Part shown: positions 1-64,000 of the stretch, one piece after another
How the letters are laid out: each line of letters opens with the position of its first letter
Position numbering within the stretch: position 1 is the stretch's first letter
NCBI RefSeq assembly: GCF_037042905.1
Contig: NC_087255.1
Span: 5,146,001 to 5,210,000, forward strand
Source: Lytechinus pictus
Lineage: Eukaryota
Direction: 5' to 3'
DNA length: 64,000 bases
Made by a program: the position numbers and the translations under genes
The notes under the pieces: model-generated
Told to the model about the DNA's origin: nothing
The model's input: only the letters and a program-made list of their open reading frames with translations
Database searches by the model: none

Positions 1-28
1 TGCTTTTATTATGTTCATTGTGTTTACA

Positions 29-369
29 ATGCTTCTCAGTAGATATTCCCGTCGTTTAAACGTTAACAACGGACAAAGGGCAACATTTCCACATCCATAG
101 TGATAACATCACGTGATTTCACTTTATGATAATAATTTATGGTATCATTGATAAAGTAATTTTGCAGGGTCCGTGACGTAGCATAAAATTAGAAGGTTTA
201 CCATGCTTCTCAGTAAATATTCCCGCCGTCTAAACGTTAACAACGGACAAAGGGCAATATCTCCACATCCATATTGACCAAATCACGTTAATTCACTTTA
301 TGATAATTTCTGGTAACATTGATAAAGTAATTTTGCAGGGTGCGTGACGTAGCAGAAAATTAGAAGGTT
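29..369. repeat. Diverged tandem duplication, 2 copies, ~174-bp period
   Basis: ATGCTTCTCAGTA...AAATTAGAAGGTT starts at both 29 and 203 with scattered mismatches. Confidence 0.9.
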
Positions 370-1914
370 ATTCAAAAGGAGATGCACACGATAATTTCTT
401 TCTCCACGTTGTTCCCTTCTCCCATCTTGTGAAGTTTCTGATACTTTTGGTGAAGAGGAAGTTTGAAATGAAAAATAATGAATGAATTAATCAATAGGAA
501 TAAATAAAAATAAAGCAATTAAATAAATCCTTGAATTGTTAGGCTGAATATATTTCTGTCGACGGTTACTTAGTGACTTGGCAGGAAATTAGTATAGTGA
601 GCATTTAACTAATCACCAAGAAAGCTTTACGAACCTAATGGTCAATAATGACCGCATCTTTTCTTCGCCTCTTTAGGCAAATATCGACAGATTGTCCTAT
701 TTTCACCTTCTTGACTCCGGACAACTTGACCATTGACCGGAAATATACCCAGCAGTATAGTCAGACCATTGCTGACCAAAGCGTTGTCCGCCAAGAAACG
801 AGGGCTGACAAATGTCATTAGGGTTAAAGTAGCCAACTTCGACTCGAGTCATATTTATTAATTCTGGCATCGTATAATGAGCACTGATGTAAATTCTGAA
901 TTGAAGGAAAATAATATTGAAAAAAGATTATAGGTAAAATTAAAAGTGATATTGCGTTTTGATTTATCAGACTCGTAAATTTGTGTAAGCACAACATCGC
1001 AGTAGTGATACTTTTATGATGATAATGATGATGATAATGTCAATAATAATAATAATGATAATAAGTAATATAAAAAGCTGGATTTATTAAGTGCTTTTTG
1101 GCAAAGAATACAATGTGAGTATTATCTATAGTGTTTGATAGAAGAGCCAAGAATGCCCATTATTGACTTAAATTTGTACCTTTTCAAAGTTTCATACTAG
1201 TATACAATATTCTACCCCCCCCCTCCCCCCTCCAAAAAAAATATATATATGTATATTGTGAAAGGAATGAATGAAGATAACAATGGTAGGCGTAGCTTGA
1301 ATCAAGGTTCCTCAGAGCTATCTGCCCTTCGGAAAGTTGCCAAAGCTGTTGTACATGTAGAATTTCTCACATTATATATATATATCTTCTTTGTTGCATT
1401 CTTGTTGTTTTATTCCTGTTCATTCTCAAACATTTCCCAGCCAAAGATTATACTAATTGAAAAAAAACGCCAGATAAAACATAGTATACTTTTATTTCCA
1501 AATTGTCATTTAATCAGTTGGTTACAATTAGATATACCGGCAACCAGTGATTTTATCAGTTTCTGTAGTCCAGATTTTCTAAGAAGATTATTTTGTATAA
1601 AAAATAATTGTATCTATATTTTTCATCATTTTTTTCTGTAATTATTGAAAATTGTACGGATACATACCACTCAGAGTAATGGCTAAAGACCTCTGACATT
1701 TAATCTTAAATGTTAATTATAAATAATACAATGATTTATAAGGAACATCTGGTGTTCATGTTTTTACATAATAGTATAAATTGACATGTCAATTCTATTT
1801 TTTTAAAGAATCGATTTATGTAAGATAATAATATAAGATAACTGCCTATGCAATCTGTAATTTGTACTCGATATTGAATAGCGAGGAACACCATATATGA
1901 TAGATATTTATTTT

Positions 1915-2675
1915 CTATCTCGTTTTTATGCCAAGCACACATACAATTATTGCATATAAGAAGCTGTACTTTTCTATGATTTTACCTTACATTGATTACT
2001 GTATTACATCTTGGGGAAGCAGTGCAAAAATACATTTAGATAAGATACAAAAACTTCAAAATAAATATGCCAGAATGCTTTTGAAAAAAGATTATAATAC
2101 ATCACAAATTTCTTTGTTGCAGTCACTGAAGTGGCAATCAGTAGATCAGCGTATAAAATATCAGTATTGTGTTCTTGTATATAAAATAATTAATAATTTA
2201 GTTCCAAATTATTTAAAACCTTTAGTATGTAAACGGCCCGTGAAATACAGGACACGGTATTCTTTACGATGCCCCCTTCAGCTTCCCAAAGCTAGAATTG
2301 AACATAAAAGAAAATCTTTCGCATATGTCGGACCCAAATTATTTAATGCACTTCCTTCAAATTTACAAGTTTGTACCTCCTTGTTAGTTTTTAAAAAATT
2401 ATGCAAAGCCTTTCATACGAATTGATAAAGAGCAAAATGATATTCCATTGATTTACAATGCTATGTATGTATAATTTGTCACTTCCCACTCTATATTTTG
2501 GTGTTAATTGTTTCTGATGTTAGATATTTTGTATGTTGTATTTTTGATGTTGTTTGTTGTTGTTCATAGTTATCTTGACATGTATTTTAAACTGCAGGGC
2601 GCCTTTGTAAAGCAGTTTTAAGAACTGAACAGGCCTACCCTGCAGTATAAAATAAATAAAACAAAATAAAATAAA
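1915..2675 (+). mobile_element. 5'-truncated CR1/L2-type LINE 3' end (ORF2 C-terminus, 3' UTR and A-rich tail)
   Basis: ORF 1928-2425 (KLYFSMILPYIDYC...WG...LQNKYAR...LKWQSVDQR...SFAYVGPKLFNALP...FKK) is typical of the post-RT C-terminus of CR1/L2 LINEs. Hairpin at 2591-2646, then an (AAAT/AAAAT)n tail. 5' boundary approximate. Confidence 0.85.
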
Positions 2676-3505
2676 TATATATAAATAATAATAGTAGTTT
2701 ATGTATGCATATAAATATTTATTAAGAGGGATTCTAATAATCCAGTATCACCAAGCATTATGTAGTCATTAAATACAATTCTCTACCTCATTGCATTACC
2801 GTTTTAGTCGCATAAAATCGCAATTTTCGATAAAGTTTGTTTGTTCATTCCCCAATTGCCAATATGTAAAAAAAAATTAAGAACCAAGATGGACTCGTGC
2901 ATTTGTAAATCCACATTACTTCTCAGGTAATCTTCAATCACATTCCATAGGCATGGTAGACCCACTGGTAATGATTATATTTTTTTCAGTAACGGCTTGT
3001 GTCTTCTAACATAGCTAATAACTAATACTCGAAACAAAAGTATAGGAGAGAAGTGTTACGTGGCGTGAAATATTTTCACTCTTTCAAATTTTGTAATCAG
3101 CGAGTTTTATTTAATTCATTGATGGATATTTGCCTTCGCACCTACGGATCGAATGACGATAGCTGCATCGAACACAGATCGATTGAATAAGCTAAGTGTC
3201 GCAGCGGAAATGCAGATCGCCTACGGTTTGGCGGATAGCGCTGGTTACCTTTGTAGTAACCGGGATTGTGTCTAACCAATGGTCGATAAAGTAAATCATC
3301 AAAGTTAGTTATCTTATCTGATCCATTTCATTGTTGTAAATTACTTATTAAATTGAAACCGAGCAGCTGCAAGGAAATATTCATGGTATGCACTAGGATT
3401 GTTCAATTTATAGAATTATATTTATTGTTTTTAATACAGGGTATATATTAAAGTATTGAGCTTTTCCCTTTTAAAGGAACTGTCTGTAAATACACAGTGA
3501 ATATA

Positions 3506-3703
3506 CACAGTAAAAAACAAATAGAACGTTGTTTAAGCCTGTCACTTTAACAACAGGTTGTTTAAACTGTTTTGTAATTGTTTAAACTTTTTAACCAACT
3601 TGTTTAAAAAGTTTAAACAGCTGTTTAAAAAGTTTAAACAGTAGTTGTTAGAGTGACAGGCTTAAACGACGTGCTTAAAATTTTAAACAGCGTTTTTACA
3701 GCA
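3506..3703. mobile_element. CAC-terminal palindromic MITE (TA target), degenerate right end
   Basis: TA|CACAGTAAAAA start. Internal inverted repeat TTAAGCCTGTCACT.TAACAAC / GTTGTTAGAGTGACAGGCTTAA. Same termini as 10558-10777. Confidence 0.7.
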
Positions 3704-5529
3704 ATAAAAAACATGAACGTGTAAAATGATATTTAGTATATACAAGAAGAGATAATAATACTTTAAAATGATACGAAGTTTTACATTCACACATTAACTC
3801 CCGTCACGCACCCATTCATACTCGGCCTTAAATAAGGATACGAGTGTGTTCGTGTATGTGTGTGTGGGTTTTATTGTTTAATTTTTAATATGTAGCAATA
3901 AATAGGCTTGTATTTCTTTTAGTGAGCTGATGATTAAAATTGTATTCACGATATATTAGTTTCCTTGATTTAAGTATCACTTAATAGCTGCTAAGTTTCC
4001 ATCTTTTTCAATAAAATAGCGTTTTATGACTGCGTTTGATGGAAATTTCCACAAATACCAGTCTCAGAAATATAAATAACACAATCTTTATCATTCATCA
4101 TTATTGAAGATAATCGCCGAAATATAGTTTTGACGAAAAAGAATTGAATGAATTTTGCAAATAGACAAAGTCTTATCACGTTACTTACAATGCGTTATTA
4201 TTTGATATTGAAATGATTGAAACCGAGGTCGATATAATACAGTAGGTTAATTTGGGGTTATCAAATGTATCCCATACCATGCTTCCATCTTTATTATTTT
4301 ATTATAAGTGAAATGAGTGAGCCTTTTCAAGCCATTGGATTAGTCACTGGCTTTACATGTTGAATATATTATAAGATTACAAATAGCTACAAACACTTTA
4401 GCATAAAAAATACACCCGACTCACAAAAGAACAACATTACTTGAAATAAATTTAAACTTAAATGAGATTTTTTTTTCGTTTAACAGAAACCCCTTGTACA
4501 TTTACATGTTTACTCTGTTTTTACTTAAACGTCATGAGTCATTATTTTGGTAAATTGATCATGAATATAAAAGGAATATTAAAAAACAAGTCATATTATT
4601 TCGAGTGTAGAACATTTTCCTCGTAACTCGTAGAATAATTTTGATTTTTCTTCAAGATCAAGACATAGTACTAACACATGCTCTGCAAATGGCCATTGTT
4701 GTCTGACTAATTAAAGATACCAAGATTTAAAAAAAAACATATACAAATAAAAATTCGTTTCAGTTTATCAAATGATTTTGGATTCTTGTAGAAACGCATT
4801 ATTTTCTATGATGGTGGTGTGCGTGTGCATGGTTATTTAATATCACAGTGTAATCTGAAGCAAGTCTGAATATGATGAATGGGGGAAGCCTGTCTGTCAC
4901 CCTTCCACCGTTCCTAAGCCTATAAAAGGGATAATCTATTCATTGAACTGAACAAAATCTATATATCATTTTCATGCGAAAGAAAAGAAAGGTCGTCTGT
5001 AATTTCATAATTAGAAAAGGACACTCCACTCTTTGTATTGTCTTTGTCTACGTCTCTCCTCATCTTCGTCGCTTCCTTTTAATTTAGGTTTTATTATTTA
5101 TTTTTAATCATGCAATGTATCGAGCATACAAGTAATATTTCACGCAAAAGAGGGTCTTCATTAAAAAAATGAAAAAATACTATACTGTATCGATTGGTTT
5201 TATTAACTATTCAATGTTAAAAGCTCATGTTCTCCCTCAACATAACTTATTTTACAGGAAGATCAGATCAGTTTTACTCATTTGCAAAAGGAAAGAACAA
5301 CCATAGCTCGACACAGAAAAAATGTTATTTCTTTTTTTAATGCCAAATGTAAATAAAGCTTAATATATCATCCTAATGTTACTAGAAGCGAACAGAATTA
5401 CCACAGTTGATTATCATAATATTTTAATTATCATTAACATTCATTGTTTGGGCCTATCACTTTGGTCATTGTCACGACGAACATCATTGCAATCACAATT
5501 GTTATTCTTTTGGTAAAACACTAGTGCCA

Positions 5530-5630
5530 CCACCATCTTATCATGCACTTTCACCATCATCACCATTATCACCCCCATCATCGTCGTCATCATTGGTACT
5601 CCTTTCTCATCAATCATCATCACCATCATT
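5530..5630. repeat. Degenerate (CAT/CAC)n microsatellite
   Basis: CATCATCACCAT... low-complexity run. Confidence 0.75.
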
Positions 5631-5715
5631 TTTTTTTTCTTCCAACGAAAGAGTATACATCACCTGATTTTCATCAAATCACGTGATCAGTATCTCTCTT
5701 TCATCGCCCTTCTCC

Positions 5716-7065
5716 CAGTGGCGTAGCTACGGGGGGGCATGGGGGGGCACGTGCCCCCCCCTGAGATTTGGTGTGCCCCCCCAGGTGCCCCCCCCCCCTG
5801 AAAAAAATTGGCAGAGCAAAAAAAAAAGGGAGAAAGAAGAAAAGAAAAAAAGAAAAAAGAAGAAAGACAGAAGAACAAAAAGGAAGAGGAAGACGAGTGA
5901 ATGAAATAATGTGAGGGGAAGACTTGCAAAAAAAAATCTTTCATGTTACCATATAAAATTTTTGCTTGCGCTTCGCGCCAGAATTGCCTGTTCGATGAGA
6001 TTCATATCTTGCTCAATAGGCTGATATGGAGCAAGTTTTGAAGTCTATATACATAACATATTTTAGCTCGGACATCGAGCTTTCATTATTTTTTTCATTT
6101 ACAAATTTAAGTGCTCTGTAAAATGTTTGTTTTTATGGTCTACATATCAGCATTTTAAGCTCACGCTGCGTGGTCACATTGTTTGATTTGCCAAGTTCAT
6201 ATTGTCTAGGTGTATTCCATAATGTTCCATTAAACAAATGTATTCAGAATGCCCAGATTCTAGGTCTAAATCTAAAACATGCGCGGTGGCCTGCATGTTC
6301 TTTATTTAAAATGTACTTAAATTATCCAGTTTCACGTCAGAATATCAATAATTGTCTGCTCACGCTTCATGATCGCATTATTAATGATACCCAATCAACT
6401 ATATCCTATTTATGATTTACAAAATATGAATAGAGTGTCCCGCTTTTAGGTCTGAAATCTAAATTTTCTACCTCTCGCGCTTCGCGCTCGCATCAATTGT
6501 TTAGTTACATACCTATCCCATTTATTAATACAAAAAGTGCTTAGAATGACCATTTTTAGGTCGGAATGTTAAAAAAATTTGCTCGCGCTTCGCGCTCGCA
6601 TTATCGAAATATATACCGTCTTCGTGGGTAACTGTAAGCAGTCCTTAACAGGTCCCTTTTCGATAATGCTAGAACAGGTAATAAAAATTTCTGCTCGCGC
6701 TTGGCGTTCGCAGTAACCATCTAGTTACATACGAATCTTGTTCAGGATCATACATAACATTGCCCAGAATATTAAATTTTCAGGACAAAATACATAAAAG
6801 TTATTAAAAAAAATCGCTCGCGCTTCGCGCTCGCACTTTTTATAAGGCTTATTTCATGTTAATGTTGTTTTATAAGAATAAAACTAAGAAGTGACTGATC
6901 GGGGAAAATATAGGTGAAGATAATTTCGGGCACCGTCCCCTATTGGCGAAAGTCGGATCCGCCCTTGTGACACATAAACACACACACCGAAAAAATGGTG
7001 CCCCCCCTGAAAAAGCAAGGACCCCCCAGTGCCCCCCCAGGAAAAAAATCCTAGCTACGCCACTG
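5716..7065. mobile_element. hAT-like non-autonomous DNA transposon (1350 bp) with internal subrepeats
   Basis: TIR CAGTGGCGTAGCTA / TAGCTACGCCACTG. Perfect 8-bp TSD CCTTCTCC at 5708-5715 and 7066-7073. Recurrent GCTCGCGCTTCGCGCTCGCA motif. No transposase ORF. Confidence 0.92.
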
Positions 7066-8194
7066 CCTTCTCCTCATCCCCCACTTTACTCAATGATCAC
7101 CTCATCCTCGTCTTCTTCATCGCCTTCCATTTCTTGACCGATTGTCTTCTAAAAAACATCTAATTCCTGTCCGATTAGTCAAAGCCTCACTAATTCCGCG
7201 CAAACATAACTCCAGGCGATCGCCTCGCGACGCGACGAGTGCGTACGAGATCACGCAACGCGTTCCTGCCATTTCATATTTTTTTGGCGCTGCGAGCAGG
7301 CACCTCAGTTATCCGCCACCATCCCGACCCCTTCCAATATAATTACATCAATGAAAGTAAAATTCGTGAGAGATGCAATATTGTGCAATTACGATGCGAT
7401 TGTTTGTACTTGAAACATCGGGGAAGTGGTTTAGTTGGTATTACAAGTGTTTGAGGTGAATTCGAATTGGCTAAGGTAGGGCGAATGATCGGTATCACTC
7501 CCCCGGGCAGGGAACGGGTTAGAATGAAACAACTCGACTTGTCTAATCTACCCCTAGAGCAAAAAAACGGGCCAAATAATTATGACATTTTGACTCAATA
7601 AGCCTTATTGATGGATTGCGTGATCTGTTGTTGTTTCAGTCTTATTTTCTCGTTTCATTCTTGAATCAGCCTATTGAAATTAATTAAGTTAATCAAACCA
7701 TCAGGAAAACTCGATTTAATTTCACGTATTTGACGTATAAAAGTCGTAAGTAGATCATAAGTGAACCCATTTTGTTTTGTAGGATCCTTTATGGTAATGT
7801 TATTCATTCTGGGCTACAAATTACAATAAATAGTTTTTGGGAAAATGTTCATAATACCATCACCACCTAATAGCGGAAAATAATATAAACTTGCATTTTT
7901 AAAGTATATGAATATTTAATATTAGCGGATTTACGTCTATATATAAGCTCTGTACCATGGCCAGAATCGCATCCCATTCCATTTTTTTATACTTTTGTTG
8001 ACACTAAAAATGGGTAGTATTTTCGTCATCTCCCGTATTCTTGCATTTTTTTTAAAGAAAATCCTGAAATGCCTCTTTATGTAATTCCTTGAATTGCCAG
8101 ACCGCCTCATTTGCACATGTGGCTGTGCAAAAACCACGACTTTTTATTATCTTTTTATTTGAATCTATTACGTCTAATTTATCTATATGAATGA

Positions 8195-8252
8195 TTTCTT
8201 TGATTTTTCTCTTTGATATGGATTCAGCTGGTTTCAAGGGTTTCATTCTCCT
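8195..8252. mobile_element. Solo right end of the TTAA (Kolobok-like) MITE family seen at 60636-61240
   Basis: TTTCTTTGATTTTTCTCTTTGATATGGATTCAGCTGGTTTCAAGGGTTTCATTCTCCT|TTAA matches the end of the 60636-61240 element. Confidence 0.85.
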
Positions 8253-9728
8253 TTAAGGAAAACAAAATGAATCACAACTGTCACAAACCCCAACCAAGGA
8301 TCACCAACATGACCAATATGAGACTATTTATCATTTTCGAAGCCATGTAATGATAGTGATACAGCCATTTGATATTGTATTTATTTTCCTTCTAAACGCA
8401 ACCTCATATTTTATGATTTTTGTCGGAAGCAGAGGAGACAGGAATGTAGGGAAAGGGGGGATTTTTTGTCGGATGAATGAAAGATAGAAACAGTGGAATC
8501 GTCAGTGAGCGGTACTTATTTAAAAGGGTGCATTATCATGATCACATGAAAATTATAAGCTTGGTTTTTGTAATCCCCATCTATGTTTTTCTTCTAAATT
8601 CCCAGAACAATGATATTAAAGGTCTTTATTTTCCCTCTGTAAAAACAAACTTATAATTCATTTCTATCCTCTATGATCAAAATTGGAGACATAATGATAA
8701 AGAATATTTATAACAAATTCAAGAAAACGTGCCTATATACCCTATAAGATTATGTAGTTCACCCGAAACATATTAGTGAAGTACAAATTGTTTTTGATTA
8801 TGATGATGTTGCCTATAGGTATTTCATATAAAACCTTTTTAAGGTAAAATGACAAGTTAATTGGTTAAAATATGTTTCAATTAAATGCAAGCTCATTGAT
8901 CTTTGGCAATTTTTGTTTAATCATAGTCTTTCTCTCCATTGAATAACATCAATAAAGATAAACATATCATGGGTAGGCTTATCTATTTCACCCATTAAAG
9001 CCCCCCCCCCCCCGCAATTTCGAAAGGCCGCCCCTTTGTCACGAAGGTGGCTACGCCAGTCATTCGGGTCAGGTAGGTTAGATAAATGACCGCGAGGAAG
9101 ACAACTGTCACAATCCAAACAAATAATGACAGTCAACTCAGCCGTACCATCTTTGACAAATAGTGACCTATGACCTCTACTCATATTTATTATTCTCTCT
9201 CTGCCAGTATTCCAGACTCGCTCTCTTTCTATCTTTCATTCACGTCCTTATCCGAACAAACCAATTCATAAATTTATATTCATAATTACAAATAATATGA
9301 TACTGAAATTAGAGTAGTCTCCAAGCATTTAACCTTAAAGAGAATTGTGTTGAATATCCGTTGCTCGCCATACACAAAATACATTTAATTTTTTTATCAT
9401 TCACCTCTTCTTAAATATTTTTTTTCCGAGGGGGTCCTATATACGAAACAAAAGATTCGTTTCTCAGTTCGATGCAGTAATGTCGATTCGGGAATGTACC
9501 TTATACCGAATCAATGAAAAAGAGAACACTCAAAATGTATTTACTGAAATGATACCACTTTCCACAATAAAGCATCTATTCTAAACAGGGAATGATTTCA
9601 ACCGATATTACCTTTTTGGAACAAAACCAAATTTAATTTAGCTTCGTTGACAAGCCCATTCCATCCGATCAATCAACCAGCTTAACCCAAGCAAAATACG
9701 TATTCGATCTTTTACTCCTACCGATTAA

Positions 9729-10331
9729 AGGACAAGTCCACCCCAACAAAAAGTTGATTTGAATAAAAAGAGAAAAATCCAGCAAGCATAACTCTGAAAA
9801 TTTCATCAAAATCGGATGTAAAATAAGAAAGTTATGACATTTTAAAGTTTCGCTTAATTTTACAAAACAGTTATATGCACATCCTGGTCGGTATGCAAAT
9901 GAGGGGACTGATGACATCACTCACTCACTATTTCTTTTGTATTTTATTATATGAAATATGAAATATTCTAATTTTCTCCTCATTGTCCTGTGAAACAAAG
10001 TTTTATTCCTCCCTGAACATGCGGCATTAACATTGTTATAACATTTTATGGTTCAGTTAAGTTGGTCCTTGATGTCAAATTGGTAAAAATTGAAATATTG
10101 TATGATTCAAACAATAAAAAACAAAAGAAATAGTGAGTGATGGACATCATCGACTCTCTCATTTGCATATAACTGAGTTGTGCATATAACTTTTTTGTGA
10201 AAAATAAGCGAAACTTTAAAATGTCATCACTTTCTTATTTTACATCCGATTTTGATCAAATTTTCAGCATTATGCTTGTTTGATTTTTCTCTATATATTC
10301 AAATCAACATTTTCTGGGGTGGACTTGACCT
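9729..10331. mobile_element. Kolobok-like MITE with long TIRs and TTAA TSD
   Basis: TTAA|AGGACAAGTCCACCCCA ... TGGGGTGGACTTGACCT|TTAA. The arms are inverted over ~200+ bp (e.g. ATCAAAATCGGATGTAAAATAAGAAAGT and its reverse complement). Confidence 0.9.
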
Positions 10332-10557
10332 TTAACTATTGACCCTGAAGATATGTAGATAATTATCACCTTACCAGGCTTTATTATTATCATTTATTTG
10401 CCCAACACAAGCTGGTGATTGACACCCTTAATAGCTTTGCTAAAATGTTGGGTAATGGGTAAACTCGACCATGGATATGCTGGTTTAAATGATACCAAAT
10501 TCATGGTAAATCTTTACACTGTTGCTGAAGATGTCAAACATATATCTTTACCACATA

Positions 10558-10777
10558 CACAGTAAAAACGCTGTTTAAGATTTTATACAACGCTGTTTAC
10601 TATATGAACCTTACAGTATTTGTTTAACCGTTTAAACAATCATGTTTAATTTATTGACAATTAGATATTGAAAATTAAACTTTGTTGCTTAAGATTTAAA
10701 CAGTTGTTTAAACTGTTTAAACAATTATTGTAAGGTTCATATAGTAAACAGCGTTGTATAATTTTTTTTTTACTGTG
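10558..10777. mobile_element. CAC-terminal palindromic MITE, TA TSD
   Basis: TA|CACAGTAAAAA ... TTTTTACTGTG|TA. Internal IR TACAACGCTGTTTACTATATGAACCTTACA / TGTAAGGTTCATATAGTAAACAGCGTTGTA. Confidence 0.88.
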
Positions 10778-13700
10778 TATGGGACCAAATTTTACCCGGG
10801 AAATATACTTTATACATTCATATTGTGTAATTTCTACTCAAGCGTTTCACCAACATCCATTATCCCTATAATAATCAGATTGAATTCCTTTCCTTATGCA
10901 AGGTTAACTATACTTACCATCAAGACACTCACAGATGATCCATATTTTTCGCCACCATTATTATTGTTACCCCAATCCCTTTTTAAAAATTCTTAATGAG
11001 TGAACCCGTCCAAGTTCATAATACTTAGCACAAACCACTTTCTCTTTTGTGGCCTATTTAAAAAATCAACCCACCGACCACCCCCCCGCCCCACACACAC
11101 CCATAAAACTCTGGCAGTATCAATTCATCGCTCTAGCCGCACTTCACAACAACACACATTTCAAGTGCTTGTACTTTTATGAACTCTCTCACAGAGCTGA
11201 AGCCAAGCAGGCCCATTAGCCACTGATTTACAACGCCAAATTCTCTCCTCCTAAAAAGTGCATTTACATTCTTATTTTCCTTTCTTCCACTTCATCATAA
11301 GTCCTTCTACCAAGCAAATTGTGCCATCTTACCTGTTGTTTTTTGTGCCTGATCGGGGACAGGAAAAAAAAAGGGGAGGACGAAAAAGCAAAACTATACT
11401 TTCCTAAAACGCCATATTTTGCGCGCCAGTGAAACCTTCGTTTCTCCCGGGGGCGGTCTCCGGCCATCCCTTGTGGCGGGAAGCTGGGGAGTTTGCTTTA
11501 ACACTAATATTATCAAGAATAACAAGGTTTTAACATTAATGAAAATGCTCGCGGGACATATCACATTTCTGCTTAATCACCCCCAGAAACAATGTCCCAA
11601 TCTCTTGGTAGCATTACAAGAGTCGTGTGGTATTTTGCCATTGTTGAATAACGCCTTTGTCGGTGAAATTACTATTGTATAAAATACAACTGATCTACTG
11701 ATATTTGATTCAAATCTAACCGCCAACTGGAATTATCAATCTCTCCTATTTTTCTCTCCCATCCGTGTTTTAACTTTATTCCCATATTATCAAACGCTTA
11801 TTTTTTTCTCTCTCTCTCTCTTGCCATTAACTTAAGTGAATCTCCATGGAACCAATTGATATTTAAGTATTTTTTTCTGATTGAATTGAATTGTTTGATT
11901 ATTTCTAACTCAATAACTTCGAACGAAACGTCTTGAAAATGAAGTATCCATAAAAGATTATAAAAAAATATTTAGCGCTCGTATGTGCGCACCGGGTATG
12001 TAATTCTATTAACATCATGTTCGGAGATTTCATTTCAAATAGATATATCATAAAATGCATGAATTAACGAACATTCTGAGAGTATTCAATGTCTCGAAAT
12101 GAATTGATCGGATTTTACTTTTTCTTTTACATGATACGGGTGATTTGTACTTAATGCTTGGATACTTAATTCATTATTGGACAGGTTATATTACTTAAAT
12201 GAAAGAAAGAGAACGACAGAAGTTTTTAAAACAGCCCTTTTGTTCAAATTATAATATATTTTCATCAAAAGGGGTTTTCTAATTCTATAATAATAATTTC
12301 GTTCACTTGGCTTACCCAACATATGTTTTCGGTAATCTATCATTTTCCACAAACGATGAGAAAGTTAGAATTAATATTTTTATCCTTTTCCGCCAAAGTT
12401 TGGAGTGCGAATGAAGTATTATACAATAATACGATTTCCTCCCGATCAGTATTGCAAAAAAGGTGCATTACCAAAAAGGTTTCAGTAAACTGAAGTTTTC
12501 ATTTGATCAGACTCGGCTACTTTTAATTATGACTACCTTATCAATATCAAAAGCAGTTCATCTGAAATGATTTTACTACGGGCAAAATATTCATTTTTGC
12601 AAATGAAAATGATTCTCTCTAATACTGTCTTAAAACAGAAAATGCATTCTAGGAAAAGTAAAAAGATTCTGGCAATCAGATATATTATCATGAATATAAC
12701 GGACCTGAAACTTCATTTTAGCCGGCCCAAATGATTAGGGCCAGATAAAGCCATCTTGGTTGGTCCAGGATATTTGGGATTACCATCGTGGGCATACACT
12801 TCTCATGCGAAGAGAGCGCCAATTCGTGCCTATATACATTCTTCGGAGTTCCCGGCAACCGAGGAAGGTGCCTAGTCCATTGTAATTTGCCATAAAACTC
12901 CATGAGGTCCGGCGTATTTTTGGTGGCGAGTTAAGATGAAAGTTAGAAAGCAATGAAATAATGGATAGGGAGTATCACTACAATGCAATATGTGGTCAGG
13001 GCTACGGCTGTGGCACCGTGCCTGCTTGCAAATTACACCATTTATTGGATCGTTCCTCATATCTTAATAACATATAATATCAGAGTAATGACTATGTTGT
13101 AATTGTGATTGCTCAGCCAATGTTATTACTGTATAACTCGATTCGAATTAGCCACGTGCGTTGTTGAATAGACCCATAGTCATGTCAATGAACAGTGGAA
13201 TAAACCTGAGTATATTTAAAAAAATTTCTAAGCATCGAAAGAAGTATATACTGTTGCCACAAAACAATGTCATTGATCGTAATGAAATAATGTAATTTAG
13301 CTTTGTTTGTATTAGCATAGGGCTCGTAAGAAAATGACAAATTTAGAAAGATAGAAATATTTAGCGGTTACAAATTATACACTGCGTTGATATCTTTCCC
13401 TGGAAATGTATTGATTTCACATTCTTGAGGAATGCTATTGGCACATAATGACATTAAGCTTAATGGATGTACTCATGAAATCACTTAAAATTGGTATGGC
13501 TTTGGCAGACACGCACAAGCACACTATTTCTCATCCACACAATCAAATTTCCCTCACACACACACACACACACGCATTACGATGAAGGCATAATTCAATT
13601 TCTTCAAAAGGTTACGAGAAAAGCCCATACAGGATATGTTCTTATATCGCAAATTGCATATCAATGCATTGGTCATGTTGCTGTCAAATGGTGTGCCTGC

Positions 13701-16700
13701 CATCGTAGAGCCCAGTCCCAGTCACATCAAGTGACCAACTCCACACCAACCGATTTACACCATTTTGGATGTGATCCAAACTTGGGTGCAATCGGTGGTC
13801 CGCCTGGTGGTGGTCCTTTTTCATGTGACTGGCGTCTTGGGAAGTAAAAACCCAATCAACATCCAGCATTCCATTTCAGTCCTTACATGGGGGTAAGACT
13901 GGAACCCCAATTCGAAAACATCCGACACCAGGTCTACTGGTAGTGTGGTACCAAGAGTAGGTTTGTTACTGTGGCCAGCTGGGAGAAGCACAGGCATCGA
14001 CCTCACAAATGCACTTTTATTATTTAGGCTTTTCTCACCCGCCGTTTTCTTGCGAGAAATATGAATTGATTTTTTTCTTTTACTTTTGAAGGTGCGCTGT
14101 ATGATTTTGCGATTGAATGAAAGGGAGAGAGAGACAGGGCGAAAGAGAGAGGGAGGGATAGGGGAAGATGGTAATATTGGCGTAAAGCTCTCTCATGCCT
14201 TATCGAACCGTGCGTTAGGCACATCAAACGCCCACAAAAGGTGTCAACTTAACCGGGGGCTAAGATTCAAGCACCCAAATTGCAGGTGAAATGTACTTTT
14301 TCCTTTCATCATAGCTCTTGTTTCCTATTCCCCAATGTGTTTTTCCCATCTTTTTTACCTTCTCCTTAAAATACCGGTTGGAATTGTCCCCCACATGGTA
14401 CAGTACCCATTTGGAAGTGGCCCCACCCTTTAACCCTTCTCCTGGTACATGGCTCACCCCTTGGTATGCACAGAGTACCCCTACCTTCGGGGGTCTTCAG
14501 TCTGATCTGGAGGAGGGCATGCAACAAAAGTACAGCCGAACTTTGAGAGTGGGGTTCCCAGACCCGAACGAACTTGGGCTTGTTTTCCACTGCGGGCGTA
14601 GGAAATTGTTATTAATTTGCGTTTAGATTCTCTGCTCATGCGTGAACGCATTTACTATGCGTGCAGCGACAAGACATTCAATTAGTTCTGTGATTTAACT
14701 GTAGGTTGCCCCTCAGCTATTTTGTTGCTCCTTCAACGTGTTGAGAGAAAGAGACGGTGGGGGGAGAGAGAGAAAGAGAGTCGAAGATCGGAGTTTGAAG
14801 ACCCCTGCCCCAGTCGTCCCAAGCAGACGCGAGTCGTTGATACATGCACGTGAGGAGCCCAACCACGTCCGCCGTGGCTGGGGCGGCCCGCTTGATGTTT
14901 ACCCCGTACCCACGTTCACCAGCCCGAACAACACCCAACAAAACCGTCATAAAAGAACTGTATTTCACCTCATTCATCTGTTCACGGTTCTTTTCTTGTA
15001 TTAACTAATTGTTCACATCTGACTGGACCCATGTAATGGTAGGATTAAGAAGGAATAGAAGAGAAAGGCGAAGAAAAAAACGAAAAAAAGAAAAGAGGTA
15101 TATCGAAGGTTTTGCCAGGTGTAGTTCTTGTGGCTTGTTAGCCCAAATATAAAACCTCAATTGTAGAGGATTAGTAATGATTACATCGCTTCGGTATACT
15201 CAATCTCATCATCGAGGACTATCGACCGGTTGAAGAGGTTTCTTTCTGGGAGTCAAAATTGCTCCAAGGTCTTTGTAACCTAATGAAAGGTGATTAATAT
15301 AAAAAGAAAATTGTCAATTCATTAGTTCAACTTCAAAATAATGCATTGCCATCCTTAAACACCTGAAGCAACAGGCTTTGAAGGAAATATTCCAAAGGAT
15401 AAAAACACTCATTTATTTTTTTATACAAGTTTAGCCAAGTCCATCACCTCGGTTAAAAAAAAGTGCATTCACATAGGTGAGTCTGTCACCTTGTCTTCAA
15501 AATAAAACTGCGAGCAAGAAATTAGACAGAATTCAAGACTTGCAAATATTTGTTGGTACTTAAATTATCACGCGTTGATTTTTTTTCTTCCCGTTTTGTA
15601 TCAATACCAATTACCTGTCGGTTATTTCAAGCACTTTTAGGGGATTCTTTCCTTTTGAATGTTGGTTCATTGAAAGCCCCTTTTATTCTAAGTTTTTAGT
15701 AGGCGTCTGTCTGGAGGTGAATTTTGAGAATTAGGAATCTTCACGATATTCCGATTTATACTTTTGTATAAAAAATATAATAAAAAATATAATAATTAAA
15801 AGAATTAATTTATAGCCCAAGGAGACTATGAAAGACAGACTAATTGAAATATGACTAATAATGGCCGCTGAAACTCACCAACACCTTCTCTCCATTTTGC
15901 TGAAATGAAATTACCATTTCTTTAATTCGTGACCATGGTTCGATCTCGATTTGATAGTGTAGCCTGGAATGGTAGGAGCAATTATGAAATAAGTGAAGTC
16001 CAATGAAGGTCGCCTTTTGGTCTTTCAAAACACTGGGGACCATAATACGTTAAATATTATCAATCTGATTGTTAGCTTATTAAATAGGTCACACTGTAAA
16101 GATTATAGATTTATATTTATTCTTGTTATATGTACTTGGACCGTCACACTCACCATTAGTGAAAGTATCGTCGTATCATTCTTTTTTTATATAGCAGTCA
16201 GCATCATTAATATAGTCGTATGACCTAATGTATCTTCATCCCTCGATCGTCATCATTGTCGAACTCTTTCTCATGATTCTGAGTTTATCTGGTCTTGACC
16301 TACCACCAAGAGATATCAGTAAAGCTAGGAGAGCTCTTCGATCTCACAAGAAGTTCGTGACATCATCGTCAATACCATTATCACTATCATCTACAACGAC
16401 ATCATCACCATTATAATTTATATCGTCATCAACATCGTCAAACAACAGTACGCGCACCGCATTGCCTCTATATTAAAACGAAACATCAAAGGTACCACAA
16501 TGATTTTAAGATGTCTATATCTTCATAAGATGAAGCCCCCTTACATGAGGTGTCACTTTATGCGAAGATTTATTTTCAAGGACATATATTTCATCGATCG
16601 GCCGCCATCTTCGACTGTTATATTTCGCACAGTATCCACGGGTACTTCCTGCGCTTCTTACAAATCACAAGACATATTGTCAACACCAACCCCTAGCTGC

Positions 16701-19264
16701 CGTTCGCCGACAAATTCCGTTGGGAGACGAATAAGCCATCTGCTTTTTCCTTCATTTCGTATCTCGTCAAGGAAGGATCAACCTAACCCTGCGATTTCAA
16801 AGCGGAAAGAGAATCGAATGCCCATTGATCTTGGAGGAAAATAGCAGGGGAAATGGTGTGTAGGTTGTAACCTCGGTACTGAAAAGATACGAAGAGATAC
16901 AATATCAGAGGTGACGAGGTCGCCTTTTGAAGAAACTTTTCAGAAGCTTTTATTCACTTCCGGTTGGTAGTTGATATCATGCCACCAGTCATGTTGACAC
17001 CTTGCCTTGTGTGGCCTTTACAGGTCTTTCTTTCATCTTTCCTCTATACATTCATTCCCTCAAACATCCTAGTTTCCAGTTAATAGTCCAAAAATACCAT
17101 CAGGACGTGCGCATGCGTCTGTTACCCTTTTCGTTATTCCACAACCGTATACGGTGACAACACTTGATTTTAAATAGTATCTTTAAGTTAACATGACGAT
17201 TCAGTCTAGGTAAACTATTTGATGATTCAAACACAATCTTAATGTGTGACAGCGAAAAGGCCTGTGAAATTTTAGCTTAATCTTAGTTAAAACTTCTTAC
17301 ACAAGCTCAGCTCGAGTGTATAAGATAGTATTTCTAGCTGTTCTATATCGAGCTCTGGTTCACGTAGCGTATATGTATACTTAAGTTATAACCCGAATAT
17401 GACAAAAACGAAAATACGCAGATCTATATTTTAATCTCATCGGGCACCCGATCGAAATAAATCTTGATAACCGTTAAAAGGCGAACAATTTCTAGTAATA
17501 AATTTGAATAATGGCATGTACCTTTAAAAGATTAACCAATATTAAAAATATGCTTTAAAACATACATAGTAATGGCGGTTCATAGCCAATCAAAATCAAG
17601 GAAAGTTGTCAGATCTGACAACGTGTCGGACAAAAATGTTGGTGGAACGCTCCTCTGGTGTTTCCAAATTCTCCTTTACAGTGTAGAGTTTGAAATGTTG
17701 TACTCCATTGATAAGGACAGGGTCGTCTGGAATTTAAAATGGCGCCACATTCCTTTCGTGTATTCTGCAAATCTTGTATCTCATTTCGTACGCAGGTGGA
17801 CCAATCAAAGCTATTAGTTTGATATTATTTACTAAATTCATCCGTTTGACCTGTTTACACTAACCTCTGTATTACATTATCGATCAGTCACCAATACTGA
17901 CAATCAATCGATGCTTTCATATTTCCTAACTGAGTTCCACTAAACCCAGAAATACATTTTCCTACTTGGGTGCAACACCACCGGTGAGACACGTTGGCCT
18001 ATACAGTGGCATACCTATGGAATCCGTGTCTGCATTATCTTGTGTCATGCACATTTGTTTCCTAGAGAAGGCATCGATGTTATTTCCTGATGATTCAAAC
18101 GATCCTAATTCGATCAATTTTCCGAGTGTGAATTCACAGAGGATGATCATCAGAAAGACGGACAAACCATGACAACTTGCGTAGAATCCCACTCCCTCTC
18201 TTTACATCCGTTTCAGGTATCGCCATTCACTGGTATTTCCTAACCCCGTATCCGACCCATCGGCCAGTTTCAGATGCGAGGTGAAAAGCTCCGGAGCTCC
18301 TGCTCTCTTTTGAGATCCATTTCTGGAAAGTGAGAAAGAGATATTACAGGAGAAGGGAAAAGGAATGGTTTCACGTAATAATACAACTCATCGATTGTCA
18401 CTAAGAAGCAGATGTTTCGATCATTCGTCACAATCACTCCTTTACTGGTACTTAACACCTTGCTCTTAATGCTCATTCATCCGTTTTTCGAACCTCAACA
18501 TTTACTCTCCCAACATGTTAAAACATGGTTTATCAAATATTGGGTTAAGAAGTAAAATGCATGTAAATAATTATTGCCCTAATACTCGTTAGTACGCCTT
18601 TTGCTGTTAAAACTGTCATGGTTGTGTAAAAATTTACCAATAAAAAATGATTTATATTTAATGATTTTACGAACATGCATGTTTAACCCAATACGGCATA
18701 AAGTTTTACTCAACACTTTTATGATATAGGAAAGTGATTTTGAAAATATAAGAAAGCCATGTGCACTTTTCGACAGGTTTGCGTGATTTTCGTAATCCTG
18801 ATTACCATTAGGAGGATTAGTAGAATACATTTTATTTGATTTTCCATAGAAATCTCCAAACTAAGGTAATGTAAAATATAAATCCAAAATTTATTTCAAA
18901 CAACTGCAAAAGTATATACCATACATTATCCATAAAAAACATAGTATAAAGATAGTCGTGTCCATGCATATCAACAGTATACAGTTACAAAGTTTACTCC
19001 ACGCCTTCGTAAAGTCATACTGTTCTTCAAGTAGGAGCCACGGATCTTCTTTGCATAGCCTTGTGGAAAGTAGAGTGGAATGTATCATGGCAATTATATT
19101 CTCCCTTGCCCTTTCCCACTCACCTTGCACATCCACCAGGTAACATTCTATTCTCGAACATTCTTTTCTCGGTCACTGCCCCCTACAATCAAGTAGGGAA
19201 TTATTCAATGCCATAGTAAAATTGTTTTCAAATTGACGTTCTTCTTCTGTAGACTACTGTAGGG

Positions 19265-19460
19265 TTCAAATTCAAATTCGAATTTATTTATTTCACTTCC
19301 ATCAATTGTACATACATGAATTGTATACCATATATAAACATAAATATTTGTATACGTTGCAAAAAAAGAAAATAATGATACATATGTTGTGAAAAAAAAA
19401 AAAAACACTTGGGTTGTCCCAAGAGTCGAGATTATGGCTAAATAAAGGCAACTAATTAAA
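19265..19460 (-). mobile_element. Probable LINE 3'-end remnant
   Basis: Minus strand ends GGAAGTGAAATAAATAAATTCGAATTTGAATTTGAA (AATAAA plus a short-repeat tail). Small hairpin CTTGGG-TTGT-CCCAAG at 19408-19423. Far boundary approximate. Confidence 0.45.
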
Positions 19461-21983
19461 TATAAAAATGAGATATCCCATTGGAAACGATAAGCACGAG
19501 GGATTACTGCTCGTTTGAATTTCATGAGCAACAGGTTTCAAAATTTGTCATGATAGGATGATCCCATTGATAGCATTTCAATATCACCTGTCAGTTGTAA
19601 AATACCAAAACATTCACGGTGATTATCTGTTCGTAGTGATGGTTCTGTCATCTTTACAGCCCATGTGCCATTATTCTCACCTTCCAAACAAACTCCGAGG
19701 AAAAAAAACAAGTTTCTTTAAAGATCATTCAAATATTTCAAACACCTGAAACCTTATGATCTTCAACTGAGTTGTTTACTTCCTAGTATCCCCTTGAGAT
19801 TTTGTATTTCTCTTCACCAACACATGTAGAGTATTTTCGGTGAATTATACTGTTTTAAATAAGTTAGAGGAACCTTTGCCTGAAGTATAGATCTAGGTCA
19901 CACGTGTGTCATTGCTTGAGGTTTCTTCCCATCAAGATAAAACCAGGGGAAGCTCGAAGGCACTTATTTAGCAAAAGAGAGTATATATTCCACACCTTGC
20001 GCCCAAATGTGGATGAAAATATTTCCTCCGGTTTCAAGTTATAGCTGTCACAGCCGAAGACGCCTCATCCGTCACCGTCCATGGCAGACTTTGAGTCGGT
20101 GTCTTTTAGGATCTTTTCTCGTGAATTAAATTTAAAGAGATATTGTGATCAAAATATTGAAGAGTTGAAGAAACTGTCTCAGTGCGATTGGTAAAGAGTG
20201 TTGTATGCAATTGTTCGAAGATGCTGTGGGATTTTGGAGTCCATGAAATGATCCGAAATTTGTTTTATTTAACTGTGAGTGTGAGTCCCGCACGCTGCAC
20301 ACAGAGTTCAATGTGCGGAATTACTTACAAAACTTGGTCCAAATATTTGATCTTGAGCTAAATTAATGTGTGTGGATTTTCCTTTTTTCTGTCCTATCTC
20401 ATTCACAATGATAATTTTTCACCTTTCCCCGAAACAGTTCCACTTTTTATCAGAGCACTTTGAAATATGCAGGCCGATTCAGAGAGCAATTTTCAGAGGA
20501 AACGGTAGAAACAATTACAATCGTCTGTATTTTTACTTTGCTCCCATTAGTTATCATTATTGGTAAAATATTTACATTTTCCAATATTTTTCAATTTACG
20601 TATAATAACGCAAATAACTGCTATATTTATTATTTCAATCATTTCGTCGATATTTATTTCACATATATATTGTATTGTGTACATGAATTATTTCATTATT
20701 ATGTTTAATAAAAAGTGCTAAAATGTGGTATTCTGTTTTGGGAACTTTAGATGTCTTTAACGGACAAATATCAAATAAAATACTAAAATCAGTAACCATT
20801 GGTCATGTCGGTAACTCAACTTGTTTTTCGTGACCCGACGTAAAGGACATCCCCAGCATGATTTACAAATACGCTCTAGCCATGAAAACAACCGAGAAAA
20901 TGTTACGAAACAGTAGTCCCACGCTTATCGACATAAACCAAACACATCGCGGGTTATTTGAGGACACTGTATTTTGTTAACTACTCGTATCCATAATGAC
21001 TCCTTTATCGATGAGATATCAATATGTGAATTGTAAAATGTAATGAAATATGGAAATGAACGTGTAGCTGGGAATATCAGTTTTTTATACATGTAACTAA
21101 ATGAAGATATTGATAAACATGTAAATATGAACGAACATAATTTTTGTATTGAATATTATCATGGAAACTACAAACACTTTTTTACAGTTTTAAAACCTAA
21201 AATTTAATACGATGTATGTGATCAATGTTCCGTGAGGTTGTAGACCTATAATTATCATATATATAAATAATATATAATATAATATAAATATATATAAATA
21301 AGTTCTTTGAATACTATTCGATAATTATTGAACTTTATTTTCTGTATTATTAACATCATTTTTTAATATTAATTTTTTTATTCATTTGATTATCAAATAA
21401 CTTCAGTATCATGATGTGATAGTATATACCATCCACAGATACGATAGCAGTACATGTATTTTATACTGCCTTTTGAGAGTCATTCTCACTGACCATTACC
21501 CTCTGACACTCGGTATATCATCTTGCATTCCTCATTGACGAAGGTGTTGCGTTTAATGTTCCGTGGAATGGCCAAACAAGCCATGCAGGGGTCCCTTGTT
21601 AAGCCGATAATGAGGACATCTTTGTTTATTCTTCGTGTATCGTTTACGGCGATCGAGGACTGATACCTGTTTTGATGTATTCTTAATTGCCCCTCCTGCC
21701 AACACCGCAGCCAGGACAACCAAATAAAAGCCTAACATTTTGCTACAACTTACTGTTTAAAGAACGAGATACTCTAAAAATTGAAACATACTTCATACTA
21801 CACGTATAACATTCTATAAAGGTTAATTAAAATTTATCTATATTGAATAAAACACGGAAAGTTCATTTATTGGTGAAATAGGTGAAATGCATGTTTCATG
21901 GGTAAATTTTCTCCGTCTGAAAAAAGAGCAATGATCAAAACTAAATAAAACCAACAAGAGTGTTTTTTGTCTCACATTTTTTT

Positions 21984-22217
21984 CACTCCGTCAGAGTTGT
22001 ATCAGAGAACACAATAGTCAAATTGACTAGACAAGTATTCAGCTGGGTACAACTGATATCTTAGTAACATTTCTGGCATATATTCTAGTTAGAAATAACT
22101 CTGTTTTTTTTTTCATTTTGATTATCGACTAGATAATAGTCAAATATGGCTAGAATAACAGTTGCACCCAGCTAACCCTATAAACTAGTCATTTTTGACT
22201 GATTTCTTCTTAGAGTA
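21984..22217. mobile_element. Degenerate palindromic MITE
   Basis: Nested inverted repeats AGTCAAATTGACTAG / CTAGTCATTTTTGACT and AGCTGGGTACAACTG / CAGTTGCACCCAGCT. CACTC... / ...AGAGTA-like ends. Confidence 0.5.
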
Positions 22218-24437
22218 TAGAGTGCACTCTAAATGGAAAGGAAACGGTAATATATTGCTCTATTTTCACTACATTCACTCGCATTTTCACTCTCTAAAAG
22301 ACAGTGATTGGTTATATTATAGTAAATAATGACTAATTTTCAGTGTTTTTTCTTTTTCTTTCCTTCCTATATTATTGCGATTTCTAGATGTCATATTGCC
22401 TTTGTTGTAATCTAAATATTATATAAAAAATGTAAATTTGTATCTTTTACCTACATTTTTTTTTGTATCTGAAGGAGCAGTCAATCTGGAGTGGAATCAA
22501 TTCATATCAGAGTTCTCTTTTGCCTGAATTTCCTTTACTGTATTTTCAGTTTTACTTTCCAGTTTGCAACGTGAGCGATGACACTATTTTTTCCATAAGG
22601 GGAAAAGAGATTGAGAGAAGAAACTGCACCACTTTTCTCACTTTATTAATTACTTTATACACATATTAACCTATCTGCAATTGAAATTATCACCACATCT
22701 TGTAAAATGTAATTTATATCAGAACCGAATTATTTGATACACAACATAGCGCAATAAAAATAAATTGAAAATTATTAAATCAAGTAAATATTAAATTTTG
22801 ACAAATTTAAGGTAAATTTGATTCAAATAAAAATGTCTGCATTGATGTCTGTCATTAACCTCATTTTCTTTCGTTTATCAGTTTGGTTTATTAAAATGCC
22901 CTTCTTAAAGAAATAAGTAATCTCGTGTATTTTCATTGTGAAATGTTTTTAGCATCCTCGTCCTATTAATTTATTTATTATTTTTATCATACACTCTCAA
23001 ATTGTAAGCAATTATTTTCCTCATTGCGCTTCCTAGCACAATGTTTAATGTTCGAAGTCTTTCATACTCAATAAAGATCGACGTATTCATAAACATGATA
23101 GAAATTATTTCCAATAAGTACAGAAAGTACAAAGAATACGAGTATGAGAAAATGAGGCAAACTATAGCTCTGTTCATTCGTTCTTTTACGGTATAAGATT
23201 CCTTGTGATTTTCAATACCATTTGCTTTATTTTTTAAAATAATGTAGTTTAGAACTTTATTTGCCATCTTCAATTTCAGGTAAGATGCTGAGCGAACTTA
23301 AGATAACCTTCAATACGACACCCACCAGTCCTACTTCCTTAAATGTAAGCGATAAACAAATCCTCTGACACGCCGTTATCTCTTTAACGCCGAGCCGCCG
23401 TCAACCATCTTCGAAGCTTCTGTTCCCAGGAGCTAGGCCGCTCGGGACGGCGTATCATATGCTCCGATTGCCTTCTAATTAAATTGCGACAAATCGCATC
23501 AGGACCTTGATACAGCAAACGGTGGATCTCTCTCTCTCCTAGAAAGTTCAAGGGGGTAACAAAGAATCATTATTACACACAAGAAGAAAGAATGAAGGTT
23601 GGGAGGACAAAGAAGAGAGGTGATCATTGGTGATGGGAACTTGGAAAATATTCGGTAAAAAAAGGGACATGAGAAATGTCACGTGATTAATGTTAGATTT
23701 CCACATTATCATGATCACAATCTACCAATTTTTTAAATAAAAAGACTTTTTTTTTCTTTACAAATGAATCGGAATGTGTTGTTAAGATGATTCTCACAAT
23801 GTATATTTCATCATTTTGGTAGTTCAATTCATTTTTTTAGCCGAGATGGATATTTTTTTGTGAAAAGTTTATAAATAGTATCGATATATATTTTAGGATT
23901 AGAACATCTTCCAATTATGAAGATTTGTGGGGATGGGATGGTTGCCTTAACACATATTTGTGAGTAAAAAAAAAGGGAAGGAAAAAAATGCTAAAACAAA
24001 TCATTTCGGTTCAATTTCTGTGTTAATCTTCGAACAGAAAAAAACATGTATAAGAAAAGGGGGTGGCGTTAATCAGGAGACTCAGTAACAAAATAAAAAA
24101 TTATATTCAATAATATCTATAATGCAAATCGAAAGTGAATAAGATACACCATTATAACATTATCAGACTCGATACGGTATACTTTTATCGCCATCGAAAT
24201 CATAATCGGGGCCTTCCACTATTATGTTCAGGAAAACGGAGAAAAAAGTTTCAAATACCAAAGGGAAGCAAAATTTCATTTTTTAGTTTTCGGAATATAT
24301 ATTTGATATGGGAACAGGTAAAGACGGAGTGTATAAATATCCATCCCCAAATAAAAAAAATTAAAACAAACATAAATATTTTTTTTTTAAAGAGGAGGGA
24401 GAAAGAATGAAAGAAAGAGGAAACTGGAGAAAAAGTT

Positions 24438-24560
24438 AAGAATCTTTAGTAGATACCTGGTAGAAGCTTATTCCATCCTCTCTCTAAAACGAAAAAGAAG
24501 AAGAGACTTGGGGGGGAGTAAAGAATCTTAAGTAGATACCTAGAAACAAGCTTATTACAT
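24438..24560. repeat. Short direct repeat (~40 bp, 2 copies)
   Basis: AAGAATCTTWAGTAGATACCT...AAGCTTATT at ~24438 and ~24522. Confidence 0.7.
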
Positions 24561-27500
24561 GGCGCTTGTAGGATAATGTCAGCTTTGCCTTTTACTGCTT
24601 TCCCAGGTGTTGAGGCGAATAATGTTGTTTTCGCTTAAACGGTTTTTGTATCTCCCAAAGCGAAAGGCGTTTGTTAAACACCGGACACTGATTTATCCAC
24701 GGATAGTTTATGCAATGTCTTTTGACAACATCCCCGCTTGTGATGATTCGGGCGGTAGCGCCTCAAAGACAGGTCCCTCGGTAGTGGGATACTCGGCGTC
24801 GGGTCGGCGAAGAAGCGAACCGCTGTCCGCTGGGAGCAGTTAAGTATCAACACCTTCGTTTCTCTCCGGCGCTTTTACACTCTTTTTTCTCAAAATCCTA
24901 CCTGCACAATGTAGAAACTGATCCATTTAACACAATTTTGAGTGATGCGTTTAGAAAATCTCTGTGAAGAGTCGTTTTAAGGGGGATATTAATACGACAC
25001 ATTTGATCACTTCACTTGAACGAGTCCGCCATGCATGCCTTTTTCCCCATTACATCCACTTGCCAATTTGAAGCTCGACCAATGATTTTAAGTTTTGCAT
25101 TGCATCACACGCAATAAAAATATATGAGAGAGGATTAAATCGCATTTAAGGCAATTTATTAGATTACATAGATGGTGACATGGTGAGTTATGACGGCATT
25201 GATAGCTAGCTATCATCACTTGGCTCGATGGGCATCTAGACTTTGTAGTCTTATTAGGACGAGGCTCGTTCGTTTTTCACACCTCTGTTCACACTTCAAT
25301 AAGAAAGAAAGAACCTGAAAACACAAGAGGGAACTTGACCTCCAGAATCCCTGCTTAGACCAGGATGACCACAAACACTAAACCTGTCAATAATTTGCTA
25401 AGGAAAAAAAAAACCCGCGAACATTTCTTGGGAAAGATTTCAACTTCTCATCGTCTCCTCTGGTCATCTGTCAAGAGGATCTCAGTTTTTTTAATTTATT
25501 GATTCATAACTATCCGTTTTTGGCGTAGTCCCGTAGGTGATGATCCGTGATGTGTTTGATCAAGGACGAAATCCATTATCTGTTCCCGCCTTGTCGTCTC
25601 TTAATATACATCCCTAAAAGGACAGGCCTACTTTCTCTTTGTTAGCCCTCGTCAAGAAAATTTTCTACTTTTATTTTGTTCCCGTTATAATGTATTTTCA
25701 GGTTAAAATTTATTATTTCTTCCAATCCCTCATGCTTTTTTCTTTTCTTTTGTGTTCTGTTATTTGTCTTTATTATGCACTGTTGGGTCCCTCTTTACTT
25801 TCCTAACGAGTACACAACAGGTAATATCTATCTCTCTTCCACACACTCACACAACCCCCACCCCTTTCTCTCTCTCTCTCTTTCGCCCACAAAGACATCC
25901 TATAGCACACACATACGCACACTCCTCCTTTCCGGTTCCCATGAATACACATTTCCGTTCTCTTTTCTGAAGACGAGTTTACAAAATGCATTCTGCAAAA
26001 TAAGCCATGGCATATGCATGAATCTAACTTTAATTCGTAATCTCTGTTCGATTATTTTTCTGTAAAAACTCAAATAATGACAAATGACATGAAAATAAAA
26101 TAAAAGTTATTAAGACGTCAAAATAATCTTTCCTTTAATGAAAAAACATATTAAAAAATGAGACAATTACAGGTTGGTCTTCATATTTTGGAAAGAAATG
26201 CTTTTCGATACTAATGTGACCTTTAACTAGAATTGTGCATACTGCATGCTCATTGTTTTATCCATCTTTCCATAGCTAACTAATTTCTGCTTAGGATCCT
26301 GGCAAACCTATTTTGTAAATGTGAAGAGGGTCATTCAAATGACGCCTGATCCATTATATTTGACTCACGATCTCTTGCAAAAGAAAAAAATGATTCCCAA
26401 CCTTTATATGGTATTGAAGAAATTAATATAGAGAGTGGATGATAACTGATGCATGTTATATTGAATAAAGCCAAGTAATAGCACAGTTTCACATTTTACA
26501 CATTGTGAGCTTTACACGTCCAAATTTGATTTTCAATTATTGTATTCGACTCAAGATGACACACAGTTCTCTTTCCTTTCATTTGGGAGAAAGGGTTGTT
26601 TTCACGGTGCTTTGGGTTTTAACAGCCTTTGGAGAAGGGCGGGAAATACAGATTGATAAAATATTGTGACCGTTCTTCGCTCAGACATTGTCAGACTGTA
26701 CTTGTCAATCCCCTATCTCGTGTATATCATATGGTAGGCTGGAAACTTAGAAAACAGAAATGCTGTTTACAGACCGAAATTTACAGAAATTAAGCCATAT
26801 TAGGAAAAATATAAAAGGTAGAATTGAAAATATTCCATGTTTATTAATATATGTAGTCATTTATTCATGTATCAGATAATTTTTTAATTGATTTATTCTC
26901 TTTTTGTATGAAATGTGATAGAAACCACAAGACAACGTCGAAATTCCAAAACTTTTACAAAACTGAAAAAAAAAATCGTGTAGCACATCTTTTTCTTCGT
27001 GTCATTTTAATTTATTTGTTTCGAATTTAATTTTCCCCATGGTGACGCATTATTTATTCTTAATAAAAAAAATAATAGTTTTTCAGTAAAGTGAAAAGAT
27101 GAGAACATTGCTAGGGAAAAAAGTGGTTATTTTTTGCCACGAGTTGAGGGTATCGGTTATTTTCTTTCAAAGCTGCAACATATTGAAAAAGTTATCATAA
27201 ACATATTTAAGTGAGAGTATAGATTTCAAGGGTAGGGCAAGGAAACAAATTATAATGGAAAAACATGAAATCAAAGAAGGACTAAGACAAGAATATGACA
27301 AACTGGGTGTGAGAAGTAAGGCAGTCGTGCTGTGCCCGTCCGCGTACCACCATCCAGAGCGGAAAGGCCCCCGTAGCTCCCCGGGTGAACCGGACAATAA
27401 GACGGTGACTCGACAGCTGCTAGGTCGAGTCTTCTGCTCCCCGAGGTATACGCCCGAGAAGAGAACCCAAAAAGATGCCGACATTTTGATATCAACAAAC

Positions 27501-28223
27501 AATGTCGCATAAAAGTGGAATAATAACCATCAAAACACTGGAACACATTCACTGCTTTCTTCTCTTCCACTTGCGACTGTGTGCTTCCCACACAAGTAAG
27601 AGAGATTTCTTACGCTCTGACACAAAGAAATTCGGTGTGTGCACAAAAAAAAGACATGCCTTATGTTAGATGTCTTGGTTTCGGAGACATACCGCTTTCT
27701 TCACTGTCACGTGTTGTCATTAACAACACTTCATTTCCACTATCAAATGTTACACTGAAAAACGAGTCTTCTATGACAGCGAAATTAAGTGAAAAATACA
27801 CACTCCATCTCATGATTCGCTTCTTAGGTCCTCGATTTGTAGATGCTCACTCACTCGTGATTTTAAGTGACTTCATAAATTAACAGTGACTTGTAAATTG
27901 CTCGAAATAGAAAAATATATTCTTTTTACAAACTTGTCATTTTCTGTTTCCTTCTGTTCTTATGTTCTGTATATTGAAAGCAATGTTTTTAATAATCTGG
28001 TTCCTGTTAATGTTATACATAACATTTCAATGATGTATTGGAAAGAGTGGGCCCGAAAAGACATGTGATTCTTTCATTTTAGATGATATGAGAAGTCATG
28101 AGATATCTTTTCGGGAAATTTTACCCCTCTGTTTTTAATCACTGTAATTCATCGCAATTTTATGGAGACCATTAATTATTCTTGGCTCAAAGACAAATAT
28201 TCATATTTAAAGCACAAAGAGTT

Positions 28224-28232
28224 TATATATAT

Positions 28233-28280
<48 letters not shown>
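28224..28280. repeat. (TA)n microsatellite
   Basis: Direct reading. Confidence 0.95.
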
Positions 28281-28284
<4 letters not shown>

Positions 28285-29178
28285 TCATTGGAATTGACTG
28301 TAATATTGGAATTCAACAGGTTTAGGCATATCCCAGTTTTGAGTGCTTTTAGAAATGTTAAATGATCAGTATCATACGACTTAAGCCGCTGATTTAAAAG
28401 AAAAAATATGAAGAACTCACTTTGAAATTATTGTTTGCTTGCCCCAGTGAAGACTAGTAGAAGCGATGGGAATTTTAGCTTAAAATGGTCCTCAAGTCGT
28501 ATTTTTCTTTTAAAGGGAACAAAAATAAATACAACAACAACCGTATATCCCATGGAAGATAAGACAGTGTTTCTACCGAGACCGAAGAAGCGTTAATTCA
28601 CCCTCCAAAACCAACATGCTAACAAGCAGTATGACAAGGAATAACCTAATTATCACACGATGGAAATTAGATTTTTGAATTGCCTGTGGATGTGTTCCGT
28701 TTGAAGTAAAAACAAGTATAAGATATTGTCAGTTTATATGAAGTCCTCCCTTTGTTTCAAGTTATTGTGAACCTTAAGGCTATTCCATCTTCGAACGAAG
28801 TATAACATAATTACAATTTCATTTCAAGATAGAAACACTAAAACCATAAAAACGCCAATGCGGAAATGAAGAGACGATCGCGCCTGTCACTGGTACGTGG
28901 TAATTTCGTGATGGAATATTATTTTCAAACTTTTATGTCAATAAAATTTCATCGTGTATTCAAACTCTCTCCTTCGAGGAAATGGAAGAAAATTGGGTTC
29001 TTGGTTATATTTTTGTCATGTTTCTATTGTACTAGTATACAGCAAATTACTATTCGTTGTGATAATAACCAAAACTTGGTAATTGAAATATTTCATCATG
29101 ACTATATCTATGTATAACTTTCATCAGTTTATTTAAGCAGTGTTTGTATCTATATCCTCTATTACAATATATGTTCTG

Positions 29179-29323
29179 GGGTCCGTTGCAGAAAGAGTTG
29201 CGTTAAAACGCAAGTCAAAAAATCAGTCGCAAGTCCCAAATGCGCGCTGTTGATTGGTTGAAAATCAAGTTGCGCATGATTTTTAGAGTTGCGATTGATT
29301 GCAACTCTTTCTGCAACGGGACC
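29179..29323. mobile_element. PIF/Harbinger-like MITE (145 bp), CTG TSD
   Basis: CTG|GGGTCCGTTGCAGAAAGAGTTGC ... GCAACTCTTTCTGCAACGGGACC|CTG. Sister copy at 52335-52478. Confidence 0.88.
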
Positions 29324-29628
29324 CTGTATGTGTGATTGAACTTCTGCTTCTTAGTCCAACTAATACAGCTATTGCAATTGAGTAAAATAATTTAACTTTA
29401 GTTGTATTCAACATCGGTCCCTACCTACATTAAGCATGCTAAGAAACAGTCATGGTCATACCGCCGAATCCAGATCCAGAACGACCGATGGTATGTCATT
29501 GGAAATAACTCAAAGGGCTGTGTTGGTGAGGGGTCACTTTCACCGGTTGGACGGCAGTATAACATCCTTCACCTTGTACTTATTCATACTTGTTCATTAT
29601 TTATTCAGCTAAAGGCCTATCATGTAGA

Positions 29629-29854
29629 TAATTTTCTGTCAGTTGTCTATTGATATTCATGTTGCTTTAGTCATGTTGTTTGTTTATGAATAAATAATAG
29701 AGAAGTGAATATTTGGTAAAATGTTTGATTTTCTGTTGGCTTAATTTTCTGTCAGTTGTCTATTGATATTCATGTTGATTTGGTCATGTTGTTTGTTTAT
29801 GAATAAATAATAAAGAAGTGAATATTTGGTAAAACGTTTGATTTTCTGTTGGCT
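29629..29854. repeat. Tandem duplication, 2 x 113 bp
   Basis: TAATTTTCTGTCAGTTGTCTATTGATATTCATGTTG... at 29629 and 29742, with few mismatches. Confidence 0.92.
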
Positions 29855-30035
29855 TTATTGGTAAAATCTTAATCGCCACTGGATTATTTTACCCACTGCT
29901 TGATTTCACTTTGTCCATAAACAGATAAACACATAATTATGTTCCTATTTCACCCGATATAGCATAAAGTTGAATTAGAGTAGGATTTCTTTTAATTGGT
30001 GATTTATGAATTTGTTTTTGTGTGTCTTCGTACAG

Positions 30036-31003
30036 GAGGAAATTCTGATCAGAAGAGAGCTCGCCTTGAAATCATCCGAGCTCCAGCCAGTCCATCATCA
30101 GCTAACCCTGCCCCATCTCACAGCCCAACCTGCCTACCAAGTCAAGACCATCGAGTATCTTCGCCAGATACACGGAGTCCACGTAGCGTCAGTGCAGGCA
30201 CCATGTCCCCAACCAAGTCACTATCACCAGTGGCTTCTCCTAGGATAGAGTCCGCAGAGCAGAGTGAAGGCATCAGGGCACCAGGCTTTGGCATGATCCA
30301 AACAGGATCTTCAATCGATTTCGAGCAAACCGATGGAAGGAGGTTGGGGTTAATGCAGCAGCAGTCTTCGAACACTGCGTCGGCTGCAGCAGCTCTTGCG
30401 TCAAGCGTCGCTGGGCAATCGGGACTTGGCACCGGGAAGGGCCAGCGACCACCGATAGAGGTTCTGTGTCGGTTGTTCCCAACGCAGAAGAGAGCCGTGC
30501 TTGAACTCATGCTCCAAGGCTGCGATGGCGACGTAGTACAGGCCATTGAACAACTCCTAAATTGCCAACGCGAAGGGTCTTCTTCTTCGTCATCGTCGTC
30601 GACGCCGTCAACAGCGTTGACCACAGACTCTGTCACGTATCCAACGACGACTACCACCGTTCCGTCTGTGGCCGAGCCACCATGTATCGCCCATCGCCCA
30701 TACTTATCTACAACTCCTGCGTGTACCGCAGGACTTAAATCTGCTTTCTCTCCCCTCACCGCTTCTCACGACAAGACTTTGATTCAACCACCGGTTACCC
30801 ATGCAGGGTTACCTCCCATGAGGTTAGCGTACCCGTCGTATCCCCGGGGGATCACGTTCTGGAACCCTTACACTTCGGCTATGATCCCAGCTGCGTTTGG
30901 TGTCCAACAGCAAGCAGAGTGCCACTTCAACGGTATCATGGGAGGACCAAGGAAAGACAACACCAGACCCAACGGTGCTTTCGGTGGCGGAAGTCCATGG
31001 TAA
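30036..31003 (+). CDS. dmrta2: 3' coding exon of a DMRT-A family (doublesex/mab-3-related, DMRTA2/Dmrt4/5-like) transcription factor containing the DMA domain; partial, no DM domain in window
   Basis: Acceptor TTTGTTTTTGTGTGTCTTCGTACAG|G at 30035/30036 (phase 1). Open frame to TAA at 31001-31003. RPPIEVLCRLFPTQKRAVLELMLQGCDGDVVQAIEQLL matches the DMA (CUE-like) domain and GLKSAFSPL matches the SAFSPL motif of DMRTA proteins. GC content jumps relative to the flanks. The exact paralogue (DMRT4/5 vs Dmrt93B vs DMRT3) is uncertain. Confidence 0.9.
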
Positions 31004-33181
31004 GTCGCAATGGTTTTCTCAAAGGCACAATCCACTTCCCGTTACTTCCGGACAAGTGCTAAGAGAAAATGCATTTTCCGCTGAATTCTTCTCACAATTT
31101 ACGTGAATATATTTCCTCAAAGACGGATAAAATGAAAGACAAACTTTATCCAGAGTGGGCGTAACTCCTTTCTGAAAGACGAATCAGGGACGCCACAAGA
31201 GCCTTTATTTTATGTTAGAAGGAGATATAGGGACCAAGATCAGAGAATAAATCTTCCACTTAGGGGAAATCTATACAATATGTTTGCAAGAGATCGGGAT
31301 GTTGTGTGTACTTATCCCTGAAATATCCCCGTACTAAAATGTTTACTTCATAATCATTCAGAAAGTTATGATATCATCATTATTATCATATTCATGGTTT
31401 TCTTCAATATTCAAAATTTTATACTTTTGCACCACGCTAATAACCTAACTTTGTGAAGTCTTAGGGAGGAATGTCTTCGAATAAAATCTGTTTAGAATCT
31501 CTGCATGGAAAACATTTTCTAACTCTTTAGGCATTTCTGTTTAAACAAAAATTTCTCGTTCCTCCGCTTATTTCATTAGTCAAATTGTACAAATTTATAT
31601 TCCGTTATATCATTCCAGTACATTGCATTCTCGTGAGACATTGCAAAATGACGATTCCGATGGCATTTTAAATCTCGAAAGAAGAAAGTATAACCCAACG
31701 GTGAAAGATGGAAATAGAAGCAATTCATGGTAATAGCCTCTAAAAAAATCTATATTGAACCTGTCAAAAATGCAGTCATTACAGCCCAATCTTTTCGAGG
31801 GAGTAGAACATAAAAGAGAGATGAAATTGGCGTAAAAGTAGTCGGGTGGTACATTGATAGTGAAAGTAGTCATCATGCGACAAATAAATGCGGCGTGGGG
31901 TTCATTTGCTTTCTCCAGGAAATTAGTTCCACATAAAATCAAGGAAATGTATGATTTAATTGCTACACCTTCTGACTGTTTAACTTTTTGTGTTAGTACA
32001 CATTGGCAAATCTTTAACCCTACTCAGACGGCAAGGGTCTCTTGTCCACTAAAAAGCGAATGTAAGGAATTCGTGGCAGGGGACTGGAAGGGTTTATGAC
32101 TCTGAAAGCGAAGGACAAGCAACCGTGATTTGATTAAAAGTCTGCTCATTTGAATCAAAGTGTTGCTTGTAGCTCGAAAATGCGAGAAATTGTGCGATTG
32201 ACTCGAAGTATTTCTTCGATAAACTGGAAGCTGGCGGGTACATGGAAACAGAATAAGAAGTCACATCGACTGTGATTCATGCCTTATTTGATAATAGCAT
32301 GGATGTTTAGACCGTTTAGTGCTAAACAGTTTCCCCAAGATTTAATTTGTTTACAAAGGTCCAGTGCCACAATGACACAAGTTGCGTCAACAATCGTGAA
32401 TGCTTCACGAAGGAAAAACGTTATCCAACTCTGCGCGTATCCTATTCTGGAAATATCTCCTTTGACATTTAAACAATCTAATTTAAATAATCAAATCGGG
32501 GGTAATTCAAGTGAAAAAGCACGCACATATTATAATATGATTGCCCCTTTTCAGCCTATGTTAAAGTAATGTGGCGGTGCATATTACCAACTTCCTATTG
32601 TAAGTTTAAATCGACTTCATTTAAATGTTAAACTGAACCTCTTAATTATCATATTATTTAATGAGGCCGACAAAATGTCAGCCCTCGTTCCTTTGTACTT
32701 TCCCTGTTCGGAGTGCATATTTATATCTGAATTCATCGTTTGTTAAATTGATTTTCTTAAAACAGGTAAAAGGAATAGATGTTGTAGAATGAATTTTCCA
32801 CCCCTCCTACCCCCCCCCCCCACCCTGCTCGTCAAGAAAGAAGCAATCATAGATTTGGATTCATTTCGGTTTATTGCAAAAAAAACTTTCCTAGTTAAAA
32901 ACAGTCGGGAGACAGATACAAACAAAGGATACAAAGTAGACACAAATTCATAATTTGATAAGTGAAGCAAAATTAATGTACATGCCACAAAACACTCAAA
33001 ATATTTCAAGGAGGCACGTTTACAAAAGTTGAAATAGTAAGGATACTGATATTGTGATTTTTTAATGCTTGTTTACTCATTACTGGACACAGTATGGGAT
33101 TTTTTTTAAATAGTTTTACCATCATCTTTTAACCCTTCATATGACTTCTATAAACAAACTGATAAATTATATTCTTAATGA

Positions 33182-33220
33182 AATAAAACTATGGCGTGTA
33201 CGGTGTTGTTTCTTTCATTT
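33182..33220 (+). terminator. Candidate distal polyadenylation signal of the DMRT transcript (implies ~2.2-kb 3' UTR)
   Basis: AATAAA at 33182-33187 is followed by GT/T-rich GGTGTTGTTTCTTT. I recognised no TEs in 31004-33200, and they resume right after. Proximal AATAAA also occurs at ~31246 and ~31480. Confidence 0.4.
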
Positions 33221-33577
33221 ACATTTAAGAGATTGTGAATATTCTTTTTAATTCGTTGGCCTCACTCATTTATGTGTGAATAATATTCGATTTTTACCTC
33301 AGTACACCAGTCGTCCGAAGGAGCCCGTGTTACAAAGGGTTGCGTTTGAACCAATGCACAAAAATAGAGCGTAAATCCCAAATGAACCTCGAATCTTTAA
33401 AAAATCAAGAAAAGTTTGAGTTCGTAAGTGACATTTAATTACAAAACTTTCTGAATCGGGCCACCGGTCAAATGTACATGATGTTTGTCTTGTATTATAA
33501 ACATACATCGTGATCTTATATTATTTATCCCCTTTGTGATATGCATCCTTATGATCCGAAACGGTCATGTAGCCCTG

Positions 33578-34063
33578 TGCCACGTCTTACAAAGAGTTGC
33601 GATTGATCCGATCAACCACAAATAGGGAAAGCCAGAATGTCATCATCTGAATGCACAAATATTAAACTATTTTTCTAGATATGATGTGTACACTCTTAGA
33701 AAAGGTTTACACAATACTGGGTACAATGGGAACATGCATGTTTGCCGGGTAAAATGATACCAAATACGTTGTAAATTTTACGCACTGTTGCGGTGAATCT
33801 CTTAAAGATGCATTTTGCCCAATATGGGGGTAAAATAACCCAACAAACATGCATGTTAACTTTCTACACAATAGTGGGTGAATTTTTACTCAATCTTTTT
33901 TTAGAGTGTATTAATACATTCATTGCTTTCATGAAAAAAGAGGGGTTTCTCTGTGTTTACAAAGGACATTGCGCAAAAGTCCTGTAGGAAAAAAATGACA
34001 CTGATGGTTTTCCATACATTTGAGTTTGATCGGATCAGTCGTAACTCTTTGTAAGACGGGAAC
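33578..34063. mobile_element. Harbinger-like MITE (CTG TSD) carrying a nested CAC-MITE
   Basis: CTG|...CGTCTTACAAAGAGTTGCGATTGATCCGATCAA ... TTGATCGGATCAGTCGTAACTCTTTGTAAGACG...|CTG. Confidence 0.8.
33691..33908. mobile_element. CAC-terminal MITE, TA TSD, nested in 33578-34063
   Basis: TA|CACTCTTAGAAAAGG ... TCTTTTTTAGAGTG|TA. Internal AACATGCATGTT in both arms. Confidence 0.8.
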
Positions 34064-34066
34064 CTG

Positions 34067-34240
34067 GTGGGTGTTTCGTAAAGATGTTTGTAAGATAAGA
34101 GCGACTTTAAGAACGACTGGGTTTTCCTTTCTTTTGGTAAATGGTATACACCATTGGCGATGGTTTAGCGTGTAAGAAAGGTTCACCAGTCTTTCTTAAA
34201 GTCGGCTTAACTTACGAACAGCTTCATGAAACGACCCCTC
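34067..34240. mobile_element. Second Harbinger-like MITE abutting the first
   Basis: GTGGGTGTTTCGTAAAGATGTTTGTAAG...GACTTTAAGAACGACTGG / CCAGTCTTTCTTAAAGTCG...CTTACGAACAGCTTCATGAAACGACCCC. CTG at 34064-34066 and 34241-34243. Confidence 0.75.
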
Positions 34241-34374
34241 CTGGAATATATTTGTGTTCACATGTACCTTTGCCATGGTTATAAATCCAGCTTCCATTTC
34301 TGTTTCTTGTGTTTCCTTCATCTCTCAGAACCTCACACACCATTCACCATTGTCAGCTGAATTCGCGAAAGGTT

Positions 34375-34880
34375 CAGGAAGAAACATGTTCTCCTACATC
34401 GAAGGTCTCCAAGTTGTGAGCTTACCTGATACCGGACTGGGATTAACTGTGAACTGTCCAATCTTTCTAAACATCTTGGTTGTCATTGCGTCCCAGAGTC
34501 TTGGCACATGATCAGGCCATGGAGCTATTAACACAGACTCCATGATCAGACGGAACATCACTTTGAACAGGAATGGGTTATGTTTTCCAGCAACGGAAGT
34601 CTCCAAGTTGTGAGCGTACCTGATATGGACTGGGATTAATTGTATTTTAAAAATCTCCACAACTTTTCTTAACAAGGTAACATCCAAGCTTCTTGGCGCT
34701 TTATATGATGGAACATCACTTAGGACAAGAACAGACTATGTTTCCAACAAAGGATATCTCTAAGTTGTGAGCATACCTGAAATAGATGGGGATTAATTGA
34801 AATGTGTTCATCTGTTCTGAACAAGGTAGCATCCCAGTTTTGGGGGCAAATCGTCTGATGGATCTTCACTTTAAACACAC
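34375..34880. repeat. Old degenerate tandem repeat, ~3 units of ~157 bp
   Basis: TCTCYAAGTTGTGAGCNTACCTGA...GGGATTAA core, with AAGTTGTGAG at 34411, 34605 and 34762. Confidence 0.8.
34518..34544. mobile_element. 27-bp micro-insertion with CATGGAG/CTCCATG ends and 7-bp TSD (P-like footprint)
   Basis: ATCAGGC|CATGGAGCTATTAACACAGACTCCATG|ATCAGAC. Absent from the paralogous repeat units. Confidence 0.7.
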
Positions 34881-35503
34881 CGAGGATTTTATTGATTCAT
34901 GGGACAGTTCATCCGAAAGGATGTTTTCTTTTCAAATGAAAAGATATATTGATTATTGATGAAATAGTTTGAAAAGTTTTATGTCATTTTCACGCTACGG
35001 CGCCTCGTGTTCATCAGCAATTTGGGGAAGCTGCGTCTATAGCATTCTAATTGACTTTTTCATTTTACCTGCGGAATTCATGTTGTAGCTGTGGACATAA
35101 CTTTTTAGAAAAAAAGGAAATTAGACCTGTTTCTACTGGTGAAAATTGAAATGCTGTACAGAAATCCACATGATTATCGCTATAAGCTACTTAATGCGTA
35201 AGCATATTAATTTCATCATTGCAATATACTACCGAGAATGTTTATTTCTTTTCTTATTTCATCGTTGCTAAGAATGACTTTTTGTTATCCAAACCAGGAC
35301 GTCTATTAATTTAGCATATTTAGGCAGGAGTGATCACGTCGATTAGAAACTTTTTTTTCATTTCTCTTATTCATATTCATTCTGCTTTGTACTTTGTTTG
35401 AAATAAAGAAGAAGAATAAATTCAATCATAAATTCAATCAAACAACACGGTCGTGAAATATCTTGTAGTATGGAGTCTGCTGCCATATTGAGTTGGTATA
35501 GCC

Positions 35504-35762
35504 TAAGGGTGGAAATCTCTCCCCAAAAGTAGGGGGACCAGAGACTGGAAAATTTGACAAGCAAAAAAAAAGGGGGGGGGGGTTAACACCCAAAAAGGTA
35601 ATCTCGTCAAAAATACATGTTTTATTTAGAATTTGAATGATGTATTTCTTTCCATCATAAAAGACCAAAAATAGTAGGGGGACATTTGATATTGTGTCCT
35701 CCCTACTATTTTGGGTAGGGGGCGCACCCCCCCCCCTGTCCCCCCTGGTATTTCCGCCCATG
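35504..35762. mobile_element. hAT-like MITE (259 bp)
   Basis: TAAGGGTGGAAAT ... ATTTCCGCCCATG. 8-bp TSD GTATAGCC/GTATAGCT. The left end matches CAGGGGCGGAAATCTCTCCCAAAAGGTAGGGGG at 62441. Confidence 0.82.
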
Positions 35763-35935
35763 GTATAGCTCAACTTTGTTGCCAGATGAGCAACAAATGC
35801 TTGTAAGACATAAAAGAAAAAACACTTGATATTAAATATTAATACTTCATATGGTACTCGTGCGTAGACTTTCGAACCCATGTTATTCGGATTTAGGACC
35901 AGGCTCCTTGGCCGCAGTTGTTCACGCTAATGTGA

Positions 35936-36100
35936 GGGCGCAGTCACATTCCTCCTATATGGGGTCGTACGGGGAGTCGAAAGCAACCGTTTTGTTCATT
36001 TTTATTCAAACCACCTATATGTGGCTGGTACAAAAAAATGTTAAAAACGGTTGATTTCGACTCGCCGTACGCCCACCATAGGGGAAATGTGACTGCGCCA
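35936..36100. mobile_element. Harbinger-like palindromic MITE
   Basis: GGCGCAGTCACATT...CGTACGG.GAGTCGAAA.CAACCGTTTT and its inverted copy. TGA/TAA flanks. Confidence 0.8.
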
Positions 36101-36469
36101 TAAAGGCCCTGCTATTTAATGTTCAACAACAGGGACTAGTTTAAAGGGTGACATGATATTTGCTCCGGTCTTAATATCTAAGAGGGCATAGAGTTAGGAT
36201 TGTTAATAATAGAGTTTTCGGTTCAGAATAATGTAAAGATACGGATTAGAGTTTTTTTTTGTTTTGACGGGTAGAATTTATGCATGGCTTAACGTGCAGA
36301 TTTTCCATCGGAGCAATTGTCGCCGATGGTGGTATAGGACACGATTTAATAACAGCAAAGTTTAACATGATGATATATAAACCGCGTCAGGATCTTTAAA
36401 TGTGATCATAGATCCCACAGTGTGTCCAGTGAATATTGGGGAAAATTTTTTTTCCCTCCTGACCATCAG

Positions 36470-36624
36470 GAGCCTGTTGCATAAAACTTTTTACCTGAGA
36501 AAACTCTGGTAAGAACTGAAAACTAAGGTTAGTCTGATTTCTGCCATTGACTTTAACACAGGGCAAAAACTCCGATAAAAAAAACCTGAGTTTTCTCAGG
36601 TAAAAAGTTTTATGCAACGGGCCC
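36470..36624. mobile_element. Harbinger-like MITE (155 bp), CAG TSD
   Basis: CAG|GAGCCTGTTGCATAAAACTTTTTACCTGAGAAAACTC ... GAGTTTTCTCAGGTAAAAAGTTTTATGCAACGGGCCC|CAG. Confidence 0.9.
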
Positions 36625-38042
36625 CAGGACTACTTAGCAATAATCCGACCTGCTTTTATTCATGTCCAAACAACATGTGACTTTTCTTGATACAAGCACA
36701 ACCAACTTTGGCAGAACTAATATCATCTTTTAATATTCGAAATAGCCAATGCAGTGGCGATTCACATTATGAAAGTATTCGCATGATACACAATTGGTAA
36801 CTGTCCATTAAATTCTAGAATTACTGTGTCACCCTTCTTCGAACTTTGTATGAGGGCGAAAAGAAAATACACCAATCGAGGAATAAAATCTTTAAAAATA
36901 CACCTTAATATGTCTGCACTTCTTGGTTAAAATAAAATGGTTCAGCCAAGTAAGAAATCTTATTTTCACTATCTAAACGACCTTGAGTGTAAATTATGTA
37001 TTCAAGTTAATTCCCCACAAATGCAATGATTGTTCAATAATTTACAAATGGAGCTTGTTACGACTATCAGAAAACAGCCAAGAAGCAAAATTAAATACCA
37101 CCAAAGGTTTGTGATCACCTTTTGATTAAAGTACATAAGTTAAACAAATAGAATTGTGTTCTTACTCGTTCAGAGTAAATATATGAATACTAACTTTAAG
37201 TAAGGCCGGTTAACTGTATGCTTTAAGACCAGAGTCGACCTGATTTGACTTTAAATCGTAAATTGTCGTGTGCTTTGACTCATTACGATTAGGAATGGAA
37301 TTCTAGCAACGGCCTCGGATGTGTAAGTTTAAGTTTATACCACGTACAGCAATGGCCAGAATATGGTTCATATTTTTCTTTCATTTATTCTTTTTGTTTG
37401 CATATTAATATCAAATACTTTAATGGGTTTTACGACTAATCGAGTCACGTGAGTATACGCGAAACCCAGAAGTACGTGATTTATATCTTCTTCATCTGTT
37501 GATTTTGACTGACGATCAGTCATATTTGACTATTGTCGCCATAATCGTATCCATTCATATTAAGTAAGGTATCGTGCATGGAAGGCACAAAAAGGAAATT
37601 TATTTTGTTAAGCTCGACCATGTAGTGGAGGATCATGAACTTTGCTATCTTAAAATACTCAGAAAATTTGAAGATTCACTGTTTTTCCCTTTCTCAGGCG
37701 TTCATACATTCATACGGAAGGGGTATCTCTCTCTCTGCATGAAATAAATGATAGAATTACGTTGTTGAATATAGAATAAACTTGTTGAAAATTGTAATTG
37801 AATGTATTCGTCTCGTTCATAAATAAGGGCAGTAAGAAAGGTTGCCTAGAGTGACAAAAAATAGCTAAGACATTAATTAATGTTTTTTTTTGTAAATATT
37901 GTATTTCTCCAGAAACGGATTCAATGTAAGTAATAAATATAAGTATCTGTTAACAAATTAGATTTTAGTGTCTGTCTTGCATTGCTTTTAATGAATTCAT
38001 TTACAAGCTAAGAGATGAGTAGGTAAACCATGAGCGAAGGAG

Positions 38043-38370
38043 GGATGGATTGAATGAATGAATGGATGGATTGATGAGTGGATGAATTAGTGAATGGATA
38101 AATGGATGACGAATGTATGAATGAATGAATGAATGAATGAACAAATGGATGGATGAATGAGTGAATGGATAAATGGATGTATGAATGAATGAATGAATGA
38201 ACAAATGGATGGATCATGGAGCTATAGCTCCATGGATAGATAAATGGATTGATGAATGGTGAATGAGTGAATGGATAAATGAATGTATTAGTGAATGAAT
38301 GAATCGATGTTAGGATGGATGGAATGGTAGGCGGATCATGAATGAACGAACGAACAAACGAATATGAATG
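38043..38370. repeat. (GAAT/GGAT)n compound microsatellite
   Basis: Direct reading. It produces the spurious HSFIHSFI ORFs. Confidence 0.92.
38215..38234. mobile_element. 20-bp perfect palindrome insert (P-like footprint)
   Basis: GATGGAT|CATGGAGCTATAGCTCCATG|GATAGAT interrupts the microsatellite. Confidence 0.55.
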
Positions 38371-39679
38371 GAAACGATGAAAAAGAGTATATGAAATTAA
38401 TGATAGGAACGATAATCCCAAATTCATAATTGAATGAAAGTCGTCAATGAAAATCCGAACAATTCCCTGACGGTTGCACTTTCCGAGCATGCAATGTGAC
38501 TATTTATACACTTGTTCACCACAAAATCAGTTTAACAAGAATTTATTGGCTTCGGGCAATCTCAGCACACACCAGCTATTAAAAAGGCCGAGTTATGGAA
38601 AGGGGGAGGGGGCTGATGGTAGACTGTGAGGGGAAAAAATGTGGACTTGAGGTGTTCTTGAAAGGCTACTTCTAATTATGGCAGGTTGAAATGTTTTAGC
38701 AGCGCATAATGCTAATTGAACATGATCGATGCATGAAGACAATGTGTTGATCTAGCACCCCTTCAGGCCACACCGGATGTGTGCGAGGAGCTCGTTTTTT
38801 GGTCATGAACACGGCCGGTGAGCGCTCTTAATTCGGATCTTGACATGAAGTTTGGCTCTCACTGACAGCTCCTCGCTGTGCAGACAAATTGATTCCCACC
38901 CCCTAAATACCTCAGCCATCTCGACCAATGTCACTCTTCTCCTTTTTTGCTCTCAACTTTTCCTTGTTAATTATACTCTTTTTCATGTCCGTTTCTACAT
39001 CTCTCATTTTCCTTTTTCGTTTCCTCTCCCCCCCCCCCACTCTCTCTCCAACTGTCTTTCCTTCTATCTTACCCTCTGTGATTTTTACCTGATGTTTCTT
39101 TAGGTCCATGTCTTAGCCCCCCCCCCCCCCTCACCCACACACAGTCACACAGTCACACACGCACATAAGCACCCGCACCTCACCGTATACACACATATTT
39201 TTTGCGTCTATCTCATGTCACACACAGTCACATCCACATGCGAACACACTATCACTATCATACACACCCACAAACATGCACACACCTCGGTCCCACCCAC
39301 ATCTACTCACATTCACGTATATACACCCACATCTCACACCTCTTCACTGTTTGATTTCATCCTCCATTCATTCTCTCCCAACTTCAGTTATTCAGTTTAT
39401 TTCCCCACTGTTCTTCATTTCCCTTTTCTGTAGTAAATTCGGGAACCCCTGGGGACGTTGTGTCAAAATGATTTTTTTTTTCGTACCAAGTCTGAGGAAA
39501 ATTTGAGCGCGAAAAAACTATACCTGAAGATAATAGAGAGACAGACAGAGATTGAAATTATAGGAAGTATTTATAAATTAAATACGGGAGATGCATGTAT
39601 ATAGAACTTGGGACAGAGAGAAGTAAAAAGAAATAGAGATTTAGGTTTCCATTGGTATCAGTAACATCGTAAAAGACGA

Positions 39680-39985
39680 GATGATGATGATAACGAGAAT
39701 GATGACGGTAATGATGATACTTACCTAGATAATAAAGACAACAACGATGATAACAAAAATGATGATGATGGTGATAGTGATAGTAAAAAATTGATTATAA
39801 CACCACTGCAACTACTACTACTAATATTATTATTAATACAAATCATTATCAAAACTTATAGCTTTAATAATGATAGTAATGATGATAAGATAATGATAAT
39901 ACCAAATAAAATAAACATTATAATCATGATGATGATTTGTAAGAATTATTGATAGTAATAGTCATTTTAATGATAATGATCAAAA
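39680..39985. repeat. Degenerate (GAT/AAT)n low-complexity tract
   Basis: Direct reading. Confidence 0.75.
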
Positions 39986-41758
39986 TAACCCAAAATAATC
40001 AATTTTCCTCATTTTAACACAGAATTGTACTAAATCAATATAAAAACAAAATAATTAGATAATACAAAATCGTAATTCTTAAGTAATGCTTGACTGAGCT
40101 GAATGTTCAAAGAATGCGATGGAAGAGAAATAAAACTGCATTAATGTGAAGTAAATAGTGATTATGTACAAAACGGAAAATATGATATAATGATAATATT
40201 TTTATCATTATCATTTTATTATTATCTAAAGCTAAAAGCTGAATTTTCAGTTCGATCGCTTCTCTCGCTCAAAAATAAAATTGGACCTTTTAAGGATCTA
40301 ATTAACATGTAAAGTTTACATCCCCTCATGTTCTCTTTTAAGTAATATTACTGCCTTCGGCAGCATTATTTAATTTACCTTGGAAGTAGGCATAAAGTTA
40401 TACACAACTTATTTGTCCCTTTGTATCCAAACGTTGGTACCTAAAATTTATTTGGCGTTTAAGAATTGTTTAAGAATTGTGTAAGAAAACAATTATTGCA
40501 GAGATAATGATATCTATTTTTATCATTATTGTTATTACTATTATTATTATTATCGTCATCATCATCATTGTTACGTTCAGGAGGAATCAAATCTTGTTTC
40601 ACGGTAAAATGAGGACTTTTCGATATCTTAGATATCATTTGATAAAAGACAAAAAGAAAATGAGTGACTGGCGTCATCGGTTTTATCATTTATGTACTGA
40701 CCATAATAGTTCACTGAAATTAAGCGATCTGTTACGTCATAATTTTCTTATGTTATATCATATTGACGATGTAACAGAACAATAACCAACAATCAATAAT
40801 AGGAACATAAGCATAAAAAGGCGGGGGGAAATGAAGTAAACGCAGTTTGGATCTGATATTTATGTGTCTCTATCAAACAATTTATAAACTTAGCTTTCCC
40901 GGTACACATCAAAATATTAGGGAAACATTTCAGAAAATATGCAAATTAATCTAAAGGTAACCAATGAACTGGAAAAGAAGATAGAACAACCCTGTAACTA
41001 AAATGTAAACAACTCAATTCATTGAAATAATCAATGAGAAGGAACGAATTGGATGATAATGCAGTGAGGTATGTTCAACATGTTCAAGAAAAGAACCAGA
41101 TGTGAAGACGGAAAGAATGAGAGCATCTGAATAGGGAAGTATTGAGGATGAAAATGAGAAGTAGGACAGTGGTTGATGCAAAATGATGAAAAAATAACAA
41201 ACGTATATCTATTGAAAACTGAACTAAACAACATACCAAACTGATGTGAACGGAATACCTGACTTAACTGAATACTTAAACAATCGAACAGCTAAATGTA
41301 CAAAGAACTTTACCACATCAAGGATAGCTCTTTGATAGGATGGACATGACCTTTGAAAGATGGATTTTGCTTTTATTTTTAAGCCTTGACGGGATCAGAG
41401 CACAATCATGGACACAAGACACGGTGTAGGGCCTACACCACACCGCATCAGGTATGACTGTATGATGTCGGATCTTCTACAGCAATCGAACCACTCCTAC
41501 ATAGTGTTTCCATTCTCCTGCTGTCGTACCGGGCGGTCTTGGGAGAGGTGATGCCAGGTGCCCGGTCTGCAGCTAGCAGCTGCTCTCAAAAATCATCAAG
41601 TTTCGATCTTGCCCTGAAATGACAGTTCTTGTCACAGTCATCAGGATCATGTGAAACACCGCGTGGGTCGTAAGAGGGAAACACCCCCTTCTCGAATAAT
41701 TTGCTGTTTTAAAAGTATAAGTATTTGCACCTTATGGGACCCGCGAGCACTGTCTTAT

Positions 41759-41807
41759 CAAGGAGATATCACCTGGAGATATCACCTCTAGAGGTGATAT
41801 CTCCTTG
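41759..41807. mobile_element. 49-bp inverted-repeat micro-element with 7-bp TSD (P-like footprint)
   Basis: GTCTTAT|CAAGGAGATATCACCT-GGAGATATCACCT-CTAG-AGGTGATATCTCCTTG|GTCTTTT. Confidence 0.7.
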
Positions 41808-43045
41808 GTCTTTTACTTCGTTTCTAAATATTTATGTTTTCAAGGGCTGGTCTATTTATCTTCTATTTTATTTATACATGTAGTTTTATACATTTATATA
41901 CACATTCTATCGTATTTATATTTTTTGTCGTTTAATTATATAATACCCTTATTATTTAAATTGACAAAAAGTGACGTCACGTTATCCCCCCCCCCCCCCC
42001 CCCCCCGCATCGGGATATGCTTGCGCCGACCCTGCGTATATAAGAATCACGATGCTCCTGCACCGGGTCGACGTCAAAAACCAAATCCGAAATTCTGAGA
42101 AAAAAAATAGGAGATGAATTAGTCCCAAAATCTTTAGATACAAATTAATTCGACCTTCATTGAATCAAGCGATCCAGTTTCGAAATTGATACATTTTTGT
42201 TCTCTGTCACTCAGCCCGCTCTAGTCATGATAGTCAGTGCTTGTTGTTCACTGCAACCATGCCTATGGGGAATCTACATATAGATCTCCATTTATGCAGT
42301 ACACAACACCATCTTGAAAAATATCTTTAAAATATCACTTTTTTTACCAAAAATACTTATTTCCATATAGTTGTGATTTATTTTTCATTAGCTACTTTGG
42401 TATCTTTTTTTATTATGTGCGCTCAAAAACTGTAATTTTGAGCATTTTTGTGTAGCCCATACTTGGTGGAAAGTAAAATTGCAAGAAAATTGTCATTTCA
42501 CAACCTTTTACTTTTTAATAAAAAAATAATTAAAAGAATTCGATTTACTCCGGAGCCACGTTATGATGAATAGTTGTACTGGAGACTGACAGTGTAAAAA
42601 AAATCAAGCAATTGTCCCCAAGAAGAAGGGAAAATAAGCCCAAAATTGCCAACCTTATTTCCCCACACAGGGAGTCCTAGTAACAGAGAACAAGGTTATG
42701 TCATTACCTTGTTCATTGAATGAGTGATTTTTCTTGCGACTGTTTAGGTTCCCAGAGCAAATTTAGAGATGGCGGGGAAAAACACGGTAAGAAGAGAAAT
42801 AGTTGAAAGGATATAAAAGAGAAGATGTGTTGAAAAAAAATATCTGTACGTAAATGCATTTCATTTAGAAATAAATTATTGTCCCCCACTTATTATTGGA
42901 AATTCTCCCTGATTTTTGGTACAATTCACTGAGATAAATAATCATATACCTCGATTTCCCAGTGGGAATATAGAAAAAAAAATGACCTGTGTTTATGACC
43001 TCATGAAAAACATTCTCTTTGGGAAAAAGCACTCTTAAAGATATA

Positions 43046-43253
43046 CACTCTTAAAAAGTACTGGCAAAAATAACTGTTAGTATGATGTCCGACCGAAAAT
43101 GATAATAATATTCAACTAAAAGTTAATATTCTAACCAATAATTTGATTAATTTTGACGATCTGTGTGTGTGGGTGTGTATGTGTGTGAGGGTGTGTGTGG
43201 GTGGGTGGGTCAGACACATTCATATTCACGAAAATATTGGCTATTAAAGAGTG
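43046..43253. mobile_element. Degenerate CAC-terminal MITE containing a (GT)n tract
   Basis: TA|CACTCTTAA ... TTAAAGAGTG|TA. Confidence 0.5.
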
Positions 43254-43844
43254 TATGCTTTTGAAAAACGATAATACAGGACGATACAACAATCATATTG
43301 AGACTGAAGGCCTCGTTCAAATCCACCTGTTTGAGTCTAGTGTTTCAGACATAGAAATACAAACGAATGGCTGCGCACTCAATATATAGGCCTACAGGTA
43401 AAACCCTCGGGCAAGTTAAATTACATTCAAATTAAACCCGCTAAATCAATATTTTTATCGATAATCTCATGAATGGGGTCATGCTATCGAAAGTTTCCCT
43501 AATATGTTGGAACAATTCTTGCATCTGTTTTTCATTTTGAGCATTTTCCTAAATATTATGAGAACTCTCCGATAAATTTTGCTATATAACAAAGGAATAT
43601 TGAATAAAGGTTGAAAACATTTTGTAAAGAGATTGTCGATGCTGGATTGAAGGGTTTTTTCACCTGCAAGGTTACTTGTACTTTTAAATATGTTAGCATG
43701 GTGATGATAGGTTGCTGACATCTGATGAGAGGTGACAATGTTCGAGATAAATTTCTTTAACTTCCATTCTTGGTCTAACCTGGGTAAATATTTTTGGATA
43801 GCATTGGTAAATACGGGATATTGTTATTAGCATTATTAGCATTC

Positions 43845-43850
43845 TCATTA

Positions 43851-43885
<35 letters not shown>

Positions 43886-44002
43886 ATATGTAATAATATG
43901 TACATGTATTTCATGTAAGATTTTATGTATACTTATTTTTAAAGATGGTAAATAAATTGAACTGAATTAAAAATTGACTATTACTATTATTAGTATTATA
44001 TT

Positions 44003-44039
<37 letters not shown>

Positions 44040-44161
44040 ATATGTAATAATATGTACATGTATTTCATGTAAGATTTTATGTATACTTATTTTTAAAGAT
44101 GGTAAATAAATTGAACTGAATTAAAAATTGACTATTACTATTATTAGTATTATATTAAGTG

Positions 44162-44190
<29 letters not shown>
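43845..44190. repeat. Near-perfect 154-bp tandem duplication bounded by (ATT)n tracts
   Basis: TATGTAATAATATGTACATGTATTTC... at 43887 and 44041. Confidence 0.93.
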
Positions 44191-44192
<2 letters not shown>

Positions 44193-47100
44193 ACTCCTAT
44201 TTTCTTGACCTACAAATCCCTGGAGTCTTTTTTTTCATTTTCAAAAGCTTCATTTGAAATGATCAACCTTACTAAAGGTATTTTGTGATTTTAATTGTAA
44301 TATCTAATCACCTTAAAATGTACTTATTCAACTATTCAACTATTTAGTGACCTTATAGTTCAATTGATTCGTTTAATACTTGTCACGTAATCTCTTTTTA
44401 AAAGGGGTGAAATTTCAATCGCTTTTCACTTCCCTTGGTAATGAGGTCTCAAGGATCACTCAATGTGGATTGAGTTTAGAGTGAACATAATTTCACCCAA
44501 GAGTAATATTCACTCAACAACAATTAAAAGTCTGTTTAATCCAGTTAATTTTATCCACTTCCTCTCATGAGTGAATTATTCACTCGGTTTTCCAAGAGAG
44601 TAAATCATACAATTATTTGTCAGAAAAAGATAATAATAATTTATTAATTTATTGCACTTGGCGAATATTGATACAAAAATGAAATGATCTTCATTTAAAA
44701 ACCTGGGAAAAATACACCCGGGAAGTCGTCCCTCGTTAAGATCTATTTTTTCTTGTTTCTTTTCATTTTCAACTTTTACTTCCAATTTCATTTTCTGGAT
44801 GCTTCTCACCTGTCTCATTTAGTGTAAAATATCATATTCTATCACTGATGCTGAACTCATTTGACTTCTAAACCTATATTGTTTTGACGAGTCGATAGCA
44901 AGATTATAACCCTAGGCGGTGAACCTCTGTCCGCTTTTTGACCTGCTAACTTCACCCAAATCAAGCTTGTCAGAAAAGGAAGTCTAATGGTATCTCTGAC
45001 GGTAAAACATGCCAGAAGAAATGAAATATATGAAATGTGAACGACCGAATAAGAAGTTGTAGAAATATAGGGTTAAGAGTAGTTTGGATTATTATTGTTA
45101 AAATGCACCTATTTCGAAAGGAATCGGCTGAATAATTGATCTGTTTAGATTGAAATTTTTATATCGCTTTTTTTATTTATAACTCCAACCAAAATATATT
45201 CAACGCATTTGAATTAAACATCCCCTATTCACCCAGCTGCCTGCCTGCATTTTCAGTCCGTTTTACCTTCATCCTAAACATGTCCATTTCTCTCAAGTTG
45301 TTTTCTCTCACCTATATATTTTCGACTGTTAAACAGTGGTTCCAGTGTTTCCCCTGACTTCATCTACCAATAACACTCATTTCTTTCTATCTTTTTGTAG
45401 ATTCTTCAAGCTCTCACCTATTGCCTTTCTTTCATGTGTTTTCATTGTGTTATTTCCATTTTTACTCTCTGATTGCCCGGTGAAACTTTACTGGACGAAT
45501 ATGCTGTGATTTGCCCACGACGGCAAACGGCACGTCCAATCTTGCCAAATATGACAATTTCCACAACGTGTCCCCGGTGGCTCTGGATCTGAAGCAAGAC
45601 ATAATTACAATCTCCTCTACTGCGCCCTCCAAGTATCTCATTATTTACACGTAAGTGTCGCACATGATTCTTATCCTCACACTTCTTCCACTGCTAATTG
45701 TTTATATAGCGATCCTGCTCCTCCTCGGCCGCTTTTGCTTTGAGCGTACCGCGTCCGCCAAGGCGGCTACGCCCGTGCGCAATTTTCGTTCGCTTGGAGG
45801 CGCGACGCACTGCAGCGCGTCTATCCGGGAAAAATTTGTTGAAAAGGTGCCGCGCCGAGCGAGGGCCCGGCAAAGAAAAGATGCGCTCGCTTCTCTGTAC
45901 GGTTTGCTTTAATTACAAATGAAAACAATCTAACAAAAGCAACATTTTCTGTATAAATGCCGACTGCGCCACGCTCGATTAGCACAAGTCACATCAGTAT
46001 GTTGACGAAAAAGGAGTCACAGATTGCACTTTTATTCTCGGCCGAGATAGAAGAAAAGAATAAGATAGCGAGAGAAAGAGAGCGAAGGGGAGATGATATG
46101 AACTTTCCTTTCGATCGTACTCTGTTGTTACAGCTTAGTGCTTGAAAAAATGCCGAAAACCGTCTCTTATTGATCGGTTGGTCTCTATAAGCATTCATTT
46201 TTTCTTCTTTCCTGCAACAATAAAAAATAGAAATGATAGAATGTTTGAGTTAACATTTCGAAGATGGTTGACTTTTCTGAAGTGCGGTCAAAGGCCTAAG
46301 GAATAAATAACAAGAGTTAACAGAACCCTAAATCACACTTTTTTAAGGGTATGATGAGAGGGTGGGAGCTCATCTGACCTTTTGGTTTTGTCGTAGTTTT
46401 TATTGATAATTCACTTCCAAACATTCATAATCTGTAAGAAAAAGAATCACAGGAAATCTAATAAATTAATTGCAGCTGGGCAGATACATAACAAAAAAAC
46501 ATTACAGAATACAATATTCCAATGAGTTTGCAGCTGAGCAAGTAGTCTAAGATTTTTCAAAATATAACACAACAATGTGTGCACAGATAAGCAATAAAAT
46601 GAAATAAGCAAAATATATGTAATAAACTGTAATGAGTAAATGCATTATGCACCCCCTCCCCCTCCCTGGCCCATGCAAGAGCAGAGCCAGACTCTGAAAA
46701 CAAACAGTCAGTCCGCAAGCCCCTGTGTTAATGAGCAAATGAGCAAGATTTATCAAAGTCCTCTCGTGGCTGAATTCATGTCCCTGCAAAATCTCGTGAA
46801 TTGTGAGACTTTCTTTCTCAAAGAATTTAACCACTTTCTCCTTGAGTAATATTGATTATTTTTGTACCATGGGCAAGAGTAAATGTTACCCTTTTATATT
46901 GGTCATTTCTTTTGAATGAAATATTTTGATAAATAAGTGATTTTTTTACCTGAAAAGATGCATCAAACAGAATTTTCTTCCTCTGTTTTCACTTGCAAAT
47001 TGTGCAACATTTTGTGTTTTAGGCACCAACATTATTTATATCATCAGAAAGCTCAAACTCTATACTTTCTTACAATGTCACTCTTGATATGTGGCATCTT

Positions 47101-47224
47101 TTAGATGGGTCAGCAGCCAGTTATTTCCATCAAGATGCAAGACGAGATTTCTGAAATTTCTGTGACTGTAATATGACTTTGGTAATATGAAGTATTATCT
47201 TTATCTTGCATCGGCTTTCGCAGT

Positions 47225-47460
47225 CCATCCCTCCTTTTGTTTATTCCCTCCTCCCGTCTCTCTATCCCTTCTGCCAATCCTTATCCCCACACCCCCCTGC
47301 ACTCCCTCCTACTCTCTCTCTCCCCTCCTCCTCCTCTCTATATCGATCCTACGATTCGTTATCCCAATCCCCTCTCTCCCTCCCTCCCTCCTTCCCCTCT
47401 CTATTACCAATATCCCCCTTCTCTCTCCCTCATCCTTCACCCGTCCTTCTCTTCTACTTT
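47225..47460. repeat. Pyrimidine-rich (CT/CCT) low-complexity tract
   Basis: Direct reading. Confidence 0.8.
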
Positions 47461-47723
47461 GTGTGTCTATCGCATCCGTCATGATTTGTCATATGTAATT
47501 GAAGAGCTATAATATAATTTAATACCTCATTCCATCTTTCTAGATCCCACACCCTCCAATATTCTTTGCAACAGGGGGCGGGGCAGGATGACTGTCTCTA
47601 TTTTTGAAAGAGTGAATTAAAAAAAAGAGGGGGAAAGGTCAGAAAGAATGAAAGTATCGAGAGTAGAGGCTTGACCGTCTTGCTCATTAAGTTAATACCT
47701 ATATAACCTAGTCGAGAAAAATA

Positions 47724-47935
47724 CACACTTAAAATTTTGGACAACATACTGTCCACTGTGTTGGGTAATGTATGTTGGTAAAAAATAGATTCTGGGCAAT
47801 TATCATCCAAAAATTGAGTAAATTATTAGTTTTTATTACCCAATTTGGGCAGATTTCAACCAATAGTTGTGTGGACAGTATGTTGCCCAGGGTTGGTTAA
47901 AAGTTGGGCATTTTTGCCCAACTATTTTAAGAGTG
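47724..47935. mobile_element. CAC-terminal MITE, TA TSD
   Basis: TA|CACACTTAAAAT ... ATTTTAAGAGTG|TA. Internal IR CAACATACTGTCCAC / GTGGACAGTATGTTG. Confidence 0.85.
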
Positions 47936-49088
47936 TATGACGTCAAAGTTAGGTTGTCTCCCCTCCCCCACTGGCATAAATCCAAGCGGTGAACCTATAA
48001 TCGTTCAGGGGGGTTGATCTATTATGTCATCCCCCACTTGAATAGTGTGACGTCACGGATTAACGCCAGTGCCCCCCTCCCCCATTGAAATATCCCGGCG
48101 CCGCCCCTGCCCCCCCCCCCCTCAATCAGTAAAACAAAAAGAGTGGATAAAGACGAGGAGAGAGTTACTCCAATCATTCTTAAGGCATCGGCGTCTAAGC
48201 TTGAGTAGACGTTTGTTTTTCTGCCCGGTATCAGTCTATTTGTTGTCACGGAGGGTTGGCATCGCTTCCTCCCGCTCTCGCTCCGATACTCTTTCACTTC
48301 CTCCACCGTTTCAGTTCGCCAGCCTCACTCTGTCTTGAGATGATGGATTGGGATGGTCCAGGATTTGACAATATTTGACAGTCAGATTTTTCTCTCTTGG
48401 ATTTTTTCAGCGAGTCATGGTAAATAAATCAGAAGGAGGCACGCCAACAGTATCACGGAGAGAAGGGAGTCTCTGTAACGTTTTAACTTAAAACATGCAA
48501 CTGCCACAAAGTTTTTGATTTGCGCACCGTTGTACGCCTGAAGCCCACTATATAGAGCAGCAATTTCTGTGCAGGCTTAGAGTTAAAGACAGTCATGCAA
48601 AAGGTGTTGCCAGGATTTTTTTAAAGATGGGAGACGACTGAAAAATGACTTTTTATTTTTCAATTTAATAATAAAGGTATATGTTGTATTCTAATACCTC
48701 TATGACCTCTATTCCCATACTTGTTTTCTTCTTATTATTAGGCAGCTCGGAGTTGTTGTTCCCTCATTAAGACAGTCCTGGCGAGAAAAAATAAGCCTTG
48801 AAGTTACATCTTTCTTATACATATTTTTAGTCCACATTTACATGACATTGTTATCTTAAGTGGGAGTGTACGATAATTGTTTATCTTTCATAATCATACA
48901 TTAAAATATTCCGTCATATTACTTAACAATCGTTATAAACTTGTATTCATAAATTTTTACAAATATTGTACAACAAAATGTGATTTTATAAATGCAATAC
49001 AAGCCTATTGAATTCATTTCTTTTCTCTACACACTTTATGAAATAAAATATACGACCTACTCTAAAAACACATCAAGACATGAATAGA

Positions 49089-49270
49089 GATTGGTTGGTT
49101 GATTTTATTTGGCAAGTCACCATAACATATACAGTAGCATTAAAACAACAGGCTTGCACAGGATGACCCACAAAAGCTCGAAAGCTTATTCCCAGTGGGG
49201 TCCTCGACATACAGAATTAAGATAATAAAATGGTAAAATTATACTATTTACATATTAAAAAAGTGAAGAA
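49089..49270 (-). mobile_element. LINE (CR1/L2-type) 3'-end remnant
   Basis: Minus strand ends AAATAAAATCAACCAACCAATC. Stem-loop GACCCAC-AAGCT(CGAA)AGCTT-GTGGGGTC at 49165-49202. Confidence 0.6.
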
Positions 49271-49334
49271 AAAAAAATCAGAATTTACTATTACCAATTA
49301 ATAAGATATATAGATAATATATACAAGAATATAA

Positions 49335-49530
49335 CGAAGAAGAAGAAGAAAAGAAGGAGGAGGAATAGAAGAAGAAAGGGGAGGAGGAGGAGAAGAAGAC
49401 GGAAGAAAAGGATGAGGAAGAAAAATAATAAGGAGAAGAACAACAGCAAAAACGGCGACAACAATAACAACACGAAGAGGAGAATAGAAGGAAGAGATCA
49501 AAGAAATCGAAAGAATAGAAGAAAGGACAT
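49335..49530. repeat. (GAA/GAG)n purine-rich tract
   Basis: Direct reading. Confidence 0.85.
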
Positions 49531-52334
49531 ATCGAAGCTTCAATCAAACTATGTAAAATGAATAATAATACCTGGTAGAGAAGAGAAAAGAACGTGGTCA
49601 GTATTCAGGCTACATCAGCCGTATAACATATCATTTGCATCTTCTCTTTGACTCTCAAGTGAAAGATAATTTCTTACTATCACGAGATATATGACTTCAA
49701 TCTTTGAATCAGAAGTAACATCCAGGATTCTTAATTTGGGGGAACAGGTCGTTGATGGATTTGTTAATTGTCTCCATGACAAATTTGACAAACAAGCTTA
49801 AAAGTCTTTACCCCTAAAAAAAGAATGCATTTCCATGGTCACTTATTCGTTTCAAGAAGGGGACGCAAAAGGGTTAAACTCGCCATCACAGAGCTGTACT
49901 TGTGTACAATTTTGGCAACAAGAAAAAGAGGGAACATGCCCCTTATGACCCCTGGATCCAAAGAGAGCGATCCATTTTGTACCTCAATGAACATCCAAAG
50001 GTCCGAGAAATTAATGATTTTGACGCCGCTGGCCCTGTGTGTTTCCCCTAATCAAATCAGAATCAGATTAGCCGATAACGGGGTACCAACTGACCAACGA
50101 AACTTTCTTTGTGACAGTCTAATCTTTGCTTATTGCTACACTATATATTATCGCACTCAATCGAAATTAGACTATTTATCTTTAATCACGTGGACCTCAT
50201 AGGCGTTACTGGGGGTGTCGCACTATTAGGTAAATAGGTTGCACAGGGTCTTAGGTACAAGTAATTGAAATCTAATTTTTATCAATGAGCGTAGACTATA
50301 TACAGTGAGACGCAGATCAAAGTTAGGAGTAATTTTCCGAAGAACTTGTATCACAATAGTTCAAATTTTTGTCTGCGTAGTTTCGTGGGTGATTATGGAA
50401 AAATTTCTATCTTGGGTAGATGAAGGCGTGTGTAGGTGCGTACGGGGAGAAATATGTACGTGTGTAAGGGCTTGTGTGTAACTGTGGGTATGTTTATATA
50501 GGTGGGCGAAGTGAACGGTGTGCGCGGTGTTTATAATGTGTGGGTGTGTTCGGGTACGGGTGTGTTTATGTGTGAGTGAAAGTGTTAGGTATGTTAATGG
50601 AAGGAGAGAGGAGGGAGAAGGGGAGCTCAAGAAGTTTCTTTTACTTAGTCGTATCAAAATCGGGTTTTATTCATACTTTATACATACTTATGAATAGTTA
50701 ACTCTAACGTGGATTCGCATCGAGTTTGGAGACTGCAATCTATCGATTTAGGCTGTTACTTGTTTCTAGAATGATATTGGGGTTCGAATGGGTAATAGAT
50801 TTTTGTATACGTACCGGAAATTTAATCGTTATTGACGGTACATGCATTATCATTTCGTAAATACACCTTATTTCATTATCAGCATGAGATATGAACTCAT
50901 TCGTTAAATCATGGTACACTGCAAAAACACTTTTAACGCCAAGTTACGTCATCAAAACAGGTTTGATAATTTTTCTTTTAACACAACTGGGCTTTTATCA
51001 ACACCGTTTGGTGTAATGATAGGGTGTTATTTTAACACCTTAAGTTGCCGCCCTTTCTTTACACCGGCGTACAGGAAGGTAAACACACGAAGATCGATCT
51101 GCGCATGCTTACAGTTTCTAAAAGTATATAATATCGAGTTCGCCGAGATGGAATTTCTAATGTTCTGTATATCTTTCTAAATCTCCATAATAATCAATGA
51201 AGCATCGTTTAATGAAGGTGAAGTCAAAGTATTGATATACCATGATATAAGAGGGGTAGCGGAAGTAATACAAAAGCAAAGAAGTAAATAAGACTAAATA
51301 AAAGAACAAATATATACATATAGGATAGATGGACAAAGAGAAGGGGACAGAATGGATGGACACAGAGAGAAAGGGGAACAGAGGGGACGAGAGAGAAGGG
51401 GGAGAGATGGGTTGATATAGCGAGAGGGCAAGGATTGTTCTAAATCCTATTAATCGTAATTAGTCACGTGTCTATCAGTGCCCAATCACACCCCGCGGGA
51501 GGACTAGCAATGATCAAGCGAGAGAGCAATGGACTTGAACGTTGGCCCTTTTCTCTTTTTTTTCTCTCTCTCTCTCGTCCTGTTGCTCCGCTTGGTGAAA
51601 TCCAATTTGGCCCCATACCCGGAGACCGGTGGGCGCAGTATTTATGTTAATAGTATAGCAATCGAGTCTCTCACCGCGGACATGTCATACCGGTTCAACA
51701 CTCAACTCATCCTAATCATAAAAGAGAGGAGGTGATAGCTCGTATCATGGGCTTTAAAGGATGTAGAAATTAAGGGGTAAGCGGGGATGGTGCGGGGTGC
51801 CCCCCCCCCCGCCCCGCCTTGTGATTACGATGAGAGCTCATTAGACCTTAAACAGGTAGACCATATCCAGATAATTGTGTTCTTTCCAAATTCAACCAGG
51901 TTTGCCTCAGTATCCACCCTTGGAGCCGACTTCATCTGTTCATAAACTTTACTTCCCTCAGCAACAGCCACCCCTCTCTGCACTGGTATAACTGGATACG
52001 CCCTTGTCGTAATTAACGAGCCATATCACAACTCCCATGTATTGGACAAGGCAAAGTGGTCAAGTTTCCAGGGTATATCACTTTGGCTGGTATCGAGTGG
52101 GGGGCTTTGGGGCGTTCTCCTAGGAGGAGGGCGGGTTGATGATGAAGTGAGGTAATTAATTTAAGTTAGACGCGTACCAGTCATTTCGATGCTTAATTCG
52201 TGGTAAGTTCAGGGTGGTAGCTGGTATGCTCGGATGAAATCAGTTGCTCCAGGATAATTTGGGGGCAAGTTCGCCGCGAAGTTGAATCATTTTTATTATA
52301 CAGAATATGGGGTGTTGTATAGCTACGAGACCTG

Positions 52335-52478
52335 GGGCCCGTTGCAGAAAGGGTTGCGTTTAAACGCAAGTCAAAATATCAAGCGCAAGTCCTGATTGCG
52401 GGTGCTTCATTGGCTGAAAATCAAGTTGCGCGAGATTTTTGAGTTGCGTTTGATTGCAACTCTTTCTGCAACGGGCCC
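52335..52478. mobile_element. Harbinger-like MITE (144 bp), same family as 29179-29323
   Basis: CTG|GGGCCCGTTGCAGAAAG ... CTTTCTGCAACGGGCCC|CAG. The interior is colinear with the 29179 copy. Confidence 0.9.
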
Positions 52479-53078
52479 CAGTTCATTTGTTGTTTTACTC
52501 TTACTATTTTCTAATTACTTTCTTTCTACTTACTAATTTCTCTTTTTTCACAATCATTTGATTACTATTTACAACTTGTCATTTATTTAAACGTACTAGC
52601 TCCTCATATAGATACCTTTCTTCAGGTTCCACAGATACCTTTCTTCTATCTAAATTATATATCATAATTTGTCTACAAAATTTTTTGTATATATCTTTAT
52701 ATGTTAATTATCATTGATGTTTTGTATCGTAAATATTTGTTATGTATGAAAACCGATTTGTATCAATATTTATGTCATTACTTATACTGTTGGAAATAAA
52801 TCTAAATCTGAATATCTGGATAGATATTTGTAGAGAGAGTGGAAGTTTAAGGGCAGGAGAGTCCAGTTAAAGTGCAAAGAAGGGTACAGAGAAACACACG
52901 AGAAACGCAGAGTGCCCACTCGCACATCCACTTAGGATATGAAAGAGAGAACGCACACACCCTCCCACATAGGGAAAGATACATATACTGTACATTCTCA
53001 CGAGTGTCCGCACAAACAACCACATAGGAAACAAGAGAAAGAATGAATTTGGGGCCCGCTCTCAATTCAACAATTTTA

Positions 53079-53213
53079 NNNNNNNNNNNNNNNNNNNNNN
53101 NNNNNNNNNNNNNNNNNNNNNNNNNNNNNNNNNNNNNNNNNNNNNNNNNNNNNNNNNNNNNNNNNNNNNNNNNNNNNNNNNNNNNNNNNNNNNNNNNNNN
53201 NNNNNNNNNNNNN
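53079..53213. other. Assembly gap (135 N)
   Basis: Run of n characters. Confidence 1.
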
Positions 53214-53279
53214 GTAATACTAGTGTAAATACTCTATTGTTATTGTTTTGGGGGTTTTACCTCATGACAATGTATATCA

Positions 53280-54500
53280 TGTACTCCATGTTGTTGCCGT
53301 GCTGATAATCATGATATATTTATCGCTGTATTGATAACGACGACATTAATTGTTGCATCGGTGACGATGACAATGTTTTTATTGATGCCTTATGACGATA
53401 TGTTTATTGTTGCCGTATTGATGCAGTTTCCGTATCAATGATCAGGTATGTTTATTGTTGCCTTATGATGAAGCAATATGTTTATTGTCGCATTTTTGAT
53501 GGTGGGGAGTAGAATGTTAATTAATGTAGTACTGGTGATGACGATATGTTTATTGTTGTCTTTTCGATGAAGGTGATATGTTAAATGTCTTTTTAGTAAT
53601 GAGCTAGATAAGCATATAGAAGTAATTGTAATATTGATAATGACCATATATTTAATATTGTCGTATTGATGAGGAGGATATGTATATTCGTATTGATGAT
53701 GACAGTGTTTATTGTTGTATTGATGATGATGATGATGATATTCATTGTTGAAGTATTGATCATTGTTGATGACAAATAATTGCCGTTTTGAAGAGTGCGA
53801 CGTGTTTATTGGGGCCGCATGAATTGATGGCAACATATTGTTTTATCAATGGGGAAAATATGCCAATGTTAATTATTGTAGTATGGATAATGACGATTTA
53901 TTTATTGCTGCCGTATTGATGATCATATGGTTCTATTTATTGTTGCAGCATTTTTTTAACAAGTCAGTGCACACCCAGTTACCAATAATGCATATAGCAT
54001 TTCCATTTATTTGAAAACAGGTTAAAAGAGCATTGTAGATTAAATGCCTTGCTCACGGCATAGGTGGCGCGGTCGGGGATTGAACCCCGAGATTACCATG
54101 TATAGCCAGGCGCCTTAGACCACTCGGCCACGGCACCTCCTATTGTTGCCGTGTTGCCGTGTTGGTGACGTGTTGATGCGACGTGTTGATGACGATGACG
54201 ACGTGTTGATGACGATGCGATTACTGTTGCCCTAAGGACGACAATATGTTAATTTAATTGATGATTTCGATATTGTTTATTGTTGCCGAATTGTCGGCGA
54301 TATCCTTATTGTTGCCGTATTAATGTTGACGAAATTTCGTTTCCGTATTGATGGTGACGATATGGCTGCCGTATTAACGACGACGGTATGTTTCTTTTTG
54401 CTGTGTTGATGCGGCCAGTGATGAACCATGACGAAGATTAAAGATATGTTAATTGTTGCCATATTGATGACGATATGTTCATTGATGTCCTACTTGTGGC
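53280..54500. repeat. Degenerate minisatellite, unit ~ATGTTTATTGTTGCCGTATTGATGACGAT (~30 bp)
   Basis: TATTGTTGCCGT / ATTGATGACGAT variants recur many times. Interrupted by a SINE. Confidence 0.8.
53950..54140 (-). mobile_element. tRNA-derived SINE
   Basis: Minus strand reads GGAGGTGCCGTGGCCGAGTGGTCTAAGGCG (A box) ... GGGGTTCAATCCCC (B box), then non-tRNA body GCCGTGAGCAAGGCATTTAA and an A-run. Flanked by TATTGTTGC on both sides, which could be a TSD or simply the host repeat unit. Confidence 0.85.
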
Positions 54501-57500
54501 GATATTTTAATAGTTCGACACAAAATATTTTGCAAAATCTCGAATAATGCATTGGCTACACATAAACGAAAACTATTTTATAATTTTAGGAAGTGACCCC
54601 TGACCCTGAACTACAGCAATGCAATCTTTTAAATAAATAAAAACAGGCGAATTCCGTAACAAAGGAAAACAATTTTTTTCAACGAGGCCAACAGAAAAAT
54701 AAGCCTACAAAAAACTTTCATACAAAATCTGCTGTTGCACAAGGCTAGATGTAATAATATCGTGTTCCTCGAAGACAGCAGAGATACATTGGTGTACATG
54801 CAGTGCATACCCGTCGATACTCGCCGCACAGCGCTCCCATCCAATTTACCCTAGACGTGCAACCAATATGATTTGCGATATGAATGATTACGTTTGGCCA
54901 GGTCTCTGGCTGAATAGAAATCGTTAAACAAACACCCAGTTGGTCCCAACTATAGAGAGTTTTGTTACCTCTGCTTGTGTGGCAACTTTAAACTGTAACT
55001 CTCTTCCTGAAGATAAGTTAGTAGCGACCACCAAGCAAGCCGTTGAGTTGGTGCCATGCCTCGCTGACGCGGCTGCCCGCTGCTCCAGCGCGGAACAATT
55101 TGTCAGACTGCCCGCCCTCCCGCCGCGTTCTGTCCATCAACATCGAATGAAACTTGTCATGCCAATATGACGAATATGGCGTTTGTGAAATTCTATCAAG
55201 ACTCTATTTTACCCTACTTCTCTCCACCTCTCTCTGGTGCTCTTTCTTGGCAGCTCGTTTAGAACAGTTCTGGAAAATGTCAACTATGTTGCGATCGGGC
55301 AGGCTTAATTGCAGACGACACCGCGACCCGAAAGGGGAATAGAAAAGCGCGCGTGACGGGGCACTCTGGGCATCTCTTGACTCCATTACATCGCACTCGA
55401 TCACCAACGCGCGTGCTCTGATTGTCTTGGAGGGGGCGGGCAACTTATTTTGACGTGAAATAGTTTTGAAACGATTGCAATAAAATTTTGACAAATTACC
55501 CATTTGGGCTTCAATGAGAACTCATCAGGCAGTCTATAATTCCACTCTAGATCTTCCACTTCACCGATTGTGAAGTTTGGTTGCCAAGTCATTCCTACTG
55601 AGGGTGACGAAATTCGATTTTTTGTTTGCACCATCTCTTTTTTTTTCTGGACTGAGTTGTAAATCAATCATCCAATTATAGGATTCATCTTTTAACTGTG
55701 AGTCTTGATACCTCAATTCGGTCCTTGATTCATTTAACACGGGGCAAAGGCCAAAGGTCTAGAAACTGGCTGAAAATATTGTTTCCATCGTGTGTTCCAA
55801 GGAGGTGTCCCGGTTATTCATGTTTTCTTTACCTTTTTATTATTTCCTGTTTCCCTTTTTCCCTTAACAGGGGCTATGAGAAAAGGATGTGTCTTGCTAA
55901 GAAAAAACATGGCAGCTTCCGCGTAAAAATGAAGAATATATTACAAACCAACAATAAAGAGTAACCAATAGTAAAAATCACTTGAAATTATTAACCTTCA
56001 GATGTAATTAGACGTCCATGGAACTGTTTTGAAAGTATGGAGGGACTGAGCAAAAAGTGTGCGTGTGGGGGTGTTTTGGGGGTCGGAATGCCATGCAAAA
56101 AAATGACACTATATGATCATGGACATTTTGATGCTTTTATAAACGTTTAAAGAAACTAGGGACTGAAGCCCCTAAGACCCTTCCGGCGGCGTAGCTGCCC
56201 CTGGAATAAGAAAATTATGCCTTCGAATAGGTGTAGGTGGGACTCAATCGTCTAATCTTGGACTAGTTACCCATTTATTTATTAAGCGGTGATTCACTAC
56301 GACCTGTCACTACCCAGTTGATGCTTTTCAGAAACAGATTTACAATATGTTTAAGTGAGGTATGATACCCCCATCCCGGGTGGCTCCACGGGGGGAAAGG
56401 GGCAAGGTGGAACCACCCCATCAATTTTGTTCAAGTTGTGAAAAACGAGAATGCACTGGCCCCCTGCCCCCATGGACCCACCAGACAGAGCGGTCCGCTA
56501 AACTATTTGTAAAAGGTAATTATTCTCACTCTGAACAAAAAAAAAAACAACATCCACGTACAGGAAGTTGGGTAGCAATACCTCTGAGCAAGGCGTGTTT
56601 TGTACCTCTTTAGGGGGGCAAGACCTCTGTCCTCAAGTGGGGTATTGTATACAGTAGTTTGACAACACTTGTAGATCCCTGAGCAGTAAATATTTGTATA
56701 TCTGTATATTGTGGCATTTCGTGCGCTTCATGGGAAGGTCAGATTGCAGGATACCAAGTTTTATCTTTACAGACAATATATTCGATAATGTATTATAAAG
56801 CACATAATGAATTACCAAAAACAAATAATGATAATAAATGTTTATAAAAGAAACTGCATGCGAGAGTTATGCAGCGGAACATCACATAATCAGACAGTAA
56901 TCTTAGTAAAAATATTCAAACAGGTTATACATTAGATTAAAAAACGAAACATAATATGGTACCTATAGGTATATCTAAGATACGAAAAAAAAAATGAATA
57001 TGTATGGTAAATATTATCTTTCAAGTCATTCCCTCTGGCCACTTCGGTTTTGTTTTGTTTTTTATCAATTTTTTTAATAACTGACATTGAATATAACTTG
57101 ATTTATTTCATATTGGTAACAAAAAGAGAACATGGATTCAATAGTACAACGTATTTTTCACCTTTTATCATTTGAATACTGCCATCAAGGTCGAAGAAAA
57201 TTCAGACGTTACACAAGTTTTAGATCATCTCAATACATACAATATATAATTATGTTTATGTATATCATAAAGGTCTTTACCTTGTAGGATTATGGCTAAA
57301 TAAAAAAGAACATTTTAGATAATATTAAGGAGATGTTTACTATGTTTAGTTTGCACTTCGATCATAGATTAAACAGCTACTTTTACCTGTTTATTCTTTT
57401 GTAAATAAATGTTGCAAAACACAACTTCTCATATACATAGGTACATAGAGCTACACCATTTACAAATTGTATTTAGACCGTCGGCGATGATGAGCAAAAG

Positions 57501-58039
57501 AGAGAGCCTTTAGGGTTCGAAACCCAGGTCGAGTTTTAATGACGTCCTTCGTGGGTATCCAAGCAATTAGCCAGTCTCAAAGAAAATATCCGCTTACCGA
57601 AACTCAAGTTCAGAATGGATTGTATTTTTTCATCAGCTCATTCTTTCCTGAAAAGGCGAGGACACTGCTGTTACAATTATTGTTACAAATTTGTCTTTTC
57701 CAAACTGACTGGGTGGTTTCCCCCGAAGGCGCCCCTGGATAAACAGACCTGGGTATCGCATCGAAGAAGCCCCCAGAATGTGACCCAATAATTTTGACAT
57801 GTTATGGAATAGTTTAGTTTTGATAACATGGATAAGGACGAATACACTGAAAATATGTGATGACGTTCACCAGATATTGAGACAGATTAAGATTGTGTGT
57901 CTGTGTGTGAGGGTGTGTATATGTGTGTGTCGTAACTGATGTTTTTGTGGGAGGATGGGTGCGTGAGTGGGTGTGAGGCTATCAAATTCCGCTTTCCCTT
58001 ACATGTTTTCGAATTCGATCAGTCAGTTTTTGGTACATC

Positions 58040-58520
58040 GCACGCACACAAGTATACACTAAGCACAACTTTCTCACCCCTCCCCTATCACTATCTTCTC
58101 ACGCACACATTCGTACCATCACGCACCCACACCTCTCCACACACCCTCCCAATCCCCTCCCTCGCTCACACATATATCTACCCTGCACGTACCTTTTACG
58201 CTTTCACCCCTGCCTATCACACTCTCTCTTACATACACCCTCCTTCACACACACACTCTCACATACATTACGAACCCTCTCACACACATACATCCTCTCT
58301 CTCACACACACATACGCTAGCACACCTCTCACATTCCCACCATATCACTATCTCTCTCTCTCACACACAAACACACGCACATCCCCGCGCACATACGAAC
58401 CCTCATACACATCCTCTCACTCACACACATTGCTAATCTTTCTCACACGCACACACTCCCTCATACATGACACCAACACACCCTCTCCCGTTCTAATTAA
58501 CACGCACACATTCACTCTCA
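58040..58520. repeat. Degenerate (CA/CT)n tract
   Basis: Direct reading. It produces the spurious His/Thr-rich ORF. Confidence 0.85.
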
Positions 58521-59253
58521 CTTCTTAGACTATAGGAAATACTCTCTATATTCAAACACACCGTCTCCTAAACAACCCCCCCCCCTTCTCCACGGGTCTC
58601 CTTTCTTTCATCATTTCCTTCATGCTCACATCTAAACCCACACATACCCATCTTCCACTGCCTCCTAAATGCCCCTCTCTATATCCCCCTCCCTCCATTT
58701 TCTTCCTTTCTCTATCTCTGCCCCTCCCCCTCCCCCACCTTCTCTCTCTTTCACACACACTGAAGTTTATGATGAATATAACCTAGTCGAGGACCACCTA
58801 CTTAATAGGACTGCAGGGCAGAAATCAATCCTCCATTCCTCCAGACAATGAACAGTAATTTTGTGACGTTTCACTCTGCAGACATATGACATGATAACAA
58901 TATGATAACAAGTTACCATGGCAACATAAATTGCCCTGGACGGTGCCCCTCACACATACAACAGCTGATCGGGAATAACTTTTTTGTCGCAACTCCACAA
59001 TCAACAAAATGATGATTCTGGAGAATGCTGTGGTTCTGAGACAAAAAAATGTTATTTCAAAAATGTTTGACGGAGGCTTTTAACGAAGTGCTAACATTTG
59101 TTTATTATTTTTATCTATTTATCTAATTTCATTCAACATATTTTATTCCTATATCATGTAAAGAAATCATTGATATTGTCCGATGTTTAAAGAATGGTAC
59201 CAGTGCTGGCTATGACGGTGTTAGTATTACTGTTGTAATATATATACAATCAT

Positions 59254-60327
59254 TTGATTTGTGAACCTCTTTGCTCTGTTTTTAATTCATGTTTGACAGC
59301 AGGTATCTTTCCTGACCAGATGAAAATAGCCAAGGTGATCCCTGTTTTTAAAAATGGTGATTCAACCAATGTACAGAATTTTCGGCCTATTTCTGTTCTT
59401 CCCATTTTTTCCAAAATTTTCGAAAAGTGTTTATATAAGCGATTACATTCTTTCTTAACTTCGTGCAATATTTTGTCTAAATGTCAACATGGTTTTCGAA
59501 TGGGACACTCCACATCGACTGCTCTTCTTAATTTTATTCATTTAGTTTTTCAGGCAATTGATGCTAAGCAATTTACTATTGGTTCATTTCTTGATTTAAG
59601 TAAAGCATTTGATACACTAGATCACACAATTTTGTTACATAAGCTAGAGGCTTATGGTATTCGTGGAATTTTGTTACAATTATTTAAAGATTATTTATCA
59701 AATCGTAAGCAATTTGTTTATATTCAAAATCAACAATCTTCATATTTACCCATTCGATGTGGAGTGCCCCAGGGTTCAATTCTTGGCCCTTTACTTTTTC
59801 TAATTTATATTATTGACATTATAAGTTCATCTGACTTGCTCCAATTTATATTGTTTGCTGATGACACCAGCGTGTTTATGTCTCATTATAATCTCTGTAC
59901 ATTGATTGACTTATTCACTTCTGAATTAAATACATTGAGTGATTGGTTAATTAAGAATAAGTTAATTTTAAACATTGCTAAAACCCAAAATAATTTATTC
60001 ACTAAACGTCACTTTGAAGACAACATTGTAATTCATTTTAATGGTCACCAAATAAAACGCACTTCATGTGTAAAATTTCTAGGTGTTCATATCGATGAAT
60101 CCTTAACGTGGCATGAACATGCTGGTGTCATATGTAATCGTGTTGCCAAGGCTGTGGGTGTTATTTATCATTTGAGACACTTTCCAAGATATATTTTGAT
60201 TATGTTATATTATGCTTTGATTTACTCCCATATAAATTATTGTAATATTGCTTGGTCAAATAATCATAATTATTTTATTACTAAATTATTTTTTTTGCAA
60301 AAAAAAAGCTGTACGAATTTTATCTAA
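59254..60327 (+). pseudogene. LINE ORF2 reverse transcriptase, non-functional
   Basis: Motifs KIAKVIPVFK, NFRPISVLP, QHGFR, FLDLSKAFD, GVPQGSILGPLLFLIY, FADD and KFLGV. No endonuclease domain. Frameshifts near 59250, at the A-run near 60300, and near 60480. Confidence 0.93.
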
Positions 60328-60635
60328 TTCACCATATAATGCCCACTTCTTGCCAATATTTTCTAAGCTGAACCTGTTAAACATATATGACATTAATAAA
60401 TTTAATGTTGCCATATTTATGTTTATGTTGTCTAAAGGCGTTTTACCTACTCTGATAGCATCTAAATTTGTCCCTATTGTAATGTACATAATTATAATAC
60501 ACGCAATGCTGTAGAATACCATCTTCCTAAAGTCAGAACAAATTTTTCAAAGAATATTGTATTTTATAGAGGTCCTCATCTTTGGAGTACTATTCCAAAT
60601 CATCTTAAGAATCAACTTTCTGTTAATAGCTTTAA

Positions 60636-61240
60636 AGGAGAATGAAACTCTTGGAGCAAGTTAGCTTTTGTGAAAGCAGAAAAATCAAAGAATAAGATCA
60701 ACAAAAGTTTGAGTAAAATAGGACTAGCAATAGAAGAGTTATGAGCATTTGAATGTCGAGATCACTAATGCTATGGAGATCCTCCCATTGGCAATGCGAC
60801 CAAGATCGATGATGTCATGATGTCACAGATGAACAACTCTCCCCTTTTGGACACTGAAAATATACCCCAAAACATCTCTTTTTGCTCATTCTAATCATAT
60901 GACAAACGATTCATCAATGATATAATGTTGTGAAACCTCTGTACTTGTGAAACCTCTGTACTCTCTCATAAAGAGAACACCTCACCTTGTGATAGACTCT
61001 GTAAAAGTGAGAATATAAGTGAAATAAGTACTAAAGTAATGAGGGAGTTGTACGTGTGTGACATCACAGATCTTGGTCGCATTGCCAATGAGGGGATCTA
61101 CATGGCATTAGTGATCTCAATATTCAAATGCTCATAACTTTCTTATTATTCATTCAATCTTCCTCAAACTTTCAACAATATGTTTCTTTGATTTTTCTCT
61201 TTGATATGGATTCAGCTGGTTTCAAGGGTTTCATTCTCCT
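60636..61240. mobile_element. Kolobok-like MITE (605 bp), TTAA TSD, inserted in the LINE ORF2
   Basis: TTAA|AGGAGAATGAAAC ... GTTTCATTCTCCT|TTAA. Internal IRs (ATTGGCAATGCGACCAAGATC / GATCTTGGTCGCATTGCCAAT). Removing it restores AAT AGC TTT AAA CGT TCC (NSFKRS). Confidence 0.93.
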
Positions 61241-61638
61241 TTAAACGTTCCTTTCGATTATTTTTATTAAACTTGTACTCAGTAACTTAAAATTATACAT
61301 GTAGGTTTACCACGACTTTTTCTTTTTTGTCCCCCCCCCCCTTCTTACTATGATGTATTTATTTTGGGGTCAACGCTCAACAAGGCAAATTGCTCTTTTT
61401 TGTTGACCCCTCATTCGACATAGTTTTCTTTGTTCTCTTATGTTATTTTTTTATAACCATGTATTTATATGTTCATCATTGTTTTTTACTTATATGTATT
61501 GACTTTATACAGTGTATGTGTTTTTATGAAGAATGAAATAAAATCAAATCAAATTCAACAGAATGGCATTCAAGATCAGAGTTATAAACCTGTTTTTACT
61601 TATATATTTTCAGTTTTTATTTTTTTTAATCTTGAATT

Positions 61639-61895
61639 TTCTCAAGTAAAAAAAGGGTCAGATTTAGGAATACCAAATAATAAACTATCAATATACAATA
61701 CCACCATATACTATCTCTTCGGCAGCAAATAAAAAGAAAAAAAGTCATTACTGAATGGGTTTTTTCTGCATAAGTTTTAAAACCGTAAATCTTCTCAAGT
61801 TAAAAAAGTCAGATTTAAGAATACAATATACCATATACTATCTCTTCGGCAGCAAATATGAAGAAAGAAAATCATTACTGATGGGTTTTTCTACA
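61639..61895. repeat. Diverged direct repeat, 2 copies
   Basis: TTCTCAAGT...GTCAGATTTA...ACCATATACTATCTCTTCGGCAGCAAATA...TCATTACTGA occurs twice. Confidence 0.8.
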
Positions 61896-62102
61896 GGAAA
61901 TGAATGAAAATGAATAAAATCACAAAACCAGTCCCCAAATAATGTAGCACGGTTTTAAACATATATGCTTAAAAGTAGGTCCTTGTTTCTACCCTGCGAA
62001 AAACATTTATTTAAACTGTTACAATTTACAGCATTTTTATGTCTTTTCTTGAGATAAATATATTCTTGAACAAATTAATAAATCCTCGTGCATATTTACC
62101 AT

Positions 62103-64000
62103 CAGTGGCGTAGACAGGTTCGTATACCTGGGGGGGATGACTGGGCTGCCAACGCTAGTGAGGGCGCGAAGCGCCCGAGCGAGGGAGCGAAGCGACCGAG
62201 CGGGGGGAGGGTGTGGGAGGGGTGTGTCCCCCCTCCCACGGTAGGGAGCTTTTGCAATTTTGAACTTGAAATCGTGCAATCTGATGCATACTTAATGAGG
62301 TAAAATAACACACACAAGCGCGCACGCACACACACATACTCACCCCCACACACACACACACACACACGGGTGCGCGCACCACACACATACTACGCCTTGA
62401 ATGGACAGACATACATCGACAAGATCCACACACCGTGGCACAGGGGCGGAAATCTCTCCCAAAAGGTAGGGGGGACACATGGGCGGATCCAGCCTTCGCC
62501 AATAGGGGGGGGGGCGGAAATTTGTTTCAGCCATATTTTCCCCGATCGGCAGCTCGAAGATGATCTGTGTTTGTTTCTTTGAAGGAGTAGTCCTCATTAG
62601 TCACTTCTTAGCTTTATTCTTATAAATTCATATATAATATCATAATCCTTATTTATATGATGCGAGCGCGAAGCGCGAGCTAAATTTTTGGAAATTTTAT
62701 GTATTTTTTGCTAAAATTTAAACATTCTGGGCAATGTTTGTTATCCTGAAAAAAATGTGTATGCAACTTAATAATTACTACAAACGCAAAGCGCGAGCAG
62801 AAATGAACTGATGGAAAAGATACCTGCATGCAGTTAGCATTTAACAGTCAAATAATGCGAGCGCGAAGCGCGAGCTGATTTTTTTTAATACATTTTCACC
62901 TAAAGAATGGAAATTCTAAGCTCTTTTTGGAACTGACTCTCAAGCAGAATATGTATATAAGTAGACAATTGATGCGAACGCGAAGCGCGAGCGGAAAATT
63001 TCGAGATTTAGTCTTATAATATTTACTGAACATGACACTCTATTCATGTTTTGTAAATCATGAAAAGGATGAGTATTAATCATGCGAGCAGAAAATTTTT
63101 ATATACGTTTTGAACTGGTAACTGTTAAGGACTGCTTGCACTTAGCCATGAAGGCGTTACATATTTCAACAATCAAAAAATACGAGCGCGAAGCGCGAGC
63201 TGAAAATTTTTGAAAATTTCTAAAGAAGGAATGGAAAATTTTAATCAATTTTTGTAATCGTGAACAGGATAGCTATACAATTCAACAATTGATGCGAGCG
63301 CGAAGCGCGAGCAGAAAAAAAATCGAGATTTAGACCTAAAAGTGGGCCACTCTGTTCATGTTTTGTAAACAGCCATAGGCTGATCGGGGGCTTTTTACCG
63401 TGTTTAAATAAAATAAATCAATCAAATTCAATGTTTTGTAAATCATGAAAAGGATGAGTAATAGGGGGTCTTCCAACATTAATAATGCGAGCACAAAAAT
63501 TTTGATATTGTGATCTGAAACTGGATAATGATTTAAATAGAGAACAAGTTGAGTATTTGAATAAACATGCGCGCGCGTGTTTCATATTTAGACCTAGAAT
63601 CTCGGCATTCTAAATACATCTTTAATCATGAAAATCATGAAACTTGATATTCCGATCTGAAAAAAAGAATCAATTACAGCTTTATATTTCAAGCACTTTG
63701 TAGGAAAATTGTAAGGTGGATATGGATCGCACTTAAAAAAAGAGCTAAAATTTTCATTATTATTACTTTGAGTTTTGACATAGGACCGGGACATCCTTAC
63801 GACATGTCCTGAAAATGATGACTATCTTCCTATTCCTCTTGCTAAGCGCGAGATGAAACAAAGGGACAATTTAATTATTAAATCAATATCATATTCATTA
63901 ATGCCTAATGAGGGCGCGAAATCTGATGATATTATGGCATAAAAACTGGACATTTCACTTTTGTAATTATGAATAGGATACATCAGTTAATATATTTTTA
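62103..64000. mobile_element. Composite hAT-like non-autonomous element(s), running off the window end
   Basis: Begins CAGTGGCGTAG, like the element at 5716. Further terminus-like motifs at 62441 (CAGGGGCGGAAATC) and 62478 (CATGGGCGGATCC). Periodic GCGAGCGCGAAGCGCGAGC motif. Interior homologous, in inverted orientation, to 5716-7065. Confidence 0.82.

Follow-up and report, generated by a model that had tools for sequence, protein, structure and literature searches.

The stretch of Lytechinus pictus DNA analysed here (64 kb, hereafter the window) carries the last coding exon and the transcribed last exon of a DMRTA2-like gene (Table 1). It was compared with the orthologous locus of Lytechinus variegatus (L001, 25 kb of GCA_018143015.1), which is collinear with window positions 28237–44750; a global alignment gave 87% DNA identity across 13,647 aligned columns (~13.6 kb). 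The open reading frame of the coding exon matches the Pfam domains DMA (E = 8e-20) and DMRT5_DMB (E = 1.8e-6), and is 98% identical to the DMRTA2-like P0001 of L. variegatus. In L. variegatus, the gene model stops at L001:15161, the base that immediately follows the acceptor ctctcag, and P0001 ends with ...GGGSP. It follows that the stop codon TG/A is split over the splice junction, and that the exon starting at 34328 is 3′UTR. Read without splicing, the frame gains one extra codon (W) and then reaches TAA (window 30996–31003), so that both forms end within one residue. The X10 and X12 contigs start exactly at 34328, carry 992 and 1847 more letters upstream, and reach 35540 and 35661, respectively, with 0 differences and 0 gaps relative to the window. 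Since contigs that start exactly at an acceptor and have extra letters upstream behave as spliced RNA, the insert described below is transcribed, and it lies within the 3′UTR exon of the DMRTA2-like gene. Farther along the window, there are a borderline tRNA-like match on the reverse strand (54065–54137; 29.5 bits against a threshold of 29 bits) and a reverse-transcriptase ORF on the forward strand (RVT_1, E = 5e-33; 59239–60324).

Table 1. Features of the DMRTA2-like locus and the three insertion sites (window coordinates).
Feature	Position	Strand	Remarks
Last coding exon, DMRTA2-like gene (DMA and DMB domains)	29996..31000	+	Donor CCATG/GTAAGT
Transcribed last exon (3′UTR), DMRTA2-like gene	34328..35661	+	Acceptor ctctcag/A at 34328
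Three-unit tandem repeat	34385..34900	+	Units 194 and 157 bp; 160 and 160 bp in L. variegatus
Left copy of 7-bp target-site duplication	34511..34517	.	ATCAGGC, one base off the right copy
27-bp insert	34518..34544	.	Starts CATGGAGCTAT, ends CTCCATG; between them ~9 nt of putative filler or more left stub
Right copy of 7-bp target-site duplication	34545..34551	.	ATCAGAC, as in the L. variegatus empty site
Second candidate scar	38208..38241	.	GATGGAT, 20-bp perfect palindrome 38215–38234 (CATGGAGCTA/TAGCTCCATG), GATAGAT; terminus as at 34518
Third candidate scar, related family	41752..41814	.	GTCTTAT, 49-bp core 41759–41807, GTCTTTT

The insert sits in the first unit of a three-unit tandem repeat, in which the marker AAGTTGTGAGC recurs at 34411, 34605 and 34762 with spacings of 194 and 157 bp. 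When the three units were aligned, units 2 and 3 showed one clean 34-column gap with conserved blocks on either side, which confirms the paralogous empty sites that had been pointed out from the sequence. The ~160-bp three-unit repeat is present in the 3′UTR of both species (L001 15220–15700). Its units are only ~70% alike, yet they contain the invariant blocks AAGTTGTGAGC-TACCTGA, GGGATTAA and GGAACATCAC, which could be conserved UTR motifs. The possibility that the units form an array of coding exons was ruled out, their length being no multiple of 3 and no consistent frame running through them.

The 34 bp of unit 1 consist of a 27-bp insert and one copy of a 7-bp direct repeat, the layout originally proposed for 34511–34551. 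Written out, the insert is CATGGAG-CTATTAACACAGA-CTCCATG, that is, 7-bp inverted ends around a 13-nt loop. In the 7-bp frame, the two flanking copies differ by a single mismatch, G versus A, where L. variegatus has A. The longest perfect direct repeat has 9 bp (CATGATCAG) and runs into the right arm. Tandem duplication as the source of the 34 bp was rejected, the preceding 34 bp being unrelated. As RNA, the insert forms a small hairpin with a predicted fold of −11.5 kcal/mol (z −2.7); it thus adds 34 nt and a weak predicted hairpin to the 3′UTR, with no function implied.

In L. variegatus exactly these 34 bp are absent. The alignment opens a single 34-column gap, and 139 of the 147 flanking columns are identical (~95%); the sequence across the empty site reads ...CTTGGCA-CATGATCAGAC-GGAACATCAC, with ATCAGAC in single copy. 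The unit spacing agrees with this, the difference between 194 bp in L. pictus and 160 bp in L. variegatus being 34. A second site, at 41759, behaves in the same way: exactly 56 bp (49 + 7) are absent from L. variegatus, after which the flanks align again (...TTAT/ACTTC...). Hence the prediction of a true insertion with a target-site duplication holds at both sites, with 27 + 7 and 49 + 7 bp missing in the sister species, and the empty sites appear where they would be lacking if the segments were ancestral. Two read runs of organism B contain the insert with 0 differences, no polymorphism being seen. The contigs of organism A are ~88–90% identical to the window and resemble L. variegatus; they end at ~34510 and restart at 34557 or 34581, with no bridging contig among the matches listed, and these breaks fit an empty site at 34518. 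The scars seem to be fixed in the samples checked. In this two-species comparison, parsimony assigns the events to the L. pictus lineage; alternatively, they may have preceded the species split and then been lost in L. variegatus. The genomic outgroup contig L011, which carries P0002, stops 230 bp past the exon, before the insert site.

Two further sites share this layout. At 38215, the palindrome has the 11-mer CATGGAGCTAT of the 34518 insert in both of its arms. CATGGAG occurs twice on the forward strand of the 64-kb window, both times within these structures. Since CATGGAGCTAT is found at two loci, the inserted DNA must have come from a defined donor sequence and not from the flanks. The core at 41759 has 18-nt perfect arms, both starting with CAAGGAGATATCACC, and also holds a 13-nt tandem copy (two copies, TRF) of part of the left arm. 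In the best explanation of the three sites, 38215 would be a scar of the same family as 34518, and 41759 a scar of the same kind from a related family. The grouping of these sites made in the preliminary description agrees with their common layout and, at 34518 and 41759, with the empty sites; at 38215 the palindrome lies inside a (TGAA/TGGA)n expansion that is not in L. variegatus, and the empty site can be read at the other two only. This microsatellite (38045–38310) is ~200 bp longer than in L. variegatus.

There is one mismatch in each of the three duplications (3 of 21 pairs) but none in the arms of the palindromes at 38215 and 41759 (0 of 28). The mismatches in the duplications exceed what drift since the species split predicts, the local identity between the species being ~95%. 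Our guess is that error-prone repair synthesis into one target copy may have caused them; mismatched templated synthesis has been reported (PMC2895639).

How specific is this layout? We scanned the window for outermost inverted repeats (arm ≥7, loop ≤40) flanked by a 7-bp repeat with at most one mismatch, and found exactly three sites, 34518, 38215 and 41759. In 200 dinucleotide shuffles, the mean was 0.4 sites, and three or more sites were reached in 2 of the 200; frame-shift controls on the real sequence gave ~1 site. The enrichment of matching 7-bp flanks over shuffled sequence that had been anticipated is therefore present in the 64-kb window, but it is modest and only suggestive, and the shared sequence is the stronger argument. 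Without the outermost filter, the same scan returned an additional 14-bp palindrome at 3614. This perfect palindrome (TAAACAGCTGTTTA) lies between perfect 7-bp repeats AAAAGTT (window 3607–3634), possibly as the scar of a different family that duplicates 7 bp. A 68-bp segment that looks like an insert, with TGAAAAAA...TTTTTTCA at its ends, is bracketed by perfect 7-bp repeats CTCCGTC (window 21911–21992); it could represent a scar or a small MITE.

The alignment of the two species contains 63 lineage-specific insertions of at least 8 bp (38 in the window and 25 in L001). A 7-bp repeat with at most one mismatch together with a CA...TG core was found in 2 of the 63, those at 34518 and 41759, and no other insertion of the 63 pairs a verified 7-bp repeat with long terminal inverted repeats. 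Several larger insertions were considered as members of the same family and rejected. A 127-bp L. variegatus insert had been scored with 8-nt inverted ends, and by eye has a 7-bp direct repeat but no true inverted ends. The L. variegatus inserts at L001 13860–14436 (577 bp) and 20510–21093 (584 bp) are MITEs flanked by TTAA duplications; their inverted ends match at 15 of 16 positions and start with AGG, and they look like elements of the Kolobok or piggyBac type. The L. pictus-specific segment of 1.4 kb (35448–36878) was excluded for its lack of inverted ends; it consists of very high-copy repeats with a word depth in the thousands, and a repeat boundary within it, at 36628, reads GGGCCCCAGG and has a SINE-like look.

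The three sites fall within 7.2 kb of the 64-kb window (P about 0.036), and the remaining 57 kb contains none. Such clustering fits local hopping and not a uniformly high abundance, and the suggestion of a very abundant class could not be upheld in the window. In Drosophila, P transposase cuts with a 17-nt stagger and favours targets close by (PMC7776569).

We consider it likely that the insert at 34518 is the excision scar of a cut-and-paste transposon resembling those of the P superfamily, which landed in the 3′UTR of the DMRTA2-like gene and was later excised. The reading as a transposon excision scar is well supported, and a P-like parent, assigned from the length of the duplication, the CA...TG ends and the length of the stubs, is probable. 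In the proposed course of events, a DNA transposon would have landed in the 3′UTR exon and duplicated 7 bp of its target; upon its later excision, end joining would have kept both target copies and, from each terminal inverted repeat, a short stub. At 34518, the left stub would be at least 11 nt (CATGGAGCTAT...) and the right stub at least 7 nt (...CTCCATG), with a few filler bases between them. A P-like transposase would cut one strand deep inside the element, and would leave on the donor identical, non-complementary 3′ overhangs of transposon-end sequence. Being identical, such overhangs could pair only at self-complementary motifs, which would result in equal stubs and perfect palindromes. 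At 38215, two CATGGAGCTAT stubs would overlap at AT to give the 20-bp palindrome (10 + 10 nt). At 41759, the product would be 18 + 18 nt around a central TA or CTAG, an overlap that implies stubs of 19–20 nt, and the 13-nt repeat would be templated filler from repair synthesis. The putative stubs thus measure at least 11 and at least 7 nt at 34518, 10–11 nt each at 38215 and 18–20 nt each at 41759, against 17 nt in Drosophila P; with three sites, and with 18-nt arms at 41759, a limit of ~17 nt on the arms, as first suggested, is not demonstrated. The insert lengths of 27, 20 and 49 bp all differ, as fits independent repair products. The parent elements would be expected to have the terminus pairs CATGGAGCTAT...ATAGCTCCATG and CAAGGAGATATCACCTCT...AGAGGTGATATCTCCTTG.

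Excision junctions of P{w^a} sequenced in Drosophila consist of an 8-bp duplication, a stub of at most 17 nt (CATGATGAAATAACATA), microhomology or an insert, a second stub and the second duplication; the inserts are inserted or templated nucleotides, 1 to about 49 nt in length (PMC2895639). Joins at AT or TA, which are perfect palindromes, recur among them; one table lists 7 and 3 isolates (PMC2895639). The order of duplication, stub, join or filler, stub and duplication at the urchin sites matches these junctions. In both systems, the two target copies and a stub of each inverted repeat are retained and the ends start with CATG; both also show palindromes from joins at self-complementary dinucleotides, and templated filler. 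They differ in that the urchin duplication has 7 bp rather than 8, and in that the urchin stubs reach 18–20 nt rather than at most 17. Moreover, the P{w^a} junctions are laboratory events, whereas the urchin scars arose naturally in the germ line of an echinoderm, are apparently fixed, and have a putative P-like parent. The termini CATGG and CAAGG fit the CANRG pattern that had been ascribed to the superfamily, but the canonical P end, CATGA, does not (PMC2895639). The 7-bp duplications at 34518 and 41759 (34 = 27 + 7 and 56 = 49 + 7) are within the 7–8 bp of the P superfamily (PMC3698922, PMC7776569). Galileo and 1360, members of this superfamily in Drosophila, have 7-bp duplications as well (PMC3698922); the likeness lies in the length of the duplication, the ends offering no sequence similarity to compare.

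Two other classes of short insert resemble these scars in part. The footprints of Tc1/mariner elements (TA-CATG-TA type) are also small palindromic scars from cut-and-paste excision and end joining; however, they have a TA target and keep 2–3 nt per end, unlike the 7-bp duplication and the 7–18 nt per end here. MITEs have inverted ends and a target-site duplication too, but they are usually at least 50 bp long and occur in many near-identical copies, whereas the present inserts measure 20–49 bp and each is unique in the window and L001.

Among the alternatives, the least remote, though still unlikely, is that gap repair was interrupted, each end having used the sister chromatid or homologue to copy a bit of the element before the ends were joined, so that the insert would be an extreme internal-deletion derivative. 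In that case the stub length would say nothing about the transposase, and the scar reading would be kept. The 18-nt arms at 41759, which are longer than the 17-nt P overhang, favour this alternative, as does the 13-nt templated repeat, which shows that repair synthesis occurred; P excision sites are known to carry templated insertions (PMC2895639). Against it, independent copying would rarely give equal stubs, while 38215 (10 + 10) and 41759 (18 + 18) are exactly symmetric; the stubs are all at most 20 nt, and the 7-bp duplication would point to the P superfamily anyway.

It is quite improbable, in our view, that the 20–49-bp palindromes are tiny non-autonomous elements (nano-MITEs) that a transposase inserted as such. 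Inverted ends, 7-bp duplications and the 11-nt terminus common to two of the inserts would all be expected of such elements. However, the three lengths and interiors all differ, and the 64-kb window and the 25-kb L001, a small sample, contain no second copy of any of the three; the minimal MITE first offered as an alternative thus becomes unlikely. In addition, the transposases of those P-superfamily elements that have been characterised bind internal sites and not the terminal repeats, the binding sites lying beside the 31-bp repeats in P (PMC7776569) and ~70 bp from the end in Galileo (PMC3688188), and a 20-bp unit would have no such sites. Harder still to credit is a P-like family whose smallest mobile units are these palindromes, its transposase needing only ~10 nt per end; if true, this would explain the three within 7 kb as local re-insertion.

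There is only a slim chance that the segment is ancestral and that L. variegatus lost it by slippage between flanking direct repeats. A palindrome flanked by direct repeats is easily deleted, and a perfect 9-bp direct repeat (CATGATCAG) does bracket the 34 bp. Nevertheless, units 2 and 3 are without the segment in both species, and a second, equally exact loss would be needed at 41759, between imperfect repeats. Even if such a loss had happened, the segment would still be an insertion scar, merely an older one.

Equally remote is a parent from another superfamily, for instance hAT with its 8-bp duplication. An 8-bp frame is as good as a 7-bp one at 34518 and 38215, and CAAGG matches the hAT terminus consensus YARNG. 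On the other hand, 41759 is better accommodated with 7 bp (one mismatch in 7) than with 8 (two in 8), and CATGG is outside YARNG. Excision of hAT elements proceeds through hairpins formed in the flanking DNA and is not known to leave long stubs of the element ends, which does not fit the long stubs at these sites. The Dada superfamily was ruled out, the present inserts having inverted ends and lying in 3′UTR and non-coding DNA; Dada elements make 6–7-bp duplications, have no terminal inverted repeats and target small-RNA genes (snRNA or tRNA) (PMC3706591).

The excision of a P-like transposon continues to be the reading that we prefer, and its parent was sought in the sequences at hand. All pairs of CA[AT]GGAG and CTCC[AT]TG within 15 kb of each other were tested in the window and L001, and none showed extended inverted repeats or a duplication. 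No P/THAP transposase was present among 128 ORFs of at least 75 aa searched with Pfam, the only domains matched being RVT_1 and those of DMRT. In a metagenome scan, nine chance matches to the 18-nt terminus of the 41759 family came up, each of them single and lacking an inverted partner. The P-superfamily origin put forward at the outset is thus favoured by the 7-bp duplication and the end stubs, but it is accompanied by no longer element and no P/THAP transposase in the window or L001.

In Drosophila, excision scars of the P type are known from the laboratory and have entered the textbooks. The event described here is of an ordinary type, for which the evidence is unusually clean, and the urchin scars represent a natural germ-line counterpart, in a deuterostome, of the laboratory scars in flies. 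Repeat finders miss such scars, which nonetheless lend themselves to counting and dating. The one at 34518 alters the 3′UTR of a developmental regulator, the DMRTA2-like gene, with no effect on the gene implied. If the parent was a relative of P, the deep staggered cut would be conserved outside flies, perhaps at 18–20 nt, and a microhomology-based, template-copying end joining would be active in the urchin germ line.

Follow-up and report, generated by a model that had tools for sequence, protein, structure and literature searches.

A palindromic scar in the sea urchin Lytechinus pictus that probably records excision of a P-superfamily transposon, with an extra copy of the transposon end

In this work, we describe a 49-bp palindrome in non-coding DNA of the sea urchin Lytechinus pictus, at positions 41759-41807 of the stretch of 64,000 nucleotides that was analysed as a whole (hereafter, the window). 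Most probably, at about 80% in our estimate, it is the scar left by the insertion and later excision of a cut-and-paste transposon of the P superfamily, closed by a repair event that added an extra templated copy of one transposon end. Events of this kind are ordinary in this genome, which holds several hundred such scars, and the one described here keeps an extra copied transposon end. The new elements of our analysis are a second family of termini in this genome, the link between this family and a transposase-bearing copy, an orthologous empty site and two natural cases in which a transposon arm was copied again.

The scar begins with the left copy of the target site duplication (TSD), GTCTTAT (41752-41758, forward strand), which follows a GTnnnAC-type target preference at its first, second and sixth bases. 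It is followed on the same strand by the left arm CAAGGAGATATCACCT (41759-41774), corresponding to bases 1-16 of the transposon terminus, the same 16-mer that opens the transposase-encoding copy. Next comes a 13-nt insert on the forward strand, GGAGATATCACCT (41775-41787), an exact repetition of arm bases 4-16, which together with the three bases after it (CTA) reproduces arm bases 4-19. At the CTAG centre (41788-41791), arm bases 17-19 (CTA) of both ends meet and overlap at TA. The right arm, on the reverse strand, consists of terminus bases 1-19 inverted (41789-41807), and its stretch at 41792-41807 reproduces the 16-nt left arm in reverse complement without any difference. The right TSD copy, GTCTTTT (41808-41814, forward strand), agrees with the left one at six of the seven positions, the single mismatch falling where A is preferred. 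All of these parts had been located correctly in the initial annotation, except that the right arm is longer than first described, 19 nt.

Allowing up to two mismatches, the 16-mer is found three times in the window, always at the scar, against a chance expectation of 0.03, and thus the arm pattern at 41759-41807 is not due to chance. The perfect palindrome comprises the inner 30 bp (41775-41804). Its single-strand fold is strong (-17.1 kcal/mol, z = -7), what is trivially expected for any palindrome, and it may also extrude a cruciform, as suggested in the initial annotation. The open reading frames around the scar are short and have a low sequence complexity, and hence none of them was assigned to a gene.

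Both flanks of the scar (41350-41750 and 41815-42250) are single copy in the genome, with only the inner ~35 bp recurring elsewhere, and the 49-mer occurs once among all 44 two-armed items of at least 37 bp. The scar is therefore not included in a larger repeat and is not a micro-MITE either, the two alternatives that had been named at the outset as arguing against an excision reading. Further evidence comes from contigs of a related genome, 8-10% diverged, that cover small shares of the window and probably derive from a sister species. Three sequencing runs (X1, X3 and X4) provided contigs colinear with the window on both flanks and bridging 41744/41750 to 41814. The X1 contig omits 69 bp and inserts 13, the X3 contig omits 63 bp and inserts 7, and X4 has the same join seen as a loose end. 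In each of them the net loss is exactly 56 bp, that is, the 49-bp scar plus one 7-mer, and a single 7-mer is left, TTTTTAT in X3 and X4 and ATTTTAT in X1. Because the 56 bp are absent and one copy of the 7-mer is present, these contigs represent the empty site that had been anticipated; they document a formerly empty site and not a present-day polymorphism.

Compared with these contigs, both TSD copies of the window share G1 and C3, as would fit the duplication of a single target in this lineage. On the left, GTCTTAT agrees with the preference for A at position 6 and with the ..TAT of the outgroup, and it was probably the right copy, GTCTTTT, that changed after the duplication. Contig depth reaches 400-1,600 at 41776-41809, against ~30-70 on the flanks, indicating that the palindrome is abundant in the related genome as well. 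In a fourth run, X2, the orthologous contig has 307 bp at 41750-42058, including the scar site, replaced by 204 unrelated letters. The related genome and the window differ in structure at this point.

In the 812-Mb assembly of L. pictus, the 16-nt arm was found 474 times (243 and 231 on the two strands), against four (3 and 1) for the reversed control, and hence it is a motif of a repeat family. The termini of this family read CAAGGAGATATCACCTCTAAC. Two terminus subfamilies, ...CACCTCTAAC and ...CACTCTAAC, which differ by one base in length, could be distinguished among the 87 places listed.

One copy, L055 (G000:C2, with the element on the minus strand and ATGACAT as its flank), begins with this terminus and has open frames ~465 nt inward from it in the same orientation. 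The largest part of these frames matches the Pfam TNP-like RNase H N-terminal domain (PF21787, 2.7e-23), and the same part matches the solved Drosophila P transposase (PDB 6p5a, 3.8e-8). A paralogue, L060, 50% identical, matches 6p5a at 2.7e-13, in an alignment that includes the characteristic SD..S.N.K and D.PHL.K..RN stretches. The first 66 and ~120 nt of L055 recur in two other copies, with similarity starting exactly at the terminus; moreover, the L055 flank is itself a repeat whose other copies cease to match at that same point. The terminus is therefore a true boundary of the element. With a transposase homologous to that of P and TSDs of 7 bp, the length also known from 1360 and Galileo (8 bp in P; PMC3698922), the source of the scar qualifies on sequence grounds as a P-superfamily transposon. 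The P-like assignment made in the initial annotation is thus backed by a transposase gene attached to the terminus and by the 7-bp TSDs.

Transposase-like loci above 50% identity number only ~3 in the genome. The L055 copy is a truncated relic, in which no right end was found within 14 kb and no GTP-binding insertion domain or RNase H C-terminal domain downstream. Eight one-ended candidates for a complete element, extended by 10 kb, revealed neither a right end nor a recurring TSD, and no element complete at both ends was recovered. No match to a THAP domain was obtained in the transposase copies examined.

The N-terminal part of L055 (L055:9165-9536:-, G000:C2, ~44.359 Mb) matches the Pfam family RAG1_imp_bd, from the RAG1 N-terminal region (PF12560, 9.8e-7), and the N-terminal part of L060:1498-3306:- matches the same family at 1.5e-3. 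There is also a weak match of this module to the solved RAG1 N-terminal fragment 21wb via H..RL..CR.CG and S.HP..C..C. These similarities raise the prospect that the module may be of the 'N-RAG-TP' type, described from the sea slug Aplysia (PMC8355894), here on a P-superfamily enzyme.

What the family has left behind was examined first in a sample formed by the first 45 loci fetched (L001-L045), which correspond to ~40 unique places. At 27 of these ~40, a piece of 21-43 bp, in which a variable junction connects the left arm to the right one, lies between direct repeats of 7 bp that differ at one position at most, and six further loci have the same form with the end or the TSD mutated. Longer DNA continues at only ~7. 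Genome-wide, a pattern of 12 terminus bases, a gap of 0-30 nt and seven inverted terminus bases gave 484 strand hits, against none for the control. Allowing for palindromes counted on both strands, ~350-400 places hold joined termini; independent scars are fewer than this, since some were copied along with other repeats. Over 40 junction types, with total lengths of 20-38 bp, were counted in an approximate hand tally of the 87 places listed, as would be expected of footprints whose junctions had been predicted to vary.

Among 22 non-redundant junctions with clean TSDs, 13 (~59%) have an overlap of 1-3 nt, four have none and five (~23%) carry 1-5 nt of filler. Identical junctions were found at L013, L019 and L023 despite their different TSDs; the 36-bp palindrome occurs at the TSDs GTTCAAG, TTAGAAT and GTTTGAT, and both terminus subfamilies make an analogous join. 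Such recurrence is expected if microhomology steers the joins. The target consensus over 40 loci is GTnnnAC (G in 19, T in 31, A in 32 and C in 23), a palindromic preference which suggests that the target is recognized symmetrically by a transposase dimer.

Identical 36-mers and 38-mers at many places, with inverted ends and 7-bp TSDs, could also be taken as a micro-MITE, with the 49-mer or its 36-mer core inserting as a unit. We regard this explanation as almost certainly wrong. The 49-mer is unique in the genome, and all the 38-mers and six of the 36-mers (those with TSD GTTTGAT) share TSD and flank, so they are single scars carried inside other repeats. P-type transposases of Drosophila, moreover, require binding sites located further inside the element than the termini (PMC7776569). 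The more than 40 junction types are deleted at the centre, down to 20 bp, with their outer ends intact, what is unlike the decay of a MITE. Identical short units with unrelated flanks and different TSDs were sought in the genome and were not found in quantity.

In the 38-bp scar, a ...CACTCTA end contributes 18 nt and a ...CATTCTATC end the other 20 nt. This scar is present at 41 places at least (e.g., C1:1483724-1483761), including a 3.7-kb tandem array on C22, always with ATGAAAC on both sides and with two point variants. It is one scar hitch-hiking in a larger repeat.

A transposase-free origin has also to be considered. In the 'nearly precise excision' of bacterial Tn10, replication slips across the hairpin into which the terminal inverted repeats fold, and remnants of these repeats are left behind. 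Many of the urchin junctions lie at overlaps of 1-3 nt, as slippage would produce, and the arms are limited to the terminal ~21 nt, which could simply be the length of the inverted repeat. Nevertheless, about one-fourth of the scars carry filler, one of them telomere-like, and the 37-, 41- and 43-mers join near-full arms with no overlap or with 2-3 extra bases. Blunt and filler junctions between near-full arms point to the joining of a double-strand break rather than to slippage, and we consider the latter very improbable.

The telomere-like filler belongs to a 54-bp scar (G000:C13:16998065-16998118) with a perfect TSD, ATTATTC. Its 19-21 nt of filler contain AGGGTTAGGGT, which resembles two TTAGGG telomere repeats; it is possible that telomerase acted at the break or that telomere-like DNA was captured.

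The arms of the scars are short and sharply bounded. In the sampled loci the longer arm measures 16-22 nt and never exceeds this, even though 66 nt of the reference arm are known. It never extends past CTAAC (21 or 20 nt, the next T being ambiguous), and in ~100 scars the arms stop sharply at 20-22 nt. These limits are consistent with excision tails of ~20-21 nt in this family, to which they point indirectly. The initial annotation had equated the arm length with the 17-nt overhang of P-type excision: the short, bounded arm stands, whereas the length of 17 does not, because the arms reach 20-21 nt.

The events behind the window scar may be pictured as follows. A P-superfamily element would have inserted at a GTCTTAT target, duplicating 7 bp, and its transposase would later have excised it by a long staggered cut, so that the chromosome retained single-stranded 3' tails, non-complementary to each other, with ~20-21 nt from each terminus. 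The break would then have been closed by end joining instead of copying from the sister chromatid. The usual product of such a joining would be the 36-bp palindrome, in which TA at bases 18-19 of both tails anneals (19 + 19 - 2). At the window scar more than one round of synthesis seems to have taken place. On the simplest path, one tail, primed by TA on the other, would have used it as a template as far back as base 4 (14 nt) and then dissociated, perhaps driven by the ability of the new 33-nt tail to fold on itself into a 13-bp hairpin. The new tail would finally have been extended on the opposite one, shortened to 16 nt, and joined to it with no microhomology. Such a product has the order seen at the window scar, arm 1-16, arm 4-19 and inverted arm 19-1, with an extra 13-nt direct copy.

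An alternative in which the 13-nt copy owes nothing to the repair deserves attention, namely an ordinary 36-bp scar formed first and a 13-bp tandem duplication added later, by replication slippage or another small duplication. The 49-mer is indeed equal to the canonical 36-bp join of the family (19 + 19, with the TA overlap) plus one exact 13-nt tandem unit, and palindromes this strong can stall replication. In addition, the identity between insert and arm, as read from the sequence, runs for exactly 13 nt, and the left edge of the insert is devoid of microhomology, what does not favour repair synthesis primed by microhomology; slippage, however, usually needs flanking microhomology too. A later duplication is further weakened by a second scar (G000:C37:222549), with a perfect TSD, GTATTAC, in which the whole arm is present twice as a 19-nt re-copy. 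The second arm copy begins immediately after arm base 20, exactly at the inferred end of the tail, and in this case the last G of the growing strand would have re-primed on the C that ends a 20-nt tail. This re-copy supports both repeated synthesis and the proposed tail length. Together with the filler common across the scar family, it indicates that synthesis during repair is a recurrent outcome, and we therefore judge the later duplication unlikely and retain a templated insertion made during the repair.

Two other sources for the 13 bp were tried and rejected. For a nested second insertion, no split of the 13 bp into a 7-bp TSD and a remnant gives terminus-like bases. Snap-back (inverted) copying of the arm, which is a near-palindrome, would have introduced two mismatched bases, whereas the insert is a direct repeat free of any difference.

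The junctions of the window scar can be compared with the products of the synthesis-dependent form of end joining mediated by microhomology (SD-MMEJ) and of joining by polymerase theta, with which they share an exact copy of adjacent sequence forming a direct repeat (PMC2943611, PMC2895639). The 2-nt TA overlap at the right junction of the insert and a pattern suggestive of repeated short synthesis also fit. The SD-MMEJ model demands a primer repeat (PMC2943611), however, and at the left junction the overlap is 0 nt, so that in the strict sense the 13-nt copy falls outside the model. Its template also differs, being an unwound duplex in SD-MMEJ and, in our interpretation, the single-stranded tail of the opposite end at the window scar. 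Of the earlier suggestion that the insertion had been copied from adjacent sequence, in the manner of polymerase theta, the copying holds, since the insert is identical to arm bases 4-16 beside the break; the suggestion fits less well at the left junction. A theta-type polymerase may have been the repair enzyme.

Among the closest known systems is Drosophila P, whose transposase is homologous to that of the urchin family. P transposase cuts with a 17-nt stagger and the donor keeps non-complementary 3' tails of the terminal repeats (PMC7776569), which in flies are joined by short overlaps and templated inserts, partly dependent on polymerase theta (PMC2895639, PMC7776569). The footprints from the P{wa} assay (PMC2895639) are much like the sea urchin scars: the TSD is kept on both sides, up to one full single-stranded tail is kept per end, the joins lie at short microhomologies inside the tails and inserts are often templated from the tails. 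The urchin family differs in its 7-bp TSD, against 8 bp in P, in retained arms of up to 20-21 nt, against 17, and in the transposase copies examined, where no THAP domain was seen, unlike in P. Besides, the urchin scars are natural, germline and fixed in the lineage, while the P{wa} junctions are laboratory isolates. Elements such as 1360/Hoppel and Galileo combine a P-superfamily transposase with a 7-bp TSD, as the urchin family does, but they are insect elements with long or foldback terminal inverted repeats (PMC3698922).

The case reported here is a single scar, and its value is that of a clean example, with TSD, both arms, templated insert and empty site. It also offers an entry point to a family whose scars, at a few hundred places, far outnumber the surviving copies, of which three were found. 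Such scars record where a P-type transposase cuts and how non-complementary 3' tails are joined in the germline of a non-model animal. Both the cleavage geometry across the P/THAP9 superfamily and the range of alternative end joining that occurs in nature could thus be read from genome sequence alone. A literature search with partial coverage returned no report of such scars in sea urchins.

We tentatively extend this into a broader proposal, to which we give somewhat less than even odds. The scars would form a natural archive of germline break repair, and the urchin branch of P would cut 20-21 nt in, right after CTAAC in both subfamilies, unlike the 17 nt of the fly. The cut would be set by sequence and not by distance, since both subfamilies end after CTAAC even though they differ by one base in length. 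In the same proposal, the transposase would carry a RAG1-N-terminal-like zinc module in the place of THAP, thereby putting an 'N-RAG-TP'-type module on a P-type transposase.

Some features of the window surroundings may be added. A TGACGTCA palindrome and, after it, ~21 consecutive C occupy 41973-42007, 170 bp downstream of the scar and just upstream of a TATA-like motif near 42038; the contigs of the related genome, in all four runs, break at 41978-42017. This stretch and the TATA-like motif could be a candidate promoter, which would fit the preference of P elements for promoters.

Two other scars in the same window, at 34518-34544 and ~38216-38235 (within 34511-34551 and 38208-38241), belong to a sister family whose termini are CATGGAGCTAT. 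This family shares with the present one the genome, the 7-bp TSD and similar termini (CA-W-GGAG-M-TAT), but it is a different terminus family; the one described here is that tied to a transposase-bearing copy.
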